This document shows positions 1-64,000 of a stretch of 64,000 bases of DNA, one piece after another. Both the position numbers and the translations under genes were made by a program. Under the pieces are notes generated by a model, which searched no databases, had not been told where the DNA came from, and saw only the letters and a list, made by a program, of their open reading frames with translations. The stretch spans positions 4,947 to 68,946 of the forward strand of contig CAZEDA010000001.1 of assembly GCA_964510915.1 (NCBI GenBank). The letters are read 5' to 3'. The stretch comes from an uncultured Rhodocyclaceae bacterium (GTDB lineage Bacteria > Pseudomonadota > Gammaproteobacteria > Burkholderiales > Ga0077523). The first letter of the stretch is position 1. Each line of letters starts with the position of its first letter.

Positions 1-235
1 GCAGCTGCTCCGCTCGCCGGTGGTCCCCGCTGTCATACGCCAGCTGCCCGGCGGCGGCGGATACGTGATCCGGGCCTATCCGTCGTGGGACAATTACCCC
101 AGCGGCGACTTCGCCGAGGATACGCGCCGCATGAATGCCTTCATCGAGGAGCGGGTGCGCGAGATGCCGGAGCAGTATCTCTGGCTCCACAAGCGCTTCA
201 AGACCCGGCCGGAAGGCGAAGCGCGCTACTACTGA
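1..235 (+). CDS. Lipid A late acyltransferase (LpxL/HtrB family), C-terminal fragment; 5' end lies outside the window
   Basis: The frame is open from the window edge. The tail ...MPEQYLWLHKRFKTRPEGE matches the conserved C-terminus of LpxL/HtrB-type acyltransferases. Confidence 0.6.
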   Translation, partial: QLLRSPVVPAVIRQLPGGGGYVIRAYPSWDNYPSGDFAEDTRRMNAFIEERVREMPEQYLWLHKRFKTRPEGEARYY

Positions 236-271
236 CGCCAGGCGCATCTGCGCGACCAGGAGCATCGATCG

Positions 272-727
272 ATGGACGACAGCGAGTTCGTGAATCCCGA
301 CGCGACAGCCCTCTGCGACGAACTGTCGCAGGTGCGTGTCGTGGCCGTGGTCGGGCTGTCGCCGAATCCCGATCGTCCCAGCTATCGCATCGCCCGCGCG
401 CTCCAGAGCCGCGGCTTCCGGATCGTGCCGGTCCGTCCCCTCGTGACGGAGGTGCTCGGCGAGCGCGCCTACGCGAAGCTTGCCGATGTCCCGTTTGCCG
501 TCGACCTCGTCAACGTGTTCCGGTCGGCGGACGCCGTCGATGGCATCGTCGACGAATGCGTGGCGACCGGCGCCCGCAGGCTCTGGATACAGGAAGGCAT
601 CGTCAACGTTCCCGCGGCCCGGCGCGCCCGGTCCCACGGCATCTGGACCGTGATGGACCGCTGCGTCTGGCGCGACCTGAAGAATCTTTGCGCGGACCGC
701 GCGCCCCGTCAGGAGGTACCCGCTTGA
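272..727 (+). CDS. CoA-binding domain protein (YccU/YneT-like)
   Basis: 151 aa with an ATG start. [24 protein letters not shown]...VDLVNVFR...RRLWIQEG is a typical CoA_binding_2 fold signature. Confidence 0.75.
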
Positions 728-1257
728 GCGACGACATCCTCATCGCCCCGCTGCGCGAACCGGACATCCCGGCCCTTCTCGCTCTGGCGCGCGACACGTG
801 GCAGCACCACTACCCCTCGATCATCTCGCAGGCCCAGATCGACTACATGCTCGAGCAGCGCTACAACGAAACGCTCATCCGCTCGCAGTTGGGGGCCGAC
901 GGCACCTGGTGGGACGTCATCAGGCAGGACGGCGAACTCGTCGGCTTTGCGCAGTACGAACTCGCCGATGCCGACGCGATGAAGCTCGACAAGCTCTACG
1001 TGCGATACGCCCTGCGCGGCCGGGGACTGGGTTCGATCCTGCTGCGGCATGTGGAGAACGAGGCGCGCGCGAAGGGACGCCATCGCCTGTTCCTGCAGGT
1101 GAACAAGAACAACCAGTCGGCCGTCGGCGCGTATCGCAAGAACGGGTTCGAGGTGGCCCGCGAGATCGTCGTCGACATCGGCGGCGGCTTCGTCATGGAC
1201 GATTTCGTGATGGAGAAGACGCTCGCGCCGCTGCCCGAGGGGCGTTCTCGCGGATGA
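724..1257 (+). CDS. GNAT-family N-acetyltransferase
   Basis: In-frame TTG at 724, overlapping the upstream stop. It carries the acetyl-CoA motif [16 protein letters not shown] and the ending ...[12 protein letters not shown]. The track ORF 85..1257 is an artefactual N-terminal extension. Confidence 0.8.
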
Positions 1258-2102
1258 AGCTTTCCTTCACCAAGATGCAGGGGGCGGGCAACGACTTCGT
1301 CGTGATCGACGCCACCCGGGAGCCGATGCGCCTCTCGCGCGGGCAGTTGCGCTGGCTCGCCGATCGTCACTTCGGCGTGGGCTGTGACCAGATCCTCGTG
1401 GTCGAGGCACCGCGCGAGCCGGGCACCGATTTCCACTACCGCATCTTCAATGCCGACGGCGGCGAAGTGCAGCAGTGCGGCAATGGCGCGCGCTGCTTCG
1501 TTCGCTTCGTGCACGGGCACGGACTCACGGACAAGCGCGAGGTCCGCGTCGGGACGGCCGCAGGCGTCATCGTGCCGCGGCTCGAGCCGGATGGCGACGT
1601 CACCGTGAACATGGGACCGCCGGTGCTCGAGCCCGCGAGGATCCCGTTCCTCGCGCCGGCGCAGGCGACTGTGTATCCGCTGGATGTCCGCGGCACGACG
1701 CGAGAGATCGGCGCCGTCTCCATGGGCAATCCCCACGCGGTGCAGATCGTCGCCGACGTGGACACGGCGCCCGTGGCGACGGAGGGCCCGCTCATCGAAT
1801 CGCACGAGCGTTTCCCGGAACGCGTGAATGCCGGATTCATGCAGATCGTCGACACCGGCCACATCCGCCTGCGGGTGTACGAGCGCGGCGCGGGCGAAAC
1901 GCTCGCCTGCGGCACGGGCGCCTGCGCTGCCGTCGTGTCGGGCATCGTCCGCGGCGTGCTGACCAGCCCCGTGGACGTGGAGACCCGCGGCGGTCGTCTG
2001 CGCATCCGCTGGGACGGTGGCGCGAGCCCCGTCCTCATGACCGGACCCGCCGAAACGGTGTTCGAGGGCGAAGTGTCCGTCCCGAACATCACCGATCACT
2101 GA
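1254..2102 (+). CDS. dapF: Diaminopimelate epimerase
   Basis: Starts [19 protein letters not shown]. Both catalytic Cys motifs are present (QCGNGARC and ACGTGACA). The ATG at 1254 overlaps the GNAT stop (ATGA). Confidence 0.95.
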
Positions 2103-2133
2103 CCGAAACAGAACCGTCCACCCAGGGGAAGCA

Positions 2134-2790
2134 ATGAGATTCACGGCCGACGAGGTTGCCCAGTATCTGAAGGATCATCCGGAGTTCTTCGACGAGTATG
2201 CGGAGATGCTGGCCGAGATCTACGTGCCCCATCCGCACGGCGGGCGTGCCATTCCGATCGCCGAGCGGCAGATCGTCACGCTGCGCGAGCGCAACCGCGC
2301 GCTGGAGAGCAAGCTGCATGAGCTGGTGCAGTTCGGCCAGGAGAACGACGGCACGATCGCCAAGATGCACGGGCTCACCCTCGCGCTCCTCGCGGCGGAT
2401 TCTCTCGATGCTGCGGCCGCCGCCCTGGTGGTCACGCTGCGATCGGATTTCGCGGTGCCGCAGGTCGCGCTGCGCCTGTGGGGCGACGGTGCCGGGAGTG
2501 GCACCGTGTTCGGCCCCGCCAGCAACGAGGTCCGCGTGTTCGCCGAGAGTCTCAAGGCGCCTTACTTCAGCCCCAATGCGATGTTCGAGACCGCGCAGTG
2601 GTTCGGCGACGGAGGCGAAGCGTTGCAGTCCTTCGGCTATGTGCCGCTTCGGGCCGGCGGGCGTGTCGGTCTGCTGGCGATGGGGTCGGACAATCCCGAC
2701 CGGTTCCGGCCGGAGATGGGATCGCTCTATCTCGAGCGCATGGGCGAGATCGCTTCGGCCGTGTTCGCCCGGCAGCTTCCGGCGGAGTGA
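2134..2790 (+). CDS. DUF484 family protein (YigA-like)
   Basis: 218 aa. The N-terminus reads VAQYLKDHPEFFDEY...ERQIVTLRERNRALE. It sits between dapF and xerC in the classic dapF-yigA-xerC arrangement. Confidence 0.85.
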   Translation: MRFTADEVAQYLKDHPEFFDEYAEMLAEIYVPHPHGGRAIPIAERQIVTLRERNRALESKLHELVQFGQENDGTIAKMHGLTLALLAADSLDAAAAALVVTLRSDFAVPQVALRLWGDGAGSGTVFGPASNEVRVFAESLKAPYFSPNAMFETAQWFGDGGEALQSFGYVPLRAGGRVGLLAMGSDNPDRFRPEMGSLYLERMGEIASAVFARQLPAE

Positions 2791-3698
2791 TGACCGACGG
2801 GGTCGAGGCACCGGCCGACCACCCGCTGTTCGACGGGTACCTCACCCATCTCAGCAGCGAACGGCGGCTCGCGGCGCTCACCGTCGAGAACTACGCGCGC
2901 GATGTGCGCGATCTGCTCGAACTGGTGGGCACGACGCCGTTCGAGCGGCTCACGGTCCACGACATCCGGCGTTTCGTCGCGCGTCTTCATGCGCAGGGTC
3001 TGGGCGGGCGCAGCCTGGCCCGGAAGCTCTCGGCCTGGCGCGGGTTCTTCGACTACCTGGCCCGCGATCACGGCCTGACCGCCAACCCGGCCGCGGGCCT
3101 CAAGGCGCCCAAGTCCCCCAAGCGCCTGCCCGCCAGCCTCACGCCGGACGAGGCTGCGAGTCTCCTCGACGGCGCGGACGAAGATGCGCTTCCGCTGCGC
3201 GACCGCGCGATGTTCGAACTGATCTACTCCTCGGGTCTGCGGCTGGCGGAAGTCCTGGGGGTCCGCCTCGAGGACATCGATCTCGCCGCCGGCACGGTGA
3301 GGGTGCTCGGCAAGGGCTCCAAGACGCGGGTCGTTCCGGTGGGGGCCCAGGCCATCGCCGCCGTGGAGCGCTGGCTGCCGGAGCGCGCCCTGATGGCGAA
3401 TACGGAGGAAAAGGCGCTGTTCGTGTCCCGTCGGGGCGGCCCTCTGCATCCCCGAACGGTCCAGGCGCGGCTGACGGCCCGGGCGAAGGCCCACGGCCTG
3501 GACGCCAAGGTTCATCCCCACGTGCTGCGGCACTCCTTTGCCTCGCACATCCTCCAGTCGAGCGGCGACCTCCGGGCGGTGCAGGAACTGCTCGGTCACG
3601 CCAGCATTTCCACCACGCAGGTGTACACGCACCTCGACTTCCAGCACCTCGCCAAGGCCTACGACGCGGCCCACCCGCGCGCGCGGAAGAAGACTTAG
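2790..3698 (+). CDS. xerC: Tyrosine recombinase XerC (chromosome dimer resolution)
   Basis: 302 aa from an ATG that shares one base with the upstream stop. The C-terminus HVLRHSFASHIL...LLGHASISTTQVYTHL carries the R-H-R-Y catalytic signature. The dapF-yigA synteny argues for a housekeeping enzyme rather than a phage integrase. Confidence 0.9.
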   Translation: MTDGVEAPADHPLFDGYLTHLSSERRLAALTVENYARDVRDLLELVGTTPFERLTVHDIRRFVARLHAQGLGGRSLARKLSAWRGFFDYLARDHGLTANPAAGLKAPKSPKRLPASLTPDEAASLLDGADEDALPLRDRAMFELIYSSGLRLAEVLGVRLEDIDLAAGTVRVLGKGSKTRVVPVGAQAIAAVERWLPERALMANTEEKALFVSRRGGPLHPRTVQARLTARAKAHGLDAKVHPHVLRHSFASHILQSSGDLRAVQELLGHASISTTQVYTHLDFQHLAKAYDAAHPRARKKT

Positions 3699-3731
3699 CG
3701 CACGGGCGAGCCTTGCGTGACCGAGGCAACA

Positions 3732-3745
3732 TGCACTATCTTGCA
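3732..3745. promoter_or_regulatory. TGCA-N6-TGCA operator-like site (aTGCActatctTGCAt) upstream of boxR
   Basis: Read directly from the intergenic region 3699-3780. It matches my recollection of the BzdR/BoxR operator core (TGCA repeats inside a short palindrome). Confidence 0.45.
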
Positions 3746-3780
3746 TGTCTCGACTGCCCTGACCCGATCGCCGGGTCCCC

Positions 3781-4707
3781 GTGCTCATGGATGCTTCTCC
3801 GGATTCCCCGATTCCCAGACCGGACCGCGACCCCCTGCTTCTCGCCATCGGGGAGCGCATCCGGCTGCTGAGGCTGCGTCGGGGTCTCACCCGCAAGGCG
3901 CTGGCCGTGGCGGCCGGGATCTCGGAGCGGCACCTGGCCAATCTGGAACTGGGGACGGGGAACGCCTCCATCCTCGTCCTCGCCCAGGTCGCCCGCGCCC
4001 TGCAGTGCGCGCTGGCGGAGGTCATCGGCGACAGCACCACGGCTTCCCCGGAAGGGCTCCTGATCCGCAGTCTGCTCGCCGGACGCTCCGAGCCGGAGCT
4101 CCAGCAGGTCCGGCAGATGCTCGCCGCGATGTTCGGACAAGGGCGGGATCCTGCCCGCGCCGGACGCATCGCCCTGGTCGGTCTGCGCGGGGCAGGTAAG
4201 TCCACACTTGGCCAGATCCTCTCTCAGGGCTTGGGGCTGCCCTTCATCGAACTCAGCCGGGAGATCGAGCGGATCGCCGGCTGCGGACTCGTGGAGATCC
4301 ATTCCCTGGTGGGCTCCGGCGGCTACCGGCGCTACGAACGGGAAGCTCTGGAAGCCGCCATCGAGGCCCATCCCAGGTTCGTCATGGCGACGCCCGGCGG
4401 GCTGGTTTCCGAACCGGGGACCTTCGGGCGCCTCATCGACCGGTGCTTCACCGTCTGGCTTCGCGCGACGCCCGAAGACCACATGGGGCGGGTGATGGCC
4501 CAGGGCGATTTCCGCCCGATGGCCGCCAGCCGCGAGGCCATGGAGGACCTCCGGCGCATCCTGGCCGGGCGAGAGGCCTTCTACGCCAAGGCCGATCTCA
4601 CCTTCGATACGAGCGGCCGGACCCTCGAGCGAGCGGGTGCCGAACTCCTGTCTGCCGTCAGCGCCGCGACCGGCATCCGCCCCGGCAAGGCGGTACCGGC
4701 CGCTTGA
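3781..4707 (+). CDS. boxR: BoxR/BzdR-type transcriptional regulator (XRE HTH fused to a shikimate-kinase-like domain)
   Basis: N-terminal HTH IGERIRLLRLRRGLTRKALAVAAGISERHLANLELG, then a P-loop LVGLRGAGKSTLG and a shikimate-kinase-like fold. It lies directly upstream of boxCBA. The start is GTG 3781 or ATG 3787. Confidence 0.8.
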   Translation: MLMDASPDSPIPRPDRDPLLLAIGERIRLLRLRRGLTRKALAVAAGISERHLANLELGTGNASILVLAQVARALQCALAEVIGDSTTASPEGLLIRSLLAGRSEPELQQVRQMLAAMFGQGRDPARAGRIALVGLRGAGKSTLGQILSQGLGLPFIELSREIERIAGCGLVEIHSLVGSGGYRRYEREALEAAIEAHPRFVMATPGGLVSEPGTFGRLIDRCFTVWLRATPEDHMGRVMAQGDFRPMAASREAMEDLRRILAGREAFYAKADLTFDTSGRTLERAGAELLSAVSAATGIRPGKAVPAA

Positions 4708-4722
4708 CGGCAGTTCGACGCA

Positions 4723-4736
4723 TGAACTATCGTGCA
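4723..4736. promoter_or_regulatory. Degenerate second operator-like site (TGAActatcgTGCA) upstream of boxC
   Basis: It shares the core ACTATC and the downstream TGCA with the site at 3732-3745, and lies in the 76-bp boxR-boxC spacer. Confidence 0.35.
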
Positions 4737-4783
4737 CGTCCCTGAACGAACCATCCGCCGCATCCGACGGTGACGAGGCTGCC

Positions 4784-6442
4784 ATGTCCGAGAATCCCCG
4801 CGTCGACTACCAGACCGACCCGAGCCGCTACCGGCACTGGAAGCTGTCCTTCGACGGGGCGGTCGCCACCCTCGCGCTCGATGTGGCGGAAGACGGCGGT
4901 CTCCGCCCCGGCTACGCCCTCAAGCTGAATTCCTATGACCTCGGCGTCGACATCGAACTGCACGACGCTTTGAATCGCGTCCGGTTCGAGCACCCCGAGG
5001 TGCGCTGCGTCGTGGTCACCAGCCTCAAGGACCGGATCTTCTGTTCCGGCGCCAACATCTTCATGCTGGGGCTCTCCACCCACGCCTGGAAGGTGAACTT
5101 CTGCAAGTTCACCAACGAGACGCGCAACGGCATCGAGGACTCCTCGCGCCATTCCGGGCTCAAGTTCCTTGCCGCCGTGAACGGCGCCTGCGCCGGCGGG
5201 GGCTACGAACTGGCCCTCGCCTGCGATGAAATCCTGCTGATCGACGACCGCTCATCGGCCGTGTCCCTGCCAGAGGTACCCCTCCTGGGCGTCCTGCCCG
5301 GCACGGGGGGCCTCACCCGGGTCACCGACAAGCGCCATGTCCGGCACGACCTCGCGGACGTCTTCTGCACGACGACCGAAGGCGTGCGAGGCCAGCGCGC
5401 CCTGGACTGGCGTCTCGTCGACGCCCTCGCCAAGCCTGCCCAGTTCTCCCAGGCTGTGGCAGCCCGCGCGGCGGACCTGGCCGCGAAGAGCGATCGTCCC
5501 TCGGACGCGAAAGGCGTCGCGCTTACCCCGCTTCAGCGCACCATCACCGAGGACGGCCTGGAGTACCGCAACGTATCGGTGCGCATCGACAGATCTGCGC
5601 GTACCGCCACCATCACCGTTCGCGCGCCGACGACGCCGCAACCCGCCGACATCGACGGCATCGTGAGCGCCGGCGCCGACTGGTGGCCCATGCAGATGGG
5701 GCGTGAACTCGACGACGCCATCCTTTCGCTGCGGACCAACGAACTTGCCGCGGGCACGTGGCTCCTCAAGACGGAGGGGTCTGCCGAATCCGTTCTGGCC
5801 TGCGACGCGGTCATGCGGACTCACGCAGGCCACTGGTTCGTGCGCGAAGTCACCGGTCTGCTGCGGCGCGCGCTCGCCCGGCTGGACGTGTCGTCCCGCA
5901 CCCTGTTCGCGCTGATCGAACCCGGCTCCTGTTTCGCCGGCACGCTGGCCGAGCTGGTCTTCGCCGCTGACCGCGCCTATATGGCAGCGCTGCCCGACAC
6001 CCCCGAGAAGGCGCCCCGGCTGGCGCTCTCGGAGCAGAACTTCGGCACGTATCCGATGGTCAACGGCCAGTCGCGTCTGGCACGCCGCTTCTACGAGGAG
6101 GCGGCCCCGCTGGAGGCCGCCCGCGCCACGATCGGTCGCTCACTCGATGGCGAAGAGTCCTTTGCGCTCGGGCTCGTCACGGCAACGCCGGACGACATCG
6201 ACTGGCCCGACGAGATCCGCCTTGCCGTGGAGGAGCGTGCCGCCATGTCTCCGGACGCGCTCACCGGGCTCGAGGCGAACCTGCGCTTCGCCCAGCGCGA
6301 ATCGATGGAGACTCGCATCTTCGGGCGACTGTCGGCGTGGCAGAACTGGATCTTCATCCGCCCGAGCGCGGTCGGAGAGAAGGGCGCGCTGAAGGTCTAC
6401 GGCAAGGGCGAGCGCGCCCAGTTCGACCCGAACCGCGTCTGA
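4784..6442 (+). CDS. boxC: Benzoyl-CoA-dihydrodiol lyase (2,3-epoxybenzoyl-CoA dihydrolase), crotonase superfamily
   Basis: 552 aa from ATG 4784. It has an enoyl-CoA hydratase-like N-terminal half (VVTSLKDRIFCSGANIF...AAVNGACAGGGYELALACD) plus the long C-terminal extension typical of BoxC, and is adjacent to boxB and boxA. Confidence 0.85.
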   Translation: MSENPRVDYQTDPSRYRHWKLSFDGAVATLALDVAEDGGLRPGYALKLNSYDLGVDIELHDALNRVRFEHPEVRCVVVTSLKDRIFCSGANIFMLGLSTHAWKVNFCKFTNETRNGIEDSSRHSGLKFLAAVNGACAGGGYELALACDEILLIDDRSSAVSLPEVPLLGVLPGTGGLTRVTDKRHVRHDLADVFCTTTEGVRGQRALDWRLVDALAKPAQFSQAVAARAADLAAKSDRPSDAKGVALTPLQRTITEDGLEYRNVSVRIDRSARTATITVRAPTTPQPADIDGIVSAGADWWPMQMGRELDDAILSLRTNELAAGTWLLKTEGSAESVLACDAVMRTHAGHWFVREVTGLLRRALARLDVSSRTLFALIEPGSCFAGTLAELVFAADRAYMAALPDTPEKAPRLALSEQNFGTYPMVNGQSRLARRFYEEAAPLEAARATIGRSLDGEESFALGLVTATPDDIDWPDEIRLAVEERAAMSPDALTGLEANLRFAQRESMETRIFGRLSAWQNWIFIRPSAVGEKGALKVYGKGERAQFDPNRV

Positions 6443-6533
6443 CCGCACTCGTTGTGCAGCGCTCGTCCCGGCGGAACGCGCTGCAACCGAATCACCCTCC
6501 GCCGCGCACCCACCCGTTTCCCGGAGCGCAGTC

Positions 6534-7958
6534 ATGAGCATCAACTACAGCGAGAAGATCCCGAACAACGTGAACCTCTCCGAGGACCGCGCCCTTCAGC
6601 GCGCGCTGGAGCAGTGGCAGCCCAACTTCCTCGACTGGTGGGGTGACGTGGGGCCCGACGGGTCCCAGGATTTCGACGTGTATCTGCGCACTGCCGTGAG
6701 CGTGGATCCGCAGGGCTGGGCGCAGTTCGACCACGTGAAGATGCCGGACTACCGCTGGGGCATCTTCCTCAATCCGCGCGAGGAAGGCCGCAAGATCCAC
6801 TTCGGCGAGCACATGGGCGAGGATGTGTGGCAGGACGTGCCCGGTGAACACCGCGCGAACCTGCGTCGCATCATCGTGACCCAGGGCGACACCGAGCCCG
6901 CCTCGGTCGAGCAGCAGCGCCATCTGGGTCTCACCGCACCGTCGATGTACGACCTGCGCAATCTCTTCCAGGTGAACGTCGAGGAAGGCCGGCACCTCTG
7001 GGCGATGGTCTATCTGCTGCACCGCTACTTCGGCCGGGACGGCCGCGAGGAAGCCGAGGCCCTGCTGGAGCGGCGCTCGGGCGACCAGGACAATCCGCGG
7101 ATCCTCGGGGCGTTCAACGAGCGCACGCCCGACTGGCTCAGCTTCTTCATGTTCACCTACTTCACCGATCGCGACGGCAAGTTCCAGTTGTGCGCGCTGG
7201 CGGAGTCGGGCTTCGATCCGCTCGCCCGCACGACGAAGTTCATGCTCACGGAAGAGGCGCACCACATGTTCGTCGGCGAGTCCGGCGTGTCGCGCGTCCT
7301 GCAGCGCACCTGCGACGTGATGAACCAGCTGAAGACCGACGATCCGGTCAAGGTCCGCGCGGCCGGGGCCATCGACCTCGCGACCATCCAGCGCTACCTC
7401 AACTTCCACTACTCGGTCACCATCGATCTGTTCGGCGCCGACCAGTCCTCCAACGCCGCGATGTTCTACAGCACCGGCATCAAGGGCCGTTACGAGGAAG
7501 GCAAGCGCACGGACGATCACCGTCTTCGCGGCGACACCTACCGGGTGCTCGAGGTGCAGGACGGCCGGCTGGTCGAGAAGGAAGTCCCCATGCTGAACGC
7601 GCTCAACGAAGTCCTGCGCGACGACTTCATCAAGGACTCCGTGGCTGGCGTGAATCGCTGGAACAAGGTCCTGGAAAAGGCGGGCATCCCCAATCGCCTC
7701 ACGGTTCCGCACAAGGCGTTCAACCGCCAGATCGGCACGCTCGCCAACGTGCGCATCTCGCCGGAAGGCCAGCCGCTTTCGCAGGCACAATGGGACGCCG
7801 GTCGCGACACGTGGCTGCCGACGGCGGAAGATCGCGCCTTCGTGCAGTCGCTGATGGGCCGGGTCGTGGAGCCGGGCAAGTTCGCCGGCTGGATCGCGCC
7901 GCCGGCGATGGGAATCAACCGCCAGCCGGTGAACTTCGAGTACATCCGGTTCAACTGA
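6534..7958 (+). CDS. boxB: Benzoyl-CoA 2,3-epoxidase, di-iron oxygenase subunit B
   Basis: 474 aa, starts [15 protein letters not shown]. Di-iron ligand motifs are present (EEGRHLW and TEEAHHMF). A GGAG ribosome-binding site lies upstream. Confidence 0.9.
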
Positions 7959-7981
7959 GCCGGCAGCACGGAGGAACGCGG

Positions 7982-9247
7982 ATGGACATGCCAGTGCAGG
8001 GAGCGCTCCTCCGTCAGCACCTGATCGACCCGGAGATCTGCATCCGGTGCAACACGTGCGAGGCCACCTGCCCCATCGGGGCGATCACGCACGACGACCG
8101 CAACTACGTCGTAAAGGCCGACGTCTGCAATGCATGCATGGCGTGCGTGCCGCCCTGTCCCACGGGGGCCATCGACAACTGGCGCAACGTGCCCAAGGCG
8201 TCGGCCTACCCGATCGAGGACCAGCTGCTGTGGGACGAGCTGCCGGCCGAGCTTCCGCCGGACCAGCTCGCGCTCGCGGAGCCTGGCACGACCCTGCCGC
8301 AAACCGAGCCCGCGCCCGCTGTCTCGGCGGACCCGATCGGGGAAGTGTTCGACGCGAAGCGCTACAACGCCACGCTCCCGCCCTGGTCTGCGGCGCATGC
8401 CTACACCAACCTCTATGGCCCCAAGGCGCCGATCACCGCCACGGTGGTCGGCAACTTCCGAGTGACCGATGCCGGCACCGAGAGCGACACGCACCACGTA
8501 GTCCTCGATTTCGGCGCCATGCCCTTCCCCGTGCTCGAAGGCCAGTCGATCGGCATCATCCCGCCCGGGACGGACGCCAACGGCCGCCCGCATCATGCGC
8601 GGCAGTACTCGATCGCGAGCCCGCGCAACGGCGAGCGCCCCGGGTACAACAACGTCTCGCTCACCGTGAAGCGGGTCACCGCGGATCCGCAGGGCAAGCC
8701 GATGCGCGGCGTCTGCTCACACTATGTCTGTGATCTGAAGGTGGGGGACACCGTGCAGGTCATCGGTCCCTTCGGGGCTTCCTTCCTGATGCCCAATCAC
8801 CCGCGCTCGAACATCGTGATGATCTGCACCGGGACGGGCAGCGCCCCCATGCGGGCCATGACCGAATGGCGCCGGCGGCTTCGCGCGAGCGGCAAGTTCG
8901 AAGGGGGCAAGCTGATGCTCTTCTTCGGCGCGCGGACCCAGCAGGAGCTGCCTTACTTCGGCCCGCTCATGAATCTCCCGAAGGACTTCATCGACGTGAA
9001 TCTCGCGTTCTCGCGCACGCCCGGGCAGCCGAAGCGATACGTGCAGGACCTCATGCGCGAGCGTGCCGCCGATCTCGCCGGGCTGCTGAAGGACCCGAAC
9101 ACGTTCTTCTACGTCTGCGGGTTGCGCAGCATGGAGGAGGGTGTGGTGCTGGCGCTGCAGGAAGTCGCCCGTGACGCGGGACTCCCGTGGGACGACCTCG
9201 GCCCGGCCCTGCAGCGCGAGGGCCGGTTGCATCTCGAGACCTACTGA
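7982..9247 (+). CDS. boxA: Benzoyl-CoA 2,3-epoxidase, NADPH-dependent reductase subunit A (2x[4Fe-4S] ferredoxin plus FNR-like domain)
   Basis: Two Cys clusters ([12 protein letters not shown] and [12 protein letters not shown]) are followed by an FNR-type flavin/NADPH domain ([20 protein letters not shown]). Confidence 0.9.
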
Positions 9248-9251
9248 GGCG

Positions 9252-9857
9252 TCAGGCGAGCGCGCCCCTGATGAGGGCGAGCAGGTCACCGAAGTCGTCG
9301 ACGGCCTGCAGCTGCGGGAACTGCTGCTTCACGTTGTCCGGCGCGTGGAACAGGAAGCCCGCTTCGGCCTGCAGCAGCATGGACGTGTCGTTGAACGAAT
9401 CCCCCGCTGCCACCACCCGGTAGTTGAGTCCCTGGAACGCCTTCACGGCTTCGCGCTTCTGGTCCGGGATGCGCAGCTTGTAGTCGACGATCCGGTCGTC
9501 TTCCACCACGAGCCGGTGGCACAGCAGCGTCGGCATGCCGAGCTGGCGCATGAACGGCGCGGCGAACTGCTCGAACGTGTCGGACAGGATGACCATCTGC
9601 GTGAGGCTGCGCAGCTCGTCCAGGAAGGCGCGCGCGCCCTCCAGCGGCTCCAGCGTGCCGATCACCCGCTGGATGTCGCTCAGCTTGAGGCCGTTGTCCG
9701 CGAGAATCCGCAGGCGGCCGCGCATCAGCTTGTCGTAGTCGGGCTCGTCGCGGGTGGTGCGGCGCAGAGCCTCGATCCCCGTCTTGGTGGCTACGGCGAT
9801 CCAGATTTCGGGGGTGAGCACACCCTCCATATCGAGGGTGACGATGGTCTGCTTCAC
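9252..9857 (-). CDS. thrH: Phosphoserine phosphatase / homoserine phosphotransferase ThrH (HAD family)
   Basis: 201 aa from GTG 9857. It aligns along its full length with my memory of P. aeruginosa ThrH (LDMEGVLTPEIWIA...ILSDTFEQFAAPFMRQLG...AAGDSFNDTSML). The rest of track ORF 9252..10355 is a spurious extension. Confidence 0.85.
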   Translation of the reverse strand: MKQTIVTLDMEGVLTPEIWIAVATKTGIEALRRTTRDEPDYDKLMRGRLRILADNGLKLSDIQRVIGTLEPLEGARAFLDELRSLTQMVILSDTFEQFAAPFMRQLGMPTLLCHRLVVEDDRIVDYKLRIPDQKREAVKAFQGLNYRVVAAGDSFNDTSMLLQAEAGFLFHAPDNVKQQFPQLQAVDDFGDLLALIRGALA

Positions 9858-9953
9858 GGTGACGGGCCGGGGAGTGGTCGGGAACGGGCGCAAGTGTAAC
9901 GACTTCGGACTCGGGTAGGCTTGCCGCGTTGACGGAAAAAGCGGAGTGGCGCC

Positions 9954-10535
9954 ATGAGTTTCGAGCTCTACGTTTTCGATTCGACCCGCGTGGGTACCGT
10001 GGACGAGGCCCGGGAACAGGTGGCATCGGGCGCGTACTTCGACACATCCAGGCCCCACAGCGACCGGGCCGCCCGCAAGTGGAAGACCGCGAACCGCCTC
10101 GTCGCCAGCCATCGTCACCTCCGCGCCGAGGAGTTCGACATTCCGGCGATGGCAAAGTGGGAGAAGCTGGCGCCCGAGGCGTTCGACGCGAAGAACGCCT
10201 ATGTGCCGGTAGGCGATCCCGATGGCGGCGATCCGGTCCGCTTCACCGTGTTCGACGACGTGGTCGAGATCTACGTGGACCCGCCGCCTGAGACGGCGAC
10301 CTTCGAGTCGGTGGCGGAAAGCCTCCGCGAGTCTCTTTCCGGCCTGGCCATGCACGGAATGGATCTGGTCTTCGACCCGCAGGGGGATCGCCTCCTGGCG
10401 CCGGATACGGATGCTGCGTCGCTTGCGGCCGCTTACCGTTTCGCGTGCGAACGGCCGCCGCAGGCGTCGGGCAAGCCCGCGGCGCCGGCCGCGTCCGCTG
10501 CGGCTCCCGTGAAACCGTGGTGGAAGCTCTGGTAG
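9954..10535 (+). CDS. Hypothetical protein
   Basis: 193-aa ORF with plausible codon usage and an Ala/Pro-rich C-terminal tail. I do not recognise a family. Confidence 0.5.
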   Translation: MSFELYVFDSTRVGTVDEAREQVASGAYFDTSRPHSDRAARKWKTANRLVASHRHLRAEEFDIPAMAKWEKLAPEAFDAKNAYVPVGDPDGGDPVRFTVFDDVVEIYVDPPPETATFESVAESLRESLSGLAMHGMDLVFDPQGDRLLAPDTDAASLAAAYRFACERPPQASGKPAAPAASAAAPVKPWWKLW

Positions 10536-10538
10536 ACG

Positions 10539-11312
10539 TCAGTCCGTTCCCGGCACCGGACATCCCGGGGCCCGCTTGCCCGCGAGATACTCGTCGATGA
10601 GTGTCCGATAGCGGTCGCGCCCGAAGCTCGGAAAGTGCCCCCCGTGCACGATGTTCACGGGCAGTTCCCGCAGTCGACGCATGGTGTCCTCGTACATCGG
10701 GATGTCCGAGTGATAGGCGTCGTCCACCAGCGGGCCGTCGTACACCGCGTCACCGGATAGCAGGACGCCCGTACCCTTCTCCCAAAGTGCGATGGAGCCC
10801 GGCGAGTGTCCGGGCACGTGGATCACCTCGAAGACGCGATCGCCCAGATCGATGACGTCACCGGCCTCGACGAGACGGGTGGCCGGCGCGGCGATCACTT
10901 CGTACTCGGCCTGGCGGTATCCGCCGGGGGGCAGTCGCTCGAACATCTCCACCACCGCGTAACGGTCTGCGAGCGTGCGGTCCGCTCGCGGGTCGGCAAG
11001 GATGTGTGCTTCAGCGGGGTGGCAGGCGCGCTCGCGAAACTCGTGGTGATTGCCGATGTGGTCGAAGTGCGCGTGACTCGCCACCGCCAGCAGCGGACGC
11101 GCCGCGAGCCAGGGCAGCTGCCCGGCGAGGCTCACCACGCCCATGCCGCTGTCCATCAGCAGATCGCGGTCGCGCCCGCGTACGTGCCAGATGTTGCAGC
11201 GGTAGAACGGGTCGATGTAGTGCTCGTCGATGTGCGTCACGCCATGGTCGAGCGTCCGGACGCGATACCACTCGCGAGCGTCGGCATGAGGGCGTTCCGT
11301 CGGGCCGGCCAA
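10539..11312 (-). CDS. MBL-fold metallo-hydrolase
   Basis: Contains ASHAHFDHIGNHHEF (an HxHxDH-type motif) and HVPGHSPGS. The start is apparently TTG, 2 nt after the ABC ATPase stop, making it the last gene of the importer operon. Confidence 0.8.
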   Translation of the reverse strand: MAGPTERPHADAREWYRVRTLDHGVTHIDEHYIDPFYRCNIWHVRGRDRDLLMDSGMGVVSLAGQLPWLAARPLLAVASHAHFDHIGNHHEFRERACHPAEAHILADPRADRTLADRYAVVEMFERLPPGGYRQAEYEVIAAPATRLVEAGDVIDLGDRVFEVIHVPGHSPGSIALWEKGTGVLLSGDAVYDGPLVDDAYHSDIPMYEDTMRRLRELPVNIVHGGHFPSFGRDRYRTLIDEYLAGKRAPGCPVPGTD

Positions 11313-11313
11313 G

Positions 11314-12378
11314 TCAGTCCTCCAGCAGGATCAGACCCGAATCGCGTACGGCGATCGGTGCGGGTTCGGCGGCGGCGGGCACCGTATGCGGCGCGACCTT
11401 CGCGAGCAGCGTGAACCCCTGGGGGCCGGTGCCGGTCACGCGGAGGAAACTTCCCTGGAACACCTGCCCGGTGATCCGCAGCGACCCGAGGGACTGTTCC
11501 CCCGGCCCCGCATCGCCGAAGCGCACGGCTTCGGGACGCAGCGCGATTGCCACGCTGTCTCCGCGCGTGCGATTGCCCTCGACCACGATGCGACCGCACG
11601 GCGTGTCCACCGCGATGCGCCCGTTGTCGGCCTGCGTCACCGTGCCCTCCAGCACCGTGCTCTCGCCGAGGAAGCCCGCCGAGAAGCGCGTGCGCGGGCG
11701 CTCGTACACTCGGTCGGGCGGCCCCATGTCCTCGATGCGGCCGCGATTCATGATCACCACGAGGTCGGCGATCGCCATGGCTTCTTCCTGGTCGTGCGTG
11801 ACGTGCACGAAGGTGCGCGCCTGGGAGCGCTGGATGCGGCGCAGCTCGTCCTGCATCTGCCTGCGCAGCCGCAGGTCCAGGGCGCCGAGCGGTTCATCGA
11901 GCAGCAGCAGTGCCGGTTCGGTGACGAGCGCCCGCGCGAGCGCAATGCGCTGCCGTTGTCCGCCGGATGTGGCTCCGATGGCGCGCGGGCCGAAGCCGTC
12001 GAGGCCCACGAGGCGAAGGGCGTCGTCCACCCGCCGGGCGATCTCGCGCTTCGCCATGCCCCGCACGGACAGGCCGAAGCCCACGTTGCCCGCGACCGAA
12101 AGGTGCGGGAACAATGCGTAGTCCTGGAATACCGTGGCGGTGGGGCGTTTCGCGGGCGGCATCGCCGTGACGTCGTCCTGGCCGATGAACACCCGTCCTT
12201 CGGTGGGTGAAGTGAAGCCGCCCAGCATCGACAGCACCGTCGTCTTCCCCGACCCCGACGGGCCGAGCAACACCACGTAGCTGCCCGGCGGCACGGTGAA
12301 GCTCACCTTGTCGACGGCCGTCACGCCGTCATAGCGCTTGCTCACGCCTTCGAGACGCAGTTCAGCCGAGGCGCTCAC
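11314..12378 (-). CDS. ABC transporter ATP-binding protein (PotA/polyamine-type importer)
   Basis: Walker A GPSGSGKTT, signature SGGQRQRIALARAL, Walker B LLLLDEPLGALD, plus a C-terminal TOBE-like domain. GTG start. Confidence 0.9.
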   Translation of the reverse strand: MSASAELRLEGVSKRYDGVTAVDKVSFTVPPGSYVVLLGPSGSGKTTVLSMLGGFTSPTEGRVFIGQDDVTAMPPAKRPTATVFQDYALFPHLSVAGNVGFGLSVRGMAKREIARRVDDALRLVGLDGFGPRAIGATSGGQRQRIALARALVTEPALLLLDEPLGALDLRLRRQMQDELRRIQRSQARTFVHVTHDQEEAMAIADLVVIMNRGRIEDMGPPDRVYERPRTRFSAGFLGESTVLEGTVTQADNGRIAVDTPCGRIVVEGNRTRGDSVAIALRPEAVRFGDAGPGEQSLGSLRITGQVFQGSFLRVTGTGPQGFTLLAKVAPHTVPAAAEPAPIAVRDSGLILLED

Positions 12379-13165
12379 GCCGCCCCCTTCGCCACACGGC
12401 CAGTTCGAACACGATGCCGGCGACCACGGAAACCAGGAACACCAGGGTCCCCGCGGCGTTGGTCTGCGGGTTGAGGCCGGTGCGTAACATCCCCCAGATG
12501 ACGACGGGCAGCGTCGGATCGAATGCGGACAGCAGAAACGCCACGACGAACTCGTCCCACGAGAACGTGAGCGACAGCAGGAACGCGCCGAGAATGGCCG
12601 GACGCAGCAGAGGCACCGTCACGCGCAGGAACACCTGCGCCTCGCTCGCGCCCAGATCCCGTGCTGCCTGTTCCAGCCGCGCCTGCTCCGGGTCGAACTG
12701 CCCGTACACCACGGCGAACGCCAGCGGCAGATTGAGCACGACATGGCCGATGCCCACGGCGACGAGCGACTTCTCGATGCCGACGGCACTGAAGGCGACC
12801 AGCAGGCCCACGCCGATGACGAGATAGGACACCGCGAGCGGCATGAAGAGCAGCCCTTCGAGGAGGCGGCGTCCCGGGACGCGATGACGGGCCAGCCCCC
12901 ACGCCGCCAGCGTGGCGAGCAGCGTGGCGAGCGCGGACGACAGCAGCCCGACGATCACGGAGTTCCACGTGGCCTCCGTGATGCGCTCGTCGTCCAGCAT
13001 CTCGCGATACCAGTCGAGGGACGGGCCTTCGAAGGGCGGTACCGGCACCGAGCCTTCGTGGAACGAGAACAGCACCAGCACCGCCACGGGCAGATAGATG
13101 AAGAGCAGCAGCGGCCCCAGGATGAGGCCGGTGGTCGCGTGCTGCCGGAGCGTGATCGCGCTCAT
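12362..13165 (-). CDS. ABC transporter permease (PotC-like)
   Basis: 267 aa, multi-TM, with EAA-loop region EQAARDLGASEAQVFLRVTVPLLRP. Confidence 0.85.
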   Translation of the reverse strand: MSAITLRQHATTGLILGPLLLFIYLPVAVLVLFSFHEGSVPVPPFEGPSLDWYREMLDDERITEATWNSVIVGLLSSALATLLATLAAWGLARHRVPGRRLLEGLLFMPLAVSYLVIGVGLLVAFSAVGIEKSLVAVGIGHVVLNLPLAFAVVYGQFDPEQARLEQAARDLGASEAQVFLRVTVPLLRPAILGAFLLSLTFSWDEFVVAFLLSAFDPTLPVVIWGMLRTGLNPQTNAAGTLVFLVSVVAGIVFELAVWRRGRRERLG

Positions 13166-14052
13166 GGCCGGCGGCCCGTGAGCCAGCGCGCGAGCGCCAG
13201 GTAGGCGATGGTGACCATCAGCATGAGGATCAGCGACAGCGCCGCTGCCATGGGGATGTCACCCCGGCGGTTGATCTGCAGCAGGATGATCTGCGGCATC
13301 AGCAGCTCGGTGTTGCCGCCGAGGATCTGCGGCGTGATGTAGTCGCCGATGGTGATCACGATCGTGAGGAATGCTCCCGCTGCGATGCCCGGGGCCGCGA
13401 GCGGCAGCGTGACCCGGGTGAAGACCTGCCAGCGGTTCGCCCCGAGATCGGCGGCGGCCAGCCCGAGCTTCGGATCGATGCGCACGAGACTGGCGTAAAT
13501 GGTGAGCGTGCAGAGCATCACCGAGAAGTGCACGAAACCCGTGATGGTGGCCCCGCGGTTGAAGGACAGGGCGAGCGGTTCGTCCACGAGCCCAAGCGAC
13601 ATCAGCGTGCCGTTTACCACGCCTTCCGGCGCCAGGACCAGCAGCCACGCGTACGAGCGCACGACGTAGGAGGTCCAGAAGGGCAGGACGGCGGCCATCA
13701 GCCACAGCCGCTGCCGTTCCGGTCGGATTCGCGTCGCGATGGCATGGGCCAGCGGAAACGCCAGCAGGACGGCGAGCACCGTAACGGTCAGCGTGACTTC
13801 GACCGAATTGAGCAGCCCGAGGCGGAACGACTCCTGATCGAGGAAGCGACGGTAGTTGTCGAGGCCCGGGGTCGTGACGAGTTCGGCGCCCTCACGGCGG
13901 AACAGGCTCCACACGGCGATGGCCCCGGAGGGCAGCGCGAAGAACGCGAGCGTCCAGAGCAGGGCCGGCGCCGCGAGCGCCAGACCCTTGCGCGCATCAC
14001 GACCCCGGCTTGCCGACTCTTCCGAGCCGGCCATCACCGTCGTCACTTCCAT
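13162..14052 (-). CDS. ABC transporter permease (PotB-like)
   Basis: 296 aa, multi-TM, with EAA-loop region AAADLGANRWQVFTRVTLPLAAPG. It overlaps the downstream permease by 4 nt. Confidence 0.85.
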   Translation of the reverse strand: MEVTTVMAGSEESASRGRDARKGLALAAPALLWTLAFFALPSGAIAVWSLFRREGAELVTTPGLDNYRRFLDQESFRLGLLNSVEVTLTVTVLAVLLAFPLAHAIATRIRPERQRLWLMAAVLPFWTSYVVRSYAWLLVLAPEGVVNGTLMSLGLVDEPLALSFNRGATITGFVHFSVMLCTLTIYASLVRIDPKLGLAAADLGANRWQVFTRVTLPLAAPGIAAGAFLTIVITIGDYITPQILGGNTELLMPQIILLQINRRGDIPMAAALSLILMLMVTIAYLALARWLTGRRP

Positions 14053-14077
14053 GGCAGAGGGAACCGGGCGCCGCCGA

Positions 14078-15145
14078 CTACTTCTGCAGCACTTCGGCCC
14101 AGAGGTCCTGCATGGCCTTGTCGAACGATTCGGTGGGCGAGAGGTAGGCGTAGGACTTCGCGAGGAACTTCGACTGCTCGTCCCAGCGCAGCGTCTTCTT
14201 CTGCTTGTCGTTGAGCGCCGCCTTCGAGTTCGCGGGCATGCCCCAGTAGCAGGACGACGTGGCGAGCTTCGCCTGACCTTCCGGAGAGAGCACGTACTGC
14301 ACGAAGGCGGTCGCTTCCTTCTGCTTCTTCGAGGCCGCGAACACGCCGATGGCCTGCTGCCAGCGCACGCCGCCCACGTCCGGCAGCACCCAGTCGAGAT
14401 GGGGCTTCTCCCGTGCGAGGCCCGCCACGAGATACTCGCCGCCGCCGGCCACGATGGCGACCTGACCCGTGGCGATGGCCGTCTGCGAAGTGACCACGTC
14501 GCCCACCATCGCGGCGTTCGCGCGCATGGCCTTCAGCTTCTCGCGGATGGCGGGCAGGTCGGCTTCCGTGAGCGACTGCGGCTTCTTGCCCAGCGCGATG
14601 GCGATCTGGCTGATGATCGGCAGGTAGTAGTCGTAGATGCCGACCTTGCCCTTGAAGGCGGGATTCCACAGCGTGGTCACATCCCGCGCCTGCTCCGGCG
14701 TGACCTTCTTCTTGTCGTAGGCCACGGCGTTGTAGCCGAACTTCTCGGGGATCGCGTACATCTTCCCGTCGACGACGTGGTACTCGGGCAGGCGCACGAC
14801 CTCGGGGATGTCGGCCATCGGGAAGTCCTTCGCCTCCAGCGGGGCGAGCAGGCCCCGAGCGACGACGCGGCGGACATCGGTGGAGTCGACGACGAACACG
14901 TCCCAGCTCCCCGGCTTCGACTGTTCGAGCAGCGCGAGGGCGGTGCCCGTCCCCTCGTAGTCCTTCACGTTGACCTTGATGCCGGTCTTCGCCGTGAAGC
15001 CCTTGAGGAAGCCGGCGTCCGTGTGGTCGCACCACACGAGTGCGTTGATGGAGCCGGCCGCGCCGGCCAGGGTCGTCCAGCCCGCGACCGCCACGGCAGC
15101 GGCAACACGGGACAGCAGTCGGATCGTCTTCTCGGGGGGCGTCAT
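14078..15145 (-). CDS. Periplasmic solute-binding protein (PotD/PotF family)
   Basis: 355 aa with a signal peptide (LLSRVAAAVAVAGWTTLAGAAGS). First gene of the importer operon. Confidence 0.8.
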   Translation of the reverse strand: MTPPEKTIRLLSRVAAAVAVAGWTTLAGAAGSINALVWCDHTDAGFLKGFTAKTGIKVNVKDYEGTGTALALLEQSKPGSWDVFVVDSTDVRRVVARGLLAPLEAKDFPMADIPEVVRLPEYHVVDGKMYAIPEKFGYNAVAYDKKKVTPEQARDVTTLWNPAFKGKVGIYDYYLPIISQIAIALGKKPQSLTEADLPAIREKLKAMRANAAMVGDVVTSQTAIATGQVAIVAGGGEYLVAGLAREKPHLDWVLPDVGGVRWQQAIGVFAASKKQKEATAFVQYVLSPEGQAKLATSSCYWGMPANSKAALNDKQKKTLRWDEQSKFLAKSYAYLSPTESFDKAMQDLWAEVLQK

Positions 15146-15421
15146 GTTTTAGGCTCCATGGTTCCTGGCAGGGGCGAAGGTGGCCCGATTCTAGGGAAGG
15201 TCCGGTCGGTTGGCACGGACGGCGATGCAGACCGTCCAGGCGGGTGTCCCGCAAGCACGCGGCGGTCCCGCGACCGTCGCACGCACGGCGCGCCATCGTG
15301 ACTTCGCCCGGGTGCGCAGTCGTGCCGGCATCAAGGCGTCCGGTTCTGCGGGCTTGACACTCGGACGCTCGCCGCTATTCTCCAGCTTGCCGCGCCCGCG
15401 GCGATTCCCGGAGTGGTATCC

Positions 15422-16636
15422 ATGCCGAATGCATCTGCGCCGGCCGCGCTCGTCGTCGACGATCAGGAGACGGTCCGTGCCCAGATCGCATTCGCACTCC
15501 GGTCCCTGGGAGTCTCGAGGGTGCTCGAAGCCGCGGACGGCGCCGAGGCCCTGGCCATCCTCGGCAACACCCCGCCGGACGAGGCCATCCTCGTCCTGGT
15601 CGATCTGCAGATGCCGGGCATGGATGGCATCGAACTCATGCGCCGCCTCGCGGAGAACGCCGGCAGGGTGACTGTCGTGCTGGTGAGCGGTGCCGAGCCC
15701 CGGGTTCTGCGCGCGGCCGCCCAGTTGTCGCGCGAGTACGGCCTCCAGCTCGGAGGGTGTTTCGCCAAGCCCGTGAGCGCGAGCCAGCTGCGGCCCCTGG
15801 TGGATCGTATGCGCAGCGGCGACATGGACGGCGGCATCCGCGCCGAGTCCGAGGTCGAGGATCTCGCCCGGGCGCTGCGTGCGGGCGAGATTGTCCCGTA
15901 CTACCAGCCTGTCATCGATCTGGCCTCCGGTGCCGTCGCGGGGGTCGAGGCCCTCGCGCGATGGCACCACCCCGAGCGCGGGGTGATCCCGCCCAAGGAC
16001 TTCATCGCGCTGTCGGAGCAGAGCGGGCTCATCTCCCGGCTCACCGAAGTGATGATGACGCGAGCGCTGGTGGACCTCGCCGCGCTCGAAGCCGCCGGTC
16101 ATGTCCTGCGCGTGGCGATCAACCTCTCCGCGCGGGGCGTCGATCGTCCGGATCTGCCCGACGCCGTCGAAGCCCGCACGCGCGTGGTCGGCATCGACCC
16201 CGATCGCGTGACCTTCGAGATCACCGAGACGCAGCTCACGGCCAACCCGCTCGCGTTTCTCGAAGTGGTGTCACGGCTCCGGCTCAAGGGTTTCCGGCTG
16301 TCGATCGACGATTTCGGGACCGGACAATCCACGCTCGAACAGCTGCGCCGCCTGCCCTTCACCGAACTCAAGGTGGACGCGACCTTCATGCGCGGCGCGC
16401 TGGACGATCCGCTGTCGAAGGCGATCCTCGAGAGCTGCGTCGACGTGGCAAGGCGGCTGGAACTCCACGTGGTCGCCGAAGGCATCGAGACCGAGGACTG
16501 TCTCACCCTCGCGCGCGACCTCGGCTGTGATCAGGGGCAGGGCTATCACATCTCCCATCCGCTTCCGGTCGATGCGCTGCGGGCCTGGCTCGACGCGCGC
16601 CGGTCGCCCTCTTCGGGACAGACCGCCTGCGCGTGA
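15422..16636 (+). CDS. Response regulator with EAL (c-di-GMP phosphodiesterase) output domain
   Basis: REC domain (LVVDDQETVR...LVDLQMPGMDGIEL) followed by EAL (YYQPVIDL...VEALARWHHPERG...DDFGTGQSTLEQL). ATG 15422 has GGAG upstream; the track start at 15413 is an in-frame GTG. Confidence 0.85.
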   Translation: MPNASAPAALVVDDQETVRAQIAFALRSLGVSRVLEAADGAEALAILGNTPPDEAILVLVDLQMPGMDGIELMRRLAENAGRVTVVLVSGAEPRVLRAAAQLSREYGLQLGGCFAKPVSASQLRPLVDRMRSGDMDGGIRAESEVEDLARALRAGEIVPYYQPVIDLASGAVAGVEALARWHHPERGVIPPKDFIALSEQSGLISRLTEVMMTRALVDLAALEAAGHVLRVAINLSARGVDRPDLPDAVEARTRVVGIDPDRVTFEITETQLTANPLAFLEVVSRLRLKGFRLSIDDFGTGQSTLEQLRRLPFTELKVDATFMRGALDDPLSKAILESCVDVARRLELHVVAEGIETEDCLTLARDLGCDQGQGYHISHPLPVDALRAWLDARRSPSSGQTACA

Positions 16637-16647
16637 CCGGTGCGAGA

Positions 16648-16673
16648 CTCCGCTGCGGAATCGCAGACCGGAG
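16648..16673. terminator. Imperfect stem-loop between convergent genes (possible bidirectional terminator)
   Basis: ctccgctgcg-gaat-cgcag(ac)cggag. There is no clear U-tract. Confidence 0.25.
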
Positions 16674-16681
16674 AGATCGTC

Positions 16682-19600
16682 TCAGACGGCGCGGTCGTGG
16701 TCACTGCGTTCCGGCCCGTCCTCCACGGCATCGACATACGTCTGCAGACCATGGGATGCAGTCGCGGAGAGCTGTCGGGCGCGGTCCCGGTCGCCCCGCT
16801 CCTCGGCCTGCTGGATCTCCGCGAACAGTCGGGCGAGCCGAGCAGCACCAGCCGACGCCGCGCTGCCTTTCGCGGCGTGCGCTGCCTCGACGATGGCTTC
16901 GTGCTTTCCTTCGGCGAGTGCGGCTGTCACGCGTTCGACCGAGCTTGCCAATGACTTCGCTGCACGTCGTGCGAACGCGGTCACTTCCGAGACTTCCGAA
17001 GTGCCGAGCAACGCGGTGAGCTGAGCCCGATCGAACGCCGGCGCTTCGTCCGGCGTGGCGATGGCGGAGGTCGACGCGCCTGACGCTGATCGCGCCGCGA
17101 CGATGGCCGGAGCCAGCCTCTGCAGCACGGCGTCCAGAGCCGAGGGCAGTACAGGTTTCTGGGCGAACTCGAAGGCTGTGCCATCTTCCCCGCGCGGAAT
17201 CTCCTCGCCCGGGTCGGTGGTGGCGCTGAGGACGAGGATGGGTAGAGCCCGGTGCGTCGCGGGCAGCAGGGTGCGGATGCGGCGCGCGAGTTCGAGTCCG
17301 TCCATCTCCGGCATGTGGATGTCGGTGATGACCAGGCCGAAGCGTTCGGGCGTTGCCCCGATTGCACGCCACGCGTCGGCACCATCGCGGAACGCCTCCA
17401 CGACGCATCCCAGCGTTGCGCACTGGCGCGTCACGACTTCGCGATGGATCTCGTCGTCGTCCACCACCGCGACGACCAGTCCGCGTTCGCGTGCGTCGCC
17501 GGGTTCCGGAGCCCGATACGTCAGCGACGGCACCGACGCCGTTTCCGATTCCGGCGGCGGCGCCTTCGCCGGGTCGAAGGGGAGCGTGAAGACGAACGTC
17601 GCGCCGCGATCCGGCTCGCCGCTCGCTTCGATCCGTCCGCCCATCATCGTGGCGAGTTCGCGGCAGATGGAGAGGCCGAGACCCGTGCCGCCGAACTGCT
17701 TCGCGGTCTGGGGGCTCGCCTGTTCGTAGGGCTGGAACAGCCGGTCGCGAGTGGCTTCATCGAACCCGATGCCCGTGTCGGTCACCGAGAGCCGTGTCGT
17801 TCCGTCCGTACCGCGTTCCGCGTGCACGCGGATCTCTCCCTTGCGCGTGAACCTCGCCGCGTTGGACAGCAGGTTGTCGAGCACCTGACGGATGCGCAGG
17901 GAATCGCCGTGCAGGAAGCGCGGCAGGGCGGGATCCCGTGTCCACGCGACGCGGACCGGCTTGTCGCCGACGAGACTGCCCGCGAGTGCGGTCGCCTGTT
18001 CCAGGAGTGCGTCGAGATCGAAGTCGGCCGGGTCGAGATGCAGGCGGCCCGCTTCGATCTTCGAGATGTCGAGCAGATCATTCAGCACGCGCAGGAGATT
18101 CTGAGCGGACTGCCCGATGAGCCCCAGCAGCCGATCCGGGTCGGGCGGCGGCGGTGTGCCGGTCACGAGCCGCAGCATGCCGATCATCCCGGCGAGCGGT
18201 GTGCGGATCTCGTGGCTCATCTTGGCGAGAAAGCGGCTCTTCGCACGGTCCGCGGCCTCTGCTGCAGCGCGGGCCTGATCGAGCGCCACCTGCAGGGCTT
18301 TCTCGGCAGTGATGTCGAATGCCGTGCCGTCCCACAGCACGCTGCCGTCGGCCTGGGGGCGCGGAATCGCACTGATCGCGAGCCACCTCGTCGAACCGTC
18401 CGGCAGCCTGCTCCGGTACTCCGCATGCAGCGGCTCGGGCGATGGCATCGGGGCATTGATGCGCGCGGTCAGTGCGGCGCGATCCTCGTCCACCATCGTC
18501 TCGAAGATGCGGCGCGGATCGCCCAGGGCCGTCTCGGGCGCGATCCCGTGCAGTGAGCGGATGCCGCCGCTCACGAAAGTGAACCGGCCGCGTTCGCCAG
18601 GCCGGCTGACGTAGCGCCACACCACACCGGGTGCCGCGTCGGTGATGTCGCGCAGCAGGGACGCCGCATCGCGGGCTTCGGCACGGGCGCTTTCCAGATC
18701 GGAGATATCGACGATGACGCCGACGAGTCCGCCGGCAACGGACCCTGACCCTGCCGCCGGAAATGCGCTCAACGAGTAGAGGATGTCCCGGTCTGCGCCG
18801 TCGTGACGGCGTGCCCGCAGCCGGATCGTCCGGGAGCGGGAGTCGGCGAGCACCTCCGCTTCGACCGCGAGCACCTGCTCCCGCGCGCCCGTGCCCAGGT
18901 GATCGAACTCCTGCATCCGCCGGCCCGCGATGCTGTCGCGCTCGATGCCGTAGAAGCGCGCGAAGGCGCCGTTGCAGCCGAGATAGCGCCCTTCGACGTC
19001 CTTGAACACGACCGGCTCCGGCATGGCTTCCAGCAGCGCACTGCGAAAGGCGATCTGCGTGGCGAGCGCCGCCTGGGCCTCTGCGCGCTGCGCGACTTCG
19101 CGGCGGAGACGGCGGTTCCAGATGGCGATGACGACGATCGCACCGGCAGCAGCTGCCAGCAGAGGAATGCCGATCGAGAGGACCGTGGTCCAGTCCCGGG
19201 TCTCGACGACGGTGGCGGTGACCCAGCGCTCGCGAATCGCCGCGCGTTCGTCGGCGGAGATTGAGGCCACTGCCTTGTCGATCGCGGACACCAGCTCGGG
19301 CCAGTCGCTGCGCACGCCGAAGCGCAGTTCGAAGGGATAGGCGTCCGTCGTGCCCACGACGCGGAGATTCGTGAGCAGCAGCTGTCGGATCGCGTGGGTG
19401 GTCACGATCACGGGTCCCACGTGCGCGTCGGCCGTGCCCGTCGACACGGCGCGCAGTGCGGATTCCGTGTCGGGGACGAGGACGAGATCGATCGAGGGGA
19501 AGTTGCGTGCGAGCCAGAGCGTCGGGCCGTAGCCGCTTTCCATCGCCACCCGCTTGCCCGACAGGTCGGCGAGCGTGAGAGGCGTGCCGTCGCCGCCGCG

Positions 19601-20785
19601 GGAGACGATGCACAGATCGCCGGTCAGATAGGGACGCGTGGTCGTCAGATGGCCGCGTCGTTCGGGCACTTCGGCCAGTGAGCCGGTGACGTCCACTTCC
19701 CGGCGGCGGATCATCGCCTCCAGTTCCGTCCAGTCCTGGGCGCGGACCAGCTGGAAGCGCAGCGGGAGGCGGCTCGCGACGAGATCGCGGAAGTCCGGGG
19801 TGATGCCCGAGACGTCGCCGTTGCCCTTCACGATTTCGACCGGCGGCCATTGGCTGCCCATCACGCCGTAGCGGATCACCGGGTGCGCGGCGAGGAAGGC
19901 CTGCTCGCTGCCCGAGAGCGCGATGGCGCGCTGGCGACGGGACAGCGCGCGCAACGCGGGATCGACGATCCACCGGCGCTCGATCGCCGCGACGGCATCG
20001 GCGTCCAGTGCGGCGAACCCGGCGTCGATCGTGCCGAGGAGCTTCCGGTTCGCGGCCGACACCGCGGGACGCAGTTCCGTCTCGAGGTAGCGGGCCTCAC
20101 CCTGTACGAAGCCGCGACCCGCCAGCGTGCTCCGGAGCCACAGCGCAGCGGTCGCCGTTTCGACGAGTGCCGCGTTCGCTTCGCCGAGACGCAGGGCCTC
20201 GGAGATGCGGGAACGTCCGTCGACAGGGAGGATGCCCGCCCCGGGAAATGCCGAAGCAGCGAGCGGCTCCTGCAGGCTGCCGCGCAGGACGGCAATCCGC
20301 ATCGTTCCGGTCTGTGCGTCGCGTCGCAGCAGGGTGGATGTGATCGGCAGGAGCGCGTGCCCATAGGCGACGGCGGCGTCGTAGCGCGGATCCGGCGGCA
20401 GCCCGCCATGCGCGGCGATGCGGCCGAAGGACAGATCCTCCAGCTGCACGGCGAGCGTTCCGCAGCGCATGACGATGGGAATGCCCGTGGTGCGTGACCA
20501 GAGCCGCCACAGGTCCACGAGCATGCCGCGCGGGGACTCCCCCGGCAGCTGCTCCGACCACGGCGCGTTGTCCGTTTCGCAGCCGATGACGAGCGGGGTG
20601 TGCCGGTCGATGACCGCCTCTCCGCGCGCAAGGCACGGTCCCGCGGCGAGTGCGAGCAGCCAGGCGACGCACGCCGCGACGAGGCTCGCGCTACTGCGCG
20701 ACGCGGGTTTCCCCGGCACTTTGCGCGCAAGGCGTCGCGGACCTTTGCCAACGATCCGGAATGCCCGGCGGGTCCTCGAGAGCAT
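16682..20785 (-). CDS. BvgS-like hybrid sensor histidine kinase (periplasmic SBP-type domains, PAS, HisKA-HATPase, REC, Hpt)
   Basis: 1367 aa from ATG 20785 (MLSRTRR..., with a signal/TM segment). H-box SHEIRTPLAGMIGM, G-box GTGLGLSICRELA, REC VAVVDDDEIHREV...DIHMPEMDG, and a C-terminal Hpt-like EAAHAAKGSAASAGAARL. Confidence 0.85.
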   Translation of the reverse strand: MLSRTRRAFRIVGKGPRRLARKVPGKPASRSSASLVAACVAWLLALAAGPCLARGEAVIDRHTPLVIGCETDNAPWSEQLPGESPRGMLVDLWRLWSRTTGIPIVMRCGTLAVQLEDLSFGRIAAHGGLPPDPRYDAAVAYGHALLPITSTLLRRDAQTGTMRIAVLRGSLQEPLAASAFPGAGILPVDGRSRISEALRLGEANAALVETATAALWLRSTLAGRGFVQGEARYLETELRPAVSAANRKLLGTIDAGFAALDADAVAAIERRWIVDPALRALSRRQRAIALSGSEQAFLAAHPVIRYGVMGSQWPPVEIVKGNGDVSGITPDFRDLVASRLPLRFQLVRAQDWTELEAMIRRREVDVTGSLAEVPERRGHLTTTRPYLTGDLCIVSRGGDGTPLTLADLSGKRVAMESGYGPTLWLARNFPSIDLVLVPDTESALRAVSTGTADAHVGPVIVTTHAIRQLLLTNLRVVGTTDAYPFELRFGVRSDWPELVSAIDKAVASISADERAAIRERWVTATVVETRDWTTVLSIGIPLLAAAAGAIVVIAIWNRRLRREVAQRAEAQAALATQIAFRSALLEAMPEPVVFKDVEGRYLGCNGAFARFYGIERDSIAGRRMQEFDHLGTGAREQVLAVEAEVLADSRSRTIRLRARRHDGADRDILYSLSAFPAAGSGSVAGGLVGVIVDISDLESARAEARDAASLLRDITDAAPGVVWRYVSRPGERGRFTFVSGGIRSLHGIAPETALGDPRRIFETMVDEDRAALTARINAPMPSPEPLHAEYRSRLPDGSTRWLAISAIPRPQADGSVLWDGTAFDITAEKALQVALDQARAAAEAADRAKSRFLAKMSHEIRTPLAGMIGMLRLVTGTPPPPDPDRLLGLIGQSAQNLLRVLNDLLDISKIEAGRLHLDPADFDLDALLEQATALAGSLVGDKPVRVAWTRDPALPRFLHGDSLRIRQVLDNLLSNAARFTRKGEIRVHAERGTDGTTRLSVTDTGIGFDEATRDRLFQPYEQASPQTAKQFGGTGLGLSICRELATMMGGRIEASGEPDRGATFVFTLPFDPAKAPPPESETASVPSLTYRAPEPGDARERGLVVAVVDDDEIHREVVTRQCATLGCVVEAFRDGADAWRAIGATPERFGLVITDIHMPEMDGLELARRIRTLLPATHRALPILVLSATTDPGEEIPRGEDGTAFEFAQKPVLPSALDAVLQRLAPAIVAARSASGASTSAIATPDEAPAFDRAQLTALLGTSEVSEVTAFARRAAKSLASSVERVTAALAEGKHEAIVEAAHAAKGSAASAGAARLARLFAEIQQAEERGDRDRARQLSATASHGLQTYVDAVEDGPERSDHDRAV

Positions 20786-21005
20786 GCAGCGACAATCCCT
20801 GTCCGTCCGGCGGATGACCGGCGGAACATGGTAACTGCATATGGAGGGGGAGGGCGGTCGCTGGCGGTGCTGGCCGACCCAAGGGGAGGTCCGCACAACC
20901 TGCGCGGTAGCGACGGAGATCTTATGGGCCGCTGGCGGTGTTGGGCGCCTTGCCATCGCCCGTTTCAGACCACCACGCGATCCGCGCAGTTGTGCGGACC
21001 TTCCC

Positions 21006-22115
21006 TCAGAGCTTCCGGGGTCGCAGCGTACCGGCGCCCGGCGTGCCGCGCGCTTCGGCGACGAGGCGTTCGAGGTCCTGGGTCGTCAGCGTCTGCAGGA
21101 AGGCCACGAGGTTCGCCTTCTCGTCGGCGGTGAGGCCGAGCGGCCGCAGCGAGGGGTCTCGTCCCGGGTCATCACCGCCGCCCGCGTCGTACCACTCCAC
21201 CACATCCGCGAGAGTGGCCAGGGAACCGTCGTGCATGTAGGGAGCAGTGACGCCCGCGTTGCGCAGCGAGGGCACGCGGAACGCCCGCCTGTCGCTCTCG
21301 CGTCCGGTCACTTCGAAGCGACCCTCGTCCGGTACAGGCTTGGCGGCGCCGAGGGCGCCGCGCAGCCGTGCCCATTCGACGCCGGTATTGCGGAAGCTGT
21401 TGTCGGTGAACGTCGCGAACTCGGCACCGACCGCATGGCACGCGGGGCAACCGCTTCGCTGGAAGACATCGTAGCCCGAGCGCTCCGCCGGGCTGAGCGC
21501 CGCAGTATCGCCGCCGAAGCGCCAGCGGTCGAAGCGCGACAGCCCGGTCGCGAGGCTGCGCTCGTACGCCGCGATGGCCGCGCCCACCAGACGGGCGCTC
21601 ACCTTCCGGCCGGCGAAGGCGGCCCGGAACGCCTCCCGGTAGTCGGCCCGCCCTTCGAGGCGCCCCACGACGTCCTGCACCGTGGGATTCCACGCTTCCT
21701 CGTTGCTGAGCAGGGGGCCCCAGATCTGGTCTTCGAGGGTCGCCATCCGGCCATCCACGAACTGCGACGTCGCGAGTGCGGCGTTGAGCACCGTGGGCGA
21801 GTTCCGGCGCAGGACGCGGCCGCCGCGCCCGAAGGCTGTGGGCGCGCCGTTGAGCGCGAAGCCGTGCTCGGGAATGTGGCAGGTGGCGCACGCCATCGTC
21901 CCGTCTTCCGCCAGTTGCGGGTCCATGAACAGGCGCCGGCCGAGGGCGACCTGGCGCGCGGGGTCGCCTGCTTCGGTACTGAGCGGGATCGGCGGCAGGC
22001 CGGAGCCGCCGCGGGATTCCCCTGCGGTCATCGCAGCCGGAAGGAGGGCGAGGGCGCCCGCGACGAAGGCGAAGAGAAGGTGACGGCGCGAGGCGGGCAG
22101 TGCGGAAGTCATCAT
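21006..22115 (-). CDS. Di-haem cytochrome c peroxidase (CcpA/MauG family)
   Basis: Two CxxCH motifs (CATCHIPEHGF and CPACH), a signal peptide from MMTSALPASRRHLLFAF..., and the motif FRVPSLRN. Confidence 0.85.
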   Translation of the reverse strand: MMTSALPASRRHLLFAFVAGALALLPAAMTAGESRGGSGLPPIPLSTEAGDPARQVALGRRLFMDPQLAEDGTMACATCHIPEHGFALNGAPTAFGRGGRVLRRNSPTVLNAALATSQFVDGRMATLEDQIWGPLLSNEEAWNPTVQDVVGRLEGRADYREAFRAAFAGRKVSARLVGAAIAAYERSLATGLSRFDRWRFGGDTAALSPAERSGYDVFQRSGCPACHAVGAEFATFTDNSFRNTGVEWARLRGALGAAKPVPDEGRFEVTGRESDRRAFRVPSLRNAGVTAPYMHDGSLATLADVVEWYDAGGGDDPGRDPSLRPLGLTADEKANLVAFLQTLTTQDLERLVAEARGTPGAGTLRPRKL

Positions 22116-22215
22116 GGCGGCGATGGTAACGGTTCGGGCGCCGATTTGACCTGCGTCAGAAGCTGCGAGGTGGTCGCGCATTACAGTTTTCCTTCACAGA
22201 GTGAGGGAAGGGGCG

Positions 22216-23385
22216 ATGGACAGAAGCGACAGAGCATCGGCGATCGACCCGGGCGCAGCGCGCCCGGCCCGGAAGACATCGCGTGCCGGAGGCCGTCGTG
22301 CGGCCGCCGGCGACGTGGCCCCGGCTCGCACGGGCAGTGCGGTCGAGCGCTTCGTGGTGTCCGAAGCCATGGATTCGGCCCGGGATGCCCAGGCCACCGC
22401 CTTCGAGGACATCGCGACGCGGGCAGCCGCCCTCGGCCCGGAGCAGCTGCAGGCCCGGATCGACGCGCTGATGGCCGGTGCATCGCCCGACGAAGTGGCG
22501 GCATTGCGTCTGGCGCTTCTGCGCCGGGGCGGGGTCGAGGACACCACGCCGTCGAGTCCCGACGAGGAACTGTCGGAGGACTGGCGCAACGGCGCCTATC
22601 CGTATCGCAACCTCATGCAGCGGCGGACCTACGAGAAGACCAAGTACCGCCTCCAGGTGGAACTGCTCAAGCTCCAGGCGTGGGTGAAGGAAACGGGGCA
22701 GCGCGTGGTGATCCTGTTCGAAGGCCGGGACGCTGCCGGCAAGGGCGGCACGATCAAGCGCTTCATGGAACACCTGAACCCTCGCGGCGCCCGCGTCGTC
22801 GCCCTGGAGAAACCCACGGAGCAGGAGCGCGGGCAGTGGTACTTCCAGCGCTACGTGCAGCATCTGCCCAGCGTCGGCGAGATCGTGATGTTCGACCGCT
22901 CCTGGTACAACCGCGCGGGCGTCGAGCGCGTGATGGGCTTCTGCACGCAGGCGGAGTACGACGAGTTCATGCGGCAGGCGCCGGAATTCGAGCGCAACCT
23001 GGTGCGCAGCGGCATCCACCTCGTGAAGTTCTGGTTCTCCGTGAGCCGCGCGGAACAGCGGCGCCGGTTCAGGGAACGCGAGATCCATCCGCTCAAGCAG
23101 TGGAAGCTCTCGCCCATCGATGTGGCATCGCTCGACAAGTGGGACGACTACACGAAGGCGAAGGAGGCGATGTTCTTCCACACCGACACCGCCGACGCCC
23201 CGTGGACCGTGATCAAGTCGGACTGCAAGAAGAGAGCGCGGCTGAACGCCATGCGCTACATCCTCCACAAGCTCCCCTACGCCTCGAAGGATGCGGAGCG
23301 GATCGGCGCACTCGATCCGCTGATCGTGGGCCGGGCGCACGTCGTGTTCGAACGGGGAGAGAAGCAGGTCACGGCGCTGCTCTGA
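22216..23385 (+). CDS. ppk2: Polyphosphate kinase 2 (PPK2) with an N-terminal extension of about 110 aa
   Basis: Walker A FEGRDAAGKGGTIKR and WYFQRYVQHLPSVGEIVMFDRSWYNRAGVERVMGF are PPK2 hallmarks. The start is ATG 22216 or GTG 22201. Confidence 0.85.
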   Translation: MDRSDRASAIDPGAARPARKTSRAGGRRAAAGDVAPARTGSAVERFVVSEAMDSARDAQATAFEDIATRAAALGPEQLQARIDALMAGASPDEVAALRLALLRRGGVEDTTPSSPDEELSEDWRNGAYPYRNLMQRRTYEKTKYRLQVELLKLQAWVKETGQRVVILFEGRDAAGKGGTIKRFMEHLNPRGARVVALEKPTEQERGQWYFQRYVQHLPSVGEIVMFDRSWYNRAGVERVMGFCTQAEYDEFMRQAPEFERNLVRSGIHLVKFWFSVSRAEQRRRFREREIHPLKQWKLSPIDVASLDKWDDYTKAKEAMFFHTDTADAPWTVIKSDCKKRARLNAMRYILHKLPYASKDAERIGALDPLIVGRAHVVFERGEKQVTALL

Positions 23386-23507
23386 CGACCTGCCGCATCT
23401 TCCGCGCGGCCGCTCCCGCGCCGTATCACCTTCTGCCGAGTTCCCGACGGAGAGGGTGAAGGCGCGTGAGCGTTGGTATGCTTGACCTTCACCCGGGAGG
23501 TCGATGC

Positions 23508-24872
23508 ATGCCGCCGAAGTCGTTTCGCCCGTTTGCGTGGATCGGGGCGTCGCCCCGACGGGGCTGGATCCTGATCGCGATTCCCCTCGCGGTCTCCCTG
23601 CTCGCTCTCGCGTGGATTGCCACCCACTATCTCAAGCCGGCACCGCCGAAGCGCATCGTCTTCGCGGCCGGACCGCAGGGCGGTGCCTATCGCGCATTCG
23701 CGGAACGCTATGCGGCCATCCTCGCGCGGCATGGCATCACGGTGGAGATCCGCACCACCGCCGGCGCCAGAGAGAACTACCGTCTGCTCAAGGAAGGCAA
23801 GGAAGCCGTGGATGCCGCGCTCGTCCGCGGCGGCATAGGAACCGCCGAGGAATCCCCCCACCTCGTGTCCCTCGGCGTGGTCGGCTACGAAGCCCTCTGG
23901 GTGTTCTGTCGCGGCCCGGTCGTGCTCGACGATCTCCCGAGCCTGCAGGGCAAGACGCTGGCCATCGGCGCGAAGGGGGCGGGCACCCGCAGGCTGGTGC
24001 GAACGCTCCTCGCCGCCAACGGCATCGACGAGCGGGACTTCAAGGCCCTGGAGATCGGCGGGGTGGAGGCGGCAGAGGCCCTGCTCGAAGGGCGCGCAGA
24101 CTGCGCCTTCCTGTTCGAACCGCCGGAGGCAGGCGTGCTGAAGGCGCTCATCTACAGTCCGGACGCCCAGCTCGTGGATTTCCGGCGCCGCGCAGATGCC
24201 TACGGCAAGCTGATTCCGGCCCTGCACAAGGTCGTGCTGCCCGAGGGGGCGAACGACCTCGAATCCAATCGGCCCGACCGTCCCATCACGCTCCTCGCGG
24301 CACAGACGCAACTGGTGGCCACCGAGGGTCTGCACTCGGCCGTGAAGATGCTGCTGCTGCAGGCCGCGACCGAGGTCCACGCCGATGCCGACCTCTTCAG
24401 CGGGGAGCACGAATTCCCGGCCCAGCGGGCCTTCGAGTTTCCGATCGCCGACGAGGCGCGTCGGTACTACACGTCGGGTCCGCCGTTCCTCCAGCGCTAC
24501 CTTCCCTTCTGGCTGGCCAACCTGCTGGACCGTGCCCTCGTGTTCCTCATTCCCGTCGTCGCGATCCTGTTTCCCCTGCTGCGCATCCTTCCCCCGCTAT
24601 ATGCGTGGAACGTGCGTCGCCGCATCTACCGCTGGTACGGCGAACTCATGTTCATCGAGAACGAGATGCGGCGCACGCTCACCCGGGGAGAGACCCGCAA
24701 CTTCGGAGACCGGCTGGACTGGATCGAGCGCGAGGTGAACGAGCTGCACCCGCCCCTCGCCTTCGCGAATCAGGTGTATGCCCTGCGCCAGCACATCGAC
24801 TTCGTGCAGGAGCGCCTCGCGGCCGGGACTCCTGCCGAAACCGCCGCGCCCGGGGGAACTCCCTCCGGCTGA
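23508..24872 (+). CDS. TAXI-family (TRAP-associated) solute-binding-like protein with N- and C-terminal membrane segments
   Basis: Contains KRIVFAAGPQGGAYRAFAERYAAIL...TTAGARENYRLLKEG and a C-terminal hydrophobic region FWLANLLDRALVFLIPVVAILFPLLRILPPL. ATG 23508 has GGGAGG 7 nt upstream. No TRAP membrane subunits are nearby. Confidence 0.7.
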   Translation: MPPKSFRPFAWIGASPRRGWILIAIPLAVSLLALAWIATHYLKPAPPKRIVFAAGPQGGAYRAFAERYAAILARHGITVEIRTTAGARENYRLLKEGKEAVDAALVRGGIGTAEESPHLVSLGVVGYEALWVFCRGPVVLDDLPSLQGKTLAIGAKGAGTRRLVRTLLAANGIDERDFKALEIGGVEAAEALLEGRADCAFLFEPPEAGVLKALIYSPDAQLVDFRRRADAYGKLIPALHKVVLPEGANDLESNRPDRPITLLAAQTQLVATEGLHSAVKMLLLQAATEVHADADLFSGEHEFPAQRAFEFPIADEARRYYTSGPPFLQRYLPFWLANLLDRALVFLIPVVAILFPLLRILPPLYAWNVRRRIYRWYGELMFIENEMRRTLTRGETRNFGDRLDWIEREVNELHPPLAFANQVYALRQHIDFVQERLAAGTPAETAAPGGTPSG

Positions 24873-24876
24873 GGGT

Positions 24877-24906
24877 CCGGGCGGATGGCGGGGGAGACCG
24901 TCCCGG
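24877..24906 (+). terminator. Possible rho-independent terminator after the TAXI gene
   Basis: ccgggcgg...ccgtcccgg stem with one bulge, followed by TTTA. Confidence 0.3.
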
Positions 24907-24936
24907 TTTATGGCGTTTCCGGGACAAAGTCACTGG

Positions 24937-24957
24937 ACGTGGAAAATTTTCCCACGT
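24937..24957. promoter_or_regulatory. AT-centred palindrome ACGTGGAAAATTTTCCCACGT upstream of the kinase/activator pair
   Basis: Read directly. It is a near-perfect dyad lying 86-106 bp upstream of ATG 25043, and stands out in otherwise GC-rich DNA. Confidence 0.35.
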
Positions 24958-25042
24958 ATAGTCCTTTCCACGACGGGACCCCGATCCGTCGGGGCGACCC
25001 TGCGCTGGCTGGTTCGATCGCCCCAAGAGTGGAGAGCGATCG

Positions 25043-26481
25043 ATGCAAACCTTGGCAGAACAGGCACTTGAAGGGCGTGGCGCTCGCCCGGGATCGATCG
25101 GCTCCGCCGCCCCTCCCGCCTCGGAATCCGTGCGCTACAGCTTCACGCGCCGTTTTGCGCTGCTCGCCTTCGCGTCCATCGCGCTGGTGAGCGCCGCCTC
25201 GGCCGCCTTCCTGGCGAAGACTCTGGTGGAAGAGACGATCCACCACGACGCCGTCGAAGTGATGCAGTTCGTCCAGAGCTTCACCCCCCTTGCCGAGGCC
25301 GAGGAGTTCTTCCGCGGAACGGGGGACCGGGCCGCGCATCTCGAAGCGATGGCGCCGCTGCTGGCGCGGATCGCCGCCATGCCCGACTCGGTGCACGTGA
25401 ACGTGTACGACCGCGAAAAGCGCGTGCTCTGGTCCACCAAGCGGGACATGGTGGGCAAGGCGCTCACGCAGAATCCGGAACTCGACGAAGCGCTCGACGG
25501 CGAACTCGAAGTGGAGAGCAGTCTGCTCGAGGAGCGCCGCTACCTGAAACCCGAGCACGCGTTCCTCAAGGGCATCTCCGACAACTTCGTCGAGACCTAC
25601 GTGCCGATCTGGTCCCGGGATCGCCGCAGCGTCCTGGGCGTGATCGAGATCTATCGTCGTCCGCAGCCTCTGTTCGAAATGACGCAGACCCTGGTGCGCG
25701 CAGTCTGGCTGAGCGCACTGCTGGGTGCGCTGTTCCTGTTCGGATCGCTCTTCTGGGTCGCCCGCCGCGCCGACCGCCTCATCCGTTCGCAGCAGCGGCA
25801 GATCGTGGAATCCGAAACGCTTGCCGCCGTCGGCGAGATGTCGGCGGCTGTGGCGCACAGCATTCGCAATCCTCTCGCGTCGATCCGTTCTTCGGCGGAA
25901 CTGGCGCACGAACTCGACGGCGAAAGCGTCCGAGAGCCGATGACCGACATCGTCGCGCAGGTCGATCGCATCGCGGCGTGGATCACGCAGCTGCTCGTCT
26001 ATGCGCAGCCTTCCTCGCCGCGGCTGTCCCGCGTGAACGTTAGCGCGATCGTCGATGCCTGTCTGGTCGACTTCCGGCGTGACCTCGAGAAACGGCGGGT
26101 GACGGTCACGACCGACTTCGCCGCCGCCCTGCCGCCGGTCGTGAGCGACGGCGCGCTGATGAGCCAGGTGTTCGTCACGCTGATCTCCAATGCCCTCGAT
26201 GCCATGCCGTCGGGCGGCACGCTGACCATCTCGGGGCGCCTTCCGCAGGACGGCAACCGGGTGTATGTCTTCCTCGCGGATACCGGCGTCGGCATCTCGC
26301 CGGAACATCTGCAGCGCCTGTTCGTTCCCTTCCACACCACGAAGAAGTCCGGCCTCGGAGTCGGCCTGCCGCTCGTGCGGCGGGTGATGAACCGCATGGG
26401 CGGGTCCATCGACATCGAAAGCGTCCAGGGTTCCGGCACGACCGTGAAGCTTTCCTGGCCGAGCGCGAAGCAGGAGTCGCC

Positions 26482-26485
<4 letters not shown>
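25043..26485 (+). CDS. Sensor histidine kinase (two TM segments, periplasmic loop, HisKA-HATPase)
   Basis: H-box GEMSAAVAHSIRNPLASI, N/G boxes LISNALDAM, DTGVGI and GLGVGLPLV. GGAGAG ribosome-binding site. Confidence 0.85.
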
Positions 26486-27864
<1,379 letters not shown>

Positions 27865-27908
27865 CTCTCCCGAGCGGCTCCGCGCCGCTTGTCTTTCCGC
27901 CTTCCCCT

Positions 27909-27935
27909 GCCGGCCGGTGCTCTGCACCGGCCGGC
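27909..27935 (+). terminator. Probable rho-independent terminator after the activator gene
   Basis: Perfect 12-bp stem gccggccggtgc / gcaccggccggc with a 3-nt loop, followed by gtcgTTTCTg. Confidence 0.5.
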
Positions 27936-27990
27936 GTCGTTTCTGCTGCTGCGCCGATGCCATCGCCATGGCGAGCGGGGCAGAAGTGGG

Positions 27991-28026
27991 TGGGGCATAT
28001 CCCCCGGTGACTGGGGCACCTCCCCC
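27991..28026. promoter_or_regulatory. Candidate enhancer (UAS): two dyad-symmetric 15-mers, TGGGGCAtaTCCCCC and TGGGGCAccTCCCCC, spaced 21 bp apart
   Basis: Read directly. The two sites are centred about 150 and 129 bp upstream of the -24 element at 28148. That geometry fits bacterial enhancer-binding proteins. Confidence 0.4.
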
Positions 28027-28146
28027 ACTTCCCTTCCCGCAGCCCGATTCCCCGGCTTGAAGCTGTGCCAGCGGGCGCGTGCCAAGTGGCTGGCCTGCCT
28101 GTGAATTCCCCCAAACGGCGTTCCGCTGCCTCAGCGCGCAAACCGG

Positions 28147-28162
28147 TGGCACGTCGGGTGCA
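28147..28162 (+). promoter_or_regulatory. Sigma54 (-24/-12) promoter TGGCAC-gtcgg-GTGCA
   Basis: GG and GC are separated by exactly 10 nt. The sequence matches 15 of 16 positions, reading the N5 spacer as unconstrained, of consensus TGGCAC-N5-TTGCA. It lies 70 bp upstream of ATG 28232 and immediately downstream of a sigma54 activator gene. Confidence 0.7.
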
Positions 28163-28231
28163 GAGACAAGGGCACACAAAAGCTCGCGCGTGCGATCCGG
28201 CCCGGACCGCCGCGCCCCCGGGAGACGTCGA

Positions 28232-29464
28232 ATGAAACGCATCATGGTGTACTCGCACGACACGTTCGGGCTGGGCAACATCCGCAGGATGCTCACGGTG
28301 GCCATGCATCTCGTGGACGCCTTCCCCGATGCATCGGTCCTGATCGTCTCCGGCTCGCCGATGCTCCACGCCTTCCGCATCCCGCCGCGCGTCGACTACC
28401 TGAAGCTGCCGTGCCTGTCACGCACGCAGGCCGGCGACTACGCGGTGAAGTTTCTCGACATGCCGTTCGACGAGACGGTGCGGCTGCGCTCCAACCTGCT
28501 GGTGAGCGCGATCCTCGACTTCGAGCCGGACCTCATCGTCGTCGACAAGAAGCCCCTCGGCGTCGGCAACGAACTGGAGCACGCCCTCGAACTGCTGCAG
28601 CGTCGCGGCCGCCAGACGCGCCTCGCACTGCTGCTGCGTGACATCCTCGACAGCCCCGAAGCGACCCGCGCGGTGTGGAGCAAGAACGGTTACTTCGATG
28701 CCATCGACCGCTACTACGACCAGGTTCTGGTGGTGGGGTCGGAACAAGTGTTCGATCTCGCCCGCGAGTACGACTTCCCGGTGTCGGTCCGCGAAAAGGT
28801 CCGCTACTGCGGTTACCTGCGGCGCGATCGCCACGCCACCGCGCGAACCCTGCAGGATGCCCCGGTCAGCAGGGCCGAGCGTCTGGTGCTGGTCACGACG
28901 GGCGGCGGCGAGGACGGTCACCGACTCATCTCCGCCTACGCGGACAGCCTGGACGCCATCGCGGCGGCAGGGTCGGTCCACAGCGTCGTGGTGTGCGGAC
29001 CGGAGATGAGCCCCGTGCACCGGAAGCAGGTGAGCATCCGGCTCGCAGGACGCGCCGATGTCACTCTGCTCGAATTCTCCGACGACATGATGGGGCTGAT
29101 GGATGCGGCCGATCTCGTCGTCTCCATGAGCGGCTACAACACGGTGTGCGAACTGCTTTCGCTGCGCAAGCGGGCGATCCTCGTGCCGCGCGTGAAGCCC
29201 GTCGCCGAGCAGTGGATCCGCGCGGAACGTCTCGAACAGCTCGGCCTGATGCGTGCGCTGCATCCCGACCACCTCACGCCGCACTCGCTCGCCGCGATGG
29301 TCACGCAGGAGCTCGACCTCGCCAACGTCGTGCGCTACCCGCGCAGCCACCTCGACATGGACGGCCTCGATCGGATCTGCGAATCGCTCGGCGAACTGCT
29401 GGACACGTCGGTTGCGAAAGTCGCCGGCCCCCGCGCGACGATGATTCAGGGGGTGCGGTCGTGA
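28232..29464 (+). CDS. GT-B fold glycosyltransferase (MurG/GT28-C-like; predicted glycosyltransferase family), paralogue 1
   Basis: 410 aa, starts MKRIMVYSHDTFGLGNIRRMLTVAMHL. It has a C-terminal GYNTVCELLS-type nucleotide-sugar binding region and is a paralogue of 38718..39911. Confidence 0.7.
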   Translation: MKRIMVYSHDTFGLGNIRRMLTVAMHLVDAFPDASVLIVSGSPMLHAFRIPPRVDYLKLPCLSRTQAGDYAVKFLDMPFDETVRLRSNLLVSAILDFEPDLIVVDKKPLGVGNELEHALELLQRRGRQTRLALLLRDILDSPEATRAVWSKNGYFDAIDRYYDQVLVVGSEQVFDLAREYDFPVSVREKVRYCGYLRRDRHATARTLQDAPVSRAERLVLVTTGGGEDGHRLISAYADSLDAIAAAGSVHSVVVCGPEMSPVHRKQVSIRLAGRADVTLLEFSDDMMGLMDAADLVVSMSGYNTVCELLSLRKRAILVPRVKPVAEQWIRAERLEQLGLMRALHPDHLTPHSLAAMVTQELDLANVVRYPRSHLDMDGLDRICESLGELLDTSVAKVAGPRATMIQGVRS

Positions 29465-30714
29465 GCACGCCGAAGGTCGCCTTCCTGGTCAAGACCTACC
29501 CCAAGCTCTCCGAGACGTTCATCCTGGGCGAGATCCTCGGGCTGGAGGCCCGCGGCATGCAGCTCACCATCTTCTCGCTCCAGCGGCCTTCCGATGCGAT
29601 CCGTCAGGACGCCAACGCCCGGGTGCGTGCAGAAGTGGAGTACGTCGGCGACGGTGTGGAAGGTGTGTGGCCGGTGCTGCGGGAGCATCTGACGCAGCTC
29701 GCGACGCGGCCCGTGAGCTATGTCGCTGCGATGCTGGCGCAATGGCGTCGGGGCGAGCCCGGCGTGTCGAAGAATCTCGCCATCGCGAGCCGTCTCGCGA
29801 ACGCCATGCGGATGCGGGGACTCACGCACGTGCATGCCCATTTCGCGTCGTATCCCACGTCCGTGGCGGCCATGGCCGCGCGGCTGCTGGGCGGCACCTA
29901 CAGCATCTCCGCCCACGCCAAGGACATCTACGTGAGCGAGCCCGGAACGCTCAGCCGCAAGATGCGCGACGCCGCCTTCACCGTGACCTGCACCGGCCAC
30001 AACCATCGTCATCTGAAAGGGATCGCCCGCCCCGGCACCAGCGTGCATCTCATGTATCACGGCATCGACTTCCGCAGCTTCGCCCCGGCGCCGCGGCCCG
30101 ATCACCCTGCCGTGCCGCTCGTCCTCGCCGTGGGCCGACTGCGCGACAAGAAGGGCTTCGCCACGCTCGTGGCGGCCTGCGCGCTGCTGCGCGACCGCGG
30201 TGTCAGCTTCCGCTGCGAGATCGTCGGCTATGGGGAAGAGCACGATCGGCTCGACGCCATGATCCGCGCCGGTCGCGTGGAAGACCGCGTACGGCTGGCC
30301 GGCACGATGAACCATGCCTCGCTCATCCAGCGCTACCAGGCCGCCGCACTGTTCGCCGCGCCGTGCCGAGTTTCGGACGACGGCGACCGCGACGGCATTC
30401 CCAACGTGCTGCTCGAAGCGATGGCGATGGAACTGCCCGTGGTGAGCACGCCGGTGTCCGGCATTCCCGAGGTGGTGCATCCGCGCGAGACCGGCCTGCT
30501 CGTCCCGCCGGATGACGCCGAAGCCCTGGCCGACGCCATGGAAGTGCTCATCGCCGACCCGCTGCTGCGCCGGCAACTGGGAGCCGCCGCCCGTCGCTGG
30601 GTGACGGAGCATTTCGACAACGATCGCAATCTCGACACCGTTCACCGGCTGCTGCTGTCGGTGACCGGCAATCCCCGGGATGCCCGCAACCCGACGGAGA
30701 AAGTCTATGCATGA
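29461..30714 (+). CDS. GT4-family glycosyltransferase (WcaL-like)
   Basis: The GTG at 29461 overlaps the upstream stop (GTGA). Contains KTYPKLSETFILGEI and the GT4 E-x7-E region DGIPNVLLEAMAMELPVVSTPVSGIPEVV. Confidence 0.8.
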   Translation: MSTPKVAFLVKTYPKLSETFILGEILGLEARGMQLTIFSLQRPSDAIRQDANARVRAEVEYVGDGVEGVWPVLREHLTQLATRPVSYVAAMLAQWRRGEPGVSKNLAIASRLANAMRMRGLTHVHAHFASYPTSVAAMAARLLGGTYSISAHAKDIYVSEPGTLSRKMRDAAFTVTCTGHNHRHLKGIARPGTSVHLMYHGIDFRSFAPAPRPDHPAVPLVLAVGRLRDKKGFATLVAACALLRDRGVSFRCEIVGYGEEHDRLDAMIRAGRVEDRVRLAGTMNHASLIQRYQAAALFAAPCRVSDDGDRDGIPNVLLEAMAMELPVVSTPVSGIPEVVHPRETGLLVPPDDAEALADAMEVLIADPLLRRQLGAAARRWVTEHFDNDRNLDTVHRLLLSVTGNPRDARNPTEKVYA

Positions 30715-32125
30715 TCACGCCCACGCCCTGAGAGAAGGGCCCCATGGCGGCGAAGGATGCTGCGACCGCCTCACGATGCCGCGCGCTCGCGATGTCGAGT
30801 CCCGGCCGGACCGCTGGTCCGGTGAAGTCGCCTACGTGCTGATGGGCTATCCGCGCATCTCGGAGACGTTCATCACCCAGGAGATCCATCTGCTGGAAAC
30901 GCTGGGCGCGAAGCTGCGGCTGTTCGCCGTGAAGAACGGCGATACGGACCAGGTGCAGGACAACGTGTCCCGCATCCGTGCGCCCCTCACGTATCTGCCG
31001 GTGGTCAGTTCGCTGTCCGGCACCCGACTGCTGCCGTGGCTTGCACGCAATCTCCCGAGCTACTGGCGCGCTCACGCTCGGGTCGCAGCACGCCGCCCCG
31101 GTGCCTGGCTGGGCACGCTCGCCTCCGTGATCGCGATGACCTGGCGCTACCGGCCGTCGTGGCACGCCGCGCCGCGCAAGGTCTTCGTGAAGGAGTTCCT
31201 CCAGGCCGGCTTCATCGCCGACAGGATCCAGGCGCAGGGTTCGGTGAGGCACCTGCACGGCCACTTCTGCCACGGCGCCACGACGATCACCTGGCTCGCA
31301 AGCCGCATGACCGGCCTGCCGTTCAGCTTCACGGCGCACGCGAAGGACATCTACCAGTCGGACCAGAATCCCGGGGACCTGCTGCCGCGCAAGCTGGCGG
31401 CCGCGCGCTTCGTGGCGACCTGCACCGACGCCAATCGCCGTCATCTGGACAAGCTCAGCCTGCGCCCCGGCGTGGTCCGCACGATCTATCACGGGCTCGA
31501 CACCGAGTACTTCGCGCCGCCGTCCCGCCGTCCCGAAACGGATGTCCCGACGATTCTGGCGGTCGGCCGGTTCGTCGAGAAGAAGGGATTCCGCTATCTC
31601 ATCGAGGCGTGCGCCATGCTGAAGCTCGCCGGCTGCCGGTTCCGCTGCGTCATCGTCGGCGAGAACGGCGACCAGCGTCCGGTGATCGAGAAGCTGATCG
31701 AGGCCCACGATCTGGCGGACACGGTACGCCTTCAGGGACCCGTCACCCACGGTGCGCTGCGCCAGCTCTATGCCGAAGCCGCGATGTTCGTGCTGCCCTG
31801 CCTTGTCGCCGCGGACGGGGATCGGGACGGCATCCCGAACGTTCTCGCGGAAGCGATGGCGATGGGGCTGCCGGTCGTGAGCACGGGTGTGTCCGGCATT
31901 CCGGAACTGGTACGGGCCGGTCGCGATGGCGTGATCGTCGGGGAACGGGACGCCGGCGCTCTCGCCGATGCCCTGCACGAACTGCTGCAGGACCCGCAGC
32001 GGCGGCAGCGGCTGGGCGAGGCGGCGCGGGCACGCGTCCTCGACATCTTCGATGCGAAGACCACCACCGTCGAACTGCGCACGCTCTTCGCGCGGGAGAT
32101 CCATGCGCAGGAGCAGCGTCCATGA
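30707..32125 (+). CDS. GT4-family glycosyltransferase (WcaL-like), tandem paralogue
   Basis: Contains GYPRISETFITQEI and DGIPNVLAEAMAMGLPVVSTGVSGIPELV. The start is uncertain (ATG 30707 or 30680); either choice overlaps the upstream gene. Confidence 0.75.
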   Translation: MHDHAHALREGPHGGEGCCDRLTMPRARDVESRPDRWSGEVAYVLMGYPRISETFITQEIHLLETLGAKLRLFAVKNGDTDQVQDNVSRIRAPLTYLPVVSSLSGTRLLPWLARNLPSYWRAHARVAARRPGAWLGTLASVIAMTWRYRPSWHAAPRKVFVKEFLQAGFIADRIQAQGSVRHLHGHFCHGATTITWLASRMTGLPFSFTAHAKDIYQSDQNPGDLLPRKLAAARFVATCTDANRRHLDKLSLRPGVVRTIYHGLDTEYFAPPSRRPETDVPTILAVGRFVEKKGFRYLIEACAMLKLAGCRFRCVIVGENGDQRPVIEKLIEAHDLADTVRLQGPVTHGALRQLYAEAAMFVLPCLVAADGDRDGIPNVLAEAMAMGLPVVSTGVSGIPELVRAGRDGVIVGERDAGALADALHELLQDPQRRQRLGEAARARVLDIFDAKTTTVELRTLFAREIHAQEQRP

Positions 32126-34227
32126 ACATGGCTGTCGCGGAACCGTCTTCCCGCTGCGCCGCGGGGGCGGTCCCCCCGAAACCGACGCTGGGTTCGCCCT
32201 GGAAGTCGCTGTGCGAAACCGGGCTTGCCACGCACTTCCGTCAGCGCGCCAACGACCACTACTTTCCAGTGCCGGACTCCGACGAGACCGCCCCCGGGAA
32301 GATCGACGCGATCCTCGGCGGGCGCTTCGAGTTCAACAACGAGGCACACGTCGTCTCGCGGCAGATGAACTGGCTCGAGAATCCGAGCGAGGACGTCGAG
32401 TGGCACATCCTGCTGCACAAGTTCTACTACGCCGTGGGGCTGGGCATGCGTTTCCGGGACACGGGCGAGCGCCGCTACCTCGATGCCTTCGTGGATCTCG
32501 TCTCCTCGTGGATCGACCAGACCCCGCCGGGCTTCATCGCGGCGGACGTGACCGGCCGGCGCGTGCAGAACTGGATCTATGCGTTCCACTACTTCTCTGC
32601 CGAGTCCGGCAGTGATGCCTTCCCGGCAGCCTTCCTGTCGCGCTTCCTGCGCTCGATCGAGGAGCAGGTCGAGTACCTCTGCGAGAACCTGACGCCCGCG
32701 CGCAACCATCGCACGCTGGAGCTCTACGCCATCTTTCTTGCCGGCGTGGCACTGCCGGAGTTCGAGCGTGCGGCAGGCTGGCGCGAGTTCGCCCTCGCGG
32801 AGATCGTCCGCAACATCCAGACGGACCTCCTGCCCGACGGTGTGCACTGCGAACTGTCCACCGACTACCACCATCTGGTCCTCAAGAACTATCTCTGCAT
32901 CCGCCGCCTGGCGGAACGCAATGGCATCGCGATCCCCGCCGTGATGGACCAGCGGCTCGTCCGGGCGCTCGAGTTCTCCCTGTTCGTGCACAAGCCCGAC
33001 GGCGTGATCCCGAGCCTCAGCGACGGGGACTCGCGCAGCTTTCGCGACCTGCTGCTGCAGGGTGCCGACCTCTATGGCCGTGAAGACATGCGCTACGTCG
33101 CGACCCTCGGCGTCGAGGGCGTGCCTCCGCGCAAGCGAGCGCAGGGCTTTCACGATGCCGGCTACTACGTGCTGCACGGCGGCTGGGGCCGAGGCGCGCG
33201 TGCCTACGAAGACGAGCACTACCTCGTGCTGGACTGCGGCCCTCTGGGCGCCGGCAACCACGGACACCTGGACTGCCTCAGCTTCGAACTGGCCGCGAAC
33301 GGCCGTTCGCTCGTGGTCGATCCCGGTCGCTATACCTACAGCGAAGCCGGTGACGTGAACTGGCGCGTGAAGTTCCGCGGAACCGCCTGGCACAACACCG
33401 TGACTGTCGACGGCCGCAACCAGACCCGTTACGAACCGCGCCCGGTGAAGGAAGGGACACGCCATCGCCCCGGCGGCGTGCGGCATCGCATTGCCGGCCC
33501 GGCGCCGGAGGCGGAACTGCGTCGTTTCGTCGTTCTCGACGGGTTCGGGCTGCTGCAGGGGGTGGCTCGCAGCCACGAGTATCCCGTCGTCCACGACCGG
33601 CGGATCGTCTTCGCGTTCGGCGACTACTGGGTCGTCAACGACACGCTGACCGGTGCGGATGAGGAACACCGCTACGACCAGTGGTTCCATCTCTCCGAAT
33701 GCGCGCAGGACAGCGCGGTGGTGGATCGTCGCTGGGGCACCGTCCGGATCGCCACGCCGGGCCTCCTCATCGCTCATGAGGATCGCGGCGGTGTGGATGT
33801 CGGCATCGAACCGGGTCGCGTCTCCTACCGGTATGGCGTGAGCCACGAGGCGCCGATCGTGCGGGTCACGCAGACGGCCGAGTCGGCGAGTTTCGCCACC
33901 GTGCTGTTCCCGTTCCGCGGCGAGACGCCCAACGTCGTGGTGCGCGAACTCACCGTGCTGCCCGATGCGGTCACGCCGCAGACGCGGAGCGCCAACGCCT
34001 GGGCCATGCGTATCCAGGTCGGCGAAGGACGTCACGGCTACACCGACCATCTGTTCCTTGCCGAGGTGACCGACGCCGAGTGGCATTTCGGCGGCTTTGC
34101 CTTCCAGGGAAGCTTCCTCGCCATGCGGCGCGATGCTTCCGGCGAGATCGTCGAGCTGCACGCCGACCGGGGCGCACGGCTGCGCGACGCCAGCGGGCGC
34201 ATCGCCTGGAAGGGGCTCGCATCGTGA
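32122..34227 (+). CDS. Heparinase II/III-like (alginate-lyase-superfamily) protein
   Basis: 701 aa; ATGA overlap with the upstream gene. The N-terminal alpha/alpha-toroid region contains NWLENPSEDVEWHILLHKFYY and RRVQNWIYAFHYF. The C-terminal region contains GHLDCLSFELAANGRSLVVDPGRYTY...WHNTVTVDG. Confidence 0.75.
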   Translation: MNMAVAEPSSRCAAGAVPPKPTLGSPWKSLCETGLATHFRQRANDHYFPVPDSDETAPGKIDAILGGRFEFNNEAHVVSRQMNWLENPSEDVEWHILLHKFYYAVGLGMRFRDTGERRYLDAFVDLVSSWIDQTPPGFIAADVTGRRVQNWIYAFHYFSAESGSDAFPAAFLSRFLRSIEEQVEYLCENLTPARNHRTLELYAIFLAGVALPEFERAAGWREFALAEIVRNIQTDLLPDGVHCELSTDYHHLVLKNYLCIRRLAERNGIAIPAVMDQRLVRALEFSLFVHKPDGVIPSLSDGDSRSFRDLLLQGADLYGREDMRYVATLGVEGVPPRKRAQGFHDAGYYVLHGGWGRGARAYEDEHYLVLDCGPLGAGNHGHLDCLSFELAANGRSLVVDPGRYTYSEAGDVNWRVKFRGTAWHNTVTVDGRNQTRYEPRPVKEGTRHRPGGVRHRIAGPAPEAELRRFVVLDGFGLLQGVARSHEYPVVHDRRIVFAFGDYWVVNDTLTGADEEHRYDQWFHLSECAQDSAVVDRRWGTVRIATPGLLIAHEDRGGVDVGIEPGRVSYRYGVSHEAPIVRVTQTAESASFATVLFPFRGETPNVVVRELTVLPDAVTPQTRSANAWAMRIQVGEGRHGYTDHLFLAEVTDAEWHFGGFAFQGSFLAMRRDASGEIVELHADRGARLRDASGRIAWKGLAS

Positions 34228-35633
34228 TGACCCCGCGCCGAACCGTTCCGGTCGATCCGGTGCTGCCGGCCCTGGCCGGGCTGGTCGACGAGTCCGCCGT
34301 GTCGGCCGCGCTGCAGCCGATCTTCACGCTGTGGAACCGCAAGCCCTGCCGTGTCCGGCATGTCGAGATCGAGCGGGTGAAGTATCGCCCCGGACGCAAC
34401 TGCGTCGTGGCGTATCGCTTTGCGCTGGAACTGCCGGGACAGCGACGCCTCGTCGAGCAGCGTGCGAGCCTGTCGATGCACGAACGCGCGGAAGCGGCGT
34501 CGCGATACGAGAAGTCCCGCTCGGAAGTCGACGCGGACGGCGCAGCCTGCCGCGCGCAGTTCCTGCCGGAGTGGAATGCGATCGCCCGCGCATTTCCCGC
34601 GGACCGCAAACTCCCCGGGCTCGCACGGCTGGCAGTGCCGGATGAAGCCCTCTCACGCTATCTGCGGCCGCTCGTCGCGACTCGCTGGCCCGGCGGCGCG
34701 ACCGTGCGCAGCGCGGACCACGCGGTCGTGAGTTACTTTCCGGAGCACACCTGCACGGTGGCGCTGGAGGTCGGTGTCGCCCACGGCTCTGCCGGTCGCA
34801 TCGACCCCTGGCGTGTATTCGGCAAGATGCGCTACGACGATGCCGGCGTGCACACGCACCGCGTCATGCAATCGCTCTGGAACAGCGATGCCCACTGGCA
34901 GGGTCTCGTGGGCTACGCCCGTCCGCTGGGCTACGACGCGGACGATCGTCTGCTGTGGCAGGAAGGCGTGCAGGCCCCGACGCTGCACTCGCTCCTCGCC
35001 GGCCGCAACGGCGGTGCCGACACCATGCGTCGGGTGGCCTGCGCGGTCGCCGCGCTGCATCGCACCCGCGGCGTCGCGCAGCGGAACGAGCCGCGCGAGA
35101 GTCTCGCCGACGCCGTGGCGAACGCCGCCGCGATCGTGTCGCGCGCCGCGCCCGAACACGCCTCGACGGCGATGCGCCTCGCAGACTCTCTGGCCACCCG
35201 CGCGCGTTTCATCGATACGGCAGGTGACGCCACCCTCCATGGCGATCTGCACTCCCGGAACATTCTCGTCGGCCCGGACCGCGTGTACCTCATCGACATG
35301 GACCGCGTGTCGACGGGCGATGCCTACGCCGAACTGGGAAGCCTGCTCGCAGAGCTGACATACCGCTCCTGCGCCCGGGGGGAGGCGGCCGATGCAGATG
35401 GCCTCGCCCAGGTCGTCGACGGGTACTTCGGCGAGGGCAAGGGCGAGGCGGCGGCCGAGACCGTGGCCTGGCACCTGGCTGCGGCGCTGCTGCACGAGCG
35501 GGCGCGACGCGCCGTCACGTCACTGAAGCCCGGGTGGCGAGAGGCCCTTCCGTTCGTTCTGGATGCGGCACGACGCGCGCTGGAGAACCCTCGCGTGCTG
35601 TGCGCCCGCGAACCCGCCGAGGCCCAGCCGTGA
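34227..35633 (+). CDS. APH/choline-kinase-family phosphotransferase
   Basis: Canonical catalytic loop LHGDLHSRNILV (HGDxxxxN) and YLIDMDRVSTGD. Its ATG shares one base with the upstream stop (TGATG). Confidence 0.7.
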   Translation: MTPRRTVPVDPVLPALAGLVDESAVSAALQPIFTLWNRKPCRVRHVEIERVKYRPGRNCVVAYRFALELPGQRRLVEQRASLSMHERAEAASRYEKSRSEVDADGAACRAQFLPEWNAIARAFPADRKLPGLARLAVPDEALSRYLRPLVATRWPGGATVRSADHAVVSYFPEHTCTVALEVGVAHGSAGRIDPWRVFGKMRYDDAGVHTHRVMQSLWNSDAHWQGLVGYARPLGYDADDRLLWQEGVQAPTLHSLLAGRNGGADTMRRVACAVAALHRTRGVAQRNEPRESLADAVANAAAIVSRAAPEHASTAMRLADSLATRARFIDTAGDATLHGDLHSRNILVGPDRVYLIDMDRVSTGDAYAELGSLLAELTYRSCARGEAADADGLAQVVDGYFGEGKGEAAAETVAWHLAAALLHERARRAVTSLKPGWREALPFVLDAARRALENPRVLCAREPAEAQP

Positions 35634-36949
35634 AGCCCCCGGTCCTTGCGGGCAACGACTCCGCGTTCGCTGCCTTCACCGATGCCGACACGATGCGCAC
35701 GCTGCTGGGCGGCGCAGTCCGCGCGCTGTGGGACGACGCTCACCACATTGTCGAGTGCGAAGTCGCGCACGCCTGGCGCAAGACCTACGGCAAAGCCGCG
35801 TCCTGGCACAAGTCTCACCTTCGTGTCTGCTACCGCCTGCATCTGACCCGCGCGGAGGAGACCGGGGCGTTTCCGGCCTGGGTGCATGGCACTGCACGGC
35901 TCGGCGAGTTTCCGGCCGGCGAGACGGCCGCGGCGGCCATTTCCCATGGCGTCGCCACGTTGCGGCTCCACCGGTTTCCGGAGGATGCGGGGCTGCCTCA
36001 GCTTCCGGCGCTCGTCGACTCGGATCGCGCACGGGAGCGGATCGAAACCCTGTTCGGCGCCTCGGTTGCCGGCCCCGTGTCGGTCTCCGTGCTTCGCTAT
36101 CGGCCTGGGGACCGCTGCTCGTTCCGTGTCGGCCCCGAATCCGCTGCACGGCAGGAATTTCCCTGCGCCTTCGCCAAGACCTACGCCGATGACACCGGCG
36201 CGCTCGTCTTCGAACGCCTCCGGCGGCTGTTCCTCGAGGGGCGGGAGCGCGGCAACGCCTTCCCCGTTGCGGAGCCGCTCGCCTACGACGCGGCCACCCG
36301 CACCGTCTGGCAACGGTGGATCGATGGCGGCACCGTGGCCGATCTGACAGGAACCGACGGCTTCGCGGAACGTGTCCGGCAATGTGCGCGGGCGCTTGCC
36401 AGTCTGCATGCGGTGCCGGTCGATGGCCTGCCCGCGTGCGCCCGAGCCAGCCTGCTGCACGACACGCGCAAGCGTGCGGTGAAACTGGCACTCGCCTACC
36501 CCGAAACGGCGGAGGCCCTCGAACACACCCTCGCGGAACTCGCCCGGACGGTAGACGCGCTGCCGCTGGAGGCCTCCGTGACGATCCACGGGGACGTGCA
36601 TCTCGAGCAGTTCCTCGTCGCGGCGGAAGGCGTCGCCGTCGCCGATGTCGACGAGATGGCGCGCGGCGATGCCGAGCAGGATCTCGCTTCGCTGCTGGTG
36701 GATCTGCGGCTGAGGGCGGTGGATTGCGGCAGCAGGGAGCCCTGGGAGGATGTGGCCGCCGAAGCGTACGGCTTTCAGGCGAGGACGCCGGTGTCGAGCA
36801 GCCTGCTGGCATGGCACCTCGCCCGCCACGGCATCGACAAGGCGTACCGCCTCCACTGGCGGGATCAGCCCGGGCTCACGCCCACCGTCATCCGGCTCAT
36901 CGCCTGGGCCGCGGATTCGGCGCGTTCCCTCGCGGAGGAACTTTCGTGA
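35630..36949 (+). CDS. APH-family phosphotransferase-like protein with a divergent catalytic loop
   Basis: IHGDVHLEQFLV has Gln in place of the Asn of the Brenner motif, and is followed by VADVDEMARGD. GTGA overlap with the upstream gene. Confidence 0.6.
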   Translation: MKPPVLAGNDSAFAAFTDADTMRTLLGGAVRALWDDAHHIVECEVAHAWRKTYGKAASWHKSHLRVCYRLHLTRAEETGAFPAWVHGTARLGEFPAGETAAAAISHGVATLRLHRFPEDAGLPQLPALVDSDRARERIETLFGASVAGPVSVSVLRYRPGDRCSFRVGPESAARQEFPCAFAKTYADDTGALVFERLRRLFLEGRERGNAFPVAEPLAYDAATRTVWQRWIDGGTVADLTGTDGFAERVRQCARALASLHAVPVDGLPACARASLLHDTRKRAVKLALAYPETAEALEHTLAELARTVDALPLEASVTIHGDVHLEQFLVAAEGVAVADVDEMARGDAEQDLASLLVDLRLRAVDCGSREPWEDVAAEAYGFQARTPVSSSLLAWHLARHGIDKAYRLHWRDQPGLTPTVIRLIAWAADSARSLAEELS

Positions 36950-38721
36950 GAACGGACACCCGACGCTCCGCACTGGGCCAATTCCTCCGCGGCCAGCTCG
37001 CGCTGCGCTGGCGGACCATCGCGCTGGCCTTCGGCAGCCTGCTGGGCGCCATCGCGATGGATCTGGCAGCGCCCTGGCCCATCAAGATCGTGGTGGACCA
37101 CGTCCTGCTCGGAAAGGGACTGCCCGCTTCGCTGACGTTCCTGCAGCCGCTGCTGGAACAGGGCTCGACGGTGACCCTGGTGGCGATGGCCGGGGCGATC
37201 GCCGGCATCGCGCTGCTCTCCGGCGCGTTCGCGTATCTGCAGACCTTCCTCAGCGCCCGTGTCGGCCACGAACTCGTGTTCGCCCTGCGCCGCGAACTCT
37301 TCTCGCACCTGCAGCGCATGTCGCTCGCCTTCCACCGGCGCAACCGCTCCGGCGAGCTGATGACCAAGGTGACCTCGGACACGACACTGCTGCGCGACGC
37401 GCTCTCGGACTGGGCGGTGAAGGCCGTCGCGGAAGTGCTGCTTCTCACGGCGGTACTCGCGGTGATGGTGAGCATGAACTGGCAGCTCGCGCTCGTGGTG
37501 TTCGTGACGCTGCCCCTGCTGTTCGTCCTGCTCCTGTATCTCAACCGCAAGATCCGTCTCTCGGCGCGCGAACAGCGCCGGTCCGAAGGGCGGATCGTGA
37601 GCCGGCTGAACGACGTGCTGAGTTCCATCGCCCTGGTCCAGGCTTTCGGCCGCGAGGACTACGAGCAGGCGCGCTTCGAAGTGGACAGTGCCCAGAGCCT
37701 GGAAGCCGGCATCGTCAGCTCCCGTACGGCGGCGGCAGTCTCGAAGGCCGTGGGAGTCGTCTCTGCCGTAGGCATGGCCGGCACGGTACTCGTGGGCGGG
37801 CTGTTTGCTGTGCGAGGTGCACTCACGCCCGGCGAGCTTCTGATCTTCGTCGCGTACGTGAACAGCCTCTACAAGCCCATCCGCGATCTCGGCAAGCTGT
37901 GGGCGAAGTTCTCGCGGGCGAAGGTGAGCGCTGAGCGGATCGGCGAGCTGCTCGACCTCGAGCCGGAGATCCGCGATGCCGCCGATGCGGTGACCGTGAC
38001 GCGTCTGCAGGGCGACGTGGAGTTCGACCGCGTGACCTTCGGCTACGACGGCCGCAAGCCCGTTCTGGACGGCGTGAGCTTCCGCATCCGCGCCGGCGAG
38101 CACGTCGCGCTCATCGGTCCGTCGGGCAGCGGCAAGTCCACGCTGGTGAATCTGATGCTGCGCCTGTACGAACCGCAGGCCGGGGCCGTGCGCATCGACG
38201 GTCGTTCGCTCGACGCGTACACACGCGAATCGCTGCGGGCGCGGATCGGCATCGTGCTCCAGGACACCGTGCTCGTCGGCGCAACGATCCGCGAGAACAT
38301 CGGCTACGGGCGGCCGGACGCCTCGATCGAGGAGATCGAAGCCGCCGCGCGCCAGGCCAGCGCGCACGGGTTCATCGAGACCATGCCGCAGGGGTACGAC
38401 TCCGTCGTGGGCGAGCGCGGCTGCACGCTGTCCGGCGGGCAGCGGCAGCGCATCTGCCTCGCGAGAACGCTCATCAAGCGTCCCGACCTGCTGATTCTCG
38501 ACGAGGCAACCTCCGCGGTCGACGCGTTCACCGCCGCGGCCATTCATCAGGCTGTGGAAGGCCTCAACGCCGGGCGGACCACGATCGTGATCGGACATCA
38601 GTACCTCGCGCTGCACGAGTTCGACCGCGTTCTCGAACTGCGCGACGGCCGTATCACCGATGTCACCGACCGCGAGCGCAATCGCGTGTCCGTCTCCGCT
38701 CCCCGGAGGACTGAGCCATGA
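36946..38721 (+). CDS. Fused TMD-NBD ABC exporter (MsbA/type I exporter-like)
   Basis: 591 aa from a GTG in a GTGA overlap. Six-helix TMD, Walker A GPSGSGKST, signature LSGGQRQRICLAR, Walker B LLILDEATSAVD. Confidence 0.85.
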   Translation: MRTDTRRSALGQFLRGQLALRWRTIALAFGSLLGAIAMDLAAPWPIKIVVDHVLLGKGLPASLTFLQPLLEQGSTVTLVAMAGAIAGIALLSGAFAYLQTFLSARVGHELVFALRRELFSHLQRMSLAFHRRNRSGELMTKVTSDTTLLRDALSDWAVKAVAEVLLLTAVLAVMVSMNWQLALVVFVTLPLLFVLLLYLNRKIRLSAREQRRSEGRIVSRLNDVLSSIALVQAFGREDYEQARFEVDSAQSLEAGIVSSRTAAAVSKAVGVVSAVGMAGTVLVGGLFAVRGALTPGELLIFVAYVNSLYKPIRDLGKLWAKFSRAKVSAERIGELLDLEPEIRDAADAVTVTRLQGDVEFDRVTFGYDGRKPVLDGVSFRIRAGEHVALIGPSGSGKSTLVNLMLRLYEPQAGAVRIDGRSLDAYTRESLRARIGIVLQDTVLVGATIRENIGYGRPDASIEEIEAAARQASAHGFIETMPQGYDSVVGERGCTLSGGQRQRICLARTLIKRPDLLILDEATSAVDAFTAAAIHQAVEGLNAGRTTIVIGHQYLALHEFDRVLELRDGRITDVTDRERNRVSVSAPRRTEP

Positions 38722-39911
38722 AACCCGTCCTGCTTCTCTACTGCCAGCATTCGGTGGGCATCGGCCACCTCATGCGCTCCCTGGCCATTGCCGAGGGACT
38801 CAGCCGGACCTTCCGGGTCGTGTTTCTCAACGGTGGCGTGTTTCCGCCGGGGGTGACTGCGCCCGGGAACCTGGAGATCATCGATCTGCCGCCGCTCGGA
38901 CTGGAGAGCCGGCAGCTCGTGAGCCGGGGCGGCGAGCAGGACGTGGAGCGCGTGAAGTCGCTTCGCCGCGCCATGATTCTCGGTACCTACGACCGGGTGC
39001 GGCCCGCCGTGGTGCTGGTGGAACTGTTCCCTTTCGGCCGGAAGAAGTTCGCGTTCGAACTCCTGCCCCTGCTCAAGCGCGCGCGCCGCGCGGCGGCACC
39101 GCGCCCCAGAGTCTGGTGCAGCGTGCGCGACATCCTGGTGGCTGCCCGGCCGGATCAGCAGCACCACGACGATCGCGCGCGCTGGCTCTGCGACCGCTAC
39201 TTCGACGGCGTGCTCGTGCACGCCGACCCGCTGCTGGCCGAGTTCTCCGAATCGTTTCGCCCGTCCCGACCGATGGCTGTGCCCGTGCACTACACGGGGT
39301 TCGTCACCCGTGGCGAAGCGACGGTGCCGGCGACGGCCCGCGGGGATCACATTCTCGTGTCAGCCGGTGGCGGACTCGCCGGTGGCCCGCTTCTGCGTGC
39401 CGCAGTCGCTGCGCACGCGCTGCTGCCGTCCGACCGTCGATCGCGCATGCGTGTCGTGGCCGGACCGTTCCTCCCGGAGTCCGAATGGGCAGCTCTGCAG
39501 GCAGCGGTGCAGTCGAACCCCGCCATCGACCTCGTTCGCAGCGTGCCGGATCTCGGGGCGGAGATGCGCTGTGCCGCGGTCTCCGTGAGCCAGTGCGGCT
39601 ACAACACGGCGATGGACATCCTCGGTGCCCGCGTCCCGGCGCTGGTGGTGCCCTATGCGGAGCAGCGGGAGGACGAGCAGACCAATCGCGCTCGACGGCT
39701 GGCCGCGCTCGGGCTGCTCAGAGTCCTCGAGCCTGCCGCGCTGTCGCCCCAGGCGCTGGCGACGGAGATTTCGGCCACGTTCGCGTTTCGCCCGACCGCA
39801 TCGACGCTGGCGCTGGATGGCGGATCGAAGACGGCGTCGATCGTCACGCGTGACTACGAACAGGCGCGCCTGCAAGAGACCTCGATCGGGGAGCGGCAGC
39901 GTGTGGCTTGA
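38718..39911 (+). CDS. GT-B fold glycosyltransferase (MurG/GT28-C-like), paralogue 2
   Basis: Starts MKPVLLLYCQHSVGIGHLMRSLAIAEGL and ends with CGYNTAMDIL. ATGA overlap with the ABC exporter gene. Confidence 0.7.
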   Translation: MKPVLLLYCQHSVGIGHLMRSLAIAEGLSRTFRVVFLNGGVFPPGVTAPGNLEIIDLPPLGLESRQLVSRGGEQDVERVKSLRRAMILGTYDRVRPAVVLVELFPFGRKKFAFELLPLLKRARRAAAPRPRVWCSVRDILVAARPDQQHHDDRARWLCDRYFDGVLVHADPLLAEFSESFRPSRPMAVPVHYTGFVTRGEATVPATARGDHILVSAGGGLAGGPLLRAAVAAHALLPSDRRSRMRVVAGPFLPESEWAALQAAVQSNPAIDLVRSVPDLGAEMRCAAVSVSQCGYNTAMDILGARVPALVVPYAEQREDEQTNRARRLAALGLLRVLEPAALSPQALATEISATFAFRPTASTLALDGGSKTASIVTRDYEQARLQETSIGERQRVA

Positions 39912-40653
39912 TCCCGTTCGACGGGCGCTCGACGCGCGCCGCGAGAGCGTGGACGTGTTCTTCCGGGACGACGACGCCGGGTGGGACGACACGCGTCTGT
40001 TCCAGCTGCTCGACGTCTTTGCCAGCCACGAAACGCCGATCGATCTCGCCGTGATTCCCATGGCGCTCACGGAGTCGCTCGCCACGCAGCTGGCACGCCG
40101 AAGACATGCACGCCCGGACCTGCTCGGTCTCCATCAGCACGGCTGCCGGCATGCGAATCACGAGACGGCCGGTCGCAAATGCGAGTTCGGTCCCACCCGC
40201 TCCCGCGGGAATCAGTGGCGTGATCTCGTGGAGGGCCAGGCGCGCCTCGAGGAAATGCTGGGACAGGTGGATCCGATCTTCACGCCGCCCTGGAATCGCT
40301 GCACCGAAGTCACGGCCGACTGCCTGGAGAACCTCGGCTTTGCCACGCTCTCGCAGGATCGGACCGCGCCGCGGCTGGGCAGCGGATTCCTCGGACGCCT
40401 GCCGGTGGCCGTGGACTGGTGCAAATGGCGCGAAGCCGACGACAGCGAGTGGCTGACGCTCGGCGGGCTCATCGCCGAGGCGCTCCGTGCAGACGATGGC
40501 CCCGTCGGAATCATGCTCCACCACGCGGTGATGGACGACGGAGATCACCGTCGCCTCGCATCGCTCCTCTCGCTGCTGGCCCGATCCGGCAGGGTGCAAT
40601 GTCACCGGATGCTCACGCTCGCGCGCAACCGTACGCCCGAGATCCACCCATAA
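39901..40653 (+). CDS. Putative polysaccharide deacetylase-like (NodB-homology-like) protein
   Basis: 250 aa from a GTG overlapping the upstream gene by 11 nt. Contains VFFRDDDAGWDD (a TFDD-like motif), LHQHGCRHANHE (His cluster) and FTPPWNRC. The assignment is tentative. Confidence 0.45.
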   Translation: MWLDPVRRALDARRESVDVFFRDDDAGWDDTRLFQLLDVFASHETPIDLAVIPMALTESLATQLARRRHARPDLLGLHQHGCRHANHETAGRKCEFGPTRSRGNQWRDLVEGQARLEEMLGQVDPIFTPPWNRCTEVTADCLENLGFATLSQDRTAPRLGSGFLGRLPVAVDWCKWREADDSEWLTLGGLIAEALRADDGPVGIMLHHAVMDDGDHRRLASLLSLLARSGRVQCHRMLTLARNRTPEIHP

Positions 40654-40675
40654 GGTCTGTCTGAAAGCGGTTTCC

Positions 40676-42544
40676 ATGACCAAGAGCTTCGTTCGACATA
40701 CCGTGGCAGCGTTGTTTGCGCTCCCCGTTGCCGTGAGTTCTCCCGTGGCGCATGCCGACGACTACCTTGGCAAGGCGTTCCGCGTCACCGGTCCGGCGAA
40801 CGGACAGGGCCTGCGGGTGGAACGCATCCAGTTGCGCGAACCCGAGGACGACGTCGACCGCGGTCAGGTGGTGGGCAACGTGACGCGTCTCGATGCCGGT
40901 AGCCGGCGCTTCGCGATCGGGCCGGTGCAGGTGGAGTGGAACGACAGGACGGAATGGCGCGATCTGGAGCAGGCTGCATTCCGGGAAGATCTGCTGGTGA
41001 AGGTCACCGGCCGGAACGACGCGGCCGGTCATCTCGTGGCGAAGTCCATCGAGCCCAGCACGAGTCGCGGCTGGCGAGAGGGCGATGTGCAGCTGACCGG
41101 TGTCGTGACGCAAAGCGATCCCGCCGACGACGGCACGCGCCGTCTCAGCATCTTCGGCATTCCGGCCGACATGCCCCGACCCGGGTTCAATCGCGTGGAG
41201 TCGCTCACCCGCCGGCAGGATTCCCGCCGGCCGGAGAAGCCCCTCACGGTGGAGTTTCTGGGCAGGCCCCTGCGCATCACCGGCGAGTACGACGCGACGT
41301 TGCGGGAGCGCCGCAACTACGTGCTGGACGATCGCCGCAACCCGAACATCCGCGACGATCTCGTTCAGGAACTGCAGCTCGAATTCTTCTGGCGCTATTC
41401 CGACCGGGCTTACGTGTTCGTGGAAGGCAAGGCGTTGTACGAGGACGAGTTCCGCCGCACGAACGGCACTGGCAACACCAGCGGCTATCTCGAACGCGGC
41501 CTCACCTGGCTGTTCGTCGACGGCTTTGCGCGCAATCGGGTCGGCCTGCAGTTCGGACGTCAGAACGTGCGCGAGTTCCGCGAGTGGTGGTGGGACGCGG
41601 ATCTCGATGCCGCCCGTCTCTACTTCGACGAAGGGCCGCTGCACGCCGAGGTAGGGGTCGCCAAGGACGTGGCGCGCCTGGCTTCTCGGGATGCCGGCAT
41701 CCTTCCTCACCGCAAGGGCCTCTATCGCGGTCTCGCCTCGGTGAGCTGGATGTGGGCGAGCCGCGAGACGCTGGACTTCTTCGTCATGCGGCAGCAGGAC
41801 CTGTCCGAAACCCCGCTGCGCGGCGCGCGCATCGACGAAATCCATCAGGACACGAGCGACGCGAATCTGACCTGGTTCGGGCTGCGCGCCATCGGACAGC
41901 GGTCGCTCGATTCGTTCGGGACGATCCGCTACTGGGCCGACGCGGCCTGGGTCCGGGGACGGGAGACGTTCACGGACTTCTCCAGCGCCGACATCGCACG
42001 TGCACCCGTCGCCCATCGCGTGAGCGGTAGCGCTCTCGACGCGGGCGTGAGCTGGCAGACGCCCTGGCCGGGCAAGGTGGCATTCACTGCCGGCTTCGCG
42101 CGGGCGTCCGGAGACCGCGACGGCAACGACGACATCGACAGCGGTTTTCGCCAGACCGGCCTGCACAAGAACAAGGGGCGCTTCTTCGGCGTGAACCGGT
42201 TCCGCTACTACGGGGAGGTGTCACGGCCGGAGCTGTCGAATCTCAACGTGACCACGTTCGCCGTGGGCATCCCGTTCTTCGAGGCGAGCTCCGCGGAACT
42301 CGTCTACCACCGCTACTGGCAGAGCGTGGCGGCGACCACGATGCGCGACTTCCGCATCGACGCCGATCTCGACGGGCGCCAGCGGGACATCGGCGAGGAG
42401 TGGAATCTCGTGCTCGGCTTCCGCGATCTGCGTCAGGTGGATCTGATCTTCACGGCGGGACTGTTCCGCGCCGGCTCGGCCTACGGCGCCTTCGCCGGCA
42501 AGACGGCGACGCTGTTCACCGGGGAAGTCGTGGTGTTCTTCTAG
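40676..42544 (+). CDS. Outer-membrane beta-barrel protein, alginate-export (AlgE)-like, with an N-terminal soluble domain
   Basis: Signal peptide ALFALPVAVSSPVAHA. It shows the alternating amphipathic pattern of a beta-barrel, a terminal aromatic residue (...GEVVVFF), and motifs REWWWD and FRQTGL that resemble my memory of the Alginate_exp family. Confidence 0.55.
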   Translation: MTKSFVRHTVAALFALPVAVSSPVAHADDYLGKAFRVTGPANGQGLRVERIQLREPEDDVDRGQVVGNVTRLDAGSRRFAIGPVQVEWNDRTEWRDLEQAAFREDLLVKVTGRNDAAGHLVAKSIEPSTSRGWREGDVQLTGVVTQSDPADDGTRRLSIFGIPADMPRPGFNRVESLTRRQDSRRPEKPLTVEFLGRPLRITGEYDATLRERRNYVLDDRRNPNIRDDLVQELQLEFFWRYSDRAYVFVEGKALYEDEFRRTNGTGNTSGYLERGLTWLFVDGFARNRVGLQFGRQNVREFREWWWDADLDAARLYFDEGPLHAEVGVAKDVARLASRDAGILPHRKGLYRGLASVSWMWASRETLDFFVMRQQDLSETPLRGARIDEIHQDTSDANLTWFGLRAIGQRSLDSFGTIRYWADAAWVRGRETFTDFSSADIARAPVAHRVSGSALDAGVSWQTPWPGKVAFTAGFARASGDRDGNDDIDSGFRQTGLHKNKGRFFGVNRFRYYGEVSRPELSNLNVTTFAVGIPFFEASSAELVYHRYWQSVAATTMRDFRIDADLDGRQRDIGEEWNLVLGFRDLRQVDLIFTAGLFRAGSAYGAFAGKTATLFTGEVVVFF

Positions 42545-42574
42545 GAAGGTCGGTGCAGGTTGTGGGGGCCTTCC

Positions 42575-43978
42575 CTACTTCCCGATCACCTTCAGCACTT
42601 CCGCGACCAGCCGGTGCGCGTCGAACCGCTTGCCGTTCGGGTCGATGCCCGTGCGCACGACCACGAGGTCGTGACCCGGCACCACGGTGACGTACTGTCC
42701 CTTGTTGCCGGCGGTGGTGTAGGTGCCGCGCGGTATGCCGGGCATCCCGTCCAGCAGCCAGAACTGACCGCCGTAGCCCCAGTCATCCGAAGCCGGTGCT
42801 TTCGCCGGCGCCGGCGACGTGAGGAACCGGATCCAGCCCTCCGGCACGAGGCGGCGGCCGTTCCACACGCCGTCGGCAGCGAGCAGCAGCCCGAAGCGGG
42901 CGAGATCCCGTGCCGTGGTGTACGTCTGGCTCGACCCGATGAAGTTGCCGAGGTGGTCCATCTCCATCCTCGTCTGGTACATGCCGATGGGGTGGAACAG
43001 TTCCTCGTACGGAAAGCGCAGATAGGCGAGATCATCCTTCATGCGGGTGCGCAGGGCGTGCATGAGGAGCAGCGTGTCGTTGTTGGCGTACTTCCAGCGC
43101 TTGCCCGGCTCCGCCTCCAGATGCGTCTTCGTGGCGGCGCTCACGATGTCCTGCCCGCCAAAGTAGATGGCGTTCGTGTTGGATCCGCCGCTGAAGAGTC
43201 CGCTCGACATCCACAGCAGGTGCTTGTACGTGATGGCCTGTCTCGGGTCGCCGGGATGGCTCCATTCGGGGATGTCCGCGCGGCCCTCGACGTCGAGGAT
43301 GCCTTTCGATGCCGCGATGCCGATGAGGATGGCCGAGATGCTCTTCGCGGTCGACCAGGTGCGGTAGCCGCTGCGGATGCCGAAGTGGGGGCGATAGCGC
43401 TCGGCCACGATGCGGCCGTTCTTCAGCACGATCACACCCGTGGTGACGATGCCCGGCGTGCCGAAGGAGCGGCCGTCGAAAGCGGCATCCAGAACCGGCC
43501 CGAGCGACGCGTAGCGACTGTCGATTCCGCTGGCCGGGAGGTCCACCTTGTCGCCCGCCGGGAAAGGCTGGGCCGTTACGTCCGGCGCGGGAGGAAAGGC
43601 GACGTAAGGCAGACGGGGCACGTCGGCCATCGTCCAATGCGGTGGCAGGATCGTGCACCCCATCGTGTCACGCCACGCGGCGATGCGGACGATGCGGCCG
43701 CTCGGGTCCGTTGCCGTCACGAGGTGCCGGCGCTGATCGATGACGGGCGCGGGATACGCCGGGTCGGAGACGTCGGCGAGTTCGAGCTGGAGAATGTCCG
43801 CGAGCGGGCGGCCGGCGGAGAAATGTCCCGAGCACGTGAACAGCGCACGATAGCCCGCGGAGATGAGCGGCTCCTTCTCGTCGGCGATGCCCGCGGGTCG
43901 CTCGTAGGGGGTGGCGGCGTGGGTGGAGCCGAGGCCGGCAAGAAGCAGGACGAAAAGCGCGATTGCTGAGCGGGTCAT
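42575..43978 (-). CDS. Serine hydrolase (beta-lactamase / class C PBP-like family), secreted
   Basis: 467 aa from ATG 43978 with signal peptide MTRSAIALFVLLLAGLGSTHA and SxxK motif WSTAKSI. Confidence 0.75.
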   Translation of the reverse strand: MTRSAIALFVLLLAGLGSTHAATPYERPAGIADEKEPLISAGYRALFTCSGHFSAGRPLADILQLELADVSDPAYPAPVIDQRRHLVTATDPSGRIVRIAAWRDTMGCTILPPHWTMADVPRLPYVAFPPAPDVTAQPFPAGDKVDLPASGIDSRYASLGPVLDAAFDGRSFGTPGIVTTGVIVLKNGRIVAERYRPHFGIRSGYRTWSTAKSISAILIGIAASKGILDVEGRADIPEWSHPGDPRQAITYKHLLWMSSGLFSGGSNTNAIYFGGQDIVSAATKTHLEAEPGKRWKYANNDTLLLMHALRTRMKDDLAYLRFPYEELFHPIGMYQTRMEMDHLGNFIGSSQTYTTARDLARFGLLLAADGVWNGRRLVPEGWIRFLTSPAPAKAPASDDWGYGGQFWLLDGMPGIPRGTYTTAGNKGQYVTVVPGHDLVVVRTGIDPNGKRFDAHRLVAEVLKVIGK

Positions 43979-44019
43979 GGTGCGAAGACGGGATAGGGAC
44001 CCGAACGAGCGTATCACGC

Positions 44020-44048
44020 GCTCCGCGCGCGTCAGCACTGCGCGGAGC
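44020..44048 (-). terminator. Possible terminator hairpin after the 44116..44607 gene
   Basis: 9-bp stem gctccgcgc / gcgcggagc with an 11-nt loop. No obvious U-tract. Confidence 0.3.
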
Positions 44049-44115
44049 CATCTCCCGACGAGCGCCGCGGGACACCGCCAGCCGATGGTGCCGGACCTGC
44101 CGCCGGCGTGACGGG

Positions 44116-44607
44116 TCAGTTACGCAGCGCGGTACTGTCGTTGCCGCACTGGCGCGCGATGCGGCGCATCCAGATGGCGATCGTCTCGTGGGCCGTCAGC
44201 TGATTCGCCCGGGGCAGGTACTGGGTGTTGCCCAGTTCCGATGCCCACTGGAGCACCTGCTCATCGGTGGCCTTCCACTGGTAGGCGTCGGCCACCCAGC
44301 GTTCCACCAGAGCAATGACCCAGGCGGGGGTGCCGTCCTGGTAGGGATCGAAGCGAACCTTCTCCAGGGGATAGCGCTTCTCCCAGCGGGCCCACGCGAT
44401 CATGCGGCCCGTATCCAGCACGAGAGAACGGCAGGCGGGGGCGGTGTAGGTCGGGGGCAGTTCGGGAGATTCCGGGTCCGCCTGTGCGTGACCGGAGAGG
44501 CCGAGCCCTGCAACGAGGGTCGCGAGGCCGACACAGCGCCGAAGCCACTGCGCCAGCGGGCGGGACGGTGAAGCCAGTGCGGGGGACGCACCTCGATTCG
44601 AAAACAT
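44116..44607 (-). CDS. Hypothetical secreted protein
   Basis: 163 aa from ATG 44607 with a signal-like segment CVGLATLVAGLGLSGHAQA. I do not recognise a family. The longer track ORF 44116..44943 adds an implausible N-terminus. Confidence 0.5.
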   Translation of the reverse strand: MFSNRGASPALASPSRPLAQWLRRCVGLATLVAGLGLSGHAQADPESPELPPTYTAPACRSLVLDTGRMIAWARWEKRYPLEKVRFDPYQDGTPAWVIALVERWVADAYQWKATDEQVLQWASELGNTQYLPRANQLTAHETIAIWMRRIARQCGNDSTALRN

Positions 44608-44873
44608 GGACAGCCCTCCTTCGTCGAGAATGAAACCTCCCCCGTGCGACAGCGTGCCGGTCCTGAGCCGTCCGGACCGGATGGGCATTTGCTGTCGCCT
44701 GTACCAGCTAACGGCCCGTAGTCCGGAATCCTTGAGCGAGAATCGTGCGCGTTCGTTCCTGGTTGCCATGGTCTGCCCTCGGGACAGTTGAGGCCATACG
44801 CTGACTGGCATAGCGCATCGGAGGGGCCGCGGCAGGGCTATGACAGAATGCAGGCCCTCGTTCCGCTGCCGCC

Positions 44874-45812
44874 ATGTCCTCCGTCCTGCATCACATCGGG
44901 CTCGCCGCGCCCCATTTCGTGCTCGTCCTGATCGGTTATGCACTGTCGTGGTCCGGGCGCTGGCCCAAGGCGGTCAGCGATGCGCTGGCCACCTTCGTGT
45001 TCGCCCTGGCCGTGCCCGCGCTGCTGTTCCGCCTCATGAGCGATCCTTCCCGTCTGCCGCCGTTCGATGCGCGACTCCTGATTGCCTTCTTCAGCGGCTG
45101 CTTCATCACATTCCTGGCCGGACGGATCATGGGTCGCTGGGTGTTCCGCCTGAACGGCGTGGAGCAGACTGTCCTTGGATTGGGCGGCGTGTTCTCCAAC
45201 AACGTGCTGCTCGGCATTCCGCTCGCCAAGGCAACGCTGGGCGAAGCGGGCGTGGGGCCCGTCGCCCTGGTGATCGTGTTCAACTCGCTCACGCTGTGGT
45301 CGCTGGCCACCGTATCCGTCGAATGGGCGCGTCACGGTGAGCTGTCCGCCAGGGGATTCCTCCGGACCGCGAAGAGCGTGCTCACCACGCCCGTGGTCGC
45401 GGGCATCCTCAGCGGCGCCGCACTGGGGCAGTCGGGACTGACGCTGCCCTACATGATCGACGAGCCGCTGCGGCTGATCGGGCAATCCGCAGCGCCGCTC
45501 GCGCTCGTCGTGGTCGGCATGGGGTTGTTCGAGTACGGGATCAAGGCGGGCTGGCAGATCGGCGCCGGCATCACGGCGCTGAAACTCGTGTTCCAGCCGC
45601 TGGTGGTGTGGGCGATGGCGCGGGCGCTGGGGCTGCCGCCTCTGGAGACTCAGGCGGTCGTGCTGTTGGGCTCGCTCGCCGTCGGTGTGAACGTGTATCT
45701 CATGTCGCGGCAGTTCGATGCGCTGCAGGGACCGGTGGCATCCAGCATGGTGATGTCGACGGCGATATCGGCCATCACCACGCCGCTCGCGGTGGCCCTC
45801 GCGGGGGCCTGA
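44874..45812 (+). CDS. AEC (auxin efflux carrier) family transporter
   Basis: 312 aa, about 10 TM helices, with a typical N-terminus FVLVLIGYALSWSGRWPKAVSDALATFVFALAVPALLF. Confidence 0.8.
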   Translation: MSSVLHHIGLAAPHFVLVLIGYALSWSGRWPKAVSDALATFVFALAVPALLFRLMSDPSRLPPFDARLLIAFFSGCFITFLAGRIMGRWVFRLNGVEQTVLGLGGVFSNNVLLGIPLAKATLGEAGVGPVALVIVFNSLTLWSLATVSVEWARHGELSARGFLRTAKSVLTTPVVAGILSGAALGQSGLTLPYMIDEPLRLIGQSAAPLALVVVGMGLFEYGIKAGWQIGAGITALKLVFQPLVVWAMARALGLPPLETQAVVLLGSLAVGVNVYLMSRQFDALQGPVASSMVMSTAISAITTPLAVALAGA

Positions 45813-45832
45813 CGCGAGCGGCGTTGGATGAC

Positions 45833-47194
45833 TTACGCGGCCGCCCGCCTGGCTTCCTGCGAGAAGGTGCTTTCCATTTCGCGGCGGAGCTTCACGGCGA
45901 GGCTCGATTCGTCGACTGCTACATCGGACCATCGCACGGGCTGCCCGGCCGCCACCGGCTTCACCAGCCTGACCTCGTGGGCCAGGCCCAGCGACAGGGC
46001 GCCGATCGCGAGGGAGTCCTCGGCGCGCATCAGCTTGCCCATCACCGTGTAGCCGCCTTCGCCGTCCAGCACTTCCCCCGCGGCGAGATTGCGTTTGGCC
46101 GTGGCCACGACGTCTGCCCGGAATCCGGTGGGTGAGCCCGTCGACTCGCCGCGCAGTCCGACCGAAGCGACGGAAATGCCCACTTCCAGACCGATGAGGT
46201 GCCAGCGCTTGTAGAGGCAGGCGTACCGCCCGGACGGATCCGTGCGCACGCCGTATTCCGTGAAGCAGCGGCGGATGTATTCCGTGTCGCCTTCGAACAC
46301 GACGAACACGCCGAAGCGGATGTCGTACGGAATCGGACGGCCGTCGGCCTCCAGCGAGGAGATCACTTCCACCTGGCCCTTGTGATGCAGGTGGCCGCCT
46401 TCGGCGCGCGGACGCATCACGAAGGGAATGTCATCGACGCTCGCGGGAGGAAACAGCAGACCTTCCGGCGCGGGCGTGAGTCCGGTGGCGTTACACACGG
46501 CTGTGCTCTCGATGGCAGGCTTCGAGCCGTCGAGAAACGAGTTGAACATCTTCGGGTTGAGACCGCCGACCTTCGCCTGCTCCGGCGACAGACCGTAGTA
46601 GCCCCATACGGTCTCGGGCGTGGACTGCGCGAAGTGGGGGAGCCACTTGTGTCCCCGGCCCGCGGCCACCACGCTGAAGCCCGACGCCCTCGCCCAGTCG
46701 ACCAGATCGCAGATGAGCGCGGGCTGATCGCCGTACGCGAGGCTGTAGACCACCCCGGCCTCCTGCGCCTTGCGGGCGAGGATGGGGCCGCACATCGCGT
46801 CGGCTTCGACCGTGACCATCACGACGTGCTTGCCGTGGCGGAAGGCTTCCAGCGCGTGCTCGACGGCAGCGATGGGATTGCCCGTGGCCTCGACGATGAT
46901 CTCGATGCGCGGGTCCGCGACCAGCTTGCGCCAGTCATCGCCCACGTGCGTGAGTCGCGACGCAAGAGCGGCGTCCAGCGAGGGGGCGGAATAACTGCCG
47001 GCCTGCCAGCCCACGCGGTCGAGATTGAGGCGGGCATTGGCAGGCGACAGGTCCGCAATGCCGGCGAGATGCAGTCCCGGGGTCTTGGGGACCTGCGCGA
47101 GATACATCGCGCCGAACTTGCCGGCGCCGATCAGGCCGACGCGCAGCGGCTTGCCGGCCGCTTCCCGCTGCTGGAGCTTGGCGTAGAGATTCAT
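45833..47194 (-). CDS. NAD(P)-binding oxidoreductase with SAF domain (predicted homoserine-dehydrogenase-like family)
   Basis: Rossmann motif LRVGLIGAGKFGAMY at the N-terminus. At 453 aa, the length and overall look match the predicted homoserine dehydrogenase (COG4091-type) family as I recall it. Confidence 0.6.
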   Translation of the reverse strand: MNLYAKLQQREAAGKPLRVGLIGAGKFGAMYLAQVPKTPGLHLAGIADLSPANARLNLDRVGWQAGSYSAPSLDAALASRLTHVGDDWRKLVADPRIEIIVEATGNPIAAVEHALEAFRHGKHVVMVTVEADAMCGPILARKAQEAGVVYSLAYGDQPALICDLVDWARASGFSVVAAGRGHKWLPHFAQSTPETVWGYYGLSPEQAKVGGLNPKMFNSFLDGSKPAIESTAVCNATGLTPAPEGLLFPPASVDDIPFVMRPRAEGGHLHHKGQVEVISSLEADGRPIPYDIRFGVFVVFEGDTEYIRRCFTEYGVRTDPSGRYACLYKRWHLIGLEVGISVASVGLRGESTGSPTGFRADVVATAKRNLAAGEVLDGEGGYTVMGKLMRAEDSLAIGALSLGLAHEVRLVKPVAAGQPVRWSDVAVDESSLAVKLRREMESTFSQEARRAAA

Positions 47195-47302
47195 GGTGAG
47201 GGCTCCTCTTCAGATGTCGAAAAACTCGAGCTCGTGCTCTTGGATGGGGTGGAGGGAGTCGGAACCCGGCAGCGTAGCGCAACCGGACCGTGCGACGGGC
47301 GA

Positions 47303-48151
47303 TCAGACCTGCCGGCCGTCGATCGAGAAGTCCGCGGAAGCATCCTGCGCCAGCAGGCGCTTCAGCGCCGGCAGCGCCTTGCGCATGGCGGCATCGAGGG
47401 TCCAGGGCGGATTGAACACGAACACCCCGCTGCCATGGAGCCCGAACCCGTCGTCGGCCGGCTTGCTCACCGACAGGGAGGCATGGAGCCAGCTGCCTTC
47501 GCCCGCGAGACGTCGCAGCTGTTCCGGCAGGCGCTCGGACTCCCGACGCTGGACCTGCGGGTACCACACCAGATAGACGCCGGTGGCGAAGCGCTCCAGC
47601 GCGTTCGTCATCGCCCGGGTCACCGAGCGGTAATCGTTCTTGTCCTCGTACGACGGATCGATGAGCGTGAGCGCGCGGCGTGGTGGCGGCGGCAGCACGG
47701 CGTTGAGCGCCGTGAAGCCATCCGTTGCCTGAACCATCACCTGCCGGCCGGCATCCGCGGAGAAGACGTCCAGCACCTTGGTCTCGCTCGGGTGGAGTTC
47801 GAACAGGCGCAGTCGATCCTCGCGGCGGACCATCTGCAGGGCGATCTGCGGCGAGCCCGGATACTGGCGCAGCGCGCCCTCCGGATTGAATCGGCGCACC
47901 TCGTTCACGTAGGCAGCGACCGCGTCGGGGAGGTCCTTCGCGTCCCAGAGCTTGGCGATGCCGCCGCGATACTCCTGACTCTTCGCGGCGTAGCCGGAGT
48001 CGAGCGCGTAGGAACCGCCACCCGCGTGAGTGTCGATGAACCAGAAGGGCTTGTCCTTCTGCCGGAGGTAGTCCAGGAGGTGGACGAGCACGACGTGCTT
48101 GAGAACGTCGGCGTGGTTTCCGGCGTGGAATCCGTGGCGGTAGCTGAACAT
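47303..48151 (-). CDS. rlmJ: 23S rRNA (adenine2030-N6)-methyltransferase
   Basis: Starts MFSYRHGFHAGNHADVLKHVVL and contains DTHAGGGSYAL and IDPSYE, which are diagnostic RlmJ motifs. ATG at 48151. Confidence 0.9.
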   Translation of the reverse strand: MFSYRHGFHAGNHADVLKHVVLVHLLDYLRQKDKPFWFIDTHAGGGSYALDSGYAAKSQEYRGGIAKLWDAKDLPDAVAAYVNEVRRFNPEGALRQYPGSPQIALQMVRREDRLRLFELHPSETKVLDVFSADAGRQVMVQATDGFTALNAVLPPPPRRALTLIDPSYEDKNDYRSVTRAMTNALERFATGVYLVWYPQVQRRESERLPEQLRRLAGEGSWLHASLSVSKPADDGFGLHGSGVFVFNPPWTLDAAMRKALPALKRLLAQDASADFSIDGRQV

Positions 48152-48402
48152 CGGGGGCTCTGTGAGGCGGTGGGGGGCAGTACTGGCGGAACGCTGCAAC
48201 GGGACTCGCATTATGCGACTAGGCGGCGAACCCGCATCGCGTCGTCATCAATCCAGGTGAGAAACGCGCAGGAAATTGCCGACGCGGCGCCGGACGATTT
48301 TGCGGAAAGCCTTTGGTGTGCAGCACAAGATGCAAATCACCCGAATTTCATTGTTTGCAGAATCAGCAGCTTGGAAACGCCATTCTGCAAGTGTTGCCAC
48401 GC

Positions 48403-48418
48403 CGGACATGAAGGTGCA
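48403..48418 (+). promoter_or_regulatory. Weak sigma54-like -24/-12 element cGGACA-tgaag-gTGCA upstream of the PEP-CTERM gene
   Basis: GG and GC have the correct 10-nt spacing and the -12 element TGCA is present. Other positions match poorly. It lies 107 bp upstream of ATG 48525 in an unusually AT-rich 373-bp spacer. Confidence 0.3.
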
Positions 48419-48524
48419 ATCTCTCAAAACGTCACGTTCCACCGACGGCAGGGTGGTCCGCGGAGAGCCTTGGCTCCGCGTCACCTCCGGTGGCTGACGA
48501 AAAAACTAGACAGGAGACCCAAGC

Positions 48525-49040
48525 ATGATCGCGTTGCGCCAGTTGGTACTCGTTAGCGGCATTCTCTTCTCATCCCTGGCATGGTCCGTCACCGTCACCT
48601 ACACGGCGGAAGACATCGCAGACGTCGGTTCCGACGATCTCTGGACCTACCGGTACCTGATTTCGGGCGACCTGCCCGCACTCGACAGCCTCCGGATCGC
48701 CTTCGCGTCCGACCTTCACAGTCCGCTCGCTGTGGATGGGGCGGTCGACGACTGGTATGCCGAGTTCGGGGAAAGCCAGACCACGCCGTTTCCTGCCGAT
48801 GGCTACGTGCTCTTCTCCCGTGTGACGGGGGACGCGCCGCTGCCGAAGTCCTTTGATGTCACCGTCGCGCGCTTCGCCGCGGGACCGGTTGCGGCGCAGA
48901 CCTTCGAGGTGCTCGGCAAGACGTTCGATCTGGTCGACTCGGGCGTCACCACCAGCCCCATCCCCGAGCCGACCACGAATCTTCTTCTTGCCGGTGGCCT
49001 GACGCTCGTCGTTCTCCGCCGTCTCCGGATCAGAAGATAA
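48525..49040 (+). CDS. PEP-CTERM sorting-domain protein (small secreted protein)
   Basis: N-terminal signal peptide LVLVSGILFSSLAWS. The C-terminus reads PIPEPTTNLLLAGGLTLVVLRRLRIRR, which is a PEP motif (48963-48971), a TM helix and an Arg cluster. AGGAG ribosome-binding site. Confidence 0.85.
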   Translation: MIALRQLVLVSGILFSSLAWSVTVTYTAEDIADVGSDDLWTYRYLISGDLPALDSLRIAFASDLHSPLAVDGAVDDWYAEFGESQTTPFPADGYVLFSRVTGDAPLPKSFDVTVARFAAGPVAAQTFEVLGKTFDLVDSGVTTSPIPEPTTNLLLAGGLTLVVLRRLRIRR

Positions 49041-49170
49041 GTCCCTGCGCTCGTTTCGTGTCGAGGCGTCCGACCGGCGCCTCGCGCTGACGTGCTCGCG
49101 CGCCGCGTCCCGAGGAGTCACAGCAATCTGAAGGCGTAGTCCGTTTCGACTCTATTGCCTGGAGGTCGTG

Positions 49171-52100
49171 ATGGCAGCAATCCGCATCCGCTCGATGTAC
49201 CGTCGCCGCATCAGCGGCCTGATGAACGCGCTGCTCGATCGCTTCTGGGATGGCTGGGACGGCCCCACCCGCGTGCGGCCTGGAGCCTTGCCTGGCAGGG
49301 CGCACTTCGAACCGCTCGAACCCAAGGTACTGCTGAGCGCCGACCTGCTTCCCGGGACGCCCCTCAGTTTCACGGACGCGGACGGCACACTCGTCACCGT
49401 GACCCTTTCAGGCAGCGGCTCGGGCGTTCTGGACGACACGGGCGGCAACGCGAGCCTCACTCTCCAGGGCAACGACCTGACGACCCGCGTCGTGATCGGC
49501 GCACAAGGCGGGGACGGACGGTTCCAGCTTTCGGGCCTGTCCGCCTCCGGACGCAATCTCGGCGCGATCGTCGCGCCCAACGCTGACCTCACCGGCGTCA
49601 TCCGGCTGGACGGACATCTCGGTGAACTGTCCCTTCGCGCCGCGCAGGGTGCGTCCACGGTGCATGCCGCGTCGGTGGGAACCTTGTCCGTCGCCGCAGA
49701 TTTCACGGCGGGCTTCGAACTGACCGGCCCCGATGCGGGACTCGCACTGACGCGCGCCACGATCGGCGGGGTGCTTTCCGGCGCATGGAACGTTCAGGGG
49801 CGTTCCGGGAGCCTCAAGGCCGGGGAGGTCGATGCCGCGTGGACTGGCGCGTTCGGCGACCCGCTGACGTCTCTCACGACCGTCGGAGATTTCCACGGGA
49901 CGGCCTATCTGCCGTCGCTGCTGCAGCTGACCGTCGGCGGCGCCCTGTCCGGCGCGACTCTGGTGGTGGGCGCCGATCTCGGGTCGGATGGTGCGCTCGG
50001 CGGCGCGGGAACGCGCGCCGACAGCTTCTCCACCGGCAATCTCTCGCGCGTCCGCGTCAATGGTGCCGTGGTTGACTCGACGATCCGGGTGGGCGTGGAC
50101 CCGGTGAATGGCGTGTTCGACGACGGCAATGACGCTGTGCTGCCCGGTGGGCGCATCCAGGAATTCCTCGTCGGGGGCGCGCTGACCGGCAGCAGCATCA
50201 TCGCCGCGACCCTGCCTCAGCAGGTTCGTGTTCAGGGCAGTCTCGTCTCGACCGCCACGCTCTCGGCCTTCCGAACCGCCGCACTCGACAAGGCGGCGCC
50301 ATCGCTCGTAGCGTCTCTCGCCAGCGATACGGGGGCCTCTTCGACAGACCGGCTCACCGCGGATCCGACCGTATCCGGGCGCGTCACCGATCTCGGTGCT
50401 GTGACTGGTCTGACTCTGTCGTTCCAGGGCCGCGACGTGGACGTGAGCCAGGCCCTCAATACGGACGGCACTTTTCTGCTGACTCGCGGCGCCATCGAAG
50501 CCGCGCTCGGCACGACGCTGACCGACGGCGCTATCGCGCTCGGATTGCGCGCGCGGGACGCGGGGGGCAATTTCTCGAATGCGGTGACGGTCGCTTTCGA
50601 ACTGGACACGGCAGCGCCCGACCTGCTTTCGTTCGGCGTTGTCAGCGCAGATGCGGTCGGCGGCGACAGTGCAAAGGCAGCGGCGGCAACCGTGGTGCTG
50701 CGCGGCGAGGGCACCGCCGGTGCGACCGTGTCGTACGCGGGGCAGAACGTCCTGGTGGGATCCGGCGGTGTGTTCGCGCTGCCCGGCGTCGGACTCGTGC
50801 TGGGCGACAACGCCATCACCCTGACGATCCGGGACCTCGCCGGCAACACGGACAGCCTCACCCGCACGATCACGCGAGTCGCCCGTACGCAGGCAGATCC
50901 GATTCTGGTGTGGAACGACATTGCGCTGCGTGCGGTTCAACTCGATGTGTCGGACCCTCCCGTCGCGACTCGTGCGTTGGCGATGGTCAGCCTTGCCCAG
51001 TACGACGCGCTTGCCGCCATCGAAGGGACGGCGGCGTACCTCGTCCAGCGGACCGTGTCCGGGCCGGTCTCCGCGGCGGCTGCGACGGCGGCTGCGGCGC
51101 ATCGCGTGCTCTCCCGGATCTATCCGGCGCAGCAGGCTGTGTTCGACGACGCCCTTTCGAACGATCTCGCGGCGATCGACGACGGTGCCGCGAAGGACAG
51201 CGGGATCGCCCTCGGCCTCGCCATCGCCGATGCGATCCTTGCCCTGCGGGCGAACGACGGATCGGAAGACTTCGTCTCGTATGACGGCAGTACGGAACTC
51301 GGCAAGTGGCGGCCGACCGGCCCCGCCTTCGATGTCGCCGACGTGCCGCACTGGGCGAGCGTCGAGCCCTTCGCGCTGTCATCTCCCGGCCAATTCCGTC
51401 CGGTGGCGCCGCCAGCGCTGGATTCCGCGGCCTACGCTGCGGCGGTGGAAGAGGTCAAGCGTCTCGGAAGCGCGACCAGCACCCAGAGAACGGCGGATCA
51501 GACCCAGATCGCGCTCTTCTGGGCGGACGGCAAGGGCAGCTTCACCCCGCCCGGACACTGGAATCAGATTGCGAGCGAGGTTGCCCGCTCCCGGGGAAGC
51601 AGCCTGACCGACAACGCCCGGCTCTTCGCGCAACTCAACGTGGCACTGGCCGACACCGCCATCGCCTGCTGGGACGCCAAGTACACGTACGGGCTGTGGC
51701 GGCCCGAGACGGCGATTCAGAACGCCGATCTGGATGGCAATGCGGGTACGACCGTCGATGCGGCGTGGCGGCCTCTGCTGCTCACGCCGCCCCATCCCGA
51801 GTACGTGTCCGGGCATTCGAGTTTCAGTCGTGCCGCGGCGACCGTCCTCGCGTCCCACTTCGGAGACGACACGACGTTCTCCACGACCAGTGCCACGCTG
51901 CCCGGCGTCACGAGGACCTTCTCGAGCTTTACCGAGGCGGCCGGCGAAGCCGGTCGCAGCCGCATCTATGGCGGCATCCATTACGAGTTCACGAACCAGG
52001 CGGGTCAGGTGCTCGGCGCGCAGGTCGCCAATGCCGTGCTCGCGCGCTTCGCGCTGTCTGGCGATTCCCAGGCGCCTGCCATTCCGCTGGGCGATACGCC

Positions 52101-55100
52101 CGCGGTGACGAACACCAACGTCACGCTGCGCGGCCAGGTGCTCGACAACCTGTCCGGCGTGGCGTCTGCGGAGTTCCGGATCGATGGAGGAGCCCTTCAG
52201 ACGCTGTCGCTCGACGCGAACGGCGGCTTCACGATCACCACGGCGCTGCCGACCGATGGCAGTGCCGACGGCGCACACACGATCACCATCGTTGCGCGTG
52301 ACGCCGCCGGAAATGCGAATGCCGGCGTGACGCGCGGATTCACGCTCGATACCAGAGCGCCGACGATCACGCTGCCGAGCCTTCCGGACGGTGCGGCATT
52401 GGGCGCAACGAGCCGGCTGACCGGCACGGCCGACCCCACGGGCACCACGCTGACGCAGCTCAGCTACCGCATCGACGGCGGCGTGAGCCGCACGCTTGCC
52501 TTCGATGCGGCCACGGGAGCATTCGACGAATCCTTACCCTTCGGCAACCTCGACGTGGGCGACCACACGCTGGTACTCACCGCACGCGACGCCGGCGGCA
52601 ACCTCGCCACACTCACCCGTACCGTCAAGGTCGAAGCGCTCGCGCCGCTGACGGTCACCAGTCTGACGCCGACCGAAGGCTCCGGCGATGTCGGCGTCAC
52701 GGTCCGCCCGCAGGTGCGCTTCTCGCGTGCGGTGAATCTGTCGACGCTGACCGCCGACTCGTTCTTCGCCACCGGGCCTGACGGCAGCAAGCTTGATGCT
52801 ACGGTCGTGCCGGCTAGCGACGGCACCTACGCGTGGCTGTTCTTCACGAACCCGATGCCCGGTGGCTCTCGGGTCACGCTGCATGTCGACGGTTCGAAGA
52901 TTCGCGGCGCGGCGGACGGCACCTTCCTGGATGCCGACGGCAATGGCACCGCGGGCGGCACCTTGACCCAGAGCTTCACGACCGTGAGCCGCACTGCAGT
53001 GGCAGGGACGAAGCTGGTAGGGAAGGTCGTCGATCCCGGGGCGGACCTCGAGCCCATGACCTTCGACGACATCCGCCGCGGCCCGGATGGCGTGATCCAT
53101 ACCGCCGATGACGTGTTCCTGCTGCCCATCGCGCACGCGAAGGTGTTCATCCTCGGACAGGAAGACCGGTTCGTCTTCACCGACGCCGCGGGAAACTTCG
53201 AACTGACCGACGTCCCCGCCGGCACGGTGAAGGTCGCGATCGACGGCCGCACGGCGACGAACGCGCCGTCGGGCGTGTTCTTCCCCGAAATGGTGATGGA
53301 CGTCGAACTGCGCCCGGGTGTCGTGAATACCGTCATGAGCGGCATGGGGTCGGACGCCGAGCGTGCGGCCAATCTCGATCGTCGCGAGGTGTACCTGCCA
53401 CGCATCCCGACGAGTTCGCTTCAGGAAGTGAGTGATACCGCGACGACGGTGATCACGGTGAGCGATGCGAAATCCGCACCTCAGCTGAGCGAGCAGGAAA
53501 GGGCCGCGCTCACGCTCACTGTCCAGCCGGGCAGCGCGATCGGTGAGAACGGCAAGGCGCTCGACAACGTGCAGATCGGGATCAGCACCGTACCGCCGGA
53601 ACTCGTCCGCGACATGCTGCCTCCGGGTGTGCTGCAGCACACGTTCGACATCACGATCCAGGCGCCGGGGGTGGCCACGTTCGCGGAGCCGCTGCAGATC
53701 ACTTTCCCCAACGTCTTCAACGCAGCGCCGGGCACGAAGCTGAACATCCTGAGTTTCGATCACACGACCGGCCGGCTCGTGATCAACGGGACGGGCACGG
53801 TATCGGCGGACGGCCTGACCGTGGTGTCCGACCCCGACTCCGGCATTCGGGCGCCGGGATGGCATTCGATGACCCCTCCGGGGTCGCCCGGAGGCGGAAC
53901 GCCTCCGCCCCCGATTCCCTGCGATCCGCCCGGCGGACCGATTCAGCCGACCGAAAGCTTCCTGACTCTCGGCATGATCACCGGCGGCGAAACGGCCTCG
54001 ACGCTGCTGGATCTCGCCGCGAACCTTCCTTCGCCGGGACCGGGAGAGCAGGTCAACGTCGACATCAAGCTGGATGGCGTCGCGGCCAAGTTCCTCAAGA
54101 TCAACGGATCGACGTCTTTCGCCAGAAACGGCTCGACGCCTTCAGGCACGATCGTGAGCGAGCTGAAGACCCGCGCCTACAGCGAGTTGCCCGGCGGTCT
54201 CAACTCGTTCAACGAGCCCACCGTCTTCGGTGGCGTCGTGACTGTGACGGTCACGCGGTCGGCGGCCGACCCGTCCCATTCCGATTGCCCGGTCAAGAGT
54301 GCCGTCGAGGTCCGGAAGTACATCGTCTATCGCTACATAGACTCGCGCAGTGGCGAGACACCCACGGTGTACGAGTTCAACGATGCCCTGGTGAATACGA
54401 ACCCGAAAGCCGAGCCGTTCAAGCAGGCGTTCAAGTTCGAATTCAGCACGGAAGCCGAAGGCACCGTGACTCTCGCCAGCGAGTCCGGGGCGGCGGGCCC
54501 GAAGCCCTTCACGCTGGCCCGGTCGGGTGGTTCGGCCACGGTCACTTTCAGTCCTCCCGCGGTCCAGTCGTTCGGTGACGAGATCCGCATCCAGCCCCAG
54601 AAGGACCCGACGAGAGTCGTCGCCGGTCCTTCCCTGAACGGCAAGGGAACGGAAGCCCAGGTCATCAGCCTGAACCGGGCGGAGCTGATCGCCGAGCTGA
54701 CCCAGGCCGTCGAGTCCGACATGCCCTTCTACTGGTTGTCGGGGCTGCTGACCAGTCAGCTCACGACCGACGGCGTCGCGGACCCGGACAAGATCGGTCA
54801 GCTCGCCGATCTGGCGATCGGTTATGCCGTTTCCTACTTCAATCCCGTCGGCAGCGCCGTGAAGTTCAGTCTCGGGAACGCGGGGGGTCTCGTCATGGAC
54901 TATTCGCCAGGGGTCGATCCCGGGGCGTCACTCCTGCTCGGGACCGTGGGGATCGTCTACGGAAAGGCGGTCGAGGGGATCGACAACGTCGACGCGGCCT
55001 ATGGCGTGCTGAAACAGCAGGGCACCAGGAGCAGCGACTGGATGCGCTACCACTTCGTGGAGGCATTCAACACGACTCGCGAAAATCGGGTGGAGGTCTA

Positions 55101-58100
55101 CGTCAGGAATCTGTTCGCGGTGCCGCTGGTAGAGCAGACCGTGACCTTGAACGGGTTCGCGAACAAGATCGGATACGTGATCGCGCACGAGGCCGGTCAC
55201 GCCCTGGGCCTGCATCACGCATTCAGCCAGTCAGGCGCCATCGACTCGTCGGACGTGATGAGCTACGAGGATCCCGCCGGCCTGGCGTTCCGTGCGTCCC
55301 TGCCGAGCCTGGAGCTCGGTCTGGATCTGGCGCCGGCCGCGCGCCTCCAGGGTGCGTCGAACTACCTCGTCCAGTGGATCAACGGCGGCCCGGCGGCCAT
55401 CGGCGGTGGAAGCGGCCGCGATCCGGACACGGATCTGCCGCTCATCGGCCCCTTCGCTCCGATCCTCGCGATCGGCACGCCCGACAACATCGTGCTTTCG
55501 GATGTCGATCTCGGCGTGCTGACGGTCGGTAGCGCGACGCCGACGAAACTGTTCGTCAGAAACCTCGGGAGCGATCCCCTCACGGTCCGTTCTCTGGTCG
55601 TCGCCGGAGAGACCGTCGGCGGCACGTTGTCCGCGGATCCGATTGCGCCGGGTGACACTCGCGAGCTGTCCGTCGACCTCACGAGCCTGGCGCCCGGGCG
55701 CTACAACGACGCCATCCGCATCGAATACGGCAACGGAAGCACTCAGACCATCGCCTTCCGGTTTTCCGTCCAGTCGGCTGCACCTGCGGCCGTCACGGCA
55801 CTGAGCAACAACCTGGGTGCGACGAGTCTGGGTTCGTCGAGTGAGGGCGCGGTCGTGTCGGTGACGAACGAAGGCGCGCAGACGCTGACGATCACCTCCG
55901 CAGCTTTGCTCTCCGGGGAGGAATCTTTCAGGATCGTCGACTTCACGCCCCAGTCGCTCGGCTACGGCGAATCCGGCGAGATCAAGGTCCGCTTCGCGCC
56001 GACGACATTCGGCCTGACGCGCGGGCTGATCGAACTGACCACGAACGATCCCGCCCGTCCGAAGATCGTCCTGTCGGTGGTCGGCACGGGGGTGAGCGAC
56101 GAACGACAGTACCAATGGGGTGGCGATGCCATCGCCGTGACCACCGGAACAGGGGACGGTGCCAACACGCTGCGGACGATGAGCGATGCTGCGGGTCGTT
56201 TCGAAATCTTCCTCTCCGCCTCGACGGCGTACGAGGTGGGTGTCTTCGATTTCGAGTCGCAGTTGCTGGCGGTCGGCGGCGGCGTGACGGCTCCCCCCGG
56301 TTCGCCGACCAATCTCACCGCGGGCCTCGCCTTCGGCGCCAGCACGGCCGTCGACTCCGATTTCGACGGCCTTCCGGATGACATCGAACAGACGATCGGC
56401 ACGAACGCGGGTCGGAAGGATACCGACAACGACGGCATCGACGACTTCATCGAAGTGAAACAGGGGCTCGATCCGTCCGGCGGACGCAACGTACCGGTGG
56501 GCATCGTGGCTGCCACGCCACTGGCCGGCTCCGCAGAGGCAGTGGATGTCGTTGCGTCTGCGGCAGGCGGACCTGCTGTCGCTGCGGTTGTCGCGACCGG
56601 GAACGGCGGACTCGCCATCGTGGACGTTTCCGCGTTCGACAGTCCCGCGCTGCTGTCCCAGATCGATCTCGCGGGATTCAATGTGGGTGTCGCCATGGAC
56701 GCGACGCGTGGCGTCGCGGCCGTTGCCGGGAGCGGTGCCGGACTGCATCTGGTCAATGTCTCGAATCTGGCTTCGCCGGCCCTGATCCAGACGGTGGACC
56801 TCGGCGCTTCCGTTACTGCCGTGGCTCTGGGGGACGGCATTGCCTACGCGGCGTCCGGGCGCCGCGTCGTCGGTGTCGACTTGAACACCGGCGAGACGAG
56901 GTCGAGTGTCGACTTCGGTCTTGTGGGCGGCGCGGCTCTGGTGAGTCTCGTACGCGACGGCAATACGCTCTTCACGCTGGATGCGGATAACACGCTGCGC
57001 GCGATCGACATCGCGGGGGACGTTCTCACGCCGCGAGGTTCGATCGCCCTCGCGGTGGGTGGCGGAAAGCTCTTTGTGGGAGGCGGGACTGCCTACGTCG
57101 GTCGGGAAGACAGGTTCAATGGCGGCTTTTCGACAGTCGACGTTCGTGACCTGGGGAATCTTCGACTCCTGAGCGGTCCGGACGCCAACAACGTCGCCGG
57201 CGATGCCATCGTGGCGAACGGTTCGGGGCTTGCCGTCACGGTCGGGCAGATCGGGGGCGCCTTTGGCGCAAACGCGCTGGATGTTCTGAACGTCGCCGAT
57301 CCGACGAACACGGGTGTGGTGGTGACCCGGGTGAACCTGCCGGCAGCGCCGCGCGGCGTGGCCCTGGCCAATGGAATGGCCTTCGTTGCCGCGGGCGAGG
57401 CCGGTCTCCAGATCGTCAACTTCATCGGCTTCGATACGCAGGGAACCGAACCGGCTGTCTCGATTCAGGCCGACGCGATCGATGTCGATGCCGCTGCTGC
57501 GGGGACCCAGGTACTCGAAGGGCGTTCGGTTCGCGTGGTACCGACCGTCACCGACGACGTCCAGGTCCGGAACATCGAGCTGCTCGTCAACGGCGTCGTC
57601 GTGGCGACAGACGTCGCCTTTCCGTGGGAACTGTTCGCGCAGGTGCCCACCGTCGCGGCGGGTGGCAGCACGATGACGATCCAGGTCCGGGCCACGGACA
57701 CCGGTGGCAACGTCGGGCTGTCGAACATCGTCACGCTGGACGTGACGCCCGACACCTTCCCGCCGAAGGTGACCTCGGCGAGTGTTGCGGACGGTGAACG
57801 ACTCTTCTTCGTCCGCAGCATCGACATCGCGTTCGACGAGCCGATCGACACGGCCCTGCTGGCGGTCGGCGGCATGCATCTTGTCCGGGCCGGGGCCGAC
57901 GGGGCGTTCGACACTGCGGATGATGTGCCGCAGACCGTGCGTTTCGACACGCGCAGTTTCGGGCAGTCTCTCAGTGTGCTCGTCGACGATGTCCTGGCAC
58001 CGGGCGCGTACCGTCTCACGATCGATGCGGACATCGTCGCCGACATTGCCGGCAACACCATTGCCGCGCCGATCGTGCGCACCTTCAGCGTCAGACCGGC

Positions 58101-61100
58101 CAGTGACGTGAGGGCGGTGTCGGGCGCACCGGAGATCCCGACCGCGCCTGCCGCGAATCCCGGGCAGCAGATCGCCGTTGCCGTGCCGTTCGATCCGGCC
58201 ACCGCTCGCGCGCAGTTCAGTGTGATCGACGTCGCCGGGAACAGGACCACGCGGGTCGTTACGCCCGCACGTGCGGACCCGATTGCAGGCGTTGCCTATT
58301 TCACTGTTCCCCTGGACGCCGTGACCGGCGAGACCGTCGTGTTCTCGCTGGTCGGCGGCGTGAGGACGGACTTTCCGGATGGAACGTTTCCCCTCCAGAT
58401 CCTTCCCGTGATCACCGACGTGCAGGTGCAGAGCGTGTCGAGCGATGCGACGACGGCGACGGTACTGATCAGCGGGCTGGGGTTCGTGGAAGGCGGCGTC
58501 AGCGAGTACCGCTTCGGCACGACGATCGTTCCGGATCCCGGTGTGTCCGCCGGTCCGGATGTGCAGAGCCGGTTCGATGCTGTGCTGGGATTCGTGCCCA
58601 ACGCAGCGGTGAGCGTGGTGGTGCCCTTGATCGGTGGATCGTTCGGATCGATCAGCGTGAAGACGGGAGGGGGTACGAGCGCGCAGTACAGCGTGAGCGT
58701 GGATGCGATCGAGGCTGTGGCGCTGAGCGGAACGCCAGCCGATGCGGGGCAGGCCTCGGCGAACGCGGGGCAGGCGGTGGAGCTCAGGGGCAGTGGTCTG
58801 AGCGTGGGCACGGACGTGCTGCTGAGGTGGGTGGACAACAGTGGGGTGCAGCAGGTCACGGTGCTGAGTCCGGTGGCGGCGTCTGCGGACGGGACGAGAG
58901 CGACGCTGGTGTTGCCGTTGTACGCGAACGGGGCGTTCGGGCTGCAGGTGTTCGGTTCGGGGAGCCAGCCGATGCTGCAGGTGGTGCCGAAGCTGACGGG
59001 TGTCGAAGCCGATGGAAGGACGTTGCTGCTGGGCTCTGGGTTCGTGGAGGGGGCGACGGTGTACGGGTTTCCTGGCACGGCGGTGGCTGACACGGCCGGT
59101 GACGGGGGTGAAGTGGATGTGGGCTTCACGAGGGACTTCAGCGCGCAGAACGGAAGCGCGAGCCTGGGCGCGACGGCGTTGCCGAGGTACGGGTACGGGA
59201 GCGTGACGGTGAGCACGGCGGGCGGGACGAGCGCGGCGCTGGGGCTGGAGGCGCTGCGCACGAGCGTGACCGGGGTGTCGCTGGGGGATGTGGCGGCGGA
59301 TGCGCAGGGCCAGCTGTGGGTGAGCGACCAGGCCAATCCGGGGCATCTGCTGAAGGTCGATGCGGGCACTGGGCAGACGCTGCAGACGATCACGATGAGC
59401 GCGGCGTACGGGACGCAGTTCACGCAGAGCTACACGGGGCTGCAGGTGCTCAGAGGGACGATGAGGCTGGGGAGCACGGATGTGGGGCCGGGGAATCTGC
59501 TGGTGTTCAACGGCGCTCCGAACACGGACCGGGTGGTGGCGGTCAATCAGATAAGCGGGGTGGTGCTGGCGTCGCTGGCGCTGGCGCAGAACTACGATCT
59601 GACGGGAGCGGCGTACGACGAGGTGGGCAACCGGATCTACGTGGCGGCGGAGAGGGGCAACGCGATCGTGGTGGTGAACGCGCAGACGGGAGCGGAGGTG
59701 GAGCGGATCGCGGCGCCGTTCAGTGTGGCGGGCAACAGCGGGCTGGCGATCGATGCGGGGGCGAGGCGGCTGTGGGTGGGGTCGACCAGCGGGGGTGCGC
59801 AGCTGGTGGAGTACGCGATCGGAGCGGGAGGTGGGCTGACGGAGTTGAGGCGCATCGACACGAGGCCGCAGGGAGTGGACAGCGGTGAGATCACGGGGTT
59901 GAGTGTGGGGCCCGACGGGCGGCTGTATGTGGCCACCACGCAGGGCGTGGTCCACAGGATCGACACGACGCTGGACGCCAGCGCGGTGAAGCCGGCGACG
60001 CTCACGGGTGTGATCGGCACGGCCGGTGGCGGCGTGGCGGCCGATGCGACGAAGGCCTCGGCGAACGTCGGTGAGGTGATCGAGCTGACGGGGAGCAACT
60101 TCGGCGCCGGGACGCGGGTGCTGTTCGAGACGCGGGATGCCTCGGGGAGCACGGGGCTGTTCTCGGCCGCGCCGCTGGCGATCGATGAGTCGGGGACACG
60201 TCTGCAGGTGCGGGTGCCCGATCAGGCGACGACGGGGCTGGTGCGCGTGGTCAACCAGAGCACGGGCAACCTGGGGTTCAGTGGGTCGGAAGACGCGATC
60301 TACCGCGATGTCACGGTGAGCTTCACGGCGGGTGCGGATACGGCGACGGTGCGATTCGCGGACGGCGGCCTGCAGGGGCTGTTCGACGAGAGCTGGGGGA
60401 TCGATAACGTCGAGGTGCGGCAGGGCGCGACGCTCGTGTTTGCCGATGACTTCGAGTCGGGCAGCGCAGCGGCGGGGTGGGGCAGCCGCGTGGTCAACGC
60501 CGAGGAGCGTGCGGCCTTCAGCCGGTTCTCGGGGCGGTTCAGCAGCACGAGCCAGGCGCTGAGCCTGAGCGGTCTGACGGCGGGGCAGACGTACACGCTG
60601 AAGTTCGATCTGTACGTGCTCGATTCGTGGGACGGCAGCGCGCCGAGCGTGGGTCCGGATCAGTTCGAGGTGAGCGTGGACGGTGCGGTGCTGCTGCGCG
60701 AGAGCTTCGCGAACCGGACGGGCACGGCGAGTGCGCAGAGCTTCGGGGCGAGCGCGGGAGTGGCGCTGCAGATCGTGCCGACGCTGACGGCGATGAGCGG
60801 ACGTCCGGGAGGCGACGGCACGTTCACGCTGAGCGGCTCGGGGTTCATGGAAGGGGCGAGCACGGTGAGCGTGGGCGGCATGGCGTTCGTGGACACGGCA
60901 GCCAACGCGGGCCAGTTCCTGGACGTGAGCGGTACGCGCAACGACACGCTGAGCCTGGTGGCGCCGCGCACGCTGGACGGCCCGATCCGGGTGACGACGG
61001 CCGGCGGGTATGCGGAGCTGGCCGGACCGGTGTTCGCGCCGCAGCCGCCGTCGCTGTTCACGGGGATCGTGGCGAGCGCCGCGGCCGGGGTGGCGGCGGA

Positions 61101-64000
61101 TGCGACGAAGGCCTCCGCGGTGACCGGTCAGCTCATCGTGCTGCAGGGCCAGGGGTTCACCGGGAGCACGCTGGTGCAGTTCCAGGGGATCGACGACAGC
61201 GGCCGGGTGGGGACGATCACGACGACCGGGACGGCAGGCGCGGGCGGGACGACGCTGAGCGTGGCGGTGCCTGCGCTGGCGCGCACGGGGCTGGTGACGG
61301 TGCTGGGCAGCGGGACGGGAATCGGGTTGCAGGTGGTGCCGACGCTGCGGGCGCTGGGCGGGACGGTGGCGGCGGGCAACACGCTGGTGCTGGAGGGAAG
61401 CGGGCTGACGGCCGACGATCTGATCGTGAGCGTGGGCGGTCGTGCGGCCGGGACGTTCGAGGTGCGCACGCTGATCGACGGGACGGGGAGCAGTCCGGAT
61501 CAGCAGCTGCTGAGGGTGACGGTGCCCGCCGGGGTATCGGGCAGCGTGGTGACGGTGTCCACGGCCGGAGGCAGCTTCACGCTGAATCCCGGACTGGCGA
61601 TCAGCGCAGCCGCGCTCAGCGGCACAGCGGCGCAGGCGGGTGTGGCGGCGGCGAACACGGGTCAGACGATCACGCTGACGGGCGCGTTTGCGCCTGGCGA
61701 TCAGGTGGTGTTCACGACGATGGATACGACGGGCAACCTGACGACGCGCACGGTGGCGCCGGCGAATCTGGACGTGGCCGGCGGGACGCTGCAGGTGGTG
61801 GTGCCGGCCGATGCGGTGACGGGGCAGGTGCGTCTGGCGAGAAGCGCCACGGGGGCGCTGCTGCAGGTGGTGCCGACGGTGTCGGATGTGAGCATGAACG
61901 CGGGCGGTGTCTTCACGGGCGGCATTCTGACGATCGGGGGCAGCGGGTTCGCCGAAGGCACGACGGCGGTGCTGATGGGAGAGGTGCGCCTGGAGGACAC
62001 GAGCCGGACGACGGGCATCAACGTGTCGGGTTCCACGTCGCTGAGCCTGAGTGTGCCGGGCGCAGTGAGTGCGGGGCCGATCCTGGTGAGCACGGCGGGC
62101 GGGACGAGTGCGCCGCTGGGGCTGACGGTGAACCGGATCGTGGCGAGCGCGGGCAGCGGAACGGCGGCCGACGCGGGGCAGGCCTCGGCCAACCCCGGGC
62201 AGACGATCACGGTGGAAGGGGTCGGTCTGGACACGGGCACGGACGTGGTGTTCCGGGTGATCGAGCAGTTCGGCGGCGTGAGCGATGTGGTGGTGAAGCC
62301 GAGCGTGGTGAACACGGCGGGGACACAGGCGCAGGTGCTGGTGCCGCTCAACGCGATCAGTGGTGTGGTGCGGGTGGTGGGGGAGCGCAACGGCACGGAG
62401 CCGTTCCTGCAGATCCTGCCGGTGATCCGTGACGTGCAGGTGCAGAGCGTGTCGAGCGACGCGACGACGGCGACGGTGCTGATCAGCGGTCTGGGGTTCG
62501 TGGAAGGCGGCGTCAGCGAGTACCGCTTCGGCACGACGATCGTTCCGGATCCCGGTGTGTCCGCCGGTCCGGATGTGCAGAGCCGGTTCGATGCTGTGCT
62601 GGGATTCGTGCCCAACGCAGCGGTGAGCGTGGTGGTGCCCTTGATCGGTGGATCGTTCGGATCGATCAGCGTGAAGACGGGAGGGGGTACGAGCGCGCAG
62701 TACAGCGTGAGCGTGGATGCGATCGAGGCTGTGGCGCTGAGCGGAACGCCAGCCGATGCGGGGCAGGCCTCGGCGAACGCGGGGCAGGCGGTGGAGCTCA
62801 GGGGCAGTGGTCTGAGCGTGGGCACGGACGTGCTGCTGAGGTGGGTGGACAACAGTGGGGTGCAGCAGGTCACGGTGCTGAGTCCGGTGGCGGCGTCTGC
62901 GGACGGGACGAGAGCGACGCTGGTGTTGCCGTTGTACGCGAACGGGGCGTTCGGGCTGCAGGTGTTCGGTTCGGGGAGCCAGCCGATGCTGCAGGTGGTG
63001 CCGAAGCTGACGGGTGTCGAAGCCGATGGAAGGACGTTGCTGCTGGGCTCTGGGTTCGTGGAGGGGGCGACGGTGTACGGGTTTCCTGGCACGGCGGTGG
63101 CTGACACGGCCGGTGACGGGGGTGAAGTGGATGTGGGCTTCACGAGGGACTTCAGCGCGCAGAACGGAAGCGCGAGCCTGGGCGCGACGGCGTTGCCGAG
63201 GTACGGGTACGGGAGCGTGACGGTGAGCACGGCGGGCGGGACGAGCGCGGCGCTGGGGCTGGAGGCGCTGCGCACGAGCGTGACCGGGGTGTCGCTGGGG
63301 GATGTGGCGGCGGATGCGCAGGGCCAGCTGTGGGTGAGCGACCAGGCCAATCCGGGGCATCTGCTGAAGGTCGATGCGGGCACTGGGCAGACGCTGCAGA
63401 CGATCACGATGAGCGCGGCGTACGGGACGCAGTTCACGCAGAGCTACACGGGGCTGCAGGTGCTCAGAGGGACGATGAGGCTGGGGAGCACGGATGTGGG
63501 GCCGGGGAATCTGCTGGTGTTCAACGGCGCTCCGAACACGGACCGGGTGGTGGCGGTCAATCAGATAAGCGGGGTGGTGCTGGCGTCGCTGGCGCTGGCG
63601 CAGAACTACGATCTGACGGGAGCGGCGTACGACGAGGTGGGCAACCGGATCTACGTGGCGGCGGAGAGGGGCAACGCGATCGTGGTGGTGAACGCGCAGA
63701 CGGGAGCGGAGGTGGAGCGGATCGCGGCGCCGTTCAGTGTGGCGGGCAACAGCGGGCTGGCGATCGATGCGGGGGCGAGGCGGCTGTGGGTGGGGTCGAC
63801 CAGCGGGGGTGCGCAGCTGGTGGAGTACGCGATCGGAGCGGGAGGTGGGCTGACGGAGTTGAGGCGCATCGACACGAGGCCGCAGGGAGTGGACAGCGGT
63901 GAGATCACGGGGTTGAGTGTGGGGCCCGACGGGCGGCTGTATGTGGCCACCACGCAGGGCGTGGTCCACAGGATCACGATCTCGCCGCCGCCGGCACCGC
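49171..64000 (+). CDS. Giant secreted multidomain surface protein, at least 4943 aa, 3' end beyond the window (LEPR-XLL-type N-terminus; Ig-like, SbsA-Ig, choice-of-anchor-D/ASH-like, TSP3 Ca-binding, LVIVD, IPT/TIG and beta-propeller modules; embedded PAP2/VHPO-like and metzincin-like catalytic motifs)
   Basis: GGAGG at 49161-49165 precedes ATG 49171, and an in-frame stop lies at 49129. My own translation of this frame is sensible protein throughout, with no stop up to 64000. The track lists no closed ORF in this frame after 49171, which is consistent with one open-ended ORF. N-terminal motif HFEPLEPKVLLSADL. Confidence 0.9.
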   Translation, partial: MAAIRIRSMYRRRISGLMNALLDRFWDGWDGPTRVRPGALPGRAHFEPLEPKVLLSADLLPGTPLSFTDADGTLVTVTLSGSGSGVLDDTGGNASLTLQGNDLTTRVVIGAQGGDGRFQLSGLSASGRNLGAIVAPNADLTGVIRLDGHLGELSLRAAQGASTVHAASVGTLSVAADFTAGFELTGPDAGLALTRATIGGVLSGAWNVQGRSGSLKAGEVDAAWTGAFGDPLTSLTTVGDFHGTAYLPSLLQLTVGGALSGATLVVGADLGSDGALGGAGTRADSFSTGNLSRVRVNGAVVDSTIRVGVDPVNGVFDDGNDAVLPGGRIQEFLVGGALTGSSIIAATLPQQVRVQGSLVSTATLSAFRTAALDKAAPSLVASLASDTGASSTDRLTADPTVSGRVTDLGAVTGLTLSFQGRDVDVSQALNTDGTFLLTRGAIEAALGTTLTDGAIALGLRARDAGGNFSNAVTVAFELDTAAPDLLSFGVVSADAVGGDSAKAAAATVVLRGEGTAGATVSYAGQNVLVGSGGVFALPGVGLVLGDNAITLTIRDLAGNTDSLTRTITRVARTQADPILVWNDIALRAVQLDVSDPPVATRALAMVSLAQYDALAAIEGTAAYLVQRTVSGPVSAAAATAAAAHRVLSRIYPAQQAVFDDALSNDLAAIDDGAAKDSGIALGLAIADAILALRANDGSEDFVSYDGSTELGKWRPTGPAFDVADVPHWASVEPFALSSPGQFRPVAPPALDSAAYAAAVEEVKRLGSATSTQRTADQTQIALFWADGKGSFTPPGHWNQIASEVARSRGSSLTDNARLFAQLNVALADTAIACWDAKYTYGLWRPETAIQNADLDGNAGTTVDAAWRPLLLTPPHPEYVSGHSSFSRAAATVLASHFGDDTTFSTTSATLPGVTRTFSSFTEAAGEAGRSRIYGGIHYEFTNQAGQVLGAQVANAVLARFALSGDSQAPAIPLGDTPAVTNTNVTLRGQVLDNLSGVASAEFRIDGGALQTLSLDANGGFTITTALPTDGSADGAHTITIVARDAAGNANAGVTRGFTLDTRAPTITLPSLPDGAALGATSRLTGTADPTGTTLTQLSYRIDGGVSRTLAFDAATGAFDESLPFGNLDVGDHTLVLTARDAGGNLATLTRTVKVEALAPLTVTSLTPTEGSGDVGVTVRPQVRFSRAVNLSTLTADSFFATGPDGSKLDATVVPASDGTYAWLFFTNPMPGGSRVTLHVDGSKIRGAADGTFLDADGNGTAGGTLTQSFTTVSRTAVAGTKLVGKVVDPGADLEPMTFDDIRRGPDGVIHTADDVFLLPIAHAKVFILGQEDRFVFTDAAGNFELTDVPAGTVKVAIDGRTATNAPSGVFFPEMVMDVELRPGVVNTVMSGMGSDAERAANLDRREVYLPRIPTSSLQEVSDTATTVITVSDAKSAPQLSEQERAALTLTVQPGSAIGENGKALDNVQIGISTVPPELVRDMLPPGVLQHTFDITIQAPGVATFAEPLQITFPNVFNAAPGTKLNILSFDHTTGRLVINGTGTVSADGLTVVSDPDSGIRAPGWHSMTPPGSPGGGTPPPPIPCDPPGGPIQPTESFLTLGMITGGETASTLLDLAANLPSPGPGEQVNVDIKLDGVAAKFLKINGSTSFARNGSTPSGTIVSELKTRAYSELPGGLNSFNEPTVFGGVVTVTVTRSAADPSHSDCPVKSAVEVRKYIVYRYIDSRSGETPTVYEFNDALVNTNPKAEPFKQAFKFEFSTEAEGTVTLASESGAAGPKPFTLARSGGSATVTFSPPAVQSFGDEIRIQPQKDPTRVVAGPSLNGKGTEAQVISLNRAELIAELTQAVESDMPFYWLSGLLTSQLTTDGVADPDKIGQLADLAIGYAVSYFNPVGSAVKFSLGNAGGLVMDYSPGVDPGASLLLGTVGIVYGKAVEGIDNVDAAYGVLKQQGTRSSDWMRYHFVEAFNTTRENRVEVYVRNLFAVPLVEQTVTLNGFANKIGYVIAHEAGHALGLHHAFSQSGAIDSSDVMSYEDPAGLAFRASLPSLELGLDLAPAARLQGASNYLVQWINGGPAAIGGGSGRDPDTDLPLIGPFAPILAIGTPDNIVLSDVDLGVLTVGSATPTKLFVRNLGSDPLTVRSLVVAGETVGGTLSADPIAPGDTRELSVDLTSLAPGRYNDAIRIEYGNGSTQTIAFRFSVQSAAPAAVTALSNNLGATSLGSSSEGAVVSVTNEGAQTLTITSAALLSGEESFRIVDFTPQSLGYGESGEIKVRFAPTTFGLTRGLIELTTNDPARPKIVLSVVGTGVSDERQYQWGGDAIAVTTGTGDGANTLRTMSDAAGRFEIFLSASTAYEVGVFDFESQLLAVGGGVTAPPGSPTNLTAGLAFGASTAVDSDFDGLPDDIEQTIGTNAGRKDTDNDGIDDFIEVKQGLDPSGGRNVPVGIVAATPLAGSAEAVDVVASAAGGPAVAAVVATGNGGLAIVDVSAFDSPALLSQIDLAGFNVGVAMDATRGVAAVAGSGAGLHLVNVSNLASPALIQTVDLGASVTAVALGDGIAYAASGRRVVGVDLNTGETRSSVDFGLVGGAALVSLVRDGNTLFTLDADNTLRAIDIAGDVLTPRGSIALAVGGGKLFVGGGTAYVGREDRFNGGFSTVDVRDLGNLRLLSGPDANNVAGDAIVANGSGLAVTVGQIGGAFGANALDVLNVADPTNTGVVVTRVNLPAAPRGVALANGMAFVAAGEAGLQIVNFIGFDTQGTEPAVSIQADAIDVDAAAAGTQVLEGRSVRVVPTVTDDVQVRNIELLVNGVVVATDVAFPWELFAQVPTVAAGGSTMTIQVRATDTGGNVGLSNIVTLDVTPDTFPPKVTSASVADGERLFFVRSIDIAFDEPIDTALLAVGGMHLVRAGADGAFDTADDVPQTVRFDTRSFGQSLSVLVDDVLAPGAYRLTIDADIVADIAGNTIAAPIVRTFSVRPASDVRAVSGAPEIPTAPAANPGQQIAVAVPFDPATARAQFSVIDVAGNRTTRVVTPARADPIAGVAYFTVPLDAVTGETVVFSLVGGVRTDFPDGTFPLQILPVITDVQVQSVSSDATTATVLISGLGFVEGGVSEYRFGTTIVPDPGVSAGPDVQSRFDAVLGFVPNAAVSVVVPLIGGSFGSISVKTGGGTSAQYSVSVDAIEAVALSGTPADAGQASANAGQAVELRGSGLSVGTDVLLRWVDNSGVQQVTVLSPVAASADGTRATLVLPLYANGAFGLQVFGSGSQPMLQVVPKLTGVEADGRTLLLGSGFVEGATVYGFPGTAVADTAGDGGEVDVGFTRDFSAQNGSASLGATALPRYGYGSVTVSTAGGTSAALGLEALRTSVTGVSLGDVAADAQGQLWVSDQANPGHLLKVDAGTGQTLQTITMSAAYGTQFTQSYTGLQVLRGTMRLGSTDVGPGNLLVFNGAPNTDRVVAVNQISGVVLASLALAQNYDLTGAAYDEVGNRIYVAAERGNAIVVVNAQTGAEVERIAAPFSVAGNSGLAIDAGARRLWVGSTSGGAQLVEYAIGAGGGLTELRRIDTRPQGVDSGEITGLSVGPDGRLYVATTQGVVHRIDTTLDASAVKPATLTGVIGTAGGGVAADATKASANVGEVIELTGSNFGAGTRVLFETRDASGSTGLFSAAPLAIDESGTRLQVRVPDQATTGLVRVVNQSTGNLGFSGSEDAIYRDVTVSFTAGADTATVRFADGGLQGLFDESWGIDNVEVRQGATLVFADDFESGSAAAGWGSRVVNAEERAAFSRFSGRFSSTSQALSLSGLTAGQTYTLKFDLYVLDSWDGSAPSVGPDQFEVSVDGAVLLRESFANRTGTASAQSFGASAGVALQIVPTLTAMSGRPGGDGTFTLSGSGFMEGASTVSVGGMAFVDTAANAGQFLDVSGTRNDTLSLVAPRTLDGPIRVTTAGGYAELAGPVFAPQPPSLFTGIVASAAAGVAADATKASAVTGQLIVLQGQGFTGSTLVQFQGIDDSGRVGTITTTGTAGAGGTTLSVAVPALARTGLVTVLGSGTGIGLQVVPTLRALGGTVAAGNTLVLEGSGLTADDLIVSVGGRAAGTFEVRTLIDGTGSSPDQQLLRVTVPAGVSGSVVTVSTAGGSFTLNPGLAISAAALSGTAAQAGVAAANTGQTITLTGAFAPGDQVVFTTMDTTGNLTTRTVAPANLDVAGGTLQVVVPADAVTGQVRLARSATGALLQVVPTVSDVSMNAGGVFTGGILTIGGSGFAEGTTAVLMGEVRLEDTSRTTGINVSGSTSLSLSVPGAVSAGPILVSTAGGTSAPLGLTVNRIVASAGSGTAADAGQASANPGQTITVEGVGLDTGTDVVFRVIEQFGGVSDVVVKPSVVNTAGTQAQVLVPLNAISGVVRVVGERNGTEPFLQILPVIRDVQVQSVSSDATTATVLISGLGFVEGGVSEYRFGTTIVPDPGVSAGPDVQSRFDAVLGFVPNAAVSVVVPLIGGSFGSISVKTGGGTSAQYSVSVDAIEAVALSGTPADAGQASANAGQAVELRGSGLSVGTDVLLRWVDNSGVQQVTVLSPVAASADGTRATLVLPLYANGAFGLQVFGSGSQPMLQVVPKLTGVEADGRTLLLGSGFVEGATVYGFPGTAVADTAGDGGEVDVGFTRDFSAQNGSASLGATALPRYGYGSVTVSTAGGTSAALGLEALRTSVTGVSLGDVAADAQGQLWVSDQANPGHLLKVDAGTGQTLQTITMSAAYGTQFTQSYTGLQVLRGTMRLGSTDVGPGNLLVFNGAPNTDRVVAVNQISGVVLASLALAQNYDLTGAAYDEVGNRIYVAAERGNAIVVVNAQTGAEVERIAAPFSVAGNSGLAIDAGARRLWVGSTSGGAQLVEYAIGAGGGLTELRRIDTRPQGVDSGEITGLSVGPDGRLYVATTQGVVHRITISPPPAP
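50893..52053 (+). other. PAP2 / vanadium-dependent haloperoxidase-like domain embedded in the giant protein
   Basis: Three motifs occur in the correct order: KYTYGLWRP (K-x6-RP, 51679-51705), PEYVSGHS (SGH, 51796-51819) and SRIYGGIHY (SR-x5-H, 51958-51984). Confidence 0.75.
55186..55218 (+). other. Metzincin zinc-binding motif HEAGHALGLHH inside the giant protein
   Basis: A perfect HExxHxxGxxH, followed 13 residues later by VMSY, a candidate Met-turn. Confidence 0.65.
58417..59961 (+). repeat. Intragenic direct repeat, copy A (period 4014 bp)
   Basis: Aligns base-for-base with 62431-63975. I found differences only at 58446, 58464 and 58476. From 58477 to 59961 every block I compared is identical. 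Confidence 0.9.
62431..63975 (+). repeat. Intragenic direct repeat, copy B
   Basis: The offset is exactly 4014 bp (1338 codons, in frame). Identical shadow ORFs appear in the track (58827/62841, 59000/63014, 59316/63330). The copies diverge after 63975 (RIDTTLDAS in A, RITISPPPAP in B). Confidence 0.9.

Follow-up and report, generated by a model that had tools for sequence, protein, structure and literature searches.

A probable giant surface-protein gene of the LEPR-XLL family and its possible export partners

At the end of the 64,000-nt stretch of DNA analysed here (the window), a plus-strand reading frame opens at ATG 49171 and does not close. This locus raises the question whether so long a frame is one real gene, what kind of protein it would encode and by which route such a protein could leave the cell.

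One gene of at least 4,943 codons

The giant frame is absent from the ORF listing because it runs past the window end. The first-pass annotation had read it as a single gene starting at ATG 49171, with GGAGG 5 nt upstream and an in-frame stop at 49129, and direct reading of the sequence bears this out: the nearest in-frame stop on the 5′ side is the TGA at 49129, and translation of 49171..63999 on the plus strand reveals stops in 0 of 4,943 codons. An alternative start, GTG, lies at 49168. The ATG start is backed by one relative, which begins MAARR...SGLLNALLRR, compared with MAAIRIR...SGLMNALLDR in the window protein. By our own arithmetic, assuming ~2% stops among random codons at 68% GC, the chance of an equally long open run is ~1e-47. 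The GC content by codon position is 0.67/0.53/0.84 over the whole frame, and GC3 stays between 0.79 and 0.90 in each 1.5-kb slice, coherent from the start codon to the window edge. Since the 2,912-aa ORF on the minus strand carries the mirror image of this pattern (GC1 0.85), it is a shadow of the giant frame, as had been proposed. No promoter-like or terminator-like sites were found in 48150-49300, no Rfam matches in 44000-64000, and the tRNA scan found no tRNA. We conclude that 49171-64000 represents the first 14.8 kb of one real, wholly coding gene, and these 14.8 kb probably make up almost all of it. All features are collected in Table 1.

Table 1. Features of the giant gene and its immediate upstream neighbor (window coordinates)
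Feature	Position	Strand	Basis or remark
Small partner gene, 171 aa	48525..49040	+	Signal peptide, ~120-aa conserved domain, PEP-CTERM-type tail PIPEPTTNLLLAGGLTLVVLRRLRIRR
Shine-Dalgarno-like GGAGG	49161..49165	+	5 nt before ATG 49171; direct sequence reading
Giant ORF	49171..64000	+	4,943 codons visible, open at window end
N-terminal leader	49171..49368	+	Basic amphipathic stretch, then LEPR-XLL motif HFEPLEPKVLLSADL, aa 45-59
N-terminal region, ~300 aa	49369..50286	+	43% identity to P0002; no Pfam match
Big_13 Ig-like and Glucodextran_B-like Ig domains	50299..50877	+	Profile scans
Vanadium-dependent haloperoxidase (VHPO)/PAP2-superfamily domain	50893..52065	+	PDB 4CIT_A, E=4e-47 over 375 aa
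Big_7, Big_13-like and Big_5 (SbsA-type) Ig-like domains	52105..52983	+	Profile scans
CarboxypepD_reg-like beta-sandwich	53038..53310	+	~22 bits, below cutoff
Highly conserved beta module, ~190 aa	53338..53895	+	..STVPPELVRDMLPPG..HTFDITIQAPG..LSFDHTTGRLVI..PGWH
Divergent beta-sandwich region	53950..54660	+	AF2 beta-rich, block pLDDT 59-92, mostly 70-90
Metzincin-type protease domain (predicted)	54673..55410	+	HEAGHALGLHH at nt 55186-55218; candidate Met-turn VMSY, M2030
2,912-aa antisense ORF	55231..63969	-	GC1/2/3 0.85/0.53/0.68, mirror of plus frame; not a gene
Two HYDIN/VesB/ASH-type (choice-of-anchor-D-like) Ig domains	55483..56085	+	PF22544 54 bits, ASH 35 bits
Two TSP3-type calcium-binding motifs (putative)	56347..56475	+	DSDFDGLPD, DTDNDGIDD
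LVIVD-repeat beta-propeller	56488..57465	+	PF08309 29.8 bits vs cutoff 20.2
Big_7 and Big_5 Ig-like domains	57484..58095	+	Profile scan
Repeat copy 1: three TIG-like beta-sandwiches and six-bladed NHL-type propeller	58396..59972	+	aa 3076-3598
Inter-copy segment	59973..62409	+	TIG-like domain, ~165-aa domain (aa 3700-3865), six alternating TIG-like domains of two types
Repeat copy 2	62410..63986	+	Offset 4014 nt, in frame

The visible product has 499 kDa, a pI of 4.48 and 3 Cys. Its N-terminus carries the LEPR-XLL motif noticed in the first pass (NCBIfam NF012209, 28.2 bits vs cutoff 17, aa 45-65), and the logo F-E-x-L-E-P-R-x-L-L-S-A-D-L was derived from 40 sequences, that is, the window protein and 39 relatives with a visible N-terminus. 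In these 39 relatives the motif likewise follows a basic stretch near the N-terminus. In agreement with the reported lack of a classical signal peptide, no Sec-type hydrophobic core is present within the first 120 aa (maximum KD19 0.72). Since the pI is low, Cys residues are few and a hydrophobic N-terminal segment is missing, the product is predicted to be extracellular. By these sequence features, it is an acidic, nearly Cys-free multi-domain protein of the LEPR-XLL giant-protein family.

This family is widespread, already known and uncharacterized, and the window gene is a further member. We found 415 relatives in species-representative genomes, the nearest ones in Betaproteobacteria/Burkholderiales. 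Intact giant ORFs occur in the isolates Nitrosospira Nsp1 (5,436 aa), Pseudoduganella (at least 6,775 aa) and Ramlibacter (at least 7,248 aa), and the complete genome of Methylomicrobium lacus contains one of at least 6,428 aa. Alignments of the window protein with L016, L032 and L003, all of them complete, are collinear and give 51-68% identity. Protein-database searches gave no match longer than ~2,525 aa and did not find the giant itself, and neither genome contigs nor metagenome contigs yielded a relative when scanned with protein patterns from aa 4414-4943. In the literature, the term "LEPR-XLL" was found in only two papers.

Domain architecture and the 3′ repeat

Domain HMM scans and structure predictions of sub-fragments agree with nearly all domain calls of the first-pass annotation. 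The Ig-like modules with a DTGxSxxDxxT motif, placed at ~50270-50880, correspond to a Big_13 domain with the DTGxS motif at aa 377-480, and Big_7 and Big_5 were found among the Ig-like and SbsA-type modules called at 52080-53000. The domain between them, called PAP2/VHPO-like (50893-52053), matches Pfam PAP2 (35.1 bits vs cutoff 27.2) and weakly VCPO_2nd and VCPO_N. The 4CIT_A alignment spans aa 32-406 of the searched segment and thus the whole VHPO domain, and the vanadate-site motifs K-x6-RP, SGH and SR-x5-H are kept as KYTYGLWRP, PEYVSGHS and SRIYGGIHY when aligned to 4CIT. With all vanadate-binding residues present, the predicted vanadate site of this domain is intact as judged from the alignment.

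The stretch left unassigned in the first pass (53240-55100) can now be divided into a CarboxypepD_reg-like domain, a conserved beta module and further beta-sandwiches, and it also takes in the protease domain's N-terminal half. The CarboxypepD_reg family is also among the precomputed domains of many homologues of the giant protein. The conserved beta module is covered by no scanned or precomputed Pfam family; its matches share up to 81% identity, 20 residues are invariant across 70 sequences, and its AF2 model has pLDDT values mostly above 90. For aa 1380-2100, a PDB sequence search gave no match, and Foldseek with the AF2 model returned only generic matches (Ig, ASH and cadherin-like arrays). 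The metzincin motif reported at 55186 starts exactly there: direct reading places the HExxHxxGxxH zinc motif at aa 2006-2016 and VMSY at aa 2029-2032. All curated protease models stay just under their cutoffs (Reprolysin_4 20.8/22, DUF4953 19.9/24.2, Peptidase_M10 18/24, Astacin 14/22.5), and the AF2 model of the protease region is helical with moderate confidence.

Two calls further downstream were confirmed, although one model for each stays below its cutoff. The modules called choice-of-anchor-D/ASH-like (55500-56090) are supported as HYDIN/ASH domains, whereas the choice-of-anchor D model NF012200 reaches 36 bits, below its cutoff of 45. Two DxDxDGxxD motifs are present where TSP3 repeats had been called (56353-56475), but TSP3_bac scores only 18.4 vs a cutoff of 25. 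The LVIVD-type repeats (56560-57430) exceed the Pfam cutoff, and the cassette shared by the 415 relatives has their propeller at its core. From 58100 onward, the predicted IPT/TIG arrays and NHL-like propellers were recovered as well: TIG is marginally above its cutoff (21.1 vs 20.9), and the AF2 model shows three TIG-like beta-sandwiches with block pLDDT of ~67-96, mostly above 85 (mean 85 for repeat copy 1). NHL scores 24.4 vs 20, and Foldseek matches the propeller to the Brat NHL domain (4zlr_A, TM 0.55) and to Pizza6 (0.53). A PDB sequence search with aa 3694-3870, in the inter-copy segment, gave no match.

Internal repeats were sought by tiled BLAST of the protein. In the 3′ part of the giant ORF, a tandem unit of 4,014 nt is present ~1.4 times, visible as a near-exact duplication of 1.57 kb (58396-59972 equals 62410-63986) with 100% identity over 1,485 nt (58477-59961). 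A repeat with the same boundaries is found in L016, with 100% identity over 1,568 nt, and in L032; it ends 10 nt before the stop codon in L016 and 7-10 nt before it across the two. In Nitrosospira Nsp1, L032 and Stieleria, three complete relatives, the last copy extends up to the stop codon, and seven complete relatives have an NHL-type propeller as their C-terminal end, two of them with a further tail of 70-130 aa. Since these relatives end on their last propeller or repeat copy, the stop of the window gene is expected just past the window, by this comparison within a few hundred nucleotides, and repeat copy 2 is probably the terminal module of the giant protein.

The repeat varies in number among the relatives, from 1.35 to more than 2.2 copies, and four of them, including L024, contain at least 2.2 copies of a 3.9-4.5-kb unit. 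Recombination may keep the copies identical, and recombination between them could let the stalk gain or lose 4-kb units, as the relatives suggest. Short-read contigs from relatives, about two dozen in all, end shortly after entering the repeat. The near-identical 4-kb repeat inside these genes explains this fixed break point in the short-read assemblies of many genomes, as well as the systematic truncation of such giant proteins in databases. The internal 1.57-kb duplication, the likely nearness of the stop and the conserved flanking genes are points that the first-pass annotation did not contain.

Conserved neighbors and a possible export route

A small gene precedes the giant gene (GC3 0.79). 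Homologues of it lie 1-152 nt upstream of the giant gene on the same strand in nine other loci, with an overlap of 61 nt in one. The protein has 236 representatives among 1.84 billion proteins, and the exact 171-aa sequence was found on a 2.4-kb Logan contig (SRR11802611_42009) that ends 123 codons into the giant gene. Its tail motif PIPEP-TTNLLLAGGLTLVVL-RRLRIRR, recognized by eye, is present in all ten homologues. PEP-CTERM models match it weakly (NF038129 20 bits vs cutoff 65), no Pfam family matches, and PF07589 gave a weak match in one relative.

Further upstream, the window contains a polysaccharide-type gene cluster. We considered the 801-aa ABC exporter at 36316-38721 as a type I exporter and rejected it: it sits in a glycosyltransferase cluster, and no type I model is above cutoff. 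No type I secretion genes were detected in the 49 kb upstream, and a tblastn search for homologues of the MFP and M50 proteins over the whole window gave no match.

Directly 3′ of the giant gene, four proteobacterial relatives (L016, L030, L032 and L082) carry a GAF-HlyD gene and then a PqqD/M50/HlyD gene; a SecA_DEAD gene follows in L082, the only locus with sequence beyond these two genes. Wherever the 3′ end is visible in a proteobacterial locus, which is the case for these four, the genes share one strand and lie 5-118 nt apart, except that the raw ORF call for L032 has them overlapping. Elsewhere, a divergent MFP gene lies upstream in four loci, and the genes adjoining close relatives encode MFP-like proteins, with no ABC transporter among them. 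Eight more distant relatives lack the module beside the giant gene; either the linkage is confined to certain lineages, or these genomes carry the module at another place. The M50-like protein contains a PqqD domain of the leader-peptide-binding type above the Pfam cutoff.

The GAF-HlyD/Peptidase_M50-HlyD/secondary SecA_DEAD/HlyD module was described previously, with no cargo named and its role called completely unknown (Kamneva, Poudel & Ward 2015, PMC4452313). The conserved neighbor clusters of that paper (PMC4452313) do not include the giant genes. We found no follow-up to it in the literature, and locus-tag searches found no giant genes beside the published modules. The phyla with the module match those with the giant family, namely Proteobacteria, Planctomycetes, Verrucomicrobia and Nitrospirae.

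Based on these observations, we propose that the giant protein could form a long cell-surface fiber presenting binding propellers and two predicted enzymes, with the second propeller as its C-terminal tip. Export might proceed via the N-terminal leader and a type-I-like GAF-HlyD/PqqD-M50-HlyD/SecA_DEAD apparatus, with the small PEP-CTERM-type protein as a conserved partner; we offer this joint proposal tentatively, at somewhat less than an even chance. Since the window ends before the module region, we infer the link between cargo and secretion from the relatives. In this scheme, recognition of the leader would fall to the PqqD-like domain and its removal to the M50-like protease. Slightly less likely still, the LEPR-XLL leader may be the targeting signal of the orphan module, which would then be a type-I-like, SecA-type-ATPase-driven, envelope-spanning exporter specialized in giant surface proteins. 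Such an exporter would use a SecA-type ATPase in place of an ABC transporter and would cut off the leader with its intramembrane protease; the signal, N-terminal rather than C-terminal, would be read by its PqqD domain, a leader-binding domain of the RiPP style. If this is true, the module reported in 2015 gains both a cargo and a function. Because the family has its signature at the N-terminus, has no known secretion signal and, in Proteobacteria, is tightly linked to the module, the hypothesis is directly testable in cultured strains such as Nitrosospira, Pseudorhodoferax, Paucibacter and Methylomicrobium. The window gene is useful mainly as a well-assembled example with an unusual embedded pair, a predicted haloperoxidase and a predicted metzincin.

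Rival readings and known systems

A real giant surface-protein gene of the LEPR-XLL family is, as a whole, the explanation that we consider likely. A decaying pseudogene, or several adjacent genes sharing a frame by chance, might be suspected from the unusual length and from the frameshifts that split the gene in three long-read metagenome relatives, but 14.8 kb without a stop, a uniform codon-position GC and collinearity with intact orthologues over thousands of residues make this highly improbable, and no internal start or ribosome-binding site is needed. The duplicated 3′ end deserves more caution, as a mis-join or a mis-counted repeat would leave the true gene shorter, with its end after the first propeller, or longer by additional 4-kb units. 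Over 1,485 nt the copies do not differ, only 14 nt separate the end of the second from the window end, short-read assemblies of about two dozen relatives are interrupted at precisely this repeat, and copy number varies among the relatives. However, independent assemblies from isolates or long contigs (L016 and L032) and a complete genome (L024) have an A-B-A layout with identical boundaries, the left repeat edge fades gradually into older paralogous similarity, and the sequences 3′ of the two copies differ. We therefore regard an artefact as unlikely, and the ORF would remain giant even with a wrong copy number.

The route of export is less settled than the reality of the gene. A classical RTX/type I giant adhesin of the LapA/MpIBP type, with RTX repeats, a C-terminal signal and ABC/MFP/TolC genes past the window, would fit a giant, acidic, Cys-poor and Ig-rich protein without Sec signal, and C-terminal RTX and serralysin domains are reported for a LEPR-XLL giant of ~8,000 aa from Vibrio (PMC10868602). 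Against this stand the lack of GGxGxD blocks (one isolated chance match in 4,943 aa, and none at the C-termini of complete relatives), the propeller or short non-RTX tail that ends seven complete relatives, the MFP-like neighbors without ABC transporter and the absence of type I genes within 49 kb upstream, so that this reading is quite improbable. Doubtful, yet less so, is export or anchoring by another, unlinked route with an incidental adjacency of the module in relatives, be it a type II system fed by an unrecognized Sec/TAT-independent signal or an exosortase-linked pathway that the upstream PEP-CTERM-type protein uses as well. This would agree with the eight loci in which the module is not adjacent, with the PEP-CTERM-type protein as the most conserved neighbor (10 loci) and with the polysaccharide-type cluster upstream. 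It accounts less well for the tight same-strand linkage in four of four loci, the shared phyla and the PqqD domain, and we give some preference to export through the GAF-HlyD/PqqD-M50-HlyD/SecA_DEAD module.

Giant RTX adhesins (LapA, MpIBP, SiiE/BapA type) combine an Ig-like stalk, acidity, few Cys, calcium-binding motifs and ligand-binding modules at the far end with near-identical tandem repeats of variable number, a unit of ~100 aa and a C-terminal signature. The window protein resembles them in its Ig-like stalk, acidity, few Cys, putative calcium-binding motifs, putative ligand-binding modules at the far end and near-identical variable repeats. It differs in that RTX nonapeptides are missing, the conserved signature is N-terminal, the repeat unit comprises 1,338 aa, two predicted enzyme domains are embedded and no ABC transporter lies beside close relatives. 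With the "LEPR-8K" giants of NF012209, it shares the N-terminal motif, a repetitive length of several thousand residues and the lack of a Sec signal; the Vibrio giant is reported to have an RTX end, whereas complete relatives of the window protein end in an NHL-type propeller without RTX. The haloperoxidase domain has the lysine, the arginines, the Ser-Gly-His and the histidine of the vanadate site in common with the VHPO structures 4CIT/4USZ, but the free enzyme has ~450 aa, while here it is one module making up ~8% of the visible giant protein.

The gene set of the 2015 module (PMC4452313) is the same as that found 3′ of four relatives, where L016, L030 and L032 show its first two genes and L082 also shows SecA_DEAD. 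A built-in SecA_DEAD domain, that of a divergent SecA-type ATPase, is found in Omnitrophota giants, and the authors propose that this ATPase helps to export the giant itself (bioRxiv 10.1101/2023.11.21.568195). In those giants, the polypeptide itself includes the ATPase domain and many transmembrane helices, whereas the window protein has no transmembrane segment, and in its relatives the SecA-type ATPase is encoded by a separate neighboring gene.

The giant frame and its domains

From ATG 49171, one plus-strand frame continues through 4,943 codons without a stop (49171..63999, by translation) and is still open at the window edge, as the first-pass annotation had read. The start signals named there are likewise present in the sequence: the last in-frame stop before the ATG is TGA 49129, a GGAGG (49161-49165) lies 5 nt 5′ of it, and the only alternative start nearby is GTG 49168. 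This frame is coding over its entire length. GC at codon positions 1/2/3 is 0.67/0.53/0.84, GC3 stays at 0.79-0.90 in every 1.5-kb slice, and the window contains no N bases. The 2,912-aa minus-strand ORF at 55231..63969 had been taken for a shadow of the giant frame, and its codon-position GC (0.85/0.53/0.68), the mirror of that frame, shows that it is one. The giant frame itself is missing from the ORF list, as had been pointed out, because it runs past the window edge and is not closed within it.

The frame encodes a giant, acidic, cysteine-poor protein (visible product 499 kDa, pI 4.48, three cysteines) that bears an N-terminal family signature and has neither a Sec signal nor RTX repeats: there is no hydrophobic segment within the first 120 residues, and the 4,943 visible residues contain a single chance match to GGxGxD. 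It carries an intact haloperoxidase site, metzincin and calcium-binding motifs, propellers of two types and extended Ig-like arrays. When the complete window protein and ten sub-segments were scanned with Pfam and NCBIfam models, nearly all earlier domain calls were borne out, including the LEPR-XLL motif, the LVIVD-type repeats and the TIG arrays with NHL-like propellers (see table). For the PAP2/VHPO-like call, 375 residues align to the vanadium-dependent haloperoxidase 4CIT (E=4e-47) with the motifs KYTYGLWRP (lysine/arginine), SGHS and SRIYGGIHY kept, which strongly suggests a haloperoxidase. The metzincin and TSP3-type calls hold at the level of motifs; their models score under cutoff. 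An AlphaFold2 model of aa 3076-3600 (mean pLDDT 85, pTM 0.73) has three beta-sandwiches plus a propeller; the best compact structures that Foldseek matches to the propeller are the NHL domain of Brat (TM 0.55), the designed six-bladed protein Pizza6 and YncE.

For the region 53240-55100, previously left unassigned, we aligned 70 sequences and built an AlphaFold2 model (mean pLDDT 70). The region consists of a highly conserved beta module, more beta-sandwiches and a helical zinc-motif region; Foldseek matched its model to nothing more specific than arrays of Ig, ASH and cadherin-like domains. The beta module (~190 aa, aa ~1390-1575; 53338-53895) has matches of up to 81% identity across phyla, 20 residues invariant in the 70 sequences (..LSFDHTTG..PGWH..) and pLDDT values mostly >90. 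No Pfam entry covers it, whether in the window-protein scan or among the entries precomputed for matches that consist mainly of this module. It is much better conserved than the adjacent Ig-like domains. It may serve in processing or binding.

Features of the giant protein (aa, numbered from ATG 49171) and of upstream genes (nt)
Feature	Position	Strand	Basis or remark
LEPR-XLL	aa 45-65		NF012209, 28.2 bits, cutoff 17
Big_13	aa 377-480		Pfam
Glucodextran_B-like Ig domain	aa 500-569		Pfam, 26.0, slightly under cutoff 27
PAP2 / VCPO	aa ~575-965		Pfam and PDB match
Big_7, Big_13-like, Big_5	aa 979-1271		Pfam
CarboxypepD_reg-like	aa ~1290-1380		under cutoff
Metzincin motif HEAGHALGLHH	aa 2006-2016 (nt 55186)		candidate Met-turn VMSY; protease models slightly under cutoff
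HYDIN/ASH Ig domains, two	aa 2105-2305		Pfam
TSP3-type DxDxDGxxD motifs, two	aa 2395, 2417		motif; HMM under cutoff
LVIVD propeller	aa ~2440-2765		Pfam
Big_7 and Big_5	aa 2772-2975		Pfam
TIG-like array with NHL-type propellers	aa 2976 onward		Pfam, AlphaFold2, Foldseek
EAL response regulator	15413-16636
Hybrid histidine kinase	16682-20956	minus	1,424 aa; SBP_bac_3, PAS, Hpt
Di-haem cytochrome c peroxidase	21006-22181	minus
PPK2	22201-23385
GT28-like glycosyltransferases	28079-29464, 38718-39911
GT4 EpsE-like gene	30680-32125
Heparinase-like lyase	32122-34227
Kinase-like gene	34080-35633
ABC exporter	36316-38721		801 aa
Alginate-export-type porin	40676-42544

Relatives in other genomes

Searching species-representative genomes with an alignment of the TSP3/LVIVD/Big_7/Big_5 cassette gave 415 relatives, 80 of which were fetched. 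The closest are from Betaproteobacteria (Accumulibacter, Ramlibacter, Pseudoduganella, Nitrosospira, Rubrivivax, Paucibacter) and a Nitrospira MAG, and more remote ones from Planctomycetota, Verrucomicrobiota and Cyanobacteria. Many of their ORFs are giant: that of Nitrosospira sp. Nsp1 is complete at 5,436 aa, and several exceed 6,000-7,200 codons with both ends open in a 21.7-kb locus. The LEPR-XLL motif is present in 39 relatives with a visible N-terminus; together with the window protein they give the logo F-E-x-L-E-P-R-x-L-L-S-A-D-L, which follows a basic W/R-rich stretch. The window protein is collinear with those of Nitrosospira (L016), the Nitrospira MAG (L003) and a third locus, L032, with identities of 63-68% at aa 373-1570 and 51-59% at aa 2395-4734. 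The intervening aa 1570-2390 (beta-sandwiches, metzincin, HYDIN Ig) are missing from these three and shared with a Chthoniobacteraceae fragment (P0001), and we therefore regard them as a variable cassette.

The giant gene thus adds a member to a family that is recognised but uncharacterised, and that NCBI labels as ‘LEPR-XLL domain-containing’, ‘Ig-like domain-containing’ or ‘phosphatase PAP2 family’ protein. The longest protein-database match in any search was ~2,525 aa, which suggests that the searched collection lacks giant proteins or has them only cut short; the missing full-length match is therefore uninformative. In long-read metagenome assemblies (loci L082, L085, L086, L087), frameshifts cut the relatives' giant genes into 3-6 called genes, and automated annotation under-reports gene size there.

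The internal repeat and the probable 3′ end

The first-pass annotation did not mention a 1.57-kb duplication: nt 58396-59972 recur in frame at 62410-63986 (offset 4,014 nt), with 14 mismatches confined to the edges and 1,485 nt identical. Each copy encodes three TIG-like domains and a propeller (aa 3076-3598 and 4414-4936); between them lie a TIG-like domain, an unassigned ~165-aa domain and six TIG-like domains in which two types alternate. The visible 3′ part of the gene thus comprises a unit of 1,338 aa in ~1.4 copies, and copy 2 ends 14 nt short of the window edge. This repeat recurs in relatives with matching boundaries. In the Nitrosospira gene it spans 1,568 nt (100% identity, offset 4,461 nt), with copy 2 finishing 10 nt ahead of the stop codon, and in L032 (1,515 nt, 98% identity) it ends 7 nt ahead of it. 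In Paucibacter, Methylomicrobium lacus (complete genome), a Novosphingobium MAG and Stieleria, a unit of 3.9-4.5 kb occurs in 2.2 copies or more, at 98.5-100% identity. Since copies are near-identical inside one genome and ~50% identical across genomes, and the relatives' repeat boundaries are those in the window, we infer an old duplication that was probably homogenised by recombination, with whole units gained or lost.

Among the relatives (L002-L081), some two dozen short-read contigs from different genomes end within ~400 nt of one homologous position, the start of the repeat; their ends project to window nt 58444-58819, a short way into the repeat. Assemblies across the family break at this fixed place; database copies are therefore systematically truncated there, and copy number in the window has to be read with caution.

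Seven complete relatives end on an NHL-type propeller, two planctomycetes among them. The C-termini read ‘...VVYRIVGI*’ in Nitrosospira, ‘...VVYRVDVS*’ in L032, ‘...VYSVTVA*’ in Pseudorhodoferax and ‘...VVYRVTV*’ in L082; in the Nitrospira MAG, ‘...YRITIPSTLS’ is followed by 76 residues to the stop. The last visible residues of the window protein are ‘...VVHRITISPPPAP’, and the stop is probably no more than a few hundred nt away from 64000. In the Nitrospira MAG, a 1,424-aa paralogue (L003 297-4571; TSP3, LVIVD, Big_7, Big_5) directly precedes the giant gene (L003 4652-18295), and both proteins have a similar C-terminal tail (..WVQDFVSGKS..E..L.I.LP..), possibly a sorting motif of this lineage.

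Flanking genes and a possible route to the surface

Clustering of all flanking ORFs identified as commonest neighbour a small same-strand gene directly 5′ of the giant gene, found at 10 loci, one of them in the window (48525-49040). Each of the ten proteins combines a signal peptide, a conserved ~120-aa domain and a PEP-CTERM-type tail; model matches of this family are weak, and it has 236 representatives among 1.84 billion proteins. Further upstream, the window contains a sigma-54-dependent two-component pair (25043-27864). The response regulator of this pair reaches 378 bits with the PEP-CTERM-box regulator model, under its cutoff of 503, and 380 bits with AtoC; a link to the small PEP-CTERM gene is possible. 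A polysaccharide-type cluster (28079-42544), in which no NCBIfam model reaches cutoff, and signalling and redox genes (15413-23385) also precede the giant ORF.

All four proteobacterial loci with a visible 3′ end (L016, L030, L032, L082) carry two same-strand genes 3′ of the giant gene, at gaps of 5-118 nt (overlapping in the raw ORF call of L032). One encodes a GAF and HlyD-family membrane-fusion protein, the other a PqqD-like domain, a fold known for RiPP leader-peptide recognition, joined to an M50-like HExxH membrane protease and a HlyD-like C-terminus. L082 adds a third gene, for a SecA_DEAD protein. The membrane-fusion protein gene lies upstream and divergent in four alphaproteobacterial loci, and the module is not nearby in eight more remote relatives. 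The 2015 paper describing this module of GAF-HlyD, M50-HlyD, SecA_DEAD and HlyD genes termed its biological role ‘completely unknown’ and did not list giant genes among its conserved neighbour clusters (PMC4452313); we found no further paper on it in the later literature.

We propose that the giant protein would be an extracellular, cell-associated fibre, with Ig and TIG domains as stalk, propellers as binding modules, the last one at the tip, and predicted haloperoxidase and protease domains acting on the surroundings. Recombination between identical blocks would change stalk length. With less certainty, the PqqD-like domain may recognise the leader and the M50-like protease then cut it off, a SecA-type ATPase and HlyD-like proteins may move the chain through the envelope, and the small PEP-CTERM protein may be a surface partner. 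As a joint scheme, leader binding, leader removal, export and surface partner are a tentative proposal, to which we give somewhat less than an even chance.

The giant gene is real and its first interpretation stands; by itself it is of moderate value. The recurrent 4-kb repeat, the probable stop position and the conserved flanking genes, which tie the LEPR-XLL giant family to an orphan secretion-like module, make it a stronger lead; repeat recurrence, stop position and module link are drawn from the relatives and not from the window. In Omnitrophota, a preprint has tied divergent SecA_DEAD domains to giant proteins and their own export (bioRxiv 10.1101/2023.11.21.568195), a connection between SecA_DEAD and giant proteins that was drawn independently of the present family.

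Follow-up and report, generated by a model that had tools for sequence, protein, structure and literature searches.

A vanadium haloperoxidase-type domain in the conserved cassette of a family of giant Ig-domain proteins

The giant reading frame and its modules

The window, the whole stretch of 64,000 nucleotides analysed here, comes from an uncultured Rhodocyclaceae bacterium and ends within a giant ORF on the forward strand. The reading frame is open from 49132, with the best start at the ATG at 49171, and continues to 63999 without a stop codon; the GC3 of 0.84 over these 14.8 uninterrupted kb is of the coding type. Near full-length orthologues are found in Pseudoduganella sp. LjRoot289 (locus L002, 4,506 of the 4,943 residues aligned) and in a Rhodocyclaceae MAG (L020, 4,420 of 4,943). 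A near-identical 1.6-kb repeat is located in the 3' part of the ORF and could confuse assemblers. The main features, all on the plus strand, are the following.

49171..63999, +: giant ORF, at least 4,943 aa, ATG at 49171 after GGAGG, 3' end beyond the window
49303..49365, +: N-terminal LEPR-XLL motif (FEPLEPKVLLSADL), aa 45–65, NCBIfam NF012209 with 35.4 bits (cut-off 17)
50287..53895, +: conserved cassette, aa 373–1575, in the order Ig (Big_13), Ig, VHPO-like domain, Ig (Big_7), Ig, Big_5, beta-sandwich array
aa 377–480, +: Big_13 (Pfam)
aa 500–569, +: Glucodextran_B-like match (Pfam, sub-threshold)
50893..52053, +: vanadium haloperoxidase (VHPO)-type catalytic domain, two helical bundles, 387 residues, aa 575–961
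aa 979–1040, +: Big_7 (Pfam)
aa 1159–1271, +: Big_5 (Pfam)
52984..53895, +: highly conserved beta-sandwich region after Big_5, aa 1272–1575

The score of the LEPR-XLL motif, above the cut-off of NF012209, places the protein among the LEPR-XLL domain-containing large proteins, and the same motif is found at the N-termini of the homologous giants at loci L002–L004, L007, L009, L011, L014, L020 and L025. It is also present in 35 of 97 giant representatives, the giants being representatives of at least 2,000 aa among the best 150 clusters at 50% identity. Since the C-terminus lies outside the window and no classical signal peptide was seen in the protein on inspection by eye, the case for export comes from the domain content only; Ig-like, TSP3-like, LVIVD and NHL propeller domains together with the LEPR-XLL N-terminus are in keeping with secretion or a surface location, and the giant protein is presumably extracellular. 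The matches to LVIVD, NHL and TSP3-like repeats are sub-threshold or borderline, while Pfam detects HYDIN/ASH-type Ig domains in addition to Big_13, Big_7 and Big_5. From the sequence, the architecture is only suggestive of a bacterial adhesin, and the term adhesin-like is a fair label for that architecture.

The cassette is colinear with those of the giants at L002–L020 and L025, with an identity of 47–64%. Ig-like domains are detected by Pfam on both sides of the VHPO-type domain, and the first-pass annotation was thus right to place it between such modules, in a protein exceeding 4,900 aa. The region following Big_5 shares 55–72% identity with most homologues (43% and 81% at the extremes) and is conserved as much as the catalytic domain, or more. 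Its AlphaFold (AF2) model is an all-beta fold with a pLDDT of 84.7; sequence searches of the PDB with this region gave nothing significant, and Foldseek found only generic pilin, CnaB and carboxypeptidase-regulatory-like beta-sandwiches with a TM of about 0.2.

Sequence, fold and active site of the VHPO-type domain

The isolated domain matches the Pfam model PAP2 (PF01569) with 35.0 bits, compared to a cut-off of 27.2, and the whole protein with 31.2 bits. In a phmmer search of the PDB the best match is 4CIT with an E-value of 1.3e-46 over residues 17–379 of the query, i.e. the full length, followed by the fungal vanadium chloroperoxidase (VCPO) and other VHPOs, with no acid phosphatase at E≤1. 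Because of the PAP2 score and the 4CIT E-value, the sequence match of the region to VHPO/PAP2 is far beyond chance, and the domain identity proposed in the first-pass annotation is upheld. The family thresholds on which that proposal was made to depend are passed for PAP2 but not for the VHPO-specific Pfam models, VCPO_2nd (PF22778) scoring 20.3 against 27 bits and VCPO_N (PF17897) 16.5 against 29.3. PF22778 is listed for nearly all homologues in precomputed annotations, and an NCBIfam search of the domain gave no match.

The AF2 model of the domain has a pLDDT of 95.9 and a pTM of 0.94, and superposes on solved VHPOs over both helical bundles, the N-terminal helices (WNDIALRAV...) beginning at 50911. 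Foldseek gave a TMq of 0.85–0.87 and an rmsd of 2.7–3.2 Å to 4CIT/4USZ, 0.84–0.85 to VCPO, and 0.71–0.76 to NapH1-type and other bacterial VHPOs, whereas the acid phosphatases span one bundle only, about 38% of the model (TMq about 0.38). The three motifs shared by PAP2 phosphatases and VHPOs are found in the frame and order first proposed.

51679..51705, +: motif 1, K-x6-RP (KYTYGLWRP), with Lys837 and Arg844, and Trp834 three residues before the Lys
51787..51819, +: motif 2, PPHPEYVSGHS, with Ser880-Gly881-His882, and His875 seven residues before the catalytic His
51958..51993, +: motif 3, SRIYGGIHYEFT, with Arg931, His937 (predicted vanadate-binding His) and Thr941 at His+4

In domain numbering, W260, K263, R270 and P271 of motif 1, S306, G307 and H308 of motif 2, and S356, R357 and H363 of motif 3 do not vary among 50 homologues or among 77 GTDB copies. 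The alignment of the catalytic His, Arg and Lys, which the first-pass annotation had named as a point to be checked, holds in both the PDB sequence match and the Foldseek superposition of the AF2 model; all seven equivalents of the VCPO vanadate site are present (Lys837, Arg844, Ser880, Gly881, His882, Arg931 and His937), and each is kept in 96–97 of the 97 giant representatives. This conservation argues for selection on catalysis. By sequence and model, the domain is a complete VHPO-branch member of the PAP2 superfamily and is predicted to be catalytically competent.

The PAP2 signature K-x6-RP … (P)SGH … SR-x5-H-x3-D is complete except for the terminal Asp, which is Thr here and varies across the subfamily. 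The Thr at His+4, pointed out earlier as a departure from classic members, is real but no anomaly, this position being Ser in 62 of the giants, Ala in 24, Thr and Asp in five each and Glu in one; in the active Zobellia enzyme it is presumably Ala. Of the 97 giants, 41 have His and 55 have Phe at domain position 301, which is His875 in this protein. From its offset to the catalytic His and from the PDB alignment, we take His875 to correspond to Phe397 of VCPO, a position at which the algal bromoperoxidases have His.

The closest solved relative is the monomeric iodoperoxidase Zg-VIPO1 of Zobellia galactanivorans (4CIT/4USZ), which shows full-length homology with 30–31% identity in the structural alignment, the same two-bundle monomer fold, and identical motifs C-W-D-x-K…R-P, P-E-Y-x-S-G-H-S and S-R-x-Y-G-G-I-H-Y. 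Zg-VIPO1 is a stand-alone protein (PDB chain of 458 aa), whereas the present domain occupies aa 575–961 of more than 4,943, and the His at domain position 301 differs from what is presumably Phe353 in Zg-VIPO1. VCPO of Curvularia inaequalis (1VNC/1IDQ) has the same fold (TMq 0.84), its N-terminal helix W-N…A-R-A-L-A-M aligns, and so do the equivalents of its Lys353, Arg360, Ser402-Gly403-His404, Arg490 and His496. The identity is only about 21%, however, and VCPO is a protein of 609 aa with large insertions, in which His+4 is Asp and the counterpart of His875 is Phe.

Distribution of the cassette and gene neighbourhood

The Ig-VHPO-Ig-Ig-Big_5 cassette was found in proteins of 2,000–7,181 aa in 97 of the 150 best cluster representatives (50% identity), and in ORFs above 1,000 aa in at least 24 GTDB species genomes, while an 844-aa core is matched by 3,041 representatives at E≤1e-30. 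The giants came from genome loci and from the library of representatives, the first protein database giving nothing above about 1,500 aa among its matches. The hosts are Beta- and Alphaproteobacteria, Planctomycetota and Cyanobacteria from soil, freshwater, wastewater and marine habitats; the best GTDB relatives are Burkholderiales with 64–70% domain identity, and two of the orthologue hosts, Pseudoduganella sp. LjRoot289 and Ramlibacter paludis XY19, are isolates and not MAGs. In a neighbour-joining tree most giant-embedded copies fall in one clade, with those of L021, L024 and L025 elsewhere. The VHPO cassette is the conserved core, and the most conserved part, of a large family of giant proteins across several phyla.

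The same fusion, for which the first-pass annotation had suggested a search, is consequently widespread, and the view of the domain as an unusual insert does not hold. That the fusion was undescribed stands in so far as full-text searches found no paper on a VHPO-Ig giant fusion, but fragments already carry automatic NCBI annotations, either "Ig-like domain-containing protein" or "phosphatase PAP2 family protein". The closest relative, a protein of 626 aa (P0001, locus L001), was considered as a small stand-alone ancestral form and rejected; its start falls midway through an Ig domain, immediately next to a gene on the opposite strand, on a 1x long-read contig.

No secretion system, H2O2-producing enzyme or vanadate transporter adjoins the gene in the window or at the homologous loci. 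The window neighbours are unrelated and encode RlmJ, a DRL oxidoreductase, a Mem_trans transporter, a beta-lactamase-like protein, an alginate-export-like porin and glycosyltransferases, none of which recurs beside homologous giants, and the genes flanking the giants at L002, L007, L011, L014 and L025 are unrelated to each other.

Predicted function and alternative readings

With moderate confidence, we take the giant-embedded domain to be a tethered extracellular vanadate-dependent haloperoxidase. Vanadate would be bound covalently by His937 and held by Lys837, Arg844, Ser880, Gly881 and Arg931, peroxovanadate would form from H2O2 with His882 as the acid/base, and a halide entering the pocket of Trp834 and His875 would be oxidised to hypohalous acid. 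With the enzyme tethered by the very long stalk of Ig and propeller domains, release of the oxidant would take place on the cell surface or close to it, where halogenation or cross-linking of matrix or organic matter, or damage to competitors, might follow. RhobaVHPO of Rhodopirellula baltica (UniProt Q7UVW2), likened here from its published description, is a bacterial VHPO clustering with the VIPOs and a second member of this VIPO-related bacterial group; it chlorinates and brominates in the MCD assay, and true haloperoxidases are thus found in this branch beyond Zobellia (PMC13519999). Unlike the giant protein, it was produced recombinantly as a single protein. It has been proposed that extracellular chloroperoxidases drive the formation of organohalogens in soil as well as microbial antagonism (PMC4926216), and the giants, if active, would be bacterial candidates for the extracellular chloroperoxidase chemistry invoked in natural organohalogen formation.

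The sub-threshold scores of VCPO_2nd and VCPO_N and the missing NCBIfam match speak against a haloperoxidase, as does an active site common to VHPOs and PAP2 phosphatases. Phosphate esters are hydrolysed by VHPOs in their apo form, and the title of PDB entry 3BB0 describes a trapped phosphate intermediate of an apo-chloroperoxidase that catalyses a dephosphorylation. The domain could accordingly be read as a PAP2-type phosphatase, with His937 as the nucleophile, a phospho-histidine intermediate, and surface display that would free phosphate from organic esters. Identical catalytic residues in both enzyme classes, PAP2 as the only Pfam model above its cut-off, and relatives named "phosphatase PAP2 family protein" or "membrane-associated phospholipid phosphatase" by NCBI/JGI would agree with this, but we regard it as unlikely, the domain being far closer in sequence and fold to VHPOs than to any acid phosphatase and possessing the N-terminal helical bundle typical of VHPOs. 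The class A acid phosphatases (PhoN, PhoC, EB-NSAP; 1EOI, 2A96, 7F17) have the PAP2 motifs and the C-terminal helical bundle in common with the domain (TMt 0.55–0.68), but they are single-bundle proteins of about 210–230 aa, and the domain falls outside this class. They also keep the Asp of H-x3-D, which forms a charge relay with the nucleophilic His, whereas the present domain has Thr at this position, and the Asp is not a conserved feature of the subfamily. The characterised members of the branch are haloperoxidases only (4CIT; PMC13519999). If the domain should nevertheless be a phosphatase, sequence-based VHPO calls in metagenomes need caution.

Some VHPO homologues are non-halogenating, for instance NapH3 according to the title of PDB entry 8CXL, and the domain could likewise be a VHPO-fold module that binds or senses oxyanions, or a NapH3-like catalyst, kept mainly for structure or ligand binding. 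The strong conservation of aa 1272–1575 would fit a cassette selected for a purpose other than halide oxidation, but this reading is quite improbable, since 97 divergent giants retain all seven residues of the vanadate site almost without exception, which is hard to explain without catalysis at that site. In principle, the motifs might be matched by chance, the gene might be a pseudogene, or an adhesin gene and a stand-alone VHPO gene might have been joined wrongly during assembly. The truncated copy at L001 and the 1.6-kb repeat might be cited for this reading, but it is effectively refuted by the uninterrupted coding-type frame and by the same colinear architecture in dozens of independent genomes, isolates included, and in the 97 giant cluster representatives.

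The VHPOs characterised so far are, to our knowledge, all soluble and free-standing, and interest in them has come from biocatalysis, the halogen metabolism of algae and the halogenation of natural products. In the present case, a VHPO-type domain with intact catalytic residues is located at the core of a large, diverse, unstudied and presumably extracellular family of giants and, if active as a haloperoxidase, would be a naturally scaffolded one. In animal peroxidasin, a large extracellular-matrix protein, a haloperoxidase domain is flanked by Ig domains and produces hypohalous acid locally for matrix cross-linking. Peroxidasin has an unrelated heme-peroxidase fold and no homology to the giants, but as a functional analogy it might offer a hypothesis for how the bacterial protein works. 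More tentatively, the LEPR-XLL cassette giants may form a phylum-spanning class of cell-surface-tethered vanadium haloperoxidases, a counterpart in function, not in ancestry, of peroxidasin and of the algal cell-wall VHPOs. Their hypohalous acid, made at the envelope, would serve to cross-link the matrix, to antagonise other organisms or to halogenate organic matter unspecifically. If so, natural organohalogens in soil and fresh water could have a bacterial source in this class that has been overlooked.

Further downstream in the giant ORF, the motifs of another enzyme type are found.

55186..55266, +: metzincin-type zinc motif HEAGHALGLHH and Met-turn DVMSY, located in the sequence

The Pfam models for met-zincin, Reprolysin and Matrixin match the giant protein only below threshold, and the motifs represent a possible second catalytic domain.

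The VHPO-type domain and its active site

The frame containing the vanadium haloperoxidase (VHPO)-type domain is open from 49132 and free of stop codons to the window end at 63999. ATG 49171, preceded by GGAGG, is the likeliest start and gives at least 4,943 codons, and its GC content at third positions, 0.84, is what genuine genes show in this 68% GC sequence. Translation returns the peptide of the first-pass annotation, with the K-x6-RP, SGH and SR-x5-H motifs in the frame and order reported there, and the domain does lie between Ig-like modules of a protein of more than 4,900 residues.

The VHPO-type domain and its surroundings in the giant frame
aa 377–480, Big_13 (Pfam), before the domain
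aa 500–569, Glucodextran_B-like Ig (Pfam, sub-threshold), before the domain
50893–52053, + strand, VHPO-type domain, 387 residues, aa 575–961
51679–51705, + strand, KYTYGLWRP, motif 1
51787–51819, + strand, PPHPEYVSGHS, motif 2
51958–51993, + strand, SRIYGGIHYEFT, motif 3, with Thr four residues past the last His
aa 979–1040, Big_7 (Pfam), after the domain
aa 1159–1271, Big_5 (Pfam), after the domain

By Pfam the domain belongs to the PAP2 family, with 35.0 bits where the gathering cut-off is 27.2. The VHPO-specific but fungal-centred Pfam models VCPO_2nd and VCPO_N, and also DUF6851, match the expected parts, all under their curated cut-offs. No NCBIfam model matches it. The best match among all PDB sequences is the vanadium iodoperoxidase (VIPO) of Zobellia galactanivorans (4CIT/4USZ, E = 1.3e-46, residues 17–379 of 387), followed by the fungal chloroperoxidase and other VHPOs at about 1e-13, and acid phosphatases are absent from these matches even at E ≤ 1. 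An AlphaFold2 model of the domain built on 50 homologues (pLDDT 95.9, pTM 0.94) is matched by Foldseek to 4CIT/4USZ with a TMq of 0.85–0.87 and an rmsd of 2.7–3.2 Å, and to the Curvularia inaequalis chloroperoxidase (VCPO) with a TMq of 0.84–0.85; class A acid phosphatases match in the C-terminal bundle alone (TMq about 0.38). By these matches the region is a complete two-bundle VHPO-type domain, more than a PAP2 core, and judged by its sequence and model the domain is of VHPO type in both structure and active site.

Active-site residues, domain numbering (giant position)
Trp260 (834)
Lys263 (837)
Arg270-Pro271 (844–845)
Ser306-Gly307-His308 (880–882)
Ser356-Arg357 (930–931)
His363 (937)

None of these residues varies across 50 aligned database homologues or across the 77 GTDB domain copies. 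Among 97 giant representatives, homologues of at least 2,000 aa, Lys, Arg, Ser-Gly-His, Arg and His are each kept in 96–97, but Ser306 in 94, and Trp260 is kept in 92. From the alignment and what is established for the enzyme, the VCPO equivalents are Trp350, Lys353, Arg360, Ser402-Gly403-His404, Arg490 and His496. The Thr four positions after the last His, pointed out earlier, is real and is no anomaly, since the position is variable in the subfamily (Ser 62, Ala 24, Thr 5, Asp 5 and Glu 1 among the 97 giants) and the active Zobellia enzyme presumably has Ala there; read from the sequence, the Thr does weaken the classical phosphatase signature. Seven positions ahead of the catalytic His is His875, which by this offset corresponds to VCPO Phe397; algal bromoperoxidases have His there. 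The giants have His in 41 and Phe in 55 cases, and in the GTDB copies the His form predominates in proteobacterial and some Pirellula sequences; an effect on halide preference is speculation.

A family of giant proteins

A protein database search with the domain gives at least 3,870 homologues, mostly stand-alone proteins of 400–470 aa; among the best 120, about one in four joins the domain to Big_13, CARDB, RTX, DUF4114 or further modules of extracellular type. The closest database relative, P0001, is 81% identical over the domain and is encoded by an open frame of 626 aa (L001 8948–10828) on a 1x long-read contig from a metagenome. This frame starts partway through an Ig domain and directly adjoins a gene on the opposite strand; it looks like a remnant or misassembly and not a true short form.

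When an alignment of the Ig-VHPO-Ig cassette was run against GTDB, one genome per species, there were more than 600 matches. The same fusion was found in other genomes, with 24 of the best 80 loci covering the 844-aa cassette wholly or for the greater part, and there the domain is in very long frames, namely in Pseudoduganella sp. LjRoot289 (>5,064 aa), Ramlibacter paludis XY19 (>4,673 aa), a Rhodocyclaceae MAG (>5,556 aa) and a cyanobacterial MAG (>4,525 aa). Complete frames of 2,633–3,934 aa are present in Burkholderiales, Hyphomicrobiaceae, Aliishimia, Gemmataceae, other Planctomycetota and Acaryochloris. By tblastn with the whole window protein there is a colinear conserved core (aa 373–1575, 47–64% identity) and a second block at about aa 2334–2980, with near full-length orthologues in LjRoot289 (L002) and a Rhodocyclaceae MAG (L020). 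HMMER, run exhaustively against 1.84 billion representatives of 50%-identity clusters, gave 3,041 matches at E ≤ 1e-30; of the best 150, 97 reach 2,000 aa or more, 72 reach 3,000 and 13 reach 5,000, with a maximum of 7,181 aa. The embedded domain is by these counts the constant core of a large and diverse family of giant proteins and no odd insert, and the earlier proposal that the arrangement is unusual does not hold. Fragments are auto-annotated at NCBI as 'Ig-like domain-containing protein' or 'phosphatase PAP2 family protein', and a full-text literature search gave no paper on VHPO domains within bacterial proteins that are giant or rich in Ig modules. The enzyme family itself is known; what is uncharacterised is its tethered setting within giant proteins, a setting that many genomes share. 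In a rough NJ tree most embedded copies form one clade with Proteobacteria and Planctomycetota mixed, and the cyanobacterial and one Phycisphaerales giant are outside it.

Probable location and candidate function

The N-terminus carries a LEPR-XLL motif (FEPLEPKVLLSADL, window 49303–49365) that scores 35.4 bits with NCBIfam NF012209, where the cut-off is 17, and that also occurs in homologous giants of Beta- and Alphaproteobacteria and Planctomycetota, and no classical signal peptide is seen there by eye. A full-text search gave nothing substantive on LEPR-XLL proteins, the term being mentioned in passing. From the domain content and this N-terminus we infer an extracellular location; the C-terminus lies beyond the window. 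The alphaproteobacterial giants of L013 and L018 (Hyphomicrobiaceae, Aliishimia) have RTX-type GGxGxD repeats at both ends in place of LEPR-XLL, so the same cassette may be delivered by different export routes; at least four RTX repeat cores are found in 8 of the 97 giants.

The domain is a reasonably likely candidate for a vanadate-dependent haloperoxidase tethered outside the cell, since it is closest to enzymes of proven haloperoxidase activity, its vanadate site is nearly perfectly conserved among highly divergent giants, and for RhobaVHPO, a second member of the bacterial group related to VIPO, both chlorination and bromination have recently been demonstrated (PMC13519999). Against this reading, PAP2 phosphatases have the same active site, the title of PDB entry 3BB0 describes a phosphate intermediate trapped in apo-VCPO catalysing dephosphorylation, and VHPO homologues without halogenation exist, e.g. 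NapH3. A phosphatase role is unlikely, and the domain falls outside the class A acid phosphatases; another catalytic role, or none, is quite improbable. The gene neighbourhood gives no clue to function: the genes upstream are unrelated and absent beside the homologues, whose own neighbours are unrelated to one another. For a tethered haloperoxidase, an ecological frame is offered by the proposal of extracellular chloroperoxidases as drivers of halogenation and antagonism in soil (PMC4926216), and the giant family as a whole poses a testable question.

Other regions of the giant protein

Features downstream of the VHPO-type domain
52984–53895, aa 1272–1575, region after Big_5, 55–72% identical to most homologues
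55186–55266, metzincin-type HEAGHALGLHH, with a DVMSY Met-turn 11 residues after the zinc-binding motif
56068–56500, aa about 2417–2440, Asp-rich stretch (DSDFDGLPDD…DTDNDGIDDFIE) like bacterial TSP3 calcium-binding repeats, sub-threshold model match
downstream, CarboxypepD_reg-like match below its cut-off
downstream, HYDIN/ASH-type Ig domains
downstream, many repeated Ig/IPT-like modules
downstream, borderline single-repeat LVIVD and NHL matches

The region after Big_5 is conserved as well as the enzyme domain or better and has no family assignment; its AlphaFold2 model consists of beta-sandwiches, with generic pilin/CnaB-like Foldseek matches only. The metzincin-type motif suggests a putative second catalytic domain, a protease, in the same protein; Pfam met-zincin models give sub-threshold matches only, and HExxHxxGxxH is present somewhere in 24 of the 97 giants. 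The LVIVD and NHL matches suggest possible beta-propellers, and the Asp-rich stretch directly precedes the LVIVD match. A stretch of about 1.6 kb is directly repeated in frame (58396–59984 and 62410–63998, 98.5% identity, period 4,014 nt or 1,338 codons), and its second copy reaches the window end; the repeat either arose by recent duplication of a super-repeat within the frame or marks an assembly hazard. The GC skew is +0.23 to +0.29 at 58001–64000, the repetitive 3' part of the frame, versus about 0 elsewhere, probably due to the coding of Gly/Val/Ala-rich repeats.
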